DNA of 64,000 nt, from NCBI GenBank assembly GCA_038087875.1, contig CM075977.1:80600001-80664000 (forward strand). Reading direction: 5' to 3'. Shown piece after piece: positions 1-64,000 of this stretch. Source of the DNA: Malacoraja senta. Its lineage: Eukaryota. Made by a program: the position numbers and the translations under genes. The notes below the pieces were generated by a model, which saw only the letters and a list, made by a program, of their open reading frames with translations, was not told the DNA's origin and searched no databases. How positions within the stretch are numbered: position 1 is the stretch's first letter; each line of letters begins with the position of its first letter.

Positions 1-617
1 AGTATAGGAGCAGGGAGGTTCTACTGCAGTTGTACAGGGTCTTGGTGAGACCACACCTGGAGTATTGCGTACAGTTTTGGTCTCCAAATCTGAGGAAGGA
101 CATTATAGCCATAGAGGGAGCGCAGAGAAGGTTCACCAGACTGATTCCTGGGATGTCAGGACTTTCATATGAAGAAAGACTGGATAGACTTGGCTTATAC
201 TCGCTAGAATTTAGGAGATTGAGAGGGGATCTTATAGAAACGTACAAAATTCTTATGGGGTTGGACAGGCTAGATGCAGGAAGATTGTTCCCGATGTTGG
301 GGAAGTCCAGGACAAGGAGTCACAGCTTAAGGATAAGGGGGAAATCCTTTAAGACCGAGATGAGGAAAAACTTTTTCACACAGAGAGTGGTGAATCTCTG
401 GAACTCTCTGCCACAGAGGGTAGTTGACGCCAGTTCATTGGCTATATTTAAGAGGGAGTTAGATGTGGCCCTTGTGGCTAAAGGGATCAGGGGGTATGGA
501 GAGAAGGCAGGTACGGGATACTGAGTTGGATGATCAGCCATGATCATATTGAATGGCGGTGCAGGCTCGAAGGGCCGAATGGCCTACTCCTGCACCTATT
601 TTCTATGTATCTATGTA
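1..617 (+). mobile_element. CR1/HER1-type LINE, 3' end (RT C-terminus and tail)
   Basis: ORF 30-524 LVRPHLEYCVQFWSP...LRGDLIETYKI...FFTQRVVNLWNSLP is the CR1 ORF2 C-terminus; ends in ...GAATGGCCTACTCCTGC...TTCTATGTATCTATGT tail. Confidence 0.9.
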
Positions 618-720
618 ACACCTGTCCCTAAACCTCCTCCCTCGACTCTGTCCAGAGACCCCGACAGTCCCAAAGATCATAGAGCGGAGCAAGATAGTCC
701 ACTCCTCGAAAAAGCCGTAG

Positions 721-1273
721 TGAAAGAGCTAATAGTCAAATGTAATAGTCAAATCTAAAATGGAGTCGTTCTTCTACAAAAGCATGGACTAGGAGAACAA
801 AAGAATGACTTGGTGCCAAGTCTGAATGACTTCGTAAATTATACGGAACACAATATGGAGGACAGGTTGTCTTTTTAATAAAGAAATTAAGATGGAATCC
901 TGCAGTAATAACATGTGCTTCATTCAAGGCCATAAAGAAGCCGATTGAAAAAATAGCTGACGCTCCAGAGATAAGTAATAACTTGTTATTGGATGAGCTT
1001 GATTTGGACCTAGCTTTTCTTATATTCTGAAAGGCTACAGAATCTTTCAGTCATGCCATATTCAGACTTGGTAGGAGTGTTTTACTAATAAGAAAAATGT
1101 ATAATTGTGCTAACTTTCCTTTGTTCTGAGAGTGGAGCCCGAGAAGCACTGAGCAACGTTTGTGCTCATTGTAGATGTTTGCCGCTCCCGTCTGACGAAT
1201 CAATTAAAGATTGCCATGGTTTACCTTTAACAGTTTTTGTTGCTATCTGCTTTATAAGAAATGAACTTTGACA
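721..1273 (+). repeat. 5' LTR of ERV-like element
   Basis: TG...CA ends; highly similar to 16451-16993 with scattered substitutions and a few indels; ATTAAA near 1203. Confidence 0.92.
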
Positions 1274-1275
1274 TT

Positions 1276-1295
1276 TGGCTGTAGTCGGCAGGGAT
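1276..1295 (+). promoter_or_regulatory. Primer binding site, tRNA-Ser
   Basis: TGGCTGTAGTCGGCAGGGAT, 2 nt after the LTR; matches the complement of the vertebrate tRNA-Ser(AGA/TGA) 3' end, TGGCGTAGTCGGCAGGAT, with two 1-nt insertions. Confidence 0.8.
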
Positions 1296-2730
1296 CTCGC
1301 TGGGACCAGCAACTGATGACTGAGTAAGAGGGTGCATTTGACCGGGATCTGAAGGGGAGAAAGCTGAGCTCTAGTCGGACCTTTTGAGTCCGGTCTCCCG
1401 AAGAAGTTCCCGGTAAAAAACTAAGGTCCCTCAGTCTGAGGTTGGACAGGGTGTCTTGAAAAGAAGTGTATTGAAAAGATAATGTGTCTTGAAGTGACAG
1501 TGTTTTAAAGAGAGTGAGAGAGAGAGATTAGGGCTAAGGCAGAGAAAGAAAGCGCTGATAAGAGTTCGGAGAACAAAGCCGGTACCGGTAAGTCCCCTCG
1601 AGGTCCTCTCGAGAACCTATGTCAGGCAATGGCGATCCTGTCTATAGAAGGGGGAAGTGGCCAATCACAATCTGGATCACTGTCCATTCACAGCTCAGAC
1701 CACTCCCATTTTGAACATTAGCCCGCCCACCATTACATTAAACTACTCCCCGTGTTCATTTTAAATTCTCACTCCAACAGAAGATGACTTTTGCAAACCT
1801 TCCCAGTCCCAGTTCACAAAATCTGCCAGGGGAATTTCCTAGTTTGCTAATTCTGCAAATTGGTCCCGAGAAACAAAGATTCTTTTAAACAGAACGGATT
1901 TTGTCAGACAAGGGAGGGGAATGTAAAGTTAATACAGAGAGACGTCTCTAATGTTTTGCACAATTTTTTGGAAATGATGGGGGTTGCACCACTTTGGCTA
2001 ACTCCTCTCGGATAAATGTGTACCTGATGTATATTTTCCCTGTTTTTTGTACTATTTTGCCTGTTTTTTGTACTTGTTTTCTTTTAATGTTCGAAGGGAG
2101 GTATTTGTTCCAAACCCAAAGCTATTTCAAAAATACTCTAGGATGTTCTTTCAAGTTGTCACTCATCCAAGTTCTGGCTCTTATCAGATTAGCCAGATCT
2201 CCATGTTCTTTCGAGTTGTCACTCATCCAAGTTCTGTTTCTTATCTGATTAGAGTGCTAAGTGTTCTTTTCAAGGCTATGCTGCCAAAAAACTGGCAGCT
2301 CTATCCTACTGTGTTCAGGATTTTGCTATGTCTGTTTAATTTCTCTAAATTTCTTGACATCCAGTCCCAGGCTATATTTATATCTATATAACTAAAAGTC
2401 GCATCTTGACCACTTCCTGTCTGCACTGTATATTGATTTTAGAAAAAATCGCTACCCTATATCGCTATGATTTTTGGCCATCTTACTCACAGTCCACCCT
2501 CGAGGAATTTTCCGATCGATGTAAAACAAAAGTTGAGTGTTTAAAAAATCTTGAGATCAGCTGATTGGTCCTCTCGCCTGTCAATCACCATGATGAAGGT
2601 AACTCCCCTTCCGGGGGGAGGGCAGGACCTATAAAACCCCGGATGCCTGGACGTGAGTCAGTCACTCTGAAAGATCGCGAGGGAGAGGCCACAACTCTGA
2701 TTCTGCTGTGAGTCTACTGAACTGTGAGTC

Positions 2731-4240
2731 TAAGATTTGAGAAGTTTTCCCTCATGCTACAATCAACAAAACCAAAGATCTGCATTTTGGACATTTTTTA
2801 TATGGGACTGGGACTGAGAGAGAGAAAAGCTGCGGTCAGTTTTAACAAGGGATTGTGTTTCTTATTTTCTTTTTGTGCTTTTGTACTTGAATTCTGTCCT
2901 TGATTTGTGTACTGTGGTGTTTTTATATTTAATTTACTCCGATTATGTGTTTTGTATTTCTGTGATTCTATGCCTTGTAAGGTGTCCTTGGGTTTTAGAA
3001 AGGCGCTGGTAAATAAAATGAATTATTATTATTATTATAAGGGATGTCACAATCAGTGGGTCCCAAGATGGCCGCGGGACCTCGTGACCAGCCACAAAAG
3101 CGAAACCCCACAGCCCAGTCTCTGGGTTTCTGCAAAGTTACGGCCTGAACAATAGATGGATATTGGCCGTGCAGAAACCCCCGAAACCAGGTCGAAGTCC
3201 AGACACTGGGGCGCTGACATCAGCAGGCATCACAATGCCGCAAGCCGACCTACATAGTTAATCTCGTTAAGGGAGCACAATAGCCCATAGAAACCTACCT
3301 GGCCGGTGATGGGAAAACCAGTTAAACCCATTACCTCTTATCGAGAAACAAATTAACAGACCGTCTAGCCATCACCGGTACTCCCGGACATAACGCAGAA
3401 CAAAGAGAGAGCTCGAAACCCATCTTTTAAGCAAAGAGATCCCGAGATCTGACGGGAGATAGGATGGGTCAGGATTAGAATAACTGGCCACGATTTTTGG
3501 GTTTAAGAAGAAAAAGGAGGGAGACACACAGGAGTCACTGAACGAATCTGGAGACTTGCGGAGAGGACACAGGACAGCGCTTAAAAAGTACACGGTGTCT
3601 AGTGTGACACACACTCCGGCTGGAGTCCCTGCCACGTGGAAAGAAAAGGAAAGCAGTAGGACCCCTGGGCGAGGTGAACCCCCGGGACCACCCGAAAGAC
3701 CGAGACGACCCTTCCACAGCCACCTAATCGGAGGAAGCAGCACGACCAGCCAGTAACCTCAGTAATCGCCCCATGGTGAGCATGTACCCCGATCCTGCAC
3801 ATCCTGGACATAGTTTAGTGTAGAGGGGAGGGGGAGGGGGTTATATTAACGTGGGTGTAAGATGTGCTGGCAAATTTTACGATGTGCCGTACGTTCCCCA
3901 TCCCGCACTCGAGTATTGTATCGTAGTTTTTGCGTCTATGATCCCGAAACAGGAACTGTAATTATGCATATGCCTTATAGAAATGTGTCAAAGGATTCAT
4001 GTACCGTAGTCCCAACCGCTAAATAAAAGTTTTTTTCCTGTTTATCCCTGGTCTTCAAATCTGGTCTGGTTGAATTTTCTGCACTATCAACGCTCCTGCA
4101 ACTAAGTCCAGTGTCTAGAACCGTAGGGGGTGAGTGGGTCGAGCCACTCACGGGGAACCAGTGTGCGCGGCCTGGTCGAGGGACCAGAGCAAACCACAGG
4201 GACCTTAGGTCGGGCGAAAGCTCGACGCAGAAAACCCTTA
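2731..4240 (+). mobile_element. Solo-LTR-like insertion with TAAG...CTTA ends
   Basis: Interrupts a GTCTACTGAACTGTGA tandem array that resumes at 4241; AATAAA at 4022; three hairpins at 4130-4226. Confidence 0.45.
2854..3038 (+). mobile_element. 5'-truncated LINE 3' tail
   Basis: Ends AATAAAATGA(ATT)n; flanked by 7-bp TSD AAGGGAT (2847-2853 and 3039-3045). Confidence 0.75.
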
Positions 4241-4454
4241 GTCTACTGAACTGTGAGTCTACTGAGCTGTGAATCTACTGAACTGTGAGTCTACCCTTTA
4301 TGTGCTTTATGTGGTTATGTGCTTTATGTGGTTAACCCTTTATGTGCTTGCAACAAATTACTTGTTAGCCAGCAATGTGCTTGCAATGATTGATGATGTG
4401 TTAACCCTTAATGTGCTTGCAATAAATGATTTGTTAGCCCTAAATGAAATGAAA

Positions 4455-5052
4455 TGAAATGAGTTGTTTGGCCTGCCCTGTGCTTGAAATTGAAATGGAA
4501 ATGAAATGAGTTGTTTGGCCTGCCCTGTGCTTTTGCTTATCTTTGTTTTGCTTGAGCTCACCTGAAATGAAAGCAAATGGATTGTATTGTTGGCTGGCCC
4601 CGCCTGCCCTGTGCTTTGCCTTTGCTTTGCTTGAGCTCACCTGAAACAAAAGCAAATGGATTGTATTGTTGGCTGGCCCCTCCTGCCCTGTGCTTTTGTT
4701 TTTGCTTTGCCTTTGCTTTGCTTGAGCTCAACTGAAATGAAAGCAAATGGATTGTATTGTTGGCTGGCCAGGCCTGCCCTGTGCTTTTGCTTTGCCTTTG
4801 CTTTGCTTGACCTCACCTGAAATGAAAGCAAATGGATTGTATTGTTGGTTGGCCAGGCCTGCCCTGTGCTTTTGCTTTGCCTTTACTTGAACTCACCTGA
4901 AATGACAGCAAATGGATTGTATTGTTGGCTGGCCCCGCCTGCCCTGTGCTTTTGCTTTGCCTTTGCTTTGCTTGAGCTCACCTGAAATGAAAACAAATGA
5001 ATTGTATTGTTGGCTGGCCCTGCCTGCCCTGTGCTATTGCTTTTGCTTTGCC
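4455..5052. repeat. Minisatellite, ~80-90 bp unit, ~7 copies
   Basis: Repeated GCTTGAGCTCACCTGAAATGAAAGCAAATGGATTGTATTGTTGGCTGGCC...CCTGCCCTGTGCTTTTGC. Confidence 0.9.
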
Positions 5053-5085
5053 TGGGCTGGACTTGGGGAAACACCCCTACACCAA

Positions 5086-5136
5086 GACGTCCTGAATAAG
5101 GCTGACAACTGTCCTTACGTTTATAACACTGACCAA
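5086..5136 (+). pseudogene. THBS2: Thrombospondin (THBS2-like) type 3 repeat fragment, upstream piece
   Basis: [17 protein letters not shown] matches THBS2 [17 protein letters not shown]. Confidence 0.6.
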
Positions 5137-5137
5137 G

Positions 5138-5483
5138 ATGGATCCATTACCACAGGTTCTTGAAGTAACCAGAAAAAGATGCCAGCTTATCCCAGAGCTA
5201 CAAACCGAGCTGAAACAGATGAAAAATGTGCTCACCAATGCCCAGTCTGAAAATGCCCATCTCGTTTCCATCACACAGCAGCTGAAGGAGAGCAATCAGG
5301 TTGTGGAGTTGAAAAGCCTTGATTTTGGAGTGCAACTCAGTTACAGAACTGGATTGAGGTAAATCCCAGCCGGGATCAAAGTGAGGAGCTGAGTTGGGAT
5401 GGATAAGACAGCCAGTTGGCATTGATGTAGAAGGAGGAAGAATGCTGGTTTCACACGCTGATGGACAACTTGGGAGAAAGAAC
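5138..5483 (+). pseudogene. CRACR2A/CRACR2B/RAB44-family mRNA fragments (coiled coil and post-EF-hand segment)
   Basis: Coiled-coil [31 protein letters not shown], then EEECWFHTLMDNLG resembling CRACR2A DEEAQFRMLMDRLG; contains stops. Confidence 0.5.
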
Positions 5484-5495
5484 GACTCGATTTGT

Positions 5496-5910
5496 GAAAA
5501 GAAACTACATTTGTGATGAATGTGGACAGACTTTCAAACAACTGTCAGTTCAACAAATGCGCCGTACTGGAGCAAAACCTTTGCAGTGTGAAGTTTGTGG
5601 TTACCAGTGCAGGCAAAGAGCATCCTTGAAATACCATATGACCAAGCACAAGGTAGAAGCTGAACTTGAATTTGCTTGTGACCAATGTGAGAAGCGGTTC
5701 GAGAAGGCTCACAATTTGAATGTTCATATGTCCATGGTTCATCCCTTGTCCCAGAATACAGATGAAAGCAAACCTATTGAAATTGAATCGTCAGCTAAGT
5801 ATAGAAACATTAATTAAGCAGGAACCCAGTTAATAGTTATTCAACAGCTAAATGATGAGTCTAAGGAATCTTGCACCATTTTTCAGTGTCAGCAAGACAC
5901 AAAGGAATAA
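5496..5910 (+). pseudogene. ZNF276: ZNF276 processed fragment, zinc fingers 3-5 and C-terminus
   Basis: RNYICDECGQTFKQ...GAKPLQCEVCGYQCRQRASLKYHMTKH...FACDQCEKRFEKAHNLNVHMSMVHPL is near-identical to ZNF276; ZF3 has lost its His ligands; no introns. Confidence 0.9.
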
Positions 5911-6099
5911 CATGAACAAAAACGTAATCAAGTCAGGCTCACCTAAAATAGGTAGAGCAAAGGAAAGGTTAGTGTGGTAAACATAGTTATGAGCATTATA
6001 GCACACCAGTTCCCGAGACAAAGTCCAATGTCTGCAATGGGATAGAGGCGAATTAGTCAGAATCCTTGCAATTGGAAGGACTGCTCAGTACTCTGATAA

Positions 6100-6262
6100 C
6101 AGAGGGACACAGTTACATCCTGGACATGCATTCAAGTCGCAGCATTGTTTTGAATGAGGGACAGTGCCCATCCAGTAGAAATAAGGACTCAATGGAGGAA
6201 GTTCTGGATGGTTCAATAACCCTTTCACCTCGGAATGGAACAGTGACTCAAAATGGTGAGGA
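6100..6262 (+). pseudogene. ZNF276: ZNF276 processed fragment, middle region, left of gypsy insertion
   Basis: EGHSYILDMHSS resembles ZNF276 QGHDYTMDTSSS; rejoins 14681+ in frame (NGE|GDNVVK) when the gypsy element and one TSD are removed. Confidence 0.6.
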
Positions 6263-6548
6263 TGTAGCGCACCTGGTGGTGCCTTGTGGTAATCGAACCC
6301 TCGGTGTTCGCTGAGGGAGTCTCATGAGCGCAGGTGTTCTATTGGCTGTTTGTTTTTGCTGTAACTGCCAGTAACTGTCATTCTAGCACCACACTTGTGG
6401 AAATAACATTGTTTTTGTTGGCTGTCTTATCGACCAGAGTTTATTCATTGATTTACTGTTTCAAAATAAAACCCTTTGAATTCACTCACTGTCTCGATTC
6501 GCCAAACTGGTGACCCCGGCGCGTCCACTCATTTATTGGACGCCAAGA

Positions 6549-7186
6549 ATGCAAGCCGCCGCCATTCCTGACGCTCATCAGAATGCCGTTGGCCTCAAAC
6601 TACCCGTGTTCTGGGCCGAACAGCCACAGGTTTGGTTCGCCCACGTAGAAGCGCAATTCCATCTCCGCAACATCGTGGTAGACGACACCAAATACTTCCA
6701 TGTCGTCGGCGCGCTCACACAGGAGCCGGCGCTCGCTAAATACGAAGGCCTCAAAGCCCTCCTTCTCCGCACGTACGAGCTGAGCCACAGAGACCGCGCC
6801 GCCCGCTTCTTACACATGGACGGGTTGGGCGATCGCAAGCCATCCACGCTGATGGCTGAAATGCTCGCCCTGATGGACGGCCAACGCCCGTGTCTGCTCT
6901 TCGATGCCGATTTCATGCTCGCCGGTGCCGATTTCGCTGACCCCATACAGCTTGCCGAGAGGGCCGACGAACTCTGGCTAGCAAAACAGCAAGATGGCGG
7001 CTCCATCAACCGGGTCTCCGCGCCAGTCACCTCAGCAGGACCGTGGCGACGCCCCGCCCACTGCTTCCATCGCAGAGCCACAGCCACGCGACGGGGACCG
7101 GGGTAAGCGCAAATGGTGCTTCTAGAACCTCCGCTGGGGTGCTGAAGCTCGATGCTGCCGTCAACCCTGCTCATTTTAGGGAAATG
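6549..7186 (+). pseudogene. gypsy gag remnant
   Basis: NAVGLKLPVFWAEQPQVWFAHVEAQF...LGDRKPSTLM; WCF*NLRWGAEARCCRQPC (CHCC knuckle) in a shifted frame. Confidence 0.85.
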
Positions 7187-7554
7187 CAGGGCTCTCGCTT
7201 AACCTTTTTTCCCTGTTGCCAGCCGGGCAACCTCGGCAGCCTTTTAGGTTGCCAAATTACAGTTTAGGTGGTCATTTCAGACGGCTTGCATGACGCGTGC
7301 GATAATGTGCTCAGACGAAGTGCTTAGTTACCAGTCGGAATTATGGTCAACGAAGCATTCACATATTATTTCTGCTTCAAATGAAGTCACAAACTAAACA
7401 TATTCACCAATCAAGACATGATATATACCACAATGACATGCAGCAACATTACAATACAGTATCTCATCTCTTTTTACACGTTGCAATGAATGCAATTTCT
7501 ATTATCTCTTTCCACTTCCAAACAATAATATGGTTATTCAGCGTATGATGAATC

Positions 7555-8005
7555 TCGGTGAGACCAAGCGCAGGCTTGGCGATCGCTTCGCACAACACCT
7601 CCACTCAGATCGCAATAACCAGCCTGATCTCCCGGTGACTCAACACTTCAACTCCCCCTCCCATTCCGAATCCGACCTTTCTGTCCTGGGCCTCCTCCAT
7701 GGCCAGAGTGAGGCCCTCCGCAAATTGGAGGAACAGCACCTCATATTTTGCTTGGGTAGTTTACACCCCAGCGGTATGAACATTGGCTTCTCCAATTTCA
7801 GGTAGTCCTTGCTTTCTCCCTCCTTCCTCTCCCATTCCCAGCTCTCCCACAGTCTACTGTCTCCGCCTCTTCCTTTCTTTTTCCCGCCCCCCACCCCCCC
7901 CCGACATCAGTCTGAAGAAGGGTCTCGACCCAAAACGTCGCCTATTTCCTTCGCTCCATAGATGCTGCCTCACCTGCTGAGTTTCTCCAGCATTTTTGTC
8001 TACCC
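7555..8005 (+). mobile_element. Penelope-like element 3' fragment (GIY-YIG end and pLTR)
   Basis: GETKRRLGDRFAQHL...HFN...LEEQHLIF.LGSLHPSGMN; near-identical to 47195-47640. Confidence 0.85.
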
Positions 8006-8009
8006 TTTC

Positions 8010-8232
8010 ACACAAGTTCTGTTATCCCACTTACCTTACCCACTCCCTGCACATTAGGGGCAATTTTACAGAGACAAGTTAACCTACAAAGCCAATGCGT
8101 CTCTGGGATGTGGGCGGAAACCCCCATGCTTGCAGGGAGACTGTGTAAATTCAACACAGACAGTGCTCGAGAACAGGATCGAACACAGATCTCTGGCGTG
8201 TGAGGCAGCAAGTCCACCAGCTGTGCCACTAT
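8010..8232 (-). mobile_element. tRNA-derived SINE
   Basis: Minus strand GTGGCACAGCTGG...GTTCGATCC (A/B boxes), then a V-SINE-like body. Confidence 0.6.
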
Positions 8233-9671
8233 ATTTTATTTTCCAACACACAAAAAATTATACGTTGTGGTAAAAAAAAAAGAAACTATCCATTTTCAGT
8301 CTTAAATCTCTAAGTGATGCTATGTCCCCCTTTACAGCTACTGTATGTTTTAATTCACTTCAAGGCTATTGGGGCAGTACATTGGCCATAAATTTGCTGC
8401 CTAAAATTGCCAGAGACCCGTAATTGATCCTGAATATGGGTGTTGTCTGTATGGAGTTTTGTTTTCTCGTTTATAACATTGTTTACAGAGTACTATGTTT
8501 ACATATTCTGTTGTGCTGTTGCAAGTAAGGATTTCATTGTTCTAACTGGGATGTGAGAGAATAAAACACTCTTGACTTATGTCGCTGATGTGTGGGATAG
8601 AACTAGAGTATGGGTGATCGGTGGTCGGCGTGGACTCGGTGGGCCGAAGGGCCTGTTTCAACACTAAAACCAGAGGAAATGTAAAGAAAGGTTTCTACCT
8701 GAAACGTCAACCAATTCTTTCTATCCAGAGATGCTCGCTGCTCCATGGAGTTCCCCCGCACAATTAAAGCATGGAATAGTCTTCACCCTACCATAGGTAC
8801 CAACCAGGGCAACTAAAGTTAGGGTAGCTTTTTTTTCGCCCAAGAACCCTTTTTTGCTTAAGTCCAAGTCAAGAGAGTTTTATTGTCATGTGTCCCAGAT
8901 AGAGCAATGAAATTCTTGCTTGCTGCAGCACAACAGAATATGTAAACATAATACAGAACAGGAGATAAAAGTTCAGTGTGTCTATATACTATAGACTATA
9001 TATATACACAATAAATAAACAGATAAAAAGCAATAGGCTGTTATTTTTCAGAGTTTGGAGTTTGGTGGTGGTGGGTCCACCAGTTTAAATTCCATTTCGA
9101 ATATTTTTGGAGGACCAGGAAACCAAGAAGCAAGAATTACTCCAGGGAGTTACTCCAGCTTCAGGGAGTGATTCTGCGTTGTTTTTCAGCGGTCGCAGTG
9201 AGGCAGAGACCGGACAGCAATGGCGACCAGAACTCCCCCAATGCAAAGGGAGGGAGAAAGTGGCCGACGCCGACCAGTTGCCGTGGCAGTGCGCATGTGC
9301 AGGACCGCACATGCGCTCAACCTCGGCCGATGATGTGCTCGGCGGCCGGCTGTGCCGAGCTTAGACCCGAGAGCTAGCGCCGAGCGGAGAGCTAGCGCCG
9401 AGAGCCGAGCGTTGACCCGAGAGCCGAGAGCTAGCGCCGAGCGGAGAGCTAGCACCGAGAGTCGAGCGGAGAGCCCAGCGCCGAGCCGAGAGCTAGCGCC
9501 GAGAGCCGAGTGCTAGCGCCGAGCGCTGAGTGGAGAGCAAAATGGCATGGCCTTTAGGTTGCCTGGCGGGACTTTAAGTTGCCACTGGCACCCGGGCAAC
9601 CGCTAATTTCGAGCCCTGAAATGCCTCAGCCGATCGTCTGTAGAGGCGATCGCGATCGGCCCAAACAACCG

Positions 9672-11190
9672 CCTCTATGTCTGTGACCATCACTCGGGCA
9701 GGCGCTTCCTCGTCGACTACGGGGCTATCGTTAGCATCCTCCCGCCGACCAGACGTGACACCCGTGCTGGTAAGCAGGGCCCTGTGCTAATGGCCGTTAA
9801 TAGAAGTACCATTCACACTTATGGCACGCGGACCCTCTCGCTCTCCTTTGATTCCCGCCCATATGAGTGGACTTTCATAGTGGCCGATGTCGCTCAACCG
9901 CTCCTGGATGCCGACGTCCAGCGGGCTTTCTCCCTCCTAGGCGATGAGAGGGGCAGGCGAATGGTTCCGGCATCGGCCCTCGCCTCCACCCAGCCCACAG
10001 GTCAGCGCCGTCACGAGGTCGATGTCCCCTATGCCTCCCTCCTCACCGATTTCCCTGAGCTCCTCACTCCCGGTTTCAGCGCGGCAGCCCCCAAGCACGG
10101 GGTTTTCCATCACATCCCCACCGTGGGCCCTCTGGTACACACCCGGGCGCGCCGTCTTCCACCGGACAAGCTACACATCGCCCGGGAGGAGTTCCAGCTC
10201 ATGGAGGACATGGGGATCGTCCGGCGCTCGGACAGCCCGTGGGCATCACCGCTAAAAATGGTCCCCAAATCATCTGGGGGGTGGAGACCATGTGGGAACT
10301 ATCAGCGTCTGAACGCCATGACAACTGCGGACCACTACCCAGTGCCCCACATCCAGGATTTTTTTTTGCCCACCTCTTCTCTAAAGTCGACCTTGTCCGT
10401 GCCTATAATCAGATTCCAGTTCACTCGGACGACGTTCCCAAGACCACGATAACCCCGTTCAGGTTGTTCGAATGGCTGCGTATGCCCTTTGGATTAAACA
10501 ACGCCGCACAGGCGTTCCAAAGGCGTATGGACAGGGTCGGGAGGGGTCTGCTGTTCGTATTCATTTACCTCGATGACATCCTTGTCGCAAGCCCCACCCA
10601 GGATGAGCACATCGTGCACCTGCGGACTCTCTTCCAGCACCTCGACTACGGCCTCATAATCAACCCCGCCAAGCGCCATTTCGGCCTCCGTTCCATCTCC
10701 TTTCTGGGGCACAGCGTCACACCTCAAGGCGCCGCCCATCTACCCTCGAAGGTGGAGGCCATTCAGCAGTTTCCCTGGCAGCGCACGGTAAAGTGGTTGC
10801 AGGAATTTGTCGGCATGGTGAATTTTTACCACCGCTTCGTGCCGGTAGCTGCCAACATCATGCAAACCCTTTTTCCAGAGCCTCGCAGGCAAGCTCGAAT
10901 GGTCCTCTGAGGCGGACGTGGCGTTCGAGGGTGCCAAGGCAGCCCTGGCCAACGCAACCATGTTGGTCCACCTCAGCCCCAATGGCCCTCACTGTGGACG
11001 CCTCGTACTCGGCTGTGGGCGGCGTCCTGGAGCAGGTCATCGATGGCCGCTGACCTTTTTGCAGCCGTCCCGTACGAGCTCCCGAGCGCAACTACAGCGC
11101 CTTTGACAGAGAGCTCCTGGCGTTGTACCTGGCCATCAGGCACTTCCACTACTTTCTCGAAGGTCGCATTTTCACTGCCTTCACTGACCA
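9672..11190 (+). pseudogene. gypsy pol remnant (protease, RT, RNase H)
   Basis: [15 protein letters not shown]; [12 protein letters not shown]; MPFGLNNAAQAFQR; YLDDILVAS; TVDAS..AVGGVLEQ; multiple frameshifts. Confidence 0.88.
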
Positions 11191-12916
11191 AGAGTTCAAG
11201 AGTTTTATTGTCATGTGTCCCTGATACGACAATGAAATTCTTGCTCTGCTTTAGCACACCAGAACATACGAATACTGAACACACGAATACTGAACAGATC
11301 AGTGTGTCCATATACCATTGCATAAATATATACACACATGAATAATTAAACTGATAAAGTGCAAATAAACAGATTATTGGCTATTAATGTTCAGAGTTTT
11401 GTCCGAGCCGAGTTTAATAGCCTGATGGCTGTGGGGAAGTAGCTGTTCCTGAACCTGGTCGTTGCAGTCTTCAGGCTCCTGTACCTTCTACCTGAAGGTA
11501 GTGGGGAGATGAGTGTATGGCCCGGATGGTGTGGGTCCTTGATGATGCTGCCAGCCTTTTTGAGGCAGCGACTGTGATAGATCCCCTCGATGGACGGGAG
11601 GTCAGAGCCGATGATGGACTGGGCAGTGTTTACCACTTTTTGTAGTCTTTTCCGCTCCAGGGCGCTCAAGTTTCCGAACCAAGCCACGATGCAACCTGTC
11701 AGCATGCTCTCCACTGTGCGCCTGTAGAAGTTAGAGAGAGTCCTCCTTGACCTACCAATTCTCCGTAATCTTCTCAGGAAGTAGAGGCGCTGATGTGCTT
11801 TCTTTGATTGCATCAGTGTTCTCGGACCAGGAGAGATCTTCAGAGATGTTCACGCCCAGGAATTTGAAGCTCTTGACCCTTTCCACCATCGACCCGTTGA
11901 TATAAACGGGACTGTGGGTCCCCATCCTATCCCTTCCAAAGTGCACAATCAGTTCCTTGGTTTTGCTGGTGTTGAGGGCCAGGTTATTGTGCTGGCACCA
12001 TTTGGTCAGTCGCTAGATCTCACTTCTGTACTCTGTCTCGTCCCCATCAGTGATACGTCCCACAACAGTGGTATCGTCAGCGAACTTGATGATGGAGTTT
12101 GCACTATGACCGGCCAAGCAGTCATGAGTATAGAGTGAGTACAGCAGGGGGCTAAGCACGCAGCCTTGAGGTGCTCCCGTGCTGATCGTTATTGAGGCTG
12201 ACACATTTCCACCAATACGAACTGACTGTGGTCTGTGAATGAGGAAGTCGAGGATCCAATTGCAGAGGGATGGGCAGAGACCCAGTTCTGCGAGTTTGGT
12301 AACCAGCTTGGAGGAGATGATTGTATTAAATGCCGAGCTGTAATCAATGAATAATAGCCTGACATATAAGTTTTTGTTGTCCAAGTGGTCCAGAGCGGAG
12401 TGGAGAGCCAGCGAGGTCGCATCCACCGTTGATCTGTTGTGGCGGTAAGCGAACTGCAGAGGGTCCAGGTTTTTGTCGAGGTAGGAGTTGATTTGCGCCA
12501 TGATCAACCTCACAAAGCACTTCATCACCACAGACGTTAGTGCCACTGGTCGATAGTCATTGAGGCACGTCACCTTGCTCTTCTTGGGCACCGGTATAAT
12601 TGATGCCCTTTTAAAAGCAGGTGGGAACCACAGACCGCAGAAGTGAGAGGTTGAAAATGTCCGTAAAAACTCCAGCCAGTTGGTCCGCACAGGTTTTTAG
12701 AACACGCCGGGTATACCATCAGGTCTAGGCGCTTTTCGAGGGTTCACCCCTCTGAAGGATTTTCAGACGTCGGTCTCTGTGACTGTGACTGAAATACCAT
12801 CACAGCGAATGGGGGCTCCAGAAGGCACATCAGTGTTCTCCCTATCAAAGCGTGTGTAAAACGCATTGAGCTCGTCAGGGAGTGATGTTTCGCCGACATT
12901 CGAGCTGCCGACATTC
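11191..12916 (-). mobile_element. Rex1/Babar non-LTR retrotransposon, 5'-truncated
   Basis: VPKK...[17 protein letters not shown]...LDPLQFAYR...[11 protein letters not shown]...[10 protein letters not shown]...KFADD; splits the gypsy TDHKPL motif with duplication GACCA (11186-11190 and 12917-12921). Confidence 0.88.
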
Positions 12917-14200
12917 GACCACAAACCCCTCACCTTTGCCCTGGGTAAGGTCTCCGACTCGTGGTCCGCCCGCCAGCAGCGACACCTCGCTTACATCTCA
13001 GAGTTCACCACGGACGTTCAGCACGTCGCGGGCAAGCTCAACACCGTTGCTGACGCTCTGTCGTGCCCCGCCCTTCCCTCCATCTCAGCCGTAGACCACT
13101 GCATGGACTACGAAGAGCTGGCTGCGGCACAGCGTGCGGACGCTGTGATGGCGGACTACCGCACAGCTGTTTCTGGCCTCGTTGGCCGATGTCCCGTGTG
13201 GAGCCTCGGGCACGATGGTCCTCTGCGATGTCTCCACGGGTCGACGTCGCCCCATCGTCCCCATATGTTAGCGTCACCGGATTTTTCACTCCATTCACGA
13301 TCTGGCCCACCCGTCCATACGGGCGACCTCCGCGCTGGTGGCGGACAAATTTGTTTGGCACGGTCTCCGCAAGCAGGTGGCGGCCTGGGCCCGAGCCTGC
13401 CTTCCTTGACATCCCCACGGGCCGTTTCCTGCATATTCATGTTGACCTGGTGGACCCGTTGCCGACATCCCGCGGCGCCACCCATTTACTCACCGTCGTG
13501 GACCGCTTCACGAGGTGGCCGGAGGCTATCCCGCTCTCGGACACCTCCGCCGCGTCTTGCACTCGGGCCCTGCCGGCCAACTGGATTGCCCGGTTCGGGG
13601 TCCCGTCGGATATCTCCACCGACCGGGGGCCCAATTCACTTCTGCTTTGTGGATTTCCCTCGCTCAGCTCTACGGGGCGCGGTTACATCATACCACCCAC
13701 AGGCCAACAGGCTCGTTGAGCGCTTTCATCGCCACCTCAAGTCGGTGTTGAAGGCTCGACTCACAGGTCCGGACTGGGTGGACCAGTTGTCGTGGGTGCT
13801 GCTCAGGATCCGCACCGCCCCCAAGGAGGTGCTAGCCGCTTCCTCCGCCGAGCTTGTGTACGGCTCGGCCCTGCGGGTGCCTGGGGACTTTCTCCCTGCC
13901 GTCCGAGGGCGGGTGGACTCTGCCCCGGAGTTGCTGGCGACCCTCCGGGAGCGGGCTAGCTCCAGTTCCCACTTCGCGGCAGTTTGCCGGCGGTGCACGT
14001 GCCGTCGGCTCTGCAGCATTGTACCTTTGTTTTCGTTCGCTGGGACGCTCACAGATCCCCCTTGCAGCGAGTCTACGAGGGGCCGTTCCCTGTGTTGCGG
14101 TCTGGTGTCGCCACCTTCACCTTGGACGTGGGGGGCCGGGAGATCGTCTCCGTCGATCGGCTCAAGCCTGCCCATGTCAACGGTGGTCGCGCAGCCCCGA
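12917..14200 (+). pseudogene. gypsy pol remnant (RNase H end, integrase, GPY/F)
   Basis: DHKPLTFAL...RQQRHLAYISEF; HIHVDLVDPLP...VVDRFTRWPEAIPL; ISTDRG; YHPQAN.LVERFHR.LK; YEGPFPV. Confidence 0.88.
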
Positions 14201-14680
14201 CGTAGAGGTCGTCCGCCGGCCGATCCAGCCGCACCGGTTGTGCCTGTTTCCCCCGACCCGGTTATACCTGTTCCTTCCGCCCCGTTACGGTCTCCTGGTC
14301 CTGTTCGGCCAGTCCCTCTTGTTACTCCCGCTCCCTTACGGTCTCCTGGCCCTGTTCGGCCTGTCCCTCTTGTTACGCCCGCCCTGCCTCCGCTGACCAC
14401 ACGTTCTGGTCGCTATGTCCGGGTCCCTACTAGGTTCCGTACCTCGGGTTCTGGGGGGGGTCCTGTAGCAGTACCTGGTGGTGCCTTGTGGTAATCTAAC
14501 CCTAGGGGTTGGCTGAGGGAGTCTCATGAGCGTGGGTGTTCTATTGGCAGTTTGTTTTTGCTGTATCTGTCAGTAACTGTCATTCTAGCGCCACACTTGT
14601 GGAAGTAACATCGTTTTTGTTGGCTGTTTTAGTTTCAAAATAAAACCCTTTGAATTCACTCACTGTCTCGACTCGCCAAA

Positions 14681-15349
14681 AGGGTGATAATGTTGTGAAG
14701 CATCAACCTGTCCCAGTGTTAGCAGACTTTCAGCCTTGTACATGCAGTAGAGCCACTTCGCGGTCGGTGGATGTGGACAACTGGGAATCCCCATTGAAGG
14801 ATATGTTCTTGTGCTCAGATCCTGAATATACAGAGTGCTCTTGGGAAAAAGTTCAGGTACAAGATGCAACTCAACCATTAAATGTGAAAAAAAAAGTTAA
14901 CTGCAATGAAGCATCTTGTTCTATAAGAAATGATGTTGTGGATGGATTGGAGTCCAGTGATCTTTCTGAAAGGTATTTATCAAGTGAAGATGACAGAGAA
15001 ATAAAAGTTAAGAATGGCTCTTCAGATGAGTCTTTTCAACCATATTGGAAGAAGAGTAAGTTACCAGTTAAGAAGTGCAATATTAAAGATGTGAAGAAAC
15101 AATCTGGACAAAAACGTGGCCGGAAACCAAAGTCTAACTTGGAAAGGAAAGATTTTCCCTCCGTGTATCGATGTCAGTATAAGGGTTGCTGTGCTGTTTA
15201 CAGAGGAATTGGCGGACTTAAGAAACATATAAAAGAGCAGCATGAAGAGGAGCGTGAAAGGCCTTGCCCCACCCAGGAGGTAACAAGGTGTTTGTGATTG
15301 ATCGCTACCTGCAGCGCCATGTAAAGCTGATCCATACAGAAGAAAGAAC
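14681..15349 (+). pseudogene. ZNF276: ZNF276 processed fragment, acidic region to zinc fingers 1-2
   Basis: SDLSE..LSSED...SSDESFQPY; YRCQYKGCCAVYRG..GLKKHIKEQHEE.RERPCP; after a 1-nt shift HPGGNKVFVIDRYLQRHVKLIHTE; intronless. Confidence 0.88.
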
Positions 15350-15514
15350 ATCTTTACAGATCAGGAGGAGGTGCAAAGCCTTTGGTCACAACTTCGAAAG
15401 ACAAACCACATTTGATCACCAATCTTGAAGCATTTTGAGCTCTATCGTATGACCAAGGGTCTAGAAAGAGAGAAGCTGAACATTTTGAAACAGCGGGACC
15501 TCTTGAAAGAGATT
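15341..15514 (+). pseudogene. CRACR2A/RAB44-family mRNA fragments, downstream pieces
   Basis: NIFTDQEEVQSLWSQLRK/DKPHLITNLEAF resembles CRACR2A [48 protein letters not shown] resembles [25 protein letters not shown]. Confidence 0.6.
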
Positions 15515-16242
15515 ATCCACAACCCTATCCAGGAAGACAATGACTCAGACCTGGTGGGTAATCAGTGTGATGACAATTAGGACATTGATGACGATGGCAA
15601 TTATGGTGTTTCTGATGAGGACAATTGCTGTTTTGTTCCCAACCCTGACCATATCGATGCCGATGGTGACAGCAGAGGAGACACCTGCAAGGACTTTGAC
15701 AACAACATTCCAGATATCTATGACGTGTGCCCCGAGAACAGCGCCATCAGTGAGACTGACCTGACGACGTTCCAAAGGGGACGATGCAGATCGTTCCTAA
15801 CTGGGTAGTGCGCAACAAGGGCAGGGAGTTACTGCAGACGGCCAACTCTGACCCTGGCCTTGCTGTCGGATTTGAGGAGTTCAATGCCATCAACGTCAGT
15901 GGTACCTTCTACGTCAACACAGACCACAATCTACGGTGGCTTTGTCTTTGGCTTCCAGTCCAGCAGCCGCTTCTACGTGGTGATGTGCAAGCAGGCCACC
16001 CAAACCTACTGGGAAGAGAAGCTGTCCAAACCCACGGATACGCTAGCGTCTAGCTCAACCCCACCACGGGCTGAGAGGGGGGGAACACCTGTGCAACGAT
16101 CTACGACGAGACTGGCAACACCCTCGGACAGGTGCAAACTTTATGGCACAACCCCAATATCGGCTGAAAGGATTACACTGCCTACAGGTGGCACCTGATC
16201 GATTGACCCTAAACAAGCTTCAACAGGATCGTTGTCAATGAA
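15515..16242 (+). pseudogene. THBS2: Thrombospondin (THBS2-like) processed fragment, type 3 repeats and C-terminal domain
   Basis: DLVGNQCD...[13 protein letters not shown]...[25 protein letters not shown]...[16 protein letters not shown]...QTYWE...[18 protein letters not shown]; intronless, with stops and deletions. Confidence 0.85.
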
Positions 16243-16250
16243 GAGAGTGA

Positions 16251-16410
16251 GAACTGGTTGCCGTACCATTGGTTTGATGGACTTTGGGGTACTATTGAAC
16301 TGGTAGCCATACCTTTGGTTTGGTGGACTTTGGGGTACTGTAATACATTATGGCTCTATCATTCTGCTAATCATTGCTCTAATATTTGTGACCATTGTGT
16401 GTACCCACCG
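16251..16410 (+). pseudogene. Retroviral env transmembrane anchor remnant
   Basis: Frame from 16316 reads WFGGLWGTVIHYGSIILLIIALIFVTIVC, just upstream of the PPT; preceded by a ~46-nt tandem duplication. Confidence 0.5.
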
Positions 16411-16450
16411 AGGACTGTGAATGTTATCATGTTTGATAAAAAGGAGGGAA

Positions 16451-16993
16451 TGAAAGAGCTAATAGTCAAATCTAATAGTCAAATCTAAAATGGAGTCGTT
16501 CTTCTACAAAAGCATGGACTAGGAGAAAAGAATGGCTCGGTGCTAAGTCTGAATGACTTTGTAAATTATATGGAACACAATATGGAGGACAGGTTGTCTT
16601 TTTAATAAAGAAATTAAGATGGAATCATGCAGTAATAACATGTGCTTCATTCAAGGCCATAAAGAAGCCAAGATTGAAAAAAATAGCTGACGCTCCAGAG
16701 GTAAGTAATAACTTGTTATTGGATGAGCTTGATTTGGACCCAGCTTTTCTTATATTCTGAAAGGCTGCAGAATCTTTCAGTCATACCATATTCAGACTTG
16801 GTAGGAGTGTTTTACTAATAAGAAAAATGTATAATTGTGCTAACTTTCCTTTGTTCTGAGAGTGGAGCCCGAGAAGCACTGAGCAACGTTTGTGCCACTC
16901 CCATCTGACGAATCAATTAAAGATTGCCATGGTCTTTAACATACCTTTAACAGTTTTTGTTGCTATCTGCTTTATAAGAAACAAACTTTGACA
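16451..16993 (+). repeat. 3' LTR of ERV-like element
   Basis: Preceded by PPT AAAAAGGAGGGAA; TGAAAG...TTTGACA; followed by TSD GTAG. Confidence 0.92.
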
Positions 16994-17109
16994 GTAGTAG
17001 GTCATGGGTAATCTTCAGCGCCATTTCCGTAACCGGCTTCCGTCTCCGCTCCAATCTATGATCTTTGGTCATGGCGTCTATGATCTTTGATCTTTGGAGT
17101 GGACTATCT

Positions 17110-18107
17110 TGCAGTTCTATCACTGGCCGTGCGCAACTTTGGCGCCATTGAGAGGAGGGCGGGTTTAAAATGCCGTTTTCTCCAGCCTGTTGAAATCGAT
17201 CTTTGTCAGGCTGTTTAGTTGCTGAAGAATAATCGCTCCGACATCCGTTTTATCAAGTTGTTTTAAAACTGCGCTGGATAATTTAATAGGAGTAAATTAA
17301 AAATCATCTTCTAAAGCCGTCAACGGGACGGATCTCACGAAACGGGACAAAGCAAGGTACGCCGTTTATTTTTACATATAAACGTGCTTCTTAGGATGCC
17401 TTTAATCAAAATTTCACATTGCGAAAAGGTGACTTAGGCCCCATATGAACCGGCAGTATTTTTCCTGCCGATATGGGGTTTAAATTCACTGCAAGTGCAA
17501 CGTTCCAAACGATCGCGTTCCACAAAAACCCACTCGCAAGATGATTAAAATGGCCATTAATTTACAGGAATTAAACACTAAATTCTTTCCATTTGGCCTA
17601 TAAATTCATGACAATGAGATTTAAAAATCATGTTATATTGTGAATTCTTGTGTGAATGTTATTTGGACACTTAGGCTATTTAAAAATGTTAATCTTTTCT
17701 TAAGAAATGGATAGATGTTTAGATCTAGTAATTGAATTTTGTAATTAGCTACAATTAGGTAGCTAACTAATTATATGCTTTAATTTCAGGTCATCCAAGT
17801 AAGATTGTTTCATATTTGTTTCAGAATGCTTCAATCTATAATAACTGAAAATTTCTTTGTTCTCTTAATTTTTAAGAAAGTCCTTAAAGGCTTTTGACTG
17901 TCCTCGATCACAGCTTTTGTGTTAAGTCAATGGAAAAGCAATAGGGAACAAGATGCTAATTTCCGAGTATGAAAATGGCCATAACTTTTTTAATACTGAA
18001 GATATGAAAGTGAATTATGTGTCAAATTAAACTTCTTTTTATGCTTTATCTGATGGGATAAATTGCAGACTTGATTTTTTTTATCTCAAAATTTTGTAAC
18101 ATTGCTA
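17110..18107 (+). mobile_element. ~1-kb non-autonomous DNA element, left end lost
   Basis: Colinear and similar to 18247-19280; ends TTTTGTAACATTGCTA. Confidence 0.7.
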
Positions 18108-18246
18108 CGCTCAGTCCGCCTGAACCAACCCGATCTCCCGGTTGCGTCAGACGCAATGTGTCCAGTGGACACATTAATTTTCTCCCACTTCAGGTAGCCC
18201 TGGCATTCCCTCTCTCTCTATTCCTCCCCCACCCAAGTGGCACTAG

Positions 18247-19280
18247 TAGGTATGTTACAAAACTTACCTTCAGTCGCACTGTAATTCTGCCACTGGCCGT
18301 GTGTGCGATTTTGGCACCTTTAAGGGGGGGGCGGGGTTAAAACACGGGTTTCTCCTCCCTTGTCCTGGTTAATATTTCGTTGGAGTACAAGCGTTGGCTG
18401 AACAATCGTTCCTAGTGGCCTTTTTTGTTTTTTTTATTTTTATTAAATCGTCAATGTCAGCGCTAGAGTAATTTTAAAAGCAGCTCCTGAAGCGTCAATG
18501 CTGATAACGGGGACGGATTTCACACACGGGACAGGTAAACGAGTGGTTTCTTTAAATGTATAAAAGTGCTTCTTAAGAAGCCTTTAATTCACATTTTTTC
18601 ATGCGACACGGTGATTTTATTCCCCGAACGGCAGTATTTTTGATGCCAATACGGGGTTAAATTCACCGCAAATCAACTTTCCAAAAGATCGCGTTCCAGA
18701 AATCCTCACTCACAAGATGATTTAAATGCCAATTAATTTACAGGTATTAAACATTCAATTCCTTCCATTTGGCCTGTAAATTCATGAAAATTAGATTTAA
18801 AAATTATGTTATATTGTGAATTATTGTGTGAATGTTATTTGGACACTTAGGCTATTTAAAAATGTTCATCTATTCTTAAGAAATTGATAGATGTTTAGAT
18901 CTAGTAATTGAATTTTGTAATTACCTACAATTGGGTAACTAACTAATTATATGCTTTACTTTCATGTCTTCTAAGTAAGATTGTTTCATATTTGTTTCAG
19001 AATGCTTCAATCTATAATAACTGAAAATGTCTTTGTTCTCTTAATTTTTAAGAAAGTTATGGGCTTTTGACTGTCCTCGATCACAGCTTTTGTGTTAAGT
19101 CAATGGAAAAGCAATAGGGAACAAGATGCTAATTTCCGAGTATGAAAATGGCCATAACCTCTTTAATACTGAAGATATGAAAGTGAATTAGGTGTCAAAT
19201 TAAACTTATTTTTATGCTTTATCTGATGGGATAAATTGCAGACTTTATTTTTTAAATCTCAAAATTTTGTAACATTGCTA
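18247..19280 (+). mobile_element. ~1-kb non-autonomous TIR element
   Basis: TAGGTATGTTACAAAA...TTTTGTAACATTGCTA inverted ends; flanks GCACTAG/GCACCAG; inserted in a Penelope fragment (18110-19480). Confidence 0.75.
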
Positions 19281-19499
19281 GCACCAGCTTCTCATTTTCA
19301 CCCTACAACAGCTTACCTGTTTCCGTTATCATCGTTACTTTTTTGCATATCTTTCATTCATTCATTGTTCTTTAATTCTCCACATCATAGTCTATACCTC
19401 GCGTTTCCCTTATCCCCAACCAGTCTGAACAAGGGTCTCTACCCGAAACATCCCCCATTCCTCCTCTCCAGAGATGTTGTGTCTTTCAGCTGTTTAATT

Positions 19500-20400
19500 C
19501 CAAGATTCGGGCAGCGCCTCCCCAACGACTTTTGGCGGTTTGCTGGCGCTCGCGCCCTGGCCCCAGCCCCAGCCCCAGCGCGTGCCCGCCATCGCGGACG
19601 AGCGGGAGGACGAGGACGTGCTCGCTCTCGCGCGCGCTCGCCCCCCCACCCCAACCAACCCATGGGACGCGGTGACGTAACGCCACGCCAACGGCAGCCC
19701 GCGCTTCAGGCGACCGTTTTCTTTTGAGAAGAGCAGTGCTGCGCATGCTCCTCTCAAAATCTTTGTGGTGCGCGCCCGCCCGCACACCAGTTGTTGTTCG
19801 CGCCCGCCCGCCTGTCTGTCTGCTGTTGCAGTTGATTCGCCCGCTAGCAGCTCCCTCAGCGCACGGCCTAGGCCTACACCGACTCCGCCAGGACTCGCCC
19901 GTCGTGCCGGCGCCCAGCTTAAACTCCCACCACCCGCCGTTACTGATCACATGTACGTCGTTTCAAGTTTAAAAACAACGATCTTTAATTCGTGACCTGT
20001 CCAGACTTTGTTTTATCGCGGGAAGTTTGCGTTTATTCCCCTCAAGCAACTGCTGAAAAGTTTTTCGGTGTGTCACATAGAAAGGAAAAGTTCAGATGCT
20101 GAAGCGCAATCCTCTTTATAATTGGTGTAGTTGGTGGTTGCAATGAAGGATTGGTGGAAGGTGATTCATTAATAGCATTTTACATGGAACTGGATAAATA
20201 TTTGAATCATAAACCTGCAGAGATGTGAGGAGGGAATAGATGAGGAGGGATTAAAACGGCCAGGTCCTCTTGCACGGTGTTATTTTGCGATTGTTTTTAT
20301 TATTAATGTTATAATAGGAAGAGTTTTGAGGTATTTGTATACAACGAATATTTGATTACAAGCGCTCGACAACAGAGCGCGAAACGCCACCTCTTGCGCT
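19500..20400. promoter_or_regulatory. CpG island / probable CEP192 promoter
   Basis: CpG-dense 19510-19960; CRE-like TGACGTAA 19673; NRF1-like TGCGCATGC 19740; E2F-like GCGGGAA 20018 and GCGCGAAA 20377; ATTGG 20121 and 20150; CHR-like TTTGAA 20201; ~1.7 kb upstream of the first coding exon. Confidence 0.7.
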
Positions 20401-21657
20401 ACCATAGACTTGTTTTCTCATTGTGTATTTCTGCATTAATCTTACTTTCTGCTTTCTTTCTCTTTTCACTCCTAGAATTTTTATAGAATTATTTTTTGTG
20501 TGTTGGCTGTGCCTGTGATGTTGCTGCAAACAAATTGTTCATTGTACCTGTACCTCACTATTCTTGTTTATACAAACAACTCAATTTGACGTTTCTTGCA
20601 AGTAAAACACACAGTGTTGGAGTGTCAAGAGTGTTTTATTGTCGCATGTACTGAAAGGGAACAATTAAATTCTTACTTGCAGAAGCAAAGCAGGTTTGTA
20701 AACGGCATTCAAAAGAAAATATAATAAATATAATAAATAAACATTTTAAAAGACTCCGTGAGTCAGGCAGCATCTGTGGAGGTAATGGGTCTTGCATTCT
20801 ATGTTTTGGGTTGGATCCCTCAGACTTGATATTTGTTTCAATGTATGTACTGACCAATTTCCCTCTAGGGATAAATAAAGTTGTATCGTATCGTAATTCC
20901 TTCACAAAATAATTGCAACTTGTTTAGCTGTGTAAAGTTCTGATTGTATTATTGAGTGTTTTTTTATTATGAGGATTTGAAATGTTTAAAAACTATTTCA
21001 AAAGTTTTAGAATAAATGTTAATATTATTGACAAAACCACAGCAATTTGTTTTGAACATATTGGCCCCAGTGTTCCTGAACTTTTTTTCCCCTCAATTTT
21101 GTAAGACTGAATTTTTATTCTGTACCCAAGACTTTTTGGTAGTAATTTATGAATTCCATGAGGGCAAATTTCTATTACCTGAACTGTTGTAATGTGGGAG
21201 TCTCCTGTATCTAGGTGTTTAGTGTGGCTGTTTCTGGAGTAACATGTACAGATTTGGTCTCCATATCCAGATTTGGCAGTGAGGAGGTGCAGCAAAGATT
21301 TGTTTTTGTTTCAGTTCTGAAGAATAGTCATTAACCTGAAAAGTTACATTTTTTTACTCGGAAGATAGTACCTAACCTGCTGAATAGAATTGTGTTTTTT
21401 AACATAAATTTGTTTTGTAATAATTTTCCAGAAATTGACATTGTGAAGATTACCAAAGAGAACGAGAGCTTCGGTGTGTTATTTTGAAATGTTGTTTATT
21501 TATTAATATTACATTGTTATTTCTCACTTGGTCAGAAGGGCTACATCTGAACTGAAGTGACACATGTAATCGAAACTTGAAGATACATTGTTTTGCATGT
21601 ATTTAGCATGTTTATTTCTACTTTGCTTTCAGGTGACAATCAAATGCCCCGAACATA

Positions 21658-21821
21658 ATGGAAAGTGTCAGGAATCTGGAAGATGAGACGTTTCCAAGTT
21701 TTTTGTTGCAGTCTGTCAGGAGCAATAGCAGTGAAATGCTGGAAAATGTCACTGTTACTTCAAATTTTGGACTTCCTGTGGCTGCATCAACAGTTGCTAA
21801 AAAATCTGATATGGGTAGTAG
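21658..21821 (+). CDS. CEP192: CEP192 coding exon 1
   Basis: MESVRNLEDETFPSFL...LENVTVTSNFGLPVAAST matches CEP192 MEDFRGIAEESFPSFL...LENVTLSSNLGLPVAVST; acceptor AG at 21632, donor GTGAGG, phase 2. Confidence 0.88.
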
Positions 21822-23219
21822 GTGAGGTTTTTGTCTAAATATACATTTTATATATGGGAACAGGAAAAGCATTTAGCCCATTAAGTCTGTACAGATCTGC
21901 AATAATTCCATATGAAGCTCCCTTTTCCCTATATTCAGAGTCAGAGTTGTGCAGCACTGAAAGAGGTGCTTTGACCCACCATGTCTCTTCTCATCTCTAT
22001 GCCCATTTACACTAATCCCATTTGATCTTCATCCTTCTCTGCCTTGCCTATTTAAATATCTGGTATGAAAGTTTACAATTATAGTGATTGCATCTGACTC
22101 TACCACCACTTTGGCAGTAAGTTTTAGATAGCATCCAATTGTTTTGGGGCAAGGAAAACGTCCCCCTCAAATCCCCTGTAAAACTCCTTTCTCTCACCTT
22201 AAACCTGTGGTCTCTATTTTGATGCCCTTACTATGTGAGAGAGAAAAAATCCTACCCTATCTGCTTCTCTTGCCAGTCATACAGCATAGAAACAGGCTCT
22301 TTGATCCACCGTGTCAATGCTGACCAATGCCAAACTGTACTCATCTTACTAGCCTGCTTTAATTTCACATCCCTCTTTGACTTGCTCATTCAAGTGTGAG
22401 TAAAGATACCTCTGAAATTATGTTATTGTTCCTGCTTCTACCATCTCCTCATGCAACTCATTCCAGATAACAGCTATGTATCTTTTTTAAATCTCCCTCC
22501 ATACCTTAAAATTGTGCCGTGTAGTTTTAGACATCCTGCCTGCGCTGTGCCACTGGACCCTGTGTAAAGTCCCAATAGCAGAACATGAACTTAGTGAGGA
22601 ATCTGACTGAAAAAGGTGTTCCCGTTTTGCTCTGTCATGAGGTCAGCAATTCCACATCTTTTGCTTGGAACTTTTAAGCTAAGGGATGACGTACATTTAA
22701 GAAGCATTGGTGGTGGAAGAAGAACAAGTTCAATAGATGGCAATGCTGGGAATGCATTTGCGGATTGTCTGTTTTTGCAGCTGTTTGTTTTTGGTAGGGC
22801 ATCTTCAGGGCATTACCATGTAACCTGATTGCAACTGGCATGCTCACCTGCCTTACAAAACCATGCAGAACTGCTATTGTCGAGAAAACACATCTTTTCA
22901 CATATGAATTATTGGGTATTTTTAAAGTGGGGGTTGGCAAGTTCTTGTTTGGTAAAGTTGTCAAAGGTTATGGGGAGAAAGCTGAGGGAATGGGGTTGAG
23001 AGGGAAAGATAGATCATCCATGATTGAATGGTGAACTAGACTCATTGGGTTGAATGACCTAATTCTGTTCCTATGACTTATGGACACATCAGTTAAGTCT
23101 ATAACCTTTGGGAGACAAGTTCAGAAAGTATCAGGCCATTTGAAATAACACATTATTGTTTCCTCAGCAAACATAGATGATTATGCAATTTTACATATGA
23201 ATTTGTATTTTTCCTGCAG

Positions 23220-23342
23220 AAATTCCAGATACACAAACTTCATACTTGGAAGAAGGAAGGCTTTCTGTCATGGAAGCACATCAACGTCGTGTTTCAATTC
23301 TGAAACCTGTAAAAGATTTGTCCTTAGTTTTAAAGATGATTT
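23220..23342 (+). CDS. CEP192: CEP192 exon 2 (compensating frameshifts as assembled)
   Basis: CAG/GTAAGT boundaries; IPDTQTSYLEEGRLSV (cf. YPDIQASYLVEGRFSV) and FVLSFKDD lie in different frames. Confidence 0.7.
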
Positions 23343-24144
23343 GTAAGTATCCAGTTGATACTAGGCTTGATATGTACTGTCATCAGATAAAGTTGACAAG
23401 CCTTAAGCATTTGCATTGAGAACATAAATGCCAACCTATTAACCCTAAGAAAAACTGTCTCATGGAAAATGATAAATGTAAGCTTATGACTTAAACATTG
23501 ACAATCATTTTCTACATTAAATTTGCATACTTATCTTCTGCACATTTCATCAATCTGTCTGCCAGGTGTGGTCTGATATCTTTCTCGTTGTAATTATAAT
23601 TGAACGTTTTGCGTTATCTATGAACTTGTGTTATGTTTTCTCTCAACCAAGTTCAGTGCAATTTGGATAATATAAACACAGTGACCCTTGGGTCGCATCA
23701 CTTCCCTCTTATCTCATGTGTTTACTGTGTTTTAGCTCTCTGTTTTCTGCTCTCAGACGTATCCACATTGATTTTCTCCACTCCATCTATATATAGTCCT
23801 GGTTGTGGTGCATCTAAACAAAAGACACAAGCATATTCTTGAAACAAAGTCTACCAAAATAGAATGACTGTCTTTGTGAAACACGAAACTTCAAAATAAA
23901 ACATCCTGCTTGTTTGCTAAATTTAATTGTCAATTTACCCAGAGTCCAAATCATGGATGTCCATTGATTGTCTCAACTGTCAGTCAAATGCAGAAACAAT
24001 TATCCTGTATATTACAGTTACCAAAACAATATATTTCATTAAAGTTTAAGAAAGAACTGCAGATGCTGGAAAAATCGAAGGTAGACAAAAATGCTGGAGA
24101 AACCTCAGCGGATGAGGCAGCATCTATGGAGAGAAGGAATAGGC

Positions 24145-24172
24145 GACGTTTCGGGTCGAGACCCTTCTTCAG
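24145..24172 (-). ncRNA. Minimal hammerhead ribozyme motif in Penelope pLTR fragment
   Basis: Minus strand CTGAAGA-A-GGGT-CTCG-ACCC-GAAAC-GTC, intact core. Confidence 0.6.
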
Positions 24173-24645
24173 ATTGTCATGGAGGAGGGGGGCCGGAAAA
24201 AGAAAGGAAGACGCGGAGAAAGTAGGCTTGTGGGAGAGCTGGGGAGGGGAAGGAGGGCGAAAGCAAGGACTACCTGAAATTGGAGAAGTCAATATTCATA
24301 CCGCTGGGTAATCTCAAATGCGAAATTAAGTGCAATAGCAAACCTGATGCATTTTGCTGTAGGATGTGGGGTCTTTCGGAAATATCCAGTAGGTTGTTTA
24401 TTCTGATTTGATTAAAATTATTGATGTTTATCATTTTGAGTGTTTAGCTGCTGCATTTGCCAATATTGAGGCAAGGATTACATTTTTGGACAAACCTTTA
24501 AAAAATGTTGGTAGTATTAAGGATAAATCGTTATTAAATTGATGGTGGCTTATATCCTCATATTACCAAAATAAATGAAGCACTTGTTTAAAATATTATT
24601 ATGTCATTGCCTTTTCTATAATTTCATTCATTTGTTTCTTGGTAG

Positions 24646-24789
24646 AGAAACCTTCGATGATTTCATTGGTGCTCGCATGGATGAACTTGATTCTTTCTGC
24701 ATCAGAAGGAAATGCACAACATGGGTTATCAAAGCCAGTTCCACCACAGTCGTGGTGCCAAATCCAGGATAGCTAACAAAGTCTTGATG
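24646..24789 (+). CDS. CEP192: CEP192 exon 3 (disrupted as assembled)
   Basis: TAG/GTATGT boundaries; starts ETFDDFIGA; stop in the entry frame (24770) and in the exit frame. Confidence 0.55.
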
Positions 24790-25999
24790 GTATGTTGGGG
24801 TCGCTGTAAATACATGCTCTTTAAACTAGACTTGTTTTATTCCTTGAGTATAATAAATAAACTTTTACAACTAATTCATTCAACAAAGTTAATTGAAACT
24901 GTCATGGTAACCAAAAATTAAATTTGAATTATAAGGGAAAATATAACAAAAAAATTATTTAAAATATATACTTGCAAATGGACATTAAGTTAAAAATGCT
25001 CTTTTATTGTAATTGGGTCTATGCTATTGGGAGAAAATATCGGACTTAAGCAGACTGGCTTGCACAAACAACGGACACAACTTGGTGAACCAAATCATAC
25101 CATGTGTGCAGAAACGATCCCTCAAATCAAGTAAACTGATTCGACTGGTACAATATTGTGTGCAAAGTAACCTGCTGCAGAATACGTTTTGTTTTGGAGG
25201 GTTTAATAATTTGATGTATTGACAGCTCCTCCTGAGAATACCATACCTGGTAAATCATTTGTTATCTCTAAAAGCTCCTAGACCATGGTAAATTGTTTAA
25301 TCTGCAGCAGCAGTGATCAGATACCAGAAATTGAAAACTTGATCTTGGTTTGCATTAAAATGTCAGTCTTTAATTAAACTCTTCACTTAGATCCCATTTA
25401 ATGCCCATGATGAGACTCATTAGTGTCTTTACGCTGCCAACATGGAAAGGCAGGCTGAGGTCCAGCTTGAAATTTTATAATCCCACCAACATCTGGTGCA
25501 CTTAGTATAGAGTTACTGAGCACAACACAGTGTTGGAGATCAGCCAGCATTAGTGGAGGGAATGGATAGACAACTTTTTGAGGTTCTGTGAGACCCCCTC
25601 TCTCTACTCACCCATCTATGATTCCTGCTATTTGACCATGTTTCTGACCCAGATTTGCTACTGCAGCCATGTGTATTTCCTCAACACTTGACTGCGCTGT
25701 CGATTCATATCACTTGCTAGACTTTGTCACACTCCCGTAACCCTTTTCCAGCTTTCTCTTCTCTTCCCCCCCCCCCCCCACCCCACTACAATGAATCTGA
25801 AAAAGGGTCCCAGTCCAAAATGTCATCCATTCCCTCCAGCACTTTGTTTTGCTCAAGATTCCTGCATCTGCAGTTTCCTCATGTCTGCGTTTTACTACTG
25901 AGTGATTGAATTGCTTCAAAATCAGAAGTCATTAAGGTACCACATGGCAGTGGCTATAAGAGTGGACAAATAAACCAAAGGTAGACACAAAAGTGGAGG

Positions 26000-26027
26000 C
26001 TGAAGAAGGGTCTCGACCTGAAACGTC
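26000..26027 (+). ncRNA. Minimal hammerhead ribozyme motif (sense to CEP192 intron)
   Basis: CTGAAGAAGGGTCTCGACCTGAAACGTC; G-U pair in stem II. Confidence 0.55.
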
Positions 26028-28696
26028 ACCCATTTCTTCTCTCCAGAGCTGCTGCCTGTTCCACTGAGTTTACTCCAGCTTTTTGTGTCTCTTCAGTTTA
26101 AACCAGCATCTGCAGTTCCTTCTTATGCAAATAATCCAAAGGCTTTCACTGACCTAGAAAATAAGCCCATCCATCATGGTTTGGAATTTTTTTAATTTGG
26201 TTCTAATTTGGTAATAAAAGTAATATCGATTGAAGAAATATGGTACACAAATTTACAGAAAGAGGGGCAGGACAAAGCCTTGCAAGTAATACACGGAAAC
26301 AAAGAACAGCAAATGCTGATTTATATCAAAGCTAGACATAAAGGGCTGGAGAAACTCTGCAGGTCGGGCAGCATTCCTTGGGGGAAAAGGATGGGTGACG
26401 CTTTGGGGTTGGTTACCCCATCCTTTTTGAGTGTAAGGGTCCCGACCCAAAACATCACCCATCCTTTTTCTCCAGAGATGCTGCCTGACCCGCTGAGGTA
26501 CTCCAGCACTTTTTATCGATCTTAAGTAATAGGTGGATACAGATGAGGTCGTGGCAGGGAGGGGGGAAAGGGGCCAGAGATTGAGATGACAAAGTGTGAG
26601 AAAGAGGTATTGAAGAGTTGTGAATTATGAAGCTAGAGGAAGGATCAGGAGATACAGGATGATCCTGACGTGGCCGCGACCGTTTGCTGAACATGCGTTT
26701 GATCTACCCTGGGTCTACTGGATCTCCCCAGTTGCTAACCATTTTAAACTCGTCTTCTCATTCCCATTTTACCTTTCTGTCCTGGGCCCCTCCATTGCCA
26801 GAGTGAGGCCACACGCACACTGGTCAAACAACACCTCGTATTCCGAAGATAGACACATGGTGCTGGAGTGGCTCGGCGGGGACAGGCAGCACCTCTGGAG
26901 AGGAGGAATGGGTGACGTTTTGGGTCGAGACTCTTCTTCTCGACCCGGGGAAGTCACCTATTCCTCTCCAGGGATGCTGCTTGTCCCGCTGAGTTACTCC
27001 AGCATTTTGTGTCGATTTAAACCAACATCTGCAGTTCTTTCCTGAACACCTCGTATCCCGTTTTCCCAAGGAATGTTGCCCGACCTCAGTAGCATACAAC
27101 CCACAGCATGAAACATTTAATTCTCCAAATTTTAGGTAACCATATGCCCAAACCACCCCTCTCCTCTGGCCCACCTGGACTGGCACCTATTTCTCCCTTC
27201 CCTTGCATTCATTCCTCCAGCTTCAATTGGCAACTCTTCAAGCCTTTGTCTCACACCTTCTGTCTTAACATCTCTGGCTTTTGTCCAACCATCTGCCTAT
27301 CGATTGCATGACCTGTTATGCAAATACTTTGCAGCAATTGTGCTCACTAGTTCTCATACGTATTTAGTCTAGCTTTCACTAAACAGCATCCACAGTATGC
27401 TGCCTGACCCGCTGTGTTACTCCAGCACACTCATTTTTTTGTAAACCAGTACCTGCAGTTCCTTGTTTCCTTATCCACAAAATGCATTTCTAATTGTAAC
27501 TGGACCCAGGCAGACTTGCCATCTCAGGAGAAACCTCCAATGTAGATTTATGTGGGTATCAGTATTATGTCTAGTATTTCAAAGAATATTTTAAAATACC
27601 AAAATCGACTATTTTTAAAAACTTGTTTATTTCTGAAATTGCTTGTTTGATGTTGAGCTATTCCATGAGTTAAATACCTCGGCTGGTGTTCTTTACATAT
27701 TTTCATCATTTTGAAGGTTGCCTTGTCAGTGTAAATAAATGCAATGTACATATTTTTGTAAGTCATAGATTAGCTTACGCCATGTGGATGTTTAGCAATT
27801 GCCATTTGGCACTTTGTGTAGGTCCAGGCGGTACGACTGACAAGAGTATTCTCTCAAGCTGCCAGAATGTGACATCTGCTTAGCAACCAGATGTTACCTG
27901 CAGCGAAGTTCAAGCCGTTTAATGTGAATCCTGCACTCGAGCAAGGATTCGAATGAAACAACCACGCATTAGAACACAAAGCTCGTCATTGTTTTAGTAC
28001 TCATTATGATACTGCTTCATAATAAAATCAATTCATTTTTTTAAATGTTGATTCAAATACATTTCAAATTAATCAGTTTATCTTCACCTAAAGATGTCTA
28101 TTAAATATTTGCATCATTCCAGGCCAAATTAATAAGATGAATATTACAGATCTCCTCTAACTTAGTGCAGCTTTCCTGGGGGTGCACTTGGTCATAAGCT
28201 GGAACAGGCCTTTCCCTTTGTGACCTAGTTTAGGTTATAATTGTCACGTGTACCAAGGTACAGTGAAAAAGCTTTTTTCGCATGGTATTCAGTCAGCAGA
28301 AAGACTGCATAATTACTATCAAGCCGTTCACATTGTACAGTACAGGATAAAATGGAATTGATTGATTGATAATTAAGGGCTAAGGGAATCAAGGGATATG
28401 AGGAAAAACCAGAACGGGGTACTGATTTTAGACGATCAGCCATGATCATATTGAATGGCGGTGCTGGCTTGAAGGGCCGAATGGCCTACTCCTCCACCTA
28501 TTTTCCATGTCTAAAGGTCCTGTCCCACTTGGGCCGTCATTTACGCAACAGGCCGGTAGTGACTGACGCGCAACAGCCGTCTGGAGCGCGTGACGTCATT
28601 TGAAGATGGACACAAAATGCAGGAGTAAACTCAGCGGGACCAGCAGCATCTTGGAGAGAAGGAATGGATGATTGTTTCGGGTCGAGACTTCTTCAT

Positions 28697-28724
28697 CTGA
28701 AGAAGGGTCTCGATCCGAAACGTC
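28697..28724 (+). ncRNA. Minimal hammerhead ribozyme motif (sense to CEP192 intron)
   Basis: CTGAAGAAGGGTCTCGATCCGAAACGTC; G-U pair in stem II. Confidence 0.55.
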
Positions 28725-30194
28725 ACCCATTCCTTCTCTCCAGAGATGCTGCTGGTCCCGCTGAGTTGCTCCTGCATTTAGTGGTGTCTATCTCCAATCG
28801 TCTTGGCCTCGCTCTGGGAGTAGGAGTGCAGGGCTCTCACTTAACTTTTTTTCCTTGTTGCGAGCCGAGCAAACCTTGGCAGCTTTTAAGGTTGCCAAAT
28901 GACAGTTTAGGTGGTCATTTAAGACAGTTTGCATGACGCATGCGATAATGTGCTCAGACGAAGTGCGTAGTTACCAGTCAGAATTATGCTCAATGAAGCA
29001 TTCACATATTATTTCTGCTTCAAATAAAGTCACAAACTAAATATATTCACCAATCAAGACATGATATTTACCACAATGACAAGCAGCAAAATTATAATAC
29101 AGTATCTCAACTCTTTTTATACATTGCAATGAATGCAATTTCAATTAGTTCTTTCCACTTCCAAACAAAAATGTGGTTGGATTATTCAACGTGTAATCAA
29201 CCTGTGTCAATAAATCCTGGACCATGGTAACATATGCTTAACCATGCACACTACAGATTGATGCAAGCATCTTTTCTGTGAAGGACCAAAAATTACCATG
29301 ACATGGCCATAGTATAGGTCGTTATTGCTATTGGTATAGAAACACTCTCGCTTCCCACATAATTTATCCATAACAAAATATAAAGGTTGCAAGGAATTTT
29401 CTAATCATTCTATTAGCATTTTATGATAATAGCTGTTAAAACCAACTATACCCATCTGACAGGTTAAACATTTCATTAACTGACAAGAGATGGCCAAGGA
29501 CATAACTGCAGCAAATGTTCTTTTGGTAATATGTTTAAAAGTGTCAAAACGCCACATTACCGGACATTCAGATTATATGTACGTGTTGTGAACAGCAATG
29601 AAGATACCCAGTTTGTACACACCAGATTACATTTTTTTTATTGATAAACGCTGTTTCCATCATTTCCACTTCAGAATTAACGTTAAAATTTCAACTGAAA
29701 TATCTGCTGACCAATTTGTGATGTATATGACCGACTAGAAGTAAAACCTGGATAAATCCAACGTATAGTTGTGAATGTTGCTCATTAAATAACTACAGTA
29801 CTGATACTTCATATTAAGAGCATTGATTTGCCGTTAAAATGAATTCTGTAATAACGTGTCAATGTAGCAGTGACAATCGAACACTGCGGTTTTAATGTTT
29901 CACGTGTTTACAATTTAATTAATCCATCTTTATGGACTAAAACAAATAATAACATTGGGAATTAAAACACATTTGATTGCATTCCGTTATCAAACATAGT
30001 CAATGTTCACTCGGAAGACATTTCCATCACAATAGGGTCGGGGGGGGTGTGTGAATCAGTGTGGGGTGGATAGATGGCAGGGGGGATTGAGAAGTCAATC
30101 GGTGCGGAATGGATGGATTGAGGCAGGTGAATTAGTACATGTTGGTTGGAGTATGTAAAATTGTGAGGGGAGAGCACGGGGGATGTCAGTGGTG

Positions 30195-31450
30195 ATGGAG
30201 GGGGGGATCAGTACAGAATGAATGGGGGTAGACAAAAATGCTGGAGAACTCAGTGGGTGAGGCAGCATCTATGGGGCGAAGGAAATAGGCAACGTTTCGG
30301 GTCGAGACCCGTCTTCAGACTGTTTCCCCATTCTTGAATGGGGGGATCAGTACAGGATGGATGGGGGGGGATCAGCGCAGGATGAATGGGGGGGGAATCA
30401 GTACAGGATGAATGGGGCGGGGGTCAGTACAGTGTGGATCGGAGGGTCTGTGCAGGATGAATGGGAGATCACTGCAGGATGAATGAGGGAATCAATACGG
30501 GATGAATGGGGGTAGACAAAAGTGCTGGAGAAACTCAGCGGGTGAGGCAGCATCTATGGAGCGAAGGAAATAGGCAACGTTTTGGGTCGAGACCCTTCTT
30601 CAGACTGTTCCCCCATTCTTGTTGAATGGGGGGGATCAGTGCAGGATGAATGGGAGGAGGGGTCAATACAGTGTGGATCGGAGGGTTTGCAGGATGAATG
30701 GGGGATCACTACAGGATGAATGAGAGGATTAGTACAGGATGAATGGAGGATTCAGTACAGGATGAATGGGGGAATCAGTACAGGATGAATGGGGGTAGAC
30801 AAAAGTGCTGGAGAAACTCAGTGGGTGAGGCAGCATCTATGGAGCGAAGGAAATAGGCAATGTTTCGGGTCGAGACCCTTCTTCAGACTGTTCCCCCAAT
30901 TCTTCTTTAATGGAGGGATCAGTACACGATGGATGGGGGGGGGGTCAGTACATGATGAATGGGGGTGGTCAGTACAGTGTGGATCAGAGGGTCTGTGCAG
31001 GATGAATGGAGGATCACTACAGGATGAATGAGAGGATTAGTACAGGATGAATGGGGGGGGGGGAGATCAGTACAGGATGAATGGGGGAATCAGTAAAAGA
31101 TTAATGGGGGGGATCAGTACAGGATGAATGAAGGGATCAGTATAGGATGAATGGGGGATCAGTACAGGATGAATGAGGGGATCAGTAAAAGATGAATGGG
31201 GAGATCACTATTGGATGGATGGGGGGGGGATCGGTGCAGGGTAAATGGAGGGTGAGTCAGTACGGGATGAATGAGTGGATCAATGCTGGATGAATTGGGG
31301 GGGGGGGCAGTGCAGGATGGATGGGAATGGGGGGTCAGTACAGGATAAATTGCGGGACCAGTGTAGGATGGATGGGGGGGTGGCAGGAGAATCAATGCAA
31401 GGTGGATAGGGAGATCAGTGCAGGATGAATAGATGGGGGAGGGGAGCACA
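30195..31450. repeat. GGATCAGTACAGGATGAATGGGG minisatellite with three embedded Penelope pLTR fragments
   Basis: ~22-nt unit repeated many times; ~95-bp Penelope inserts at ~30228, 30512 and 30795. Confidence 0.88.
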
Positions 31451-31755
31451 GAGGATGTCAGTGAGGACTGAATAGAGGCGGGAATGGGGATCAGCGCGGG
31501 ATGGAGAGAAGGGGTCTCAGGATAAGGGTGGGTGGAGGGGGCGTTAAAGAGAGAGAGAGAGAGAGAGGGGAAGGGGCCGAGAAGGTGGGGAGGAAGGAAG
31601 GTCGGCGCTCCTCGGACAACATCGCCCCGGTGCCTTGGCCGTCCCTGTCCACCGCCAAGTGCCGACTCCAAAGGGGGAGGCGGTTGAGATCTCCTCGCCA
31701 CCGCCTCCCCTCCTCCGCCAGCCAACAGCAATGTGCGGGGCCAAGCGGTGCAGCT

Positions 31756-31783
31756 CAAAGATCCTATAGCTATAGGATCTTTG
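31756..31783. mobile_element. 28-bp palindromic micro-transposon with 8-bp TSD
   Basis: CAAAGATCCTATAGCTATAGGATCTTTG flanked by GTGCAGCT on both sides. Confidence 0.8.
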
Positions 31784-32798
31784 GTGCAGCTGCTTCAGAC
31801 GGCAAAAGGAGGCCTCCCCCTCCTCCCGGCCTCGGCGTGCGGGGAGGGTTTGTTTTGAAAGCACCGTTGGCAGAGTGGCAAGCAGCGGCCGCTATCACGG
31901 CGGGCGGGGTGCGGGAGGAGGAGTTGGAACCGCTATCGCGGCCGCTGTTCGGGCCCGTCATTCGCTCCGACCCTTCGTCACCACGCATCTAGTATCTTTG
32001 CCCCGCAATACAGCCACCGCCGACACGAAACGTCACTTTCCTTTTCTCCAGAGATGCTGCCTGACCCGCTGAGTCACTCCATTTTTTTGTGTCTAACTTC
32101 GGTATAAACCAGTATCTGCAGTGCCAAGCCGGGCAAAATGACTTGGCGTTTAGGTTGCCCGGCGGCACTTTGGGTGGTCATTGGTACCCGGGCAACCGTT
32201 AATTTTGAGCCCTGGAGTGGGGGCGGATCCAGATCCGCTACGGCCGTGAGCCCCAGGCCGAGCTCGGCGATCGTTTGCCTGCTTCTGCTGCTGTTGGGGG
32301 TGAGACGTTGCGCCGTGCCAGGGTCTTGGGCCTGTCCCACTTTGGCCGTCAGTTACGCGACAGGCCGGTGGTGCGCGAAGATTTCGTTCAGGACGAAGTC
32401 CACACTCCTCCACGCCACTCCACACTCCTCCACACCACTCCATGCGCCCGTCCCGCGCTACCCACACGCTAGCAGGTCGCGTAAATGGCGCGCAAATGAC
32501 AGCCAAGTGGGACAGGCCCTTAAGTCTACGAATGATGTTCCGTGTGATTTCAGATCTCCCCAATATAGCTGTCAGTGATTCACCAAACCACTAAGTGCAT
32601 CAAATTGCCTCCATGTTTATAGCATCGTGGTGCACCTTCACCACTCGAGCTGCAGCACGTTGTCAACTACCACCTTCCTTAAAAATAGCCAATAACCTCT
32701 GGACTTGTCACACTGCAACTTCATTCTGAGAGTAACTTGACATGTTTGAAAATTGGATAAAATGTTGATGATTAACATAAACTGCTTGCCTTTTGCAG

Positions 32799-32854
32799 AG
32801 ATTTCTTCTGGGTCAAATACTTTGACTGATCAGACCAGCAAAAGGAAAAATGAG
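32799..32854 (+). CDS. CEP192: CEP192 exon 4
   Basis: TTTTGCAG/GTAATT; phase 1 to 0; open frame ISSGSNTLTDQTSKRKNE. Confidence 0.6.
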
Positions 32855-33340
32855 GTAATTACAGAAAATATCATAATTTTTCAGGAAATGTAGCATTGTC
32901 TACTTTAAATCCAAGTCCTGGTAATTTAAAATAAATGGATATATTTAGCAAATTAGGCAGCATCTGTGGAGTGAGAGCGAGAGAAAGGAGTAGAATTTGT
33001 TTCATGATAATGTCCTTGCATCCACTGAGTACAGTCTGAAAGAACAGCTTTTCAGTTGCAGGACAAAGTGAGGGATTGGGATAACTAAGGGAATGTTTGT
33101 GCTGTGGTAGAGGTCCAGAGAGCCTGAATAACAAGTGCTCTCTTTGATCTCACTGAGTTCACTGAAAATTTTATTGTGTCTAAATAAAAGTGAAACAAAA
33201 CTAAATTGTGGTATTAATGGATGTAACATCCAGTAATCTGAAACATCTGCTATTCTGGCACCTCAAAACTAAACGGTACCAGATTATCAGAAGTTTTACT
33301 CTAAATTTGAATATCTAATGGTCTGTTCCACACTCACTAG

Positions 33341-33488
33341 GTTGCTACCATGAGGGAATCTGTGAACTGTCCTGCCTCAAGACGAACAGGTGTGGCACTT
33401 GGCACGGAGCGACGCAGTGGCAGCCTAGCTAGTTTGTTAGAAGATGAAAAGCTCCTATCACTGGCAAGTTTAGAAGAGCTGTCCACAG
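33341..33488 (+). CDS. CEP192: CEP192 exon 5
   Basis: SLLEDEKLLSLASLEELS (cf. SLLENEKLILPTSLEDSS); phase 0 to 1. Confidence 0.85.
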
Positions 33489-34311
33489 GTATAGTGCACA
33501 AACAAGTCGCCTTGCTTCCCCTTTTTATAATTAAGCAGTAAAAACGTGAAATGTAATATACGTAAATCACTTTAAAAATAAGGTGATTGTGGCTTCATTA
33601 CAGCACTGATTTTTATAAATGGCTTAGTATCTTAGTTTAGTAAAAAAAATCCTCATTTTTATACATGGTCACAGAAGAGATTGTGGTTGTGGTTACAAAG
33701 AAAATATGTGTGGTACCTTCATTGCAGCACTGACTATTAATTGCTTACTGAGTGTCAGAATTCAGTTTAAAAATGCCCATTTTCATACGTAGTGTTTAGA
33801 ATATTTTTGAAAGAGCTTTCAAATTACTGCAAAATTCTAATCTAGCCCCCTTTGACATTGAAGATGATGCTCTGATAGATTTTGTGGATTATTGGCTGTT
33901 GCACTCTTAACACCCCAATGCACTTCGAGTTCACATTGTTATTTGAATTTTGTTTGAACTTAGGTTCAAATGACAATAAACGTTATTCTATTCTATTCTA
34001 TTAAATGTTGCTCAAAGGTATAATTGTTCAATGCTTCTAATGCGTTTATAGAGAACAATGGGAAATCAAGCCAGGTGAGTCAAATACCACATTATCAAAT
34101 ATTAGACCATCATAGTTGTACTGTATGTCCACTTGCCCTATTTCTTCGCTGTTAGTGCAAATATTTTGACACTTGTATTTTTAACACATTTTTGAGTCCA
34201 TTCTTTATCATAATTCAAAATATTAAAATGTTCTCTTCACCTCGCAGTTTGTCATCTACAAGTATACGTGGTCTTTGGCTGCGCATGTTTTCACTATATT
34301 TATTCCAACAG

Positions 34312-34442
34312 ACGATGAGTTTGATGCAGATGTCTTTCGGGATGATAGACTGGAAGCATATTTCAAAAAATTGGTACCATTAGGAATGCAGAGGGGTCAT
34401 ATTGATGGACAGGAACTTCCTGAAGTCCACTCTACAGTTCAG
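34312..34442 (+). CDS. CEP192: CEP192 exon 6 (PLK4-binding acidic region)
   Basis: DDEFDADVFRDDRLEAYFKKL (cf. DDDIDDEMFYDDHLEAYFEQL); phase 1 to 0. Confidence 0.88.
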
Positions 34443-35049
34443 GTAATCCGCAAGTCCAAGATCTCGTTCACGATCAAAATCGCGATCCCAATCCAGATCG
34501 CCTTCTGCTGAGAGTGCTGAATAAATGTATTTGTTAATTCATAATTTGGACTGATATACTAAGTAAGTAAGCCTTCAGCCAGGTGTCACCAGGAAAAACT
34601 GTAATCATGCTGCACATTAATGCCCAATTTTTAAAGTGTTAAATTAAATTTAATTTGCTTTCGTTAAACTCTGGGTCAAGATATTAGCTGGTCTTGTGGT
34701 AATGCAAATCACCAAAAGCATTTACCTCCTCAAAAGTTGTTTTTTAATTTAAAAAAATATATATTTCCCTCATTGGCTCAACGTTTGAGTGGTAAAGGTC
34801 CAATATTTTTCAGGTTACATTTATGCAGCAATTCCCACTGGTGTTGATCTTGCCAATGAGAAACTGAGCCACACATCTTCCAAGGTCCCAATTGTATACA
34901 CATTATCTTTAAAATATTTCATTGAAGTTAACATTTTCACTCATTTCTTGTTCTAATTGCTGAATTTTAAATGGCTAAACAGACTTCAAGATTTGATTTA
35001 GTTATGTCCCATTAAAATACTTGTTGACAGTTTTACAGAAATTCTTTGG

Positions 35050-35350
35050 TTCTGATTGAAAGATACAGCTTGGAAACAGGCCCTCTGAGTCCATGCGACC
35101 ATCAATCACCCATTCACGTTACTATGTGATCTCACTTTCACGTCCACACCCTACATACTTGAGGCAATTTATAGAGGTCAATTAACCTACAAATTCGTAT
35201 ATCTTTGGGATGTGGGAGAATCTGGAGAAAATTCTTCGGTCACTGGGAGAACATGCAAACTCCACACAGACAGCATCTAAAGTCAGGATCGAACCTGGGT
35301 CTCTGGCGCTGTGAGATAGCGACTCTATGAACTGCTTCACTATGCCGCCC
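35050..35350 (-). mobile_element. tRNA-derived SINE
   Basis: Minus strand A/B boxes (GGCGGCATAGTG...GGTTCGATCC) and TGTGTGGAGTTTGCATGTTCTCC body. Confidence 0.65.
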
Positions 35351-35832
35351 CTATTGCTAATATATTTTCCATCAATAATCCTTGGTAAATGTGACAAACT
35401 CAGCAAGCCCAGAAAATAAATCAAAATAATTTAAGTCTAACCTTGAACAGGAGCAAGACAAATCTTTCTGACTGAAGAAGGTTATGAATACACCACCCAT
35501 CCTTTTGTTCAACCTTTGAATACCACATAACTCATGTATATGTAGCATATTATGGACATTATCACCCTATTTTTCATCAATATATCAGTAGACAAATAAC
35601 TTGCCTCTCTCAAGTTCTGTCAAATGACCTGTCATTTTTATTTTTCAAGCTCTGCAGACCATTTTACTGTGACATTACATTGAAAAGTGTAGAATGTATT
35701 GTTTCTTTTGCTATTTGTTTAGTACAGCCCTGCGCAACAAACAGATGTGTCTGAGAACATCTGCAATGGCATACTGCATGGAAGAGTGAAGATTTTGGAC
35801 CAAGAATTCTCAATCCACCTTTTCTGTTTTAG

Positions 35833-35910
35833 GAGATCAATGAGCATGAATTGGATTCCTATTTGGGGAAATTAGGCAAAGCTCCTTTGCAGCCATTGGA
35901 TTGTGATGAG
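35833..35910 (+). CDS. CEP192: CEP192 exon 7
   Basis: TTTTAG/GTAGGG; 78 nt, phase 0-0, open. Confidence 0.6.
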
Positions 35911-37998
35911 GTAGGGAATGTAGCTATTCAATGTGTGATTTTTTTTTTAAATGCAAGTATTTTTCAATTAAAATTTTTCTAAGGAAACTAAATAAATCTC
36001 TCCTCGCAGGTAAAATTTAATAAGGCATGCAGTCCAAAATAGCCCTTTTCCCTCCCAAATGCTATCATAGGTAGAATCATTCCACAAATTAAAATATTTT
36101 GAATAAAATTCTCACGTCATGTTCATATTACTTTCAATTGAGTGGTTATGTCTGCACTGATGTCTGAAGAACCGCAAGATTGTTGCCAATGCCACCTCGC
36201 TAGTTGGTGTGCAGTTAAATGGGAATCAAATGGAAATGCATAGCAAGTCCTCCTGATGCCTATTATCTGCTTGAACCCAGCCAGGTGGGTTAAAATGAGG
36301 CAAGACTCAAAAATCAGCACCACTGGGAACTTGTTAATAATATTGTAATTAATATTACAAATAATTATAATACTGCAAATAATTTAACATTAAAATATTT
36401 TAAAGCTAAAATAGTGTCTGAGGATGATCTCAGAGATTCCCTTAGGATTGCGACAGTGAGACCAAAGTAGGATCCATAATGGAGGAGCCATAAAAGATAA
36501 TGTAGGCAATGCTACTGTCTATAATATACTGCTGCTGATTTAATGCTTAAATCTTGCACAGATTTTAAATTTCAATTCATATGGAAGAGGTTTTCATTCA
36601 GAAATTTGCTCTCTCTGATTCTGCATACATCTTGGCCCGTCATGAAATAAAGGAGGAAGAGGCCCCAATCTGTGCAGGTGGATAGGACAGAGGGCAGACG
36701 GGTCGGTGTGGGAATACGAAGGGGAGTTGAAATGACATGAACTGAAAGCTTGCGATGAGTGTTGCAGACTGAGTGCAGTTTTTTTTCAAAATAGTCGCTA
36801 AGACTGGTCTTGCAGATGTAGAGAAGATCACATTGTGATGCTACTATGGAATGCAGTGAGATAACGCTTCCATTTGTGGTGGACGGTGGACATTTTCTAT
36901 TTCTATCCTGCAAAGAGTGATTGAATCTTTTTGGGGGATCTTTACGTCACTGGGAAGGCCTGCATATTGGGCATTTTCCTTAAATCCCCTTGAATGTTTG
37001 TGTGAACTGCTGCAGTCATTATGGGAAGATATTCCCAGTAGTTTTGAGAAGGGACTACCAAGATTTAGACTGTGGAGATGAAATTACTTGAATGGGAACA
37101 TGGAGATGGTGTGTTCAAATATGTCTGAAGACTTGTCCTTGCTGAGTTCAAAGATAGGTAGAGCTGCCTCGGCGAGTGACTGCAGTGCTTTTTACCCTGG
37201 TCTCAGTTGCATAGTCCATCTCTGGCTCTTCCCTTTCTGGGTTTCTCTGTCTCTATCTCGATGGTGTGGTGGGGAGAGGTGGGAGTAATTACTGATTGAC
37301 AGCCCACATGTTCCTACTGTTATCTTGATAATACCTCTTCCCTCCCTGCTGCTTTTCTGCTCTGATTATAAGAATCCCCACGCAGGTTCTCCTGAAATGT
37401 TTTCCTCTTACTTCAATCATACTATCATTGTTGAAGAGTTCATGGCTGCAGAATTTGACAGGTCAAGTATTCGGTTATCCATCTGTCATGTTAACTCGTC
37501 TTTCCCCTCTCCACAGAATTTGCCTGACATGCTAGGCATTTCCAGTATTCGCCGAATGGTTTCAAGTTCAAAAAGAATTCCGCTCTGTATTTCACATAGT
37601 TAGCCTGACTCTATGTCTCTCAGTGCCCTTGTTTGTCTTTAACAAGATGGCTCTTAAAATCATTGGAATCACCTGGATAGCTCTGACCCCATCTTATCAG
37701 AAATCGTGCTGTTGACTGATCTAAATCCCACCTTTGCAACTTAAAATAACTTACTCAATTTCCAAATTCTGATTGAGAATCTTCTACCTAAATCATTAAC
37801 TCTTTCTCTTTCCACAAATCCTACACGACATGAGTGTTCCTGGATTTTTTTGCTTTATTTCATATTTTTAGTGGTTTCATATTTGCATAGTTTTATATGT
37901 GCATGCTTAAATTCTGTTAATACTTAAAAATGATGATTTTGACATTTTTTAAAGTATTGTCTGGTTAAAGGATTATTTTGACTATACCTCTGCACTAG

Positions 37999-38148
37999 GA
38001 TGGCTTTCAAATGCCACCTGTTCGGCAAGCTGCAACTGGAATGGATTCTGCACCTTCAAGTGGCGAGGATACAGAAGATGAGTTGGAGGCTATTCAGAAA
38101 CAGAGTACTTTGCCAAGAGAGGCATTATCCCACGCAGCCAGGGAGTTG
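37999..38148 (+). CDS. CEP192: CEP192 exon 8
   Basis: DGFQMPPVRQAATGMDSAPSSGEDTEDELE; phase 0-0. Confidence 0.75.
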
Positions 38149-39206
38149 GTGTGTATTTTCTAACTTATTTTGAAGTTTTGGCAGGGAGAGGGTTGAGCGA
38201 GATATTCAATATTAATTTATGTTTTGCTAAGACTGCATAAAGTCATAAAAGCTATTAAGAAATTATTTATTTTCTTTATATCAAAGCAGGAGCATAATAC
38301 CCGGCCTCTTGTGCCTATTCTGTCATTCTTTAATAGTCTGCTTGAGTGCTGTTAGCCTGCACCCCATACAACTGGATTCCCAAATGAAAAAATATACTAT
38401 CTATTTCAGTCTTGAAAATACTGCACTTCCACAAAATTCTTGGAGAGAATTTCAAAGATTCTTCTCGTCTTTGTCTTGAATAGCTGACCCCTTATTTTGA
38501 GGGTATGTTACCTGGTTCTTGGTATCATATGTAGGAGAAATATTAATGTTGTATCTGGCCTTTCAATCCCGTTGAGTTTTGTATATTTCAATGAGATCAC
38601 CTATGTTTCTTATGAACTTAGATGATATGGATCCAAACTGCTTACATTTTCATGACGAAACATCATGCCATGAGTCCAGTGAACCTTCACTCCATTCCCA
38701 CTATCCCAACCATATACTTCCTTGGTTTTGTGCTTATCCAGATGCAACTTTTGGCAGTTTTCCAAATTTTAATTGATTAATACCAGATATTTTCTTGGCT
38801 ATAGCTAATCCATCTCGGATGGGACAGTTTCTCCTCAATGTTTTGGAGTTAAAGTGCAGTTGATACTTGAAGCTTTTGGCAGCCGTAATGTTAAGTATGG
38901 ACAGATGAATTAATCTTATGAGATATGAGCATAGTCCTGTTCTAGGTTGATTTCCTTTTACCTGGTTACCCAGGTTAGGTAAATTATCCCACTCTGCATT
39001 TTTTATTTAATTTGTCTCTAAGTGTTCATCTTTAACCAGATAGCTCTTTAGAATCTTATAGTGCCAATAACGTGCCACAAGAATAATTAAAAAAAAAAAA
39101 TCACTTGTCACATTAATGTTGGCCAGAAGCCCAATCACTCATTAGGGGTAAAAAGCTAGTTAGATCCAAATATTATTTGTGAACTTTGCATGAATTTCTT
39201 TTGCAG

Positions 39207-39354
39207 CTTGGAGGGAGCAATCAGCCCAGCTTTCGACCAGGATTGGAAGGTGGTAGTTCTGATGAGTCCATCGGGCCACTTGATGAACTAAATGAGGTTG
39301 GACTTGAATTCAGAAGATCAGTAGAGGGTCGAGTCATAAACTCCCCAATTGTAG
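39207..39354 (+). CDS. CEP192: CEP192 exon 9
   Basis: LGGSNQPSFRPGLEGGSSDE; GCAG/GTGAGC; phase 0 to 1. Confidence 0.78.
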
Positions 39355-39934
39355 GTGAGCACATTATTGACTATATCATGTAAAACAACTAGCAATGTTT
39401 TTTAATAAAGATTACAGAGATTGTTATACTCCCTTGACTATAATTGATGCTGTTATTGATGATGGGCATCAGTGTGCTTTTATTTGCATGACATTTCTGG
39501 TGGATGCATGTTATGGATTCCCAAACTTCTTTACAGAAGAACTTGCAGAACAAACTATACTTGCCTTCATAGGTCGAGGCATTGAGTGTTAGTCAGGTTG
39601 TCAAGATGCAGCTTTACAAGACTTTGGGGCTGCTTTTGAAGTATTACTGGCAGTTCTCGTGGCCCCAATACTGTGGGGCAAGTTTTTTTTTAAATAGGGT
39701 GGTGAGTGCTTGGATGGAGCTGCTGGGGGTGGTGGTGAAGGCAGATACAATTGTGGCATTTAAAAGACTTATGGATAGGCACATGGATATGGATTCCGTG
39801 CAGGCAGCTAAGAGTTGGTCTTGGCATCATGTTTGGCACAGACATTGTGGGCCGAAGAGCCTGTCCTTGCCTCCCTCTGAGAAATGGGGAGGATAATTTA
39901 TTTTGCTTCCATTCATTCTTGTATTTAAACAATA

Positions 39935-40100
39935 GACAATAGGTGCAGGAGTAGACCTTTCTGCCCTTCGAGCCAGCACCGCCATTCACTGTGATCATGG
40001 TTGATCATCCACAATCAGTATCCCGTTCCTGCCTTCTCCTCATATCCCTTGACTCCGCTATCTTTAAGAGCTTTATCTAACTCTCTCTTGAAAGCATCTT
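39935..40100 (-). mobile_element. CR1/HER1 LINE 3' fragment
   Basis: Reverse complement of the 445-600 region (FKRELD...GYEEKAGTGY and tail). Confidence 0.75.
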
Positions 40101-41134
40101 GAAAGACACTTTGACTGGAGTGAAACCTAATGACTTCCTTCTCCATTACTATGACCTGAATAATGTTGCTGTCATTCGTATTGTGAACCGGTCCATTTTC
40201 AAATATACTGCCCACCGGCACATTTTATCCCTCCACTTGCCACCACCTTAGTGTGTTGAAGGTAATTTCATTTTCAGGTTAGTTTATTGTCATGTACTCC
40301 AGGGTGCAATGAAAGTCCTTGTTCACATTTAGCTCACAGTAAACTGTATGCATGCAGCAATGAGGAGTGGAAAATGGCGCATGATTGTAGTGCTATTTGA
40401 ATGTACAATAGAAAATATCAAGGCACAATAGCGGAATAACTAAACAAGGTAAGAATACAGGCAACACCTCCGGGAAAGGGTTGTGAAAGAGATGATTGGT
40501 TCAGGAGTCCAATAGCAGCGAGGAGGAAACTATTCTAAAGTCTTGACGCCCTGGGTTTTGAGTTCCTGGGTCTTCCCAAAGTGGTGCGTGCACAAAGATA
40601 CACACAACCTTGCCATGCACATCATTACATTTTCTCTGTCTACCTTCCTATATCCTGATTAACTCAGGCAGCTGTTTATGTGAGCCAAATAGTCAATGTA
40701 AAAGGCATCACTTCTCCAAAAGTGGTTCAGCTAAGAAGCATTAATAAGAAAGTTCCTGCAGAGATAATGATGGTTAAAAGTCAAAATATTTTTCTGTTTT
40801 GTTAAGTTAATGTCATATCTTCCCGAAGTGGCTGGCACTTTTGATTCTATTTCCAGCCTTCTTGATGCAACACACCATGAAGATGGAGTGGATGGAAGAA
40901 AGTAACATGCCTGACATGGACTGGGCTGTGTTCACCATTCTCTCAAGTTCAGATAGTCAAGAGCAGAGCAGTTGCCAAGTCAGGATGTGTGTGATAATGG
41001 ATATATTGGGCTCTACTAATTGTTTAAAGCAACATTAGATCCAGTTGAGCTCATTTTCACATAAACTTGTGATTGTGCATTAATTAATAGTGTATGTGTT
41101 ACCATTGATATATAAACCTTCACTGATGTTTCAG

Positions 41135-41412
41135 GTGATGGAGGAGATGGCAGCAGTGGGAATGAAGATGATGGAATTGGTGTGTCAACTCGTCCATCTG
41201 CAACCTCCAGTCGCTGGAGACGTGAAATAGCGGACAGAAATATAACAGGAGGCGATGACCATGATAGCACGGCAAATCTATCTTCTAATAATGCAATATC
41301 TGATCATTTCCAAGGCCTCCGAATAGTGGATAGGAATGTAGCCGGACAAGATCAAATGCTTGGTACACTTCCGTTACAAGGAAATAGGGAATGTATTCCT
41401 GGTCAGAATGAG
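41135..41412 (+). CDS. CEP192: CEP192 exon 10
   Basis: GDGGDGSSGNEDD...; TCAG/GTAAGA; phase 1 to 0. Confidence 0.75.
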
Positions 41413-42187
41413 GTAAGAAAACAAAATAAGTTTTCCATTTTCTGTCGTCTTGTGTCTTTCAAGTTATTTTCTAAACTTTAGAATGCATCTGATTTGAATT
41501 GTACTGATCAATTTTTCAGAATCATCACATTTCGTTTACCATTACATAGAACAGTACAACACGGGTATGGGCCCTTCAGCCCACAATATGTGTGCTGAAC
41601 ATGATGCCAAGTTAAACTGATCTCATCTGCTTGTACATGATCCTTATCCCTAGGGAGGAACGGCACTGGATTGTTCATTTCCGTTTGTGAGTTAGATTAT
41701 AGGGTTGGCTTTCCTTTCCCAGTGTGCTACGATCTTTGCGAGGAGAGTACTCCCCTCTGTTGTGTACTTGTTATCTTGGCAAAACAATTGAAGTACTGTG
41801 TTTTGTAATAGTTTCATGGATCTGTGCAAATTGGATCTGGATGGAGATTTGGCATTTTGCTTGTGGGGAAGGACCCTTGCAAGTGCTGTCACTTTGCCAT
41901 ATCTCAATAACCTGGGATGAATTGAACCCAAATTAAACACAGGGTTGTGCAGTAGGTTGTCATCCAATTTTGATACATGTTCTTAATTATTTTAGATGCT
42001 CAGTTTACTAAATCAAAATTGATGGAGTGGATCTTGCAATAACCTTGCTTTTGTTTTTAAGAAATCATTGTGTCCAATTGATAGTCTTATTTCGCTTAGT
42101 GCATTTGAAGGCATATTATAACTTTTACCCACTCTTACAAGTATTTGTCTAGCTGAACCATTAATAGACAACTATTTTGTTCTACAG

Positions 42188-42578
42188 GATACTTTGGACA
42201 CTGGTTTGAACGATGACATGAAGCTGGATTCTGTATATTTTCGCTCTGGCGGCGGTAATAATACCGCACCTAATCAGACACTTTCCACGCCTCTACGTCT
42301 TTCACAGATCACCTGCTCGCCAAGTGGCGATAACAGCTTGGGGCTTAGAGACGGACCTTGTGGCGTCGCGACAGCAGAACAGATGTATGTTATGGAAAAT
42401 GGCGATGTTGCTGACCAGTCTTCAAATGCAGGTTCAGGCCCACCTCTTGCAGCTGTCTACTTGTCCCCTGCTTATGAAGATGAAAGCGACATGTGGCAAA
42501 ATTCCTCAAAAGATATCCTGTTTTATGACCAGCAGGAAGCTGAATGCAGCATGGATGACTCCACAATGAAAAATAAAG
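42188..42578 (+). CDS. CEP192: CEP192 exon 11
   Basis: Within ORF 42194-42610; ACAG/GTACTA; phase 0 to 1. Confidence 0.75.
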
Positions 42579-43448
42579 GTACTAGTTGTAATTGCTATTT
42601 CTATAAGTAATCACAATTTTAATTGTCAACAGTTTATTTAATCTGTTAAATAATCGTCTGATTTTCGTCTTGGTACTTGTCATCGTTCTTGCTTGGATTA
42701 AACTCTAGCTGCCAATTCTCTGCCCATATCTATGACATATTTATATCCTTCAGCTAACTTCACTGTCTGCAACGCCACCAAATGTTCTTTTCTCCATAAC
42801 CTCACTAACCAACCCAGCTACAGTTTCGGCCAAGTAATTTGTACATATTGTAAATGAGATCCCAGCACTGATCTCTGTGGAATACCATTAGCCATGTCCT
42901 CTAGCCAGAATAACAGCCTTCCAACGTGACCCATTTACCAAAGGTAAACTAGTTCTGAATCCTAAACTGCCAGGTCACTGGATCCCATCTATCTTAATCT
43001 GCTGGATCAGCTTGCCATGAAGCCATGAAGACAATATTCACTGCTCTATTAATCTACTTCGTCACCTCTTCAAAAAACTCACTAAAGTTCGTAAGACATG
43101 ACAAACCCTGCACAAACCCATGCTGATTGTCCTTAATTAGCCCTTTCTCTTTCAAATGGGTGCAATCCTTTCGCTAAAGATCCATTCCAATAGCTTCTCT
43201 ACCATCATGTGAGGCTGTGTTCTATAATTCCCTGCACTAGAGCTGACTACAAATACAATTGAAATAGATGGCAGATTATTGGTCAGGGCTATTGCTTCCG
43301 ATTAGATCCAATAATGCATGTGTTCATGTCAGGTGAGTGGACTAATTCACTTATTTCTGTCAATTAAAGTGTTCTTGAGATTGAACATATGAATTAGATA
43401 AAGTCATGGAGAGACTTAAACTGGGGCACCTCTTCTCTCATTTTGCAG

Positions 43449-43598
43449 AGGCGAAATCTGGTGTGGTTTACCAAAATGAAGAAGGTTGCTGGGTGACTGA
43501 TTTGGCTTATTATTATTCATTGGATCAAGAACAAGATCAATTCAATTTGCCAACTGATCTCTCTCATAGTATTCAAGAAGAAGATTTTATAAGTGGTG
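43449..43598 (+). CDS. CEP192: CEP192 exon 12 (Aurora-A-binding region)
   Basis: VVYQNEEGCWVTDLAYY (cf. VVYQNEEGRWVTDLAYY); phase 1-1. Confidence 0.92.
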
Positions 43599-43678
43599 GT
43601 ACGATTTTGTCAATTGTAAAATATTTTTCAAGAAATTTTCAAATGATTGTCCTAATTTTGTGTTGGTGCTATCTACAG

Positions 43679-43743
43679 ACAAAGCTGCTGCATTAATTGA
43701 AGAAGATCAAGAAGAATTTGAGGAAGACCACAAGTTTATTCAG
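43679..43743 (+). CDS. CEP192: CEP192 exon 13
   Basis: ALIEEDQEEFEEDHKFIQ (cf. LIAQDEEEFNKEHQFIQ); follows an 80-nt intron. Confidence 0.88.
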
Positions 43744-44994
43744 GTTTGAGAAAAGGTTATTCATGTAAACTTGGCAGGTGCAGAAGCTTTTTAAGATCTA
43801 GGGAATTAGGCCTTGTCTTTGAAAGCAAATAAGTAAATGGAGGCTGAGAGCCAACATAAAAAAGCCTGTGACCTTGGACAACATGGTTGAAAGAGTGTAG
43901 GAGATCTCGCACCTTGCGGATGACTGGAGCATAAGTTCTTGGAGCAGGATTGGGCCATGGCTGATCTATCTTTCCCTTTTGACCCCATTCTCCTTCCTTC
44001 ACCACAAAACCTCTTTGACACCCTTATTAGTCAAGAATCTGTCAATCTCCACCTTTAAAACATTCATTAACCTGGCCTCCACGGCAATGAATTCCACAGA
44101 TTCATCACCCTCTGATGAAGTAAATTCCTCCATCTCCTTTCTGAAGTGATGTCCTTTTATTGTAAGGTTTCAAACACCCTTGACTCCAAACAATCAGTGT
44201 TAAGAATAGAGCTGACTTTTCATGGGCAGAGCTAGTCAATGTTGCTAGAAGCAACAATTTGAAGATTTCCTGTACCCTTATGCCATTGATATTTTGAATT
44301 GAAAATGGACTTGCATGAAAACAGTTGGAATAGATGGCCTTTTACAGGCTGGAGGGATGGAGAGATTTTCAGGTCCCTTTTTGTTAAGTTGTGTGGCCTT
44401 ATTAACGTCAGTCAGGGTTGGCTGCAAGGCTTGTGTGTGCATGTGCAATTAATTTCAGACTCATTGTTATTTTTCTCGGCAGCATTTTCAGAATTAAGTT
44501 TTTAATGCTTTTTCATTACTGCAAGCTAAAAATACTAAAGGCTGTATGTTACTTTGTTTAGTAGAGTATCATTGCACAGATGTCAATGGACACTTTCAAT
44601 GGCCACCCAGCATTGTTGAGCCAATGGTATCTGAAATTTCTTTCCTCAGCAAGCCTTATTTTGCTAAGACATTTTCTCTGCTTGTCAATTTCCAAAGTAC
44701 CATTAAATGGATCTTTTGGTTCCGATCGAATTTGTGGTTAGTCTGTGTAATACATATTCATCAATTAATTGTATCAAGTTAGGCTTATGGAAACCTGCAT
44801 TACAGCAAAACTAATGGGAGCATATTCTTGCTCCCTCCACATACCCCTTTATCCCTGTCAAGAAATCATTAATTGTTCAAGCTTTCCACTGCTAAGCCTC
44901 ATGGTTTTTAGTTTTTACAGCAAAATACCACATTTTGAGAATTGTAATTACAAATATCATATACTTCCAAAGCCAATATTACCAAGTGTTAAAA

Positions 44995-47672
44995 CACTCC
45001 ACTCCCCGCGGGCCTCCACCATCGACTCTACCGACTCTCGCCACTCCACCGCCCTCCAGCAGGCCACAGCCGTCGCCTTACCCGAGTCCTAGGCTCAGCA
45101 CCGGCCTGAAGTCTCCACGCTGTAGACTCTAACATCACGGGGTCTAACTGTGCTGGGTCCTAGTGCTCCCCCCCCTAACACAGGGAACCTCAGTGGTTGT
45201 TCCACTGGGTCTTCCCCTTCCCCCTTAAACCATGTGACCCCACCCACACCATAGTCCTCATACCCCCCTCCTCCCTGACTACCCACCACCCCACTCCCAG
45301 ACATCTCCTCTGTCTCTGTCCGCTCACCTGCCTTCCTCCGGCTCTAACCCCCATCCTTGCCGTGTGCTCACCATCCCCCCTGACCTCCCTCTCTCTGATA
45401 CCGAACGATCTGTCCTCAGCAGAGGCCTCACCTTTGTTCCCCTCCGTCCCCACCTCAATGAGTTCCGCATCCGCCACGATGTGGAGTTCTTCTTCCGTCG
45501 CCTCCGCATCAAAGCATTTTTCCATGGTAAGGAGTCATCACCTCCCACTGATGACCCCTTCTCCCGTCTCCAACGGACCACTCCTCTTGGACTCCCCCTC
45601 ATGGCCATCTACCTGCTTTAGACCTTTTTATTTTAAACTGCCGGCAGGACATCAACCGCCTCAGCTTCTCCACTCCCCTTTCTCACTCCAACCTCTCTCC
45701 CCTGAATGTACATCCCTCCACTCACTCTGCAACAACCTAGACTGGGTGATCAAACCTGCCGACAAGGGAGGTGCCGTTGTACTCTGGCGCGCTGATCTCT
45801 ACAAGTCTGAGGTCACGCTCCAACTCTCAGATACCTCCTCCTACTTATCCTTGGACCATGACCCCACAGACGAGCACCAGGCCATTATCTCTAACACTAT
45901 CACTGGCTTCATCACTTCCGGCTCCCTGCCCTCCCAAGCCTCCAACCTCATCATTCCCCAGCTCCGCACGGCCCGATTTTACCTTCTCCCCAAAATCCAC
46001 GAACCTGACTGTCCTGGCAGACCCATTGTTCCTGCTTGTTCGTGCCCCACCGAACCTATTTCCACGTACCTCGACTCCATCCTATCCCCCCTGGTTAAAT
46101 CCCTCCCTACCTATGTTCAAGACACCTCACACTCTCTTCGTCAACTCCAGGACTTCCGTTTTCCAGGCCACCATTCCCTCATCTTCACCATGGATGTCCA
46201 GTCACTCTACACCATCCACCACCAGGAGGGTCTTAAAGCCTTCCATTTCTTCCTCAATCACAGAACCAATCAATCCCCGTCTACCGATACTCTCCTCTGC
46301 GTAGCGGAGCTGGTCCTTATCCTTAATAACTTTTCGTTTGACTCCTCACATTTCGTCCAAATCCAAGGCGTAGCTATGGGCCAAGCTATGCCTGCCTCTT
46401 TGTAGGGTACGTCGAACAATCCTTGTTCGAGACGTACCGTGGCCCTATCCCTGAAGTCTACCTCCGCTACATCGACGAATGCATTGGGGCTACCTCCTGC
46501 ATCGATGCAGAACTCACTAACTTCATCCATTTCACCACTAACTTCCATCTGGCACTCAAATACACCTGGACCATTTCCGACATCTCCCTATCGTTTCTAG
46601 ACCTCACTATCTCCATCGCAGGTGACAGACTACTGACTGACATCTATTATAAACCCACTGACTCCCATGGCTCTGGACTACACTTCTTCCCACCCTGCTT
46701 CCTGTAAGGACCATCCCCTACTCCCAATTCCTCCGTCTACGCCGCATCTGCACCCAGGATGAGGTGTTCCAAACCAGGGCATCGGAGATGTCCTTATTCT
46801 TTAGGGAACGGGGGTTCCCCTCTTCTACTATAGATGAGACTCTCACCAGGGTCTCTTCTATAAGCCGTAACTCTGTTTTCACTCCCCATCCCCCCCCCCA
46901 CACTCGTAACATCCCACCACTGGCCACATCTTCCTATCTCCCCTTTTGGCTTTCCGCAGAGACCACTCCCTCTGTAACTCCCTAATGAATTTGTCCCTTC
47001 CCACCTAAACCACCCCCTCGCCTGGTACTTCCCCTTGCAAAAGCAGGAAGTTCTGCACTTGTCACTTTACCTCCCCCCTTGACTCCATCCAAGGACCCAT
47101 GCAGTCTTTCCAGGTGCGGCAGAGGTTCACCTGCACCTCCTCCTCCAACCTCGTCTAATGCATCCGCTGCTCTAGGTGTCAGCTGCTCTACATTGGTGAG
47201 ACCAAGCGTAGGCTTGGCAATCGCTTCGCCCAACACCTCCACTCGGTTCGCAATAACCAACCTGATCTCCCGGTGGCTCAGCACTTCAACTCCCCCTCCC
47301 ATTCCGAATCCGACCTTTCTGTCCTGGGCCTCCTCCATGGCCAGAGTGAGGCCCACCGTAAACTGGAGGAGCAGCACCTCATATTTTGCTTGGGTAGTTT
47401 ACACCCCAGCGGTATGAACATTGACTTCTCCAATTTCAGGTAGTCCCTGCTTTCTCCCTCTTTCCCCTCCCCATCCCAGCTCTCCCACAGCCCACTATCT
47501 CCGCCTCTTCCTTTCTTCTTCCCACCCCCCCCACCCCCACATCAGTCTGAAGAAGGGTCTCGACACGAAACGTCGCCTATTTCCTTCGCTCCATAGATGC
47601 TGCCTCACCCGCTGAGTTTCTCCAGCATTTTTGTCTAGCTTCGATTTTCCGGCATCTGCAGTTCCTTCTTAA
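44995..47672 (+). mobile_element. Near full-length Penelope-like element (RT and GIY-YIG), frameshifted
   Basis: VLSRGLTFVP; IKPADKGGAVV; FYLLPKIH..PGRPIV; MDVQSLYT; GVAMG; YLRYID; YIGETKR; pLTR with hammerhead core at 47547-47574. Confidence 0.9.
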
Positions 47673-47774
47673 TCATTATGGCCTGGTATTTGTGCATAAT
47701 TAGAATTGGATCAACATTTGGCAAAATTGCCAAACGTGCTGCAAAGTTTAAGTCTTTGTTCATATTCCCTGCAG

Positions 47775-47984
47775 GAGGATAAAATGGAAATGATGTGCGC
47801 TGATGAGTCACTTAGAGATGATTCATGGAAGATGCCTTCTAGTCTGAAATTGGCTGGATCATCAACAGCACCTGACGTTGTGCAAGAAGATCAGAATTAC
47901 CTTCAACTCACTCTCGGAGATTTCTTTGGTGAAAGATCAGAGGCACTTGGATGTCTTGGTGAACAAAATAGTAAAATAAAACGT
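47775..47984 (+). CDS. CEP192: CEP192 exon 14
   Basis: YLQLTLGDFFGERSEALGCLG (cf. YLRLSLGEFFAQRSEALGCLG); phase 0-0. Confidence 0.92.
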
Positions 47985-48836
47985 GTGAGTTCCAGATTGG
48001 AATAGAGACAAATGGGTTTTTTTAAAGCGTAAATTCATGTTTTCAGTTAATTTTCCTTGTGTAATGTTTAGTCTCGTAAATCAGCATGAAAACAGGTCCT
48101 TCGGCTCACCGAGTCCATGTTGACCATAGATCCGCCATTCACACTAGTTCATTTTTATCCCATTCCCGACAAGTTAGGGGGCAATTTACAGACCTGCACG
48201 TCTTTGGGATGTGGGAGAAAACTGGTGCACCCAGAGGAAACCCACACAGTCAAATCAGTATAATGTGGAAACTAAAAGGCATAGATAGAGTGGATGTGGA
48301 AAGGATGTTTCCACTGGTGGGTGAGTCTAGGACCAGAGGTCATAGCCTCAGAATTAAATGGGCACTCTTTTAAACTGGAAGCGATGATGTACTTTTTTAG
48401 TTAGAGGGGAGTGGAACTCATTGCCACAGAAGGGCTGTGGAGGCCAAGTCAGTGGATATTTTTAAGGCAGAGATAGACAAGTTCTTGATTAGAATGGGTG
48501 TCAAGGGTTATGGGGAGAAGGCAGGAAAATGGGATTAGGTGGCAGAGATCAGCCATGATTACAATACAATTTATTTGTCTGGCGGGGTAGACTCGATGGG
48601 CCAAATGGCCTAATTCTGCTCTTATAACTTGTGAACTGGACACAGACAGTACCTGAGATCAGGATTGAACCCAGGTCTCTGGCGCTGTGAGGCAACTGCT
48701 GTATCAGCTGTGTCACCCAATTTTGGTGAACAAGAGGTCCTTGAGTAGAGAGTTGTGCAAAATTAAAAGCATACATTTAAACATTTTTTGCTGAATATTT
48801 TTTGATAACATTCCATGACATTCCCAAATTTCATAG

Positions 48837-48963
48837 CCTTCGTTTGGATATGCCATTATATCACCAAAAAGGAGAACACCAGTGGCTTTAATTCGACCTT
48901 CTGATTTGTCAGAAATCCAGGAAGAAGGCAAACAACTGCTCAAGGATGATACACTTTGTCCAG
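48837..48963 (+). CDS. CEP192: CEP192 exon 15
   Basis: PSFGYAIISPKRRTPVALIRPSD (cf. PSFGYFIRSPEKREPIALIRKSD); phase 0 to 1. Confidence 0.9.
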
Positions 48964-50050
48964 GTAAAATAAAATTGAATATTAAATATTGAACACAGAA
49001 CACTTACCCCACATATCTCCTTGTAACCTTCCTCCTCACACTTTAAAGGTCTGCCCTCTAGTCTTTGGCATTTCTACCCTGTCTCTACCCCTCAGAATTT
49101 TATATACTTCTATCTGATTTCCTCAAACTCTAACGTTTCAGAGTAAACAATCAAAGTTTATCTGACATAGCTAATACGCTCTAAACTGGACGACATTCTG
49201 GTAAACCTGCACCCTCTCCAAAGCCTCCACATCCTGTCAAGGGGCAACCTGTACTGCACACAATGCTCCAAGTGCAGTCCAACTAACGTTTTATAAAGCT
49301 GCATGGTGACTTCCTGACTCTTATATTCAATGCCTCGACCAAGTCAAGAATACCATACCATTTGCCACTCATTTCCACCTGTGCTGCCACTTTCCGGACT
49401 TATTCCCCAAGATCCCTCTTGTACACCATTTCTGCTAAGAATCTAGCCATCAACTGCATACTTTCCTCTTGTATTCGCCCTCATAAATGCCTCGTACTTG
49501 AATTAAATGCCATCTACATTTCTCAAACTCTATCTATAATTGATATATATCTGATAAATATCTTACTGTCAACAAATTCACCAATTTTGGTGATGTCTGC
49601 AAACATACTAACCAAACCATCTACATTTACATCAATGTTTGATCACAAACAAAGGTCCCAACACTGATCACTGTGGAATACTGCTGGTCACAGACCTCCA
49701 AACAGAATAGCACCCTTTCACTACCACCCTCTGTCATTTATGGATAAGTCAGTTATGAATCCAAACTATTAAGTCACCATTTATCCCATACATTTTAATC
49801 TCCATTGAATTCTTAATTTGGAGACATTTTAAGTTGACTTGTTTTAAATTGTCAAATCTGTTTTCACTCAACTCATTGTATTAGATAATTTTGTATTGCC
49901 TGATGAACATTTCACTTGTATATTGTTTGTTTGGAACACATCTACAAACAATATTACACTTAATAGCTGCTACCAATTGGTTCATTATTCTGATATTTTC
50001 CCATTTTACATGATATTTAATGATGCAACAAAGACTTAATTTTCATGCAG

Positions 50051-50178
50051 ACGATCTGGATCAAACTCTTTGTGGAACTTCTGCGGAATTTTCAACTGCA
50101 TTTCTGGTTAATAAGCAGACTGAAGATCACAGGTTTAACAAGGAACCAAGTTCAAACATTCAAACGAAAGAAAGTATG
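50051..50178 (+). CDS. CEP192: CEP192 exon 16
   Basis: GCAG/GTCAGT; phase 1 to 0 bridges the flanking exons. Confidence 0.7.
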
Positions 50179-50474
50179 GTCAGTAACGGTATTATCTGAA
50201 TCTTGCATATATAAAGTGCAATAATATTTAACCTAAGTTTAAATCCAGTGAAAGCTTTAATCTGAACGGGGTTGAGAATGAGCTAGTTCCGTTAGAGTTC
50301 TATGGTTTCCACGTTGTATGAATAAGCCTGCCTATAGGTTCTACAGTTGGACAAACATGTTTGATGGGGGTGGGTAGACAGTTTGGGAAGTGGTGTTGCA
50401 TTCTGAGAATATAATTTGCCTGTTTAGTTTAAATTGTACTGAAAAGATTACTGAGATCTATTTTTCTTTCTTAG

Positions 50475-51603
50475 AATACAGGATTAAGTTCAAATCTGAA
50501 GGTTGAGGAAACTAAATTGAACACAGATTCAATCTTGAGCATAAGTACAATTGCTTCTGCTATAGCTGATGCTTCAGTAAGTGCTGACCCTGCTCAGCTG
50601 GCATCTATGATTTTGGAACTTTCTAATAAAAACCGGAAGAAAAATAAGCCGCAAGCAATGAGTAGAGAACCCACTCAAGTGAAGAGCCAGAAAAGCCATG
50701 TGATCAATAACATGGCAAAAAACCTTGAAATCCCGGGGGCCACTAAGAGTGAGATACCCAAATCTGAACTCAAGCTGTCGTCTAAATCTGTTTCTTCTGT
50801 TTTATCTGAAAGTTCCAGGAATCCTCAAAGCATGTTAAATTCATTTTCAATGGAATCCATGTCGAATGGCACCAGCAAGCAGAAAAACAAGCATATTATG
50901 CATTCAGAAGAGAAGTTGCAGAAAGGAAATGTTGAAATGGCCAATTCACTCAGACCGGTTGAGGGTGAAATCGGAAGCAACAGTCAAAATGAGCACAATG
51001 AAACCTGTGCACTTGAGACTCAAAATCCATCTTTTTCCAAACATAATAGTAGTAAATTGACCGATCCGAATTTGGTGGTAAATAAAAGTTATTGTGATCG
51101 TGCACCTGTATCAAGTGTTGGAAAAGTCCATGAAATGCCAGCCATGAATGGCACCACCATAAGAGCAGCAAAACAAATCAAAGCTCATTGTTCAAGAGAT
51201 AATGAATCCAGTTTGGACAAAATTCAATGTAAAACAGGAACTCAAGGTGGAGCAGGAATGACGCAACTCCGAGAAGGGCAGTCTTCAGAAAGGATATCGG
51301 CAAGTATGTCCAGGTCAGGTCAAAATATAACTCAAGTGTTTGCTACTTCTCAGTCCTCAGCTGTTGAAGATGCAATGACAAGTGATTCCAGTTTGCCTTG
51401 CCCAAGTATGCAAAATGTTGGACCTGTGGACCAAAGGTTTAGAGGATCAAGAATATATGAAAACGATAGAGCAATAATTAAAACTGCAACACCGCATTTA
51501 GGAAGAGATGTGCAGGAAACTCCAGATCTCCATGGAAAGGCAAAGAAAGACAACACTGTGCAGTCTAATTGCACTCCAGCTACACCTAAAGAATATAAAT
51601 CTG
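50475..51603 (+). CDS. CEP192: CEP192 exon 17 (large)
   Basis: LSISTIASAIADASVSADPAQLASMILELSNK motif; 409-aa ORF; TTAG/GTGAGC. Confidence 0.9.
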
Positions 51604-52429
51604 GTGAGCTATCGATAAATCAAGTGTTCAAAATGATAATGTCCACCAGTGGGGTTTTTTGTGATGGTATTTACCAGTATGACATACTGACACCTCTAAT
51701 GGGATGCATATTTATTGTATGGCTAATGGATAACTCGAGTGAATAAATTAGAAAATTTAATTTGTTAGATTTCTTCAGTTATTAAGAACGTAGAGCAGCA
51801 CAACGCAGGCCCTTCGGCCCACAAAGCCTATGCCAAACATGATGCCAAGATAACCTAATCTGCTTGCAGATGATTCATATCTTGTTCTCTGCATATCCAT
51901 GTGCTTATCTAAACATTTCTATTGTATTACAAGTTCAAGGGTGTTCAACAATGGGTATATTGATGGAAAATATATTGTTGATAAATGTAGCATAATTTAA
52001 ATTTAGAAGCTTGGCACCTTTATTTCTACGTAAAAAGCACTGGTGACCACACTAACTAATTTATGCAATAACCTGTTTTCAACGGCACCTTTTAGAAACA
52101 ATCCAATGGAAGTTATGTGATGAATTGTTTACCAATGTTTACTTTAATATCACTCTTTTTTAATACACGTATAAGCTCCTACCAACTGTTCTTCTATTAT
52201 TTGCTAGTTTACTTTTGTAGTCACTTTTTTTTTTAATTGCCTTAGTTTTTTTGTAATTTCAGTGTAATTCATTAATGATCAGACATAGCATGGAAAGCTA
52301 TGTAAAATATGAAGACTTGTTCCTTTATCCTAGTGCCATTATTCTTCATAATGGAACCTAGTGCTGTGATTAAAACATTAATGCAAGTGTGCATAATCTT
52401 TTCAGTAATTATCATGTCTTTCATTGTAG

Positions 52430-52529
52430 AACATGTATCTGAAGCAGATCAGCTAAATTTGAGACCATCAACTTCTCCATTGATTCATTCTTCACCAACC
52501 GATGTCACAGAGCTACCAACTGCCACAAG
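52430..52529 (+). CDS. CEP192: CEP192 exon 18
   Basis: LRPSTSPLIHSSP (cf. FRPSTSPLSHSSP); phase 1 to 2. Confidence 0.85.
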
Positions 52530-53316
52530 GTTAAAAAAATAATCCTCTTGCACATCTGTAGATGCTGATTTATCAAGGAAAGACACAAAATGCTGGAGTA
52601 AATCAGCAGGTCAGGCAGCATCCCCAGATGAGGGAATGAACGGAGTAAAAAATATCCTTGATTGGCTGTTTTTCTTGAACTAGTGTCAGGTGCAGATGGG
52701 GTCACGGTGGGGGGGAGAGACTGAACAACATCCACAACTGCAATTTCCTGCAGTCTTGGAGTAAAGCTTTTGCCAAACCCAGTCCCGATAGAATGCTTTC
52801 TATAGGGCATCTGTAGAAGTAGGCAAGATTTGTTGGAGACGTGAAAATTCCATAGTCTTCTGAGGAAGTGGAAGCATTGTGTGTGCTTTCTTGGCCGTAA
52901 CTTCAACGTGGTGCCTAGTGTAGAATAAAACCAAATTGATCAGAGCCCAATTTTATTTCTGGTTGTGAGATGTGAGATGAGCCGAATGGTCACAACTGAA
53001 TTAGTATTAGAATGTCAGAGTTGTCTTCATAGAAAATGTGTACTTTGTCCAAGTGTGAGGTTCAGTTTGGGGGGTTTTGGTGCCCTACGTGGTTCAGTAG
53101 CGACCTGATCATCATTGTCGCATGATTCTCGTGAACCATAGCCATGTGGGTAACTACTGGAGGTAGTTTGGTGTCAAAGTAACCATAGAACTGGGGAATG
53201 CCTGGAGAGCAGGGGAAAAAAAACCTGCCAGATTTCTGCAATGATATTGTTGTGAATGTGTGTCTGTTTGACTGCAGCGCTAATCCTAATGTCTGAAAAT
53301 ATAACTTTTTCTCCAG

Positions 53317-53431
53317 CAGTTCATCCTCTTTGATGTACTCCAGCTCAAATCTCAGTAGACTGAGTTATATTTCTGGTATGGATGCAACACTACAGAATAG
53401 CACAGCCATTTATGGTCCAGTGAATACTAAG
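53317..53431 (+). CDS. CEP192: CEP192 exon 19 (CAGCAG tandem acceptor)
   Basis: SNLSRLSYIS..DATLQNST; phase 2 to 0. Confidence 0.8.
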
Positions 53432-54344
53432 GTAGGAAAAGCTTATGAAATTCAAACAGAATTATTGGCTGAAAACATTATTTTTAATATAATCACGAGA
53501 CCCTATCCCATGGTGCTTTACAAAAACTATCAACTCTATGAGATGCATAAGGAAGATGAATAGAAACTGATATTTAGGAAAAGAATTCCAGAACACCCAA
53601 GTTGGGAAAAGTTGAAAGAATTGGCATCAGAAATGAATATTTCAAATTGGGTGTAGAAGTTGTCAGAATTTGAAGTGTGCATTAACGTTCAATGGCTGAA
53701 GCAATGAAGGAGATCACAAGACCTTTGGGGACAATGCCAAAAAGAGATTTGGGAGCCAGGTTGAGCAAATTTTTAAAATGTTTGTGAGTTTTGTGTATTT
53801 ACAACAAGTATAGGATGCTTGGTAAATGGATGTTTGTGAGAGTTAAAGTTAGTGTTTCAGAACTTGAGCTGCAGTTTTGGAGACTGACCGGACAAGGGTT
53901 GGAATTGTTGAATTGTTGAATCTAGTGGTACCAAATTTCAGGAGACCGGTTTCAGAGATCACAGGTTATAAACCCAATGCAATCTTTCAATTATGACAAT
54001 TGTTTGAAAAAATATGCAGCACGTCGGGTAGCCTCTGGGGAAAGGTCAATGCCTTTTATCTGTTTATTAACACTAATGTCTATTGGCTGAATGGATCTTC
54101 CACATGAAACCAAACTTCCACCTGAAGTCTACCGATTATTGCATTTCTCAGAATCCCAAAACCTATTGAGTTCTGTCTCGAATACTTTCAGACCAAGCAT
54201 CCACAATCCTCTTGGAAGATGTTTCCAAGGTTTTCAGTCATTTTTTAGACCAAGGCCAACTCCTTACTGGTAACAGTAAAAGAAAATATTTCCCATCTGA
54301 AACGTAACAACAATGATGTCTGAATTAAGGAGTAGTAGCTAAAG

Positions 54345-54765
54345 GGAGAGGATGGACAGACTTGGACTGTTTCCTCTGGAATGCTGGCATTTGTGAGGAG
54401 ACCTGATACAAATAAATAAAATTATCAGAGGTATAGACAGGGTAGATGGTCAGAATCTTTTTCCCACTATGGGAATATCAAATACTCGAAGGCATAACTT
54501 TAAGGTGAGGGGGGAAAAGCTTCTAGAAGTGTGGGGGCAATCTTTTTTGAGAGGGTGGTAAGTGCCTGGACTGTGCTGCCAGGGGTGGTAATTGAGACAG
54601 ATATGATAGTGGCATTTTAAAGACTTTTGGATAGGCATATGGATATGCAGACAATGGCGGGATATGAGTTACGTGCAGATGGTGGGAGATGGTGTTGGTA
54701 TCATTTTTCTCACAGCCTTTGTGGGCTGAAGGGCCTGATCTTCTTAGGTATTGTTTTCTATGTTC
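54345..54765 (+). mobile_element. Old CR1-type LINE 3' fragment
   Basis: Degenerate DRLGLF.LE...GDLIQ; ends GGGCTGAAGGGCCTG...TTCTATGTTCT. Confidence 0.6.
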
Positions 54766-55287
54766 TTTGTTGAAGTTCCTGAAACATTTTAATGTGATTA
54801 TTCTCATCCTTGTAAATGCTGGGGAAAATAGTGTTAGGCAAGTTGTGTAGGAAGGAACTGCAGATACCGGTTTAAACAGAAGATGTCACAAAAAGCTGGA
54901 GTAACTCAGCGGGACAGGCAACATCTCTGGAGAGAAGGAACGGGTGCCAGAAACTGGTCTGAAGAAGGGTCCATCGTTAGTCAAGCTGTTGTCTCTTCTT
55001 AGAATTATCTGCCATCCTAAGAATTAATGCCAATGAGTATTTATTGCATTTATGCAGTGGTGCAGCTAGTATAGCTACTTCGTCACAGCTCCAGCAAACT
55101 TGTTTCAATTCTAATGTCTGCTGCTGTACATCTTGAGTTGGCACGTTCTCCGTGTAACTGGATTTTGTTTGTGTTCACTAATTTCTGTCTACATCTATAG
55201 ATGTATTTGTATCAACAAATATATATATATTATCCATCTGGCAATTTAACTCGTATATTTTTCCTAAAAAAAAATTTTCTTCCACAG

Positions 55288-56152
55288 AATGATAACATTA
55301 TTGAACTAAGTACCACAATTATTCGAGCAAGTCCAACAGCAACACCAGATCAAACTATAGTTAATACAAGCGAGCTGACGTCATTGGATGGATGTACAAA
55401 TGATTATTTCAATACTAATACACAACCAAGGAAATTGTGCAATGATGAGCAGCAAGAAAATGAAAACAGAAATTCTGTGGGTAAACATGAAGATAGACTG
55501 GACTTAAAATTTAACAAGTTACCTTCTTCACAATCTGAGAATGTGAAGACACAGCAATTGGATTCTTCTCCATCAGCGTCAAGCAAGTCAATAACGTACA
55601 AAGGATCACCTGCACAACACAAAACTGATAATGTCGGTGCGCCTTCGCAGAGCAAGATGAATGAACTGCATTGCATGGAATCCTTGGATGCAGCCTCCAC
55701 AAATACCAATGGATTGGGTGACAAATGTATGCCTATTTCGAGTTTTAAACCTCATGGAGCTGTGTCAGATATACCTGCAGTTCCGACATTACTGACTGCA
55801 AATTCATTATTAACAACTCCACTGGCCCAGCAATATCTGGGCAATCTCACCACCAGCACCAATTGCCTAAATGTACCTTTGACTTCATGTTACTTGGGGA
55901 ACACGTTGTCATCAAACATATACAGGCTTCCAGGTGGTTTGCCTGCTGCTAATTTGTTCATGGGGAATGTTCAAGCTTTTGGAACTCAACTTAATCCAAA
56001 ATTGGGAATGAGGATCCAAGACCCAGCTCAGTTCTACAATGCACATTGTATACCACAGGAATCTAATTTTCAAATGCAGTCTGTTGGTTATCAGCCTTCG
56101 AGAATGGGCATGCTTGATCATTGGTCAGGCGGTCCTCACATGAGTGATGTCG
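55288..56152 (+). CDS. CEP192: CEP192 exon 20 (gene continues beyond the window)
   Basis: IELSTTIIRASPT; PTLLTANSLLTTPLAQQYLG; ACAG/GTAGGT. Confidence 0.88.
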
Positions 56153-56730
56153 GTAGGTATTTTTTTTTTTTCAAAACGTTTTAAAGATTGTTGCTTCTTG
56201 AATTATGTTTTATTAATTACTCAAGAAACTAATGTTTTTATTCATCTACCAATTCCTCATTGCCCTTGATTGAGAAGCTGGTGTTGTGTCGCTGCTTTAA
56301 ACCACTGCAGTTTTTAATAAAATTTACTCCCAGAGTGCTGTTGGATAAGGAGTTGCAAGATTCAAACCCAGCACTGATCAAGGAGCGGCAATATTTCCAA
56401 GTCAGCGGAGTGTGCACCTTGGAGGGAAACCGGCAGGTGGTGGTGTAAACATCTTCAGTGATAGTGATCATTGTATCTCAATGTACTTGTGCATATGACA
56501 AACTCAACTTGACTTGGTTTGGGAGATGCTGACAAAGTTGCTTGGGCAAGTAACTGCATCTTGCATTATTTAGATGATAGATATGGCAGCCAGTGTGCAC
56601 TATTGGTCGTGGGAATTAATACTTGTGGTGGTTGATGGATAACAATCGAATTGTCCTCGATGTTGTTAAGCGGCTTAAGTGGTTGCTCGAGCTCAACTCC
56701 CCTTGGCGAATTGGGAGTATTCTATCACAG

Positions 56731-57750
56731 ATGAATGAATGAATATGTTTATTGGCCAAGTATGTTCACATACAAGGAATTGCCTTGGTGCTCCGCTCGC
56801 AAGTAACAACATGACATACAGTGACAATTAAGAATGACACATAAAACATTAGACATAATAATAAAACTTTATCGATTAAACATGTGAATTAAATAAAATA
56901 CCAGAGCAAAAGGAAGCTACAGATTTTTGGTTATTGAGTAGAGCTACTACTCATGGAAAAAAGCTGTTTTTATATCTGGCTGTGGCAGCTTTGACAGTCC
57001 GGAGTCGCCTTCCAGAGGGAAGTGATTCAAAGAGTTTGTGGCCCGAGTGAGGGGTCAGAGATGATCTTACCCGCTCGCTTCCTGGCCCTTGCAGTGTTAT
57101 AGTTCGTCAATGGAGGGAAGGTTGCAGCCAATAACCTTCTCAGCTGATCGGACTATTCGCTGCAGCCACCGGTTGTCGTGCTTGGTGGCTGAGCCAAACC
57201 AGACCATGATGGAGAAGGTGAGGACAGACTCTACGATGGTCGTATAGAATTGGACCATCATTGCCTGTGGCAGATTGTGTTTCCTCAGCTGCCGCAGGAA
57301 GTACATCCTCTGTTGGGCCTTTTTGACTGTGGTGTCGATGATGGCCCCACATTTCTGGACCTTGGAGATGATGGTTCCAAACAACTTAAAAGACTCCACA
57401 GATGTGACTGTGGTGTTGTTAATGGTGAGTGGGTGAGGGGAGGGGGAACTTCCCTAAAGTCCACAATCAATTCCACTGTCTTAACAGCATTGAGCTCTAG
57501 GTTGTTGCAACGGCACCAGGACGCCAGCTGTGTCACTTCCTGTCTGTAGGCAGATTCCTCCCCATCCTGGATCAGTCCAATCAGGGTTGTGTCATCCGCA
57601 AACTTGAGAAGTTTGACAGAGGAGTCTGGAGGTGTAGTCATTGGTGTAGAGGAGAGGGGAGAGTACGCAGCCTTGCGGTGCTCCTATGCTGAGGGTTTGC
57701 GGGTCCGAGATGTGCTTTCCCAGCTTCACATGCTGCTTCCTGTCTGTCTG
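56731..57750 (-). mobile_element. Rex1/Babar non-LTR retrotransposon, 5'-truncated
   Basis: [13 protein letters not shown]; KFADDTTLIGLI; KKAQQRMYFLRQLRK; (ATTC)n tail. Confidence 0.85.
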
Positions 57751-58827
57751 ATATGTCCCTTGCAGATGATGGAAAATTTTAGTTTGTGAGAAGATGACTC
57801 GGTGACTGCAAGGCACGCTGCCTCCAATCTACATGTACAACTGCTGTTTTTGTGCTTAGTCGAGCTAAGTTTCCTCAGTTGTCTCCTCTCCCCCCATCTC
57901 TTACTTACTATAATGTTTGAGTGAGGGATATCAAATCAGAAAGCCATATGGCACCGAAAAGGGCCCTTTGGCCCACCTTGTCCATGCCAACTAAGTTGGC
58001 ATATTGGGCTAGTCCTATTTGGCCCATGCTTCCCAAACCCCTAACATAGAACATTGAATACAGAACAGGAACATGCTCTTCGGCCCATAATGTCTCTGCT
58101 GAACCTGATGCCAAAATAAACTAATCTCATCTGCCTGCGGATGATCCATATCTGTCCAAAGCATCTTAAACGCCACTATGGTATCTGTGCAATTGTCTCT
58201 TAAAGATCTAAATAGATAAATATGACCAATTCTTAAGGAGTTGGTCCCCTTTCATCGACTTTTTGGAATCATGTGATGCAGCAGTACCGTAAAGATTACT
58301 GATTTCAGGTCATGTCGTGGATAGATTTACATCTCCAAACAAAGATTTAAAAAATTCTTTTTTAAGGGTCTTTTTCTACTATTTCTACTTTCTATTTTTT
58401 CTTTTCTTATATACACACTTCACGTTTTTCTATTTTCTACTATTTATTTTTCCTCTTTCTTTTCTCTATTTTTTTCTTTTCTTTTTTTTATTTTTTACCT
58501 CCTTTTCAAAAACATAAAACTAGAGGTTGTACATAAAATGCATTACGTTATGAAAAAAAAAAAAAAAAAAGATCTAAATTCCATTTGTTATTTCTTGACC
58601 CACCTTCCCAACTGATCGAGATCCTGTTATAAGCTTAGATATCCTTTGTCATTGTTCACTATACCACCAATTTGGGGGGTTTCTGCAAAGTCACTAACAA
58701 TGTTACCAACATTAACATCCAAATTGTTCATTTAAATGTCAAACAGCCGCCAACAGAAAACGAGGAGGAAGAACAAAACGGTGGTAAAATAACCTTGTAC
58801 AATCTTTTTCAAAGTTCTGAATATACT

Positions 58828-59245
58828 CAGGGCTCGAAATTAACGGTTGCCAATTGCCACCTAAAGTCCTGCCGGGCAACCTAAAAGCCATGTCATTTTG
58901 CCATGTTTGGCAAGCACCCGGGACACCTGCCGTTCAACTCTGAGCGGGGGCCCCCCTCTCTATCTCTCTCTCTCTCTGTCACTCTCCGTCTCCGCCCGCC
59001 ATCCTTGTCCGGGTCTCCGCTCTCCAGCTGCTCCTCATCCGCCGGCACAGCCGGCCGCCTTGCACATGCGCACTGCCACGGCCGGCACATCCTCCCCCTG
59101 CACATGCGCACAACCACGGCCAGCACATCATCGGCCGCCCTACACATGCGCACTGCCACGGCAACTAGTCGGCGCCAGGCACTTTCTCCCTTCCTTTGCA
59201 TTGTGGGAGATCTGGCCGCCATTGCTGTCCGGTCACCGCCTCGCC
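58828..59245 (-). mobile_element. hAT-like 5-bp-TSD element (copy 3), truncated by assembly gap
   Basis: CAGGGCTCGAAATTAACGGTTGCC is the reverse complement of the right end of 7187-9618; 59040-59245 matches 9200-9360. Confidence 0.8.
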
Positions 59246-59445
59246 NNNNNNNNNNNNNNNNNNNNNNNNNNNNNNNNNNNNNNNNNNNNNNNNNNNNNNN
59301 NNNNNNNNNNNNNNNNNNNNNNNNNNNNNNNNNNNNNNNNNNNNNNNNNNNNNNNNNNNNNNNNNNNNNNNNNNNNNNNNNNNNNNNNNNNNNNNNNNNN
59401 NNNNNNNNNNNNNNNNNNNNNNNNNNNNNNNNNNNNNNNNNNNNN
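59246..59445. other. Assembly gap (200 N)
   Basis: Run of N. Confidence 1.
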
Positions 59446-62400
59446 AAGGGATGTTGCGCCGTGCAAAGCCGGGCAAGGCAGGCGCTGCCGATGACGAACA
59501 GCAGACACGGCCAATCAGTGCGGCGATGGTGCAGGAAGGGGCGTCGCCATCCTGGCCGTGGCAGTAACTGGCAGGAGAGGAGACCAATCTGCGCATGCGT
59601 GGTTTTTAAGTTTTTAAAACTTGAATAACTATTAAAATATACCGTCGATCGGAACAAAACTTGTTGCTCTTGCAGCACAGGAGAATGGTGAGTAAGGCGA
59701 TGAAAAATTGTAGCGCTATCGTTTACCTTTTTTGCACAAATAGAAAAAACACGCAAACCGGAAGACAACAAGATCAGAGTTTTAGTTATATACTAGACCA
59801 AGTGCAGACCCGTTGGGTCTGGTCCCCGAAAGTGCTTCACACCCCGGGGTGTTGTTCCCGAACGTGCTTCAGACCCCGGGGTGAAAATCGGGGGAAAAAA
59901 GATGACGTCGTTTTCGGAGACAATCGAGTGGGGGTGGGGGGGGGGGATGGATTTCTCCCTCTCAGGTGCGTCTCGAGGGGGGGGGAAGAGAGAAAATGTA
60001 ATGTTATTATTGTACAAATTTTGATGAGAGGGAGGTGGAGGGTGGAGAGGAAGAGGGGAGAGGAAGGTAGGGAGAGAGGAGAGGGGTGGTGAGAGGAAGG
60101 AGAGGATGGGGGAGAGAGGTGAAGGGGGGGGTTGGAGCGGGCGTGCATGAGTCGAGCTGCGGGCTGTGAAGAGAGAAGGGCAGAGAGAGAGAGAGAGGGG
60201 AGAGACAGAGAGACTGGTACACAAAAAAAAGGTGGAGAAACTGCGGGTGCAGCAGCATTTATGGGGGGTGGGGATGGGCTGCGGCATCACACTCACACTA
60301 ACCACCCCCCAAGCACACAGGCGGGGGGAGGGAGACGGGGTTGGGGAGAGAAGAGGGGAGGAGGGGGAGGGAGGGGAGAGGGGGAGGAGGAAAGGGGAGA
60401 GATTGGGGAGGGAGAGGAGAGCAGGGTGGGGGAGAGGGAGGAGGGGGAGAGTGGGGAGTGGGAGGAGAGCGGGGAGGGCAGGAAGGGGGAGAGAGGTAGG
60501 GGGTGAGAGAGGGGGGGATGTTAGAGGTGGAGGGAGGGGATGACGGGAAGGGGAGAGAGGAGTAGGTGGAAGAGAGGGGGAGAGGGGTAGCAGGGAGTGG
60601 TGCAAGAGAGGGGAAGGGGATGGGGTGGAGATGGGGGTGAAGAGGGATGGGGGAGGGAGGAGGGAGATGGGGTAGAGGAGAGGGGAAGAGGGGTGGGAGG
60701 GGTGGGGGAGAGAGGGATGGGGTGGGAGGAGGAGGGGAGGAGTGGGAGCGGGAGATGGAGAGGGGTGGGGGAGGGGAGAGAGGTGTGAAGGAGAAGAGGG
60801 AGATGGGGTAGGGGGGTGTGGGAGAGGGAAGGGGGATGGGGGGAGAGAGTGATGGGGGTTGGAGGAGGAGGGGAGGAGAAGGAGAGGGGGATGGAGAGAG
60901 GGGTGGGGGAGGCGAGGGGAGGTGTAGAGAGGTGTGGGGGAGGGTGGAGGGAGATGGGGTAAAGGGGGAAGAGTGGATGGAGGGGGTAGAGTGGTGAGGA
61001 GGAAGGGGGTGGGGGAGCGAGGGAAGGGGTGGGGGAGGGAAGGGAGGTGGGGGAGAGGGATGGAGGTGGGAGGAGAGGGAGATGGTGAGGAGATGGAGAG
61101 GGGGAGGGAGAGGGATGGGGGAGGGGGAGAGAGGGATGGGGATGGAGAGAGAGGGAGGGAGGGGGAGGAGGGAGAGGGTAGGGAGGGAGGGGGAAGAGGT
61201 GGGAGTGAGGGGGAAGAGTGTGGGGGGAGGGAGCGGTGGGGGAGAGGGGAAATAGTGGGGAGGGAGAGTAGAAGGGGGAGGTGTAGGACAGTCCATCTGT
61301 TCCCCATTCCCTATCGCCCCAATCTTTCTCTATTCCCACACACGTGACAACGCCCTTGGACACAGGCTGTGGTGGTGGGGGAGGGGCTGGTGCTGGGGCT
61401 GCTGCAAAGGCATATGTAAATGGATTCATTCCGACTTGTCATCTGTGAGCATTGGGCATTGTGACATCACACAACGGAATCTACTAACATTCTATGGCTG
61501 AGCTGTTTTTTTAAACATTTTGTAATGTTTGGTTGAGGGGGGGGAGAAGTATTTTATTTTTAGAAGTGTACATAAACACGACCAAATTTAATCAGGAGTG
61601 GCCATTTGTAAAGATAAATGTAATCTGTTTAGAAATGGTAAAAAATATCGGCGTTTCCGCGTGCTGTGTGGGCCTAGGGCGGTAGCAAAGGTGAATTTTG
61701 ACGCCGGACGGATGGACGGATGGCAGCCACAGAGTTTTATATAATAGATAGAAGATAGATACTAAACCAACTGGACCCCTGTCACACGGGAGGCCTGGTC
61801 CCCCAACGCAATATTACACCACTCACCCATAGCTCCCACGGGAGGCAAGGAGAGATTTAGAGAGATATAGACCGTGGGACCCATTGTGCCCCGTCCTCCA
61901 ATGTGGGGGGGGGGGCCGCCTGGTGTCCGCACTCCCCCCGGAGACAGGCGCCCCCCGGAGTCAATCACCCCCATACCCCACAAGGAAAATTATGGAATTT
62001 GGGAGCAATGAATCGTCCCCATGTTGGGGGGGTGGGGGCGGGGGGGAAGAGAGCAGGGGCTTTGGGGGGTGCCGTTGGGGGGGGGCAGGGGTCAAGAGTT
62101 TTATTGTCATATGTCCCCGATAGGACAATAATATTCTTTCTTGCTTGGCTGTAGGGAAGTAGCTGTTCCTGAACCTGGACGTTACAGTTTTCAGGCTCCT
62201 GTACCTTCTTCCCGATGGCAATGGTGAAATGAGTGTGTGGCCAGGATGGTGTGGGTCTTTGATGAAGTTGGCTGCCTTTTTGTGGCGACGGGGTGGGGGT
62301 GGGGGGGTGAGTAACCCAGAGGGGGCGGGTGGTGTGAATAACCCGGGGAGGGGCGGGGGTTGTGAATAACCTGGAAGGGGGGAGGGGGGTGTTGGCTGCC

Positions 62401-63547
62401 TTTTTTGAGGCAGCGGGGAGTAAGGGGGCAGGGTGTGTGAATTACCCGGAGGGGGGAGGGTGAAGGGGGTGTGAATAACCAAAGGGATGTTGGCTTCCTT
62501 TTTGAGCTGGGGTTGCCGCTTCTCCGCGCTGGCTGTGGGCCTGGGGGCCACAGCCAGTGCGGAGAAGAAGTGGCAACCCCAGCTCAACTCCCGCCAAGCC
62601 AACCGACAGCCCTGGACCGACGACACCAGCGGCCCCAGGCCCACAGCTAGCGCGGAGAAGAAGCGGCAACCCCAGCTCAACTGCCGCCGGGTTGCCTCAC
62701 TGTCCGACAGGCCCAGACCCCACTGCCGCCGCAATGCCTCACTGTCACGGGTAGTTGGAAAAAGGGAACGTTAATTTAAATGCGGCCCTTCCGTGACGTC
62801 ACTCGAAGCTCGTGGAAAATTCTGTGCGTGAAACTGGCGCCGACCCGGGCCATCGTGGCCGCCCACCTCATTGTGACATCATCAGTTGAAGCTTAAAAGG
62901 CAGTTTTGTCTTTTTTTAAACTTTAATCACCAATAAGTTGTGTAATATAGCATCAAATCTTAAGTGAAGCTGATCACTGCTTAGAGGGGGAAAATGTGTC
63001 AAAATATGTAAATTTTTATCGTTACCGCGTAGTGTTTTGGCACACACACACACACACGATGAGAGTTTTAAAGTTATACTAGACCAAGTGCAGACCCGTT
63101 GGGTCTGGTCCCCGAAAGTGCTTCACACCCCGGGGTGTTTTTCCTGAACGTGCTTCAGACCCCGGGGTTAAAATTTGGGGAAAAAAAGATGGCGTTGGTT
63201 TTTGAAAAAATCGTAGAAAATCGGCGAAAAAAAGATGGCGTCTTTTTCGGAGAAAATCGGCGAAAAAAAGATGGCTTCGTTTTCGGTGAAAATTGGCGAA
63301 AAAAAGATGGCGTCGTTTTCGGAGAAAATCGGAGAAAATCGAGTGGGGGTGAGGGGGGGTGGATTTTATTTTTAAATGTGTACATAAACACGACCAAATT
63401 TAATCAGGAGTGGCTATTCGTAAAGGTAAATGTCATCTGTGTGGGCCTGGGGCGGTATCAAAGGGGATTTGGTGGCAGACGGAAGTCAGGCGGACACAAG
63501 TCAGGCAGCCACAGAGTTTTATCTATCTATATATTATATTATATAGA
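59446..63547 (-). mobile_element. Head-to-tail stack of four non-autonomous Helitrons
   Basis: Minus-strand 3' ends CAGACCC-AAC-GGGTCTG-CACTTGGT-CTAG-T at 59793 and 63079, TTAG variant at 61762; 5' ends (TC)TAT..AAAACTCT at ~59791, 61748, ~63077 and ~63547. Confidence 0.75.
60020..61290. repeat. Purine-rich (G/A) low-complexity tract inside a Helitron
   Basis: Almost exclusively G and A on the + strand. Confidence 0.9.
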
Positions 63548-64000
63548 TAGATAGATAGAGATATACATGGAGAAGGATGAGTACACTGGGATTTCTTATT
63601 TGAAAAGATGAAGCTACGTAGAGACTTAAGTATTTAAATTATTTAAGATTCTAAAAATCTCGAAAGAGACGCAAATTATTTCCATTTGAGGATAATGAGG
63701 CCGTAAATAAATTAGTCACAAAATAGGCATCGGAATTTCAGAAGTAACTTGTTAAAAAAATATGTAGAAGGGAGCAGCTCAGATTATAAAAGCATGTACT
63801 GTTTGTGCCAAATGATCTGTATCTGTTGTGTATTCAATCTGAACTGTTTGAAAGTACAATTGAAATGGTCATTGGGTGCAGTAGAAGGGATCCTGTATAG
63901 TGTAGGAAGGAACTGCAGATGCTGGTTTGAACCAAAGATAGACACAAAAAGCTGGAGTAACTCAGCGGGACAGGCAGCATCTCTGGAGAGAAGAAATGGG

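What the first reader, a model, noticed from the sequence alone, without database searches (positions are those of the whole stretch)
5475..15349. ZNF276 retrocopy is circularly permuted and bounded by an AGAAAGAAC repeat
Seen: ZF3-5 plus C-terminus (5496-5910) lie upstream of the middle region plus ZF1-2 (6100-6262 and 14681-15349). The break falls in the HTEER|NYIC linker. AGAAAGAAC occurs at 5475-5483 and 15341-15349, and the CRACR2-like sequence is continuous across these points (LMDNLG..|NIFTDQEEV). A 12-nt filler sits at 5484-5495. Inference: this is the geometry expected if a circular ZNF276-containing molecule (circRNA cDNA or DNA circle) crossed into the CRACR2-like cargo at a shared microhomology, or if microhomology-guided RT template switching permuted the block.
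Basis: partly seen in the sequence, partly recalled or inferred. Interest (0 to 1): 0.78.

Follow-up and report, generated by a model that had tools for sequence, protein, structure and literature searches.

The report
Permuted gene copy inside skate retroelement
A skate retroelement carries nested scraps of four host messenger RNAs, and one of them (ZNF276) is really in tail-before-head order, most likely because reverse transcriptase jumped backwards on one linear RNA rather than because it copied a circular RNA.

Summary
ZNF276 residues 518-631, stop and 3'UTR (5498-6106) precede residues 242-518 (6102-6262, 14681-15348); both parts are 92-96% identical to one skate protein and intronless. 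The 8.4 kb gap is a later Gypsy insertion. The block sits without loss inside a CRACR2-like piece, inside a thrombospondin piece, inside a non-autonomous LTR element (721-16993) whose junctions recur in sister contigs. Corrections: the 9-mer is composite (shared core probably AAAGAA); the filler matches the antisense of the element's own LTR (15/16) plus an 8-nt repeat of the ZNF276 entry site; the closing join is at 6100-6106, from a 3'UTR repeat into the middle of an exon, so it is no annotated back-splice; the CRACR2-like cargo is permuted too. Best reading (0.55): serial reverse-transcriptase switches on one linear mRNA, where RNase H leaves a 3' fragment ending at the entry site, which forces exit = entry just as a circle would. 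A circular RNA is not excluded (0.15). Parent mRNA letters at the joins were not obtained. A new variant of LTR-mediated retroposition that mimics circRNA-derived pseudogenes.

The parts
717..720 (.). Left target-site duplication GTAG of the outer element
   Evidence: identical GTAG at 16994-16997
721..1273 (+). 5' LTR of outer non-autonomous LTR element (TG...CA)
   Evidence: 91.8% to 16451-16993 with gaps; 16 substitutions in 533 columns, K2P 0.031
1276..1293 (+). Primer-binding-site-like motif starting TGG; tRNA-Ser type is recalled, not tested
   Evidence: sequence directly
4518..5058 (+). 85-bp tandem array (6.4 copies) just before the cargo
5089..5136 (+). Thrombospondin (THBS1/2-like) cargo, left part, aa 811-826 of P0124
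   Evidence: 12/16 identical, E 4.5e-11 in a slice search; repeats in this protein give weaker alternative placements
5141..5164 (+). Possible CRACR2-like aa 450-457 (weak)
   Evidence: 6/8 identical, E 0.67
5164..5316 (+). BICD-family (BICD2-like) mRNA piece with an internal deletion near 5194
   Evidence: Pfam BicD E 1.3e-8; relative P0127 hits PDB 6PSE BICD2; RNA contigs have loose ends at 5164 and 5316
5329..5364 (+). CRACR2-like aa 460-471, placed upstream of aa 110: second out-of-order piece
   Evidence: 11/12 identical, slice E 4.4e-8
5357..5483 (+). CRACR2-like (EFCAB4B-like) aa about 109-150, left of the ZNF276 block
   Evidence: parent-like RNA contig matches 5357-5476
5475..5483 (+). 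AGAAAGAAC copy 1 (composite; core AAAGAA at 5477)
5484..5497 (+). 14-nt filler: 5478-5493 matches the antisense of the element's LTR (773-758, 16503-16488) at 15/16; 5490-5497 repeats ZNF276 5509-5516 exactly
5498..5833 (+). ZNF276 aa 518-631 (fingers 3-5, C-terminus) and stop; 9-nt deletion near 5535 and frameshift near 5790
5834..6106 (+). ZNF276 3'UTR-like sequence; its distal part (about 5983-6105) is a fragment of a very high-copy repeat
   Evidence: RNA contig 5804-6032 (X15 record 23); depth 1.5-2.0e5 at 5983-6064 in X1; extra depth lasts to about 6098-6108
6100..6106 (+). Closing join (3'UTR repeat to mid-exon aa 241/242), candidate overlap CAGAGGG
   Evidence: parent letters not obtained
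6102..6262 (+). ZNF276 aa 242-294
   Evidence: 51/53 identical to P0002
6263..14680 (+). Gypsy-type LTR retrotransposon (LTRs 6263-6513 and 14464-14680; RT, integrase and DUF7041 remnants; LINE and SINE pieces inside) splitting ZNF276 between aa 294 and 295
14681..15348 (+). ZNF276 aa 295-518 (middle, fingers 1-2), running 9 nt past the HT|E exon border
15341..15349 (+). AGAAAGAAC copy 2: clean ZNF276 / CRACR2-like join over AAAGAA (15343-15348)
15343..15511 (+). CRACR2-like aa 149-179, then (internal deletion) aa 328-352
15512..16242 (+). Thrombospondin cargo, right part, aa 843-1132 of P0124 with several short deletions
16250..16436 (+). Short remnant with a hydrophobic stretch (16307-16417) and a 46-nt tandem duplication; likeness to a retroviral envelope anchor is recalled and was not confirmed
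   Evidence: no useful Pfam or Atlas hit
16438..16450 (+). Polypurine tract
   Evidence: sequence directly
16451..16993 (+). 3' LTR of the outer element, followed by GTAG

Best explanation
During minus-strand synthesis in the particle of an LTR element that already carried the CRACR2-like piece, reverse transcriptase left its template at AAAGAA and entered one co-packaged linear ZNF276 mRNA at the same 6-mer. RNase H cut that mRNA just behind the enzyme, leaving a 3' fragment whose 5' end lies at the entry site. After 827 nt (at aa 242) the enzyme jumped, over a short G/A-rich overlap, to the 3'UTR of the leftover fragment, copied 609 nt, and ran off the fragment's end at the entry site. Stalled, it re-copied 8 or more nt of the entry sequence and about 10 nt of its own nascent LTR strand (the filler); its 3' end then matched the AAAGAA site it had first left, so the CRACR2-like template resumed within 0-1 nt. 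The chimera was later copied as a non-autonomous family, and a Gypsy element inserted into this copy's lineage. Shown: order, nesting, intron loss, filler matches, shared junctions in sister contigs. Inferred: single molecule, RNase H cut, order of jumps, exact overlaps.
For: Permutation and lossless return. Entry join clean, exit join carries a filler, as run-off predicts; filler matches antisense LTR (2 of 2000 shuffles reach it against the LTR, 7 of 400 against the whole outer element, 0 of 190 other cargo tiles) and repeats the entry sequence (89 of 20000 shuffles). Closing join is mid-exon and in a 3'UTR repeat: no isoform border at aa 241/242 among 120 ZNF276 proteins, 96 of which keep WGCxxGH contiguous; repeat-family depth runs to about 6098-6108, overlapping the start of the exon match at 6102, and no GT or GC follows any of positions 6095-6106 in the window. 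A second backward jump exists in the CRACR2-like cargo (aa 471 to about aa 109), and BICD, CRACR2-like and thrombospondin pieces carry internal deletions, so this lineage has a record of mid-exon RT jumps. RNase H degradation and switching at template breaks are textbook (PMC3187697, passages); multi-gene capture with about 6-nt microsimilarity and occasional inserted letters is described in PMC5131818 (passages).
Against: The parents' letters beyond the joins were not seen, so neither the overlap at 6100-6106 nor the absence of a splice donor in the parent 3'UTR is shown. My attempt to name the repeat as a LINE 3' end from in-window relatives was not significant (114, 59 and 160 of 500 shuffles did as well). 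A circle opened by RNase H gives the same entry/exit geometry. AAAGAA is the only such site in the block, so homology alone could tie both ends even with two mRNA molecules. No stem brings the two sides of the closing join together (z -0.96). One CRACR2-like letter at the exit join is missing and may be a later change. In Tan et al. cargo replaced template sequence, whereas here nothing is lost. The depth estimate of where the repeat ends rests on summed contig depths, and one of six settings gave 6089-6095.
Confidence: 0.55

Rival explanations
1. The template was a circular ZNF276 RNA of about 1.43 kb, closed by a cryptic back-splice (3'UTR donor to a CAG or GAG acceptor inside the exon) or another ligation; RT entered at AAAGAA, went once round and returned.
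For: Unit-length permuted block with entry = exit and no poly(A). AG dinucleotides lie at 6101-6102 and 6103-6104 and could be acceptors. Precedent: circRFWD2 pseudogenes beside ERV LTR sequence in mouse (PMC4897178).
Against: Neither end is an annotated exon border; the circle would include the last exon and 3'UTR; the repeat family seems to match through the join without GT; a second mid-exon back-jump in CRACR2-like cargo would need a second odd circle. No ZNF276 circle surfaced in a two-term search (3 listings seen, none by title on this).
Confidence: 0.15
2. Stepwise history: the two ZNF276 parts were captured from two mRNA molecules or in two replication rounds, or a normal-order copy was duplicated in tandem and trimmed, with AAAGAA used twice because it is the only match to the CRACR2-like site.
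For: AAAGAA occurs at one parental site only in the block; the cargo shows many deletions and the family has sub-lineages (some contigs keep the 9 nt at 5535 or the 2 nt at 5789).
Against: No normal-order or partial sister was seen among the 32 listed pieces (5343 more were not shown); both parts are equally diverged (11/288 vs 2/117, p 0.36; 8/173 vs 3/117, p 0.53); the two parts abut within 6 nt with no longer overlap or gap; the filler is unexplained by clean homologous switches.
Confidence: 0.2
3. A ZNF276 cDNA closed on itself by end joining at 6100-6106 and the DNA circle entered the CRACR2-like cargo by one crossover at AAAGAA.
For: One crossover gives exactly a permuted insert between two copies of the shared 6-mer with no loss of target.
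Against: One crossover predicts two clean joins; one join has a 14-nt templated filler. The insert is in the same sense as all other cargo and the LTRs (a one-in-two chance). Six nt is short for a crossover (established knowledge). A genomic circle is excluded by intron loss.
Confidence: 0.1

Closest known systems
LTR-mediated retroposition (Tan et al. 2016, PMC5131818; mouse 'Super' retrocopy; maize Bs1 and HERV-K FAM8A1 as cited there)
   Same: Partial intronless mRNAs between two LTRs, several parent genes, short overlaps at joins, occasional inserted letters, no poly(A), further amplification as a non-autonomous element.
   Different: There the cargo replaced part of the element and no continuous template was merely interrupted; here ZNF276 interrupts the CRACR2-like piece without loss, is permuted, and cargo is nested. 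'permut', 'circular', 'reversed' occur in none of 9 supplement files searched and 'circular' not in the main text; the figure of 'Super' and supplement file 1 were not seen.
circRNA-derived pseudogenes (Dong et al. 2016, PMC4897178; circRFWD2 with MMERVK10C-int)
   Same: Non-colinear order, no poly(A), LTR context, multi-copy.
   Different: Those are defined by an exon-exon back-splice junction of a detected circRNA; here the join is mid-exon to 3'UTR repeat. That paper itself notes non-colinear copies from non-circular RNA (vault RNA).
Retroviral forced/dynamic copy choice, deletions with insertions (review PMC3187697)
   Same: Switch at template breaks, RNase H removal of copied RNA, deletions, duplications and inserted letters.
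   Different: Described for two copies of a viral RNA; a backward jump on a single captured mRNA giving a closed permutation was not in the passages seen.

Membership tests
LTR-mediated retrocopy (Tan 2016) | Cargo between two LTRs of one element with a site duplication | tested here: met
   LTRs 721-1273 and 16451-16993, GTAG both sides
LTR-mediated retrocopy (Tan 2016) | Partial, intronless mRNA sequence | tested here: met
   five isoform-inferred ZNF276 exon borders crossed without intron
LTR-mediated retrocopy (Tan 2016) | Microsimilarity between the parents at switch points | tested here: inconclusive
   AAAGAA inferred from proteins and both window copies; parent DNA not obtained
LTR-mediated retrocopy (Tan 2016) | No poly(A) tail | tested here: met
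   no A-run of 6 or more and no AATAAA/ATTAAA in 5834-6106
LTR-mediated retrocopy (Tan 2016) | Further copying as a non-autonomous element | tested here: met
   contigs of two DNA runs bridge the joins; two sister proteins span the filler; copy number not measured
LTR-mediated retrocopy (Tan 2016) | Co-transcription with the LTR | tested here: inconclusive
   one contig of a run only guessed to be RNA crosses the filler, with 21 nt on its short side
circRNA-derived pseudogene (Dong 2016) | Non-colinear order of parent sequence | tested here: met
circRNA-derived pseudogene (Dong 2016) | Junction joins the end of one exon to the start of an earlier exon | tested here: not met
   join is 3'UTR repeat to aa 241/242; no isoform border there among 120 proteins; exon borders are inferred from isoforms, not from the skate gene's DNA
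circRNA-derived pseudogene (Dong 2016) | Matching circRNA detected in RNA | not testable with these tools
   only contigs were laid; no run on record as RNA
circRNA-derived pseudogene (Dong 2016) | Cryptic splice signals at the join in the parent | tested here: inconclusive
   AG candidates present; no GT/GC in window letters; parent letters not seen
Endogenous retrovirus (outer element) | LTRs, primer site, polypurine tract, short site duplication | tested here: met
Endogenous retrovirus (outer element) | gag, pol or env homology that places it among retroviruses rather than Gypsy elements | tested here: inconclusive
   no Pfam or Atlas support for the hydrophobic remnant; only 1 of 37 leader ORFs was scanned, with no hit

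The most novel reading that the evidence does not exclude
The block is the complete trace of a circular ZNF276 RNA being copied inside an LTR particle: entry by microhomology, one lap, run-off at the nick and return. It would supply the missing mechanism for circRNA retrotransposition (called mysterious in PMC4897178), in a cartilaginous fish, through a circle made from a cryptic 3'UTR site, and then spread as a family; the permuted CRACR2-like cargo would be a second captured circle.
Probability: 0.15. Interest if true: 0.75.

Novelty: new variant of a known kind. Interest (0 to 1): 0.47.

Why it matters
If the best reading is right, LTR reverse transcriptase can circularly permute a captured gene from an ordinary linear mRNA, and RNase H makes the ends meet exactly. 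That is a route to domain-order shuffling, and a caution: a non-colinear retrocopy with matched ends beside LTRs is not proof of a circular RNA. Two such back-jumps in one cargo and a multi-copy family make the idea testable by comparing sister copies. No host function is indicated; this copy is broken in every piece.

Tried and rejected
No whole genome was held, so parent genes and sister loci could not be read directly. No run held half of the query's words and none is on record as RNA: 'no RNA holder listed'; this says nothing on expression. Hunting for other copies of the 3'UTR repeat failed: 4 of 4 metagenome hits were unrelated sequence; none in viral contigs, prokaryote genomes (69, 72) or plasmids (71); no ZNF276 or LINE relative in viral contigs (73, 74). 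My note that the repeat is an antisense LINE end is a recalled likeness; alignment to three in-window LINE ends was not above shuffles, so I do not rely on it. No stable fold across the closing join. No Rfam family in 600-17100, no tRNA gene in the window. Atlas gave nothing usable for the envelope-like remnant or the large host exon. Rejected: paralogue mix or different ages; genomic DNA circle (introns absent); assembly artefact (joins recur in contigs of other runs and in P0122/P0123); untemplated filler; break at an exon border (9 nt off). Earlier scan notes: three look-ups returned nothing. Nine paper searches listed no description of this skate element or of a permuted LTR cargo by title or abstract start; the library lacks most subscription papers.


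Full report
Setting. The window is from a skate: the ORF at 14683-15294 is 92% identical to ZNF276 of Leucoraja erinacea and Amblyraja radiata and 82% to Rhinoraja. The finding lies inside an LTR element at 721-16993: LTRs that start TG and end CA, 91.8% alike with gaps (16 substitutions in 533 columns), GTAG on both sides, a primer-site-like motif at 1276 and a purine tract at 16438-16450. No gene of its own was recognised, so I call it a non-autonomous LTR element; retrovirus ancestry is a recalled likeness of a hydrophobic remnant at 16307-16417, not confirmed.

The observation. tblastn with skate ZNF276 gives aa 518-631 at 5498-5830 with the stop at 5831-5833, aa 242-294 at 6102-6260, and aa 295-518 at 14683-15347. 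The order is therefore 518-631, 3'UTR, 242-518. The 8.4 kb between aa 294 and 295 is a Gypsy-type element with LTRs, RT and integrase remnants and a site duplication AGGA/AGGG. The four segments match P0002 at 89/96, 51/53, 182/196 and 23/25, and differences to RNA-like contigs do not differ between parts (p 0.36 and 0.53): one gene, one age class. Isoform comparison among 120 fetched proteins puts exon borders at about aa 183, 287, 340, 365, 516 and 550 (the aa 516 border comes from mammalian isoforms); five are crossed without intron, so the source was spliced RNA. The CRACR2-like relative P0121 matches aa 110-147 left of the block and aa 149-165 right of it.

The cargo is nested: thrombospondin aa 811-826 and 843-1132 outside; CRACR2-like inside it; a BICD piece (Pfam E 1.3e-8; BICD2) and the ZNF276 block inside that; Gypsy innermost. 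All pieces are sense to the LTRs. The CRACR2-like cargo is also out of order: aa 460-471 (11/12 identical) precedes aa 110, and aa 180-327 are missing. The structure is no assembly error and not unique to this copy: contigs of two DNA runs bridge the filler join with 31 or more letters on both sides (X1 5423-5540; X12 5372-5531), the closing join (X12 5926-6193) and the CRACR2-like back-join (X1 5329-5482; X12 5195-5445 and 5207-5400) (32 pieces listed, 5343 not shown), and two unnamed proteins span the filler. Many overlapping contigs and summed depths of 370-2500 against 7-36 for most listed single contigs suggest a multi-copy family; the tool warns that this is no copy number.

The three joins. 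(a) Right join, 15341-15349: clean, 9 nt past the HT|E border at 15339, over AAAGAA, which occurs at only one parental site in the block. The 9-mer is composite: Ala148 in P0121 puts a C between the G and the core, and a parent-like contig stops matching at 5476. This is inference from a relative's protein, not parent DNA. (b) Left join, 5484-5497: the filler has two templated sources. 5478-5493 matches the antisense of the element's own LTR at 15/16 (2 of 2000 shuffles against the LTR, 7 of 400 against the outer element, 0 of 190 other cargo tiles). 5490-5497 repeats ZNF276 5509-5516 exactly (89 of 20000 shuffles). Together they cover all 14 letters with one mismatch. The two sources overlap in sequence, the tests were chosen after seeing the match, and the sister proteins (R or T at one filler codon) do not tell which letter is older. 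(c) Closing join, 6100-6106: the 3' side starts at aa 242, mid-exon; the 5' side is a very high-copy repeat about 270 nt past the stop. From depth arithmetic the repeat family matches to about 6098-6108 in five of six settings (6089-6095 in one), so it probably overlaps the exon start, and no GT or GC follows any of 6095-6106 in the window. AG candidates for an acceptor exist at 6101-6102 and 6103-6104. I could not see the parent letters: the loose ends there were not printed, and seven searches for the repeat elsewhere found nothing useful. My guess that the repeat is a LINE end was not supported above shuffles.

Mechanism. Minus-strand synthesis runs right to left in this view. RT leaves the CRACR2-like template at AAAGAA and enters ZNF276 mRNA. 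RNase H degrades RNA in the hybrid (PMC3187697, passages), so the uncopied 3' part of that mRNA is left with its 5' end at the entry site (inference). A later jump to the same molecule can only land 3' of the entry site, so it yields a permutation, not a duplication. Copying that fragment ends at the entry site; the stalled enzyme stutters and briefly primes on its own nascent LTR strand, which would appear as antisense LTR in the product; and its 3' end is by construction the entry microhomology, so it returns to the site it left. One cause thus explains exit = entry, the lossless return and the one-sided filler. A circle nicked by RNase H does the same, so only the closing join separates the two. 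What could be tested there (no exon border, terminal 3'UTR repeat, likely overlap, a second mid-exon back-jump in the same cargo) favours an RT jump. I give 0.55 to one linear mRNA, 0.2 to a stepwise history, 0.15 to a circular RNA and 0.1 to a cDNA circle.

Known kinds. It works like LTR-mediated retroposition (PMC5131818: passages of the main text, section 7, and a term search of 9 supplement files; file 1 and figures not seen) and meets the features that could be tested, but differs in being a lossless, permuted, nested insert. It looks like a circRNA-derived pseudogene (PMC4897178: part 1 of 2 of the text and supplement passages) but fails the defining exon-exon junction on isoform-inferred borders, so it is not filed there. 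Nine searches (listings only, apart from the three papers named) showed no report of this element or of permuted LTR cargo; the order of pieces in the mouse 'Super' retrocopy, which I could not see, may bear on novelty.

Verdict. Real and neatly diagnosable; a new variant of a known process in a broken, amplified retroelement cargo. Interest 0.47. The circular-RNA reading stays open at 0.15 and would merit 0.75; two short reads of the host ZNF276 gene would decide it.

Noticed in passing
window 6263-6513 / 14464-14680 vs 721-1273 / 16451-16993: The inner Gypsy LTRs differ more (15/216, K2P 0.073) than the outer LTRs (16/533, 0.031; Fisher p 0.024) although nested inside. Either the Gypsy copy travelled inside an older progenitor, or outer LTRs were homogenised, or CpG decay inflates it. 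Unexplained.
   Followed up: partly
window 5425-5814; proteins P0122, P0123: Two unnamed sister proteins (133 aa) are an open in-frame fusion of a CRACR2-like stretch, the filler and ZNF276 fingers 3-5; they differ at one filler residue (R in P0122 and the window, T in P0123). The window copy has a stop at the start. No evidence of function.
   Followed up: partly
window 5141-5364: The BICD piece may itself sit inside CRACR2-like aa 450-471, with TTGAA on both sides (5160-5164, 5309-5313): possibly a second insertion with return to the same place. The left assignment is weak (E 0.67).
   Followed up: partly
window 5040-6262, runs: About a third of the stretch's words occur in runs of at least six coded organisms (A-E and G, also F), which suggests the family or its parents are shared across several skate species; only 4 of 23 runs were laid.
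   Followed up: partly
window 5983-6105: A very high-copy repeat fragment lies in the ZNF276 3'UTR-like part; an RNA-like contig and one low-depth DNA contig of the same organism share a 2-nt deletion at 5921, which fits the parent gene carrying it.
   Followed up: partly
window 1274-5058: The 3.8 kb leader holds AT-rich and other inserted-looking pieces, a 16-bp and an 85-bp tandem array, and no recognised coding remnant; not dissected.
   Followed up: no
window 17290-19280: An 830-bp direct repeat (87%) right after the element's 3' end.
   Followed up: no
window about 31500-56200: Large exons of a host gene (50475-51746, 55201-56184); likeness to CEP192 is recalled, with no Pfam or Atlas support.
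   Followed up: no
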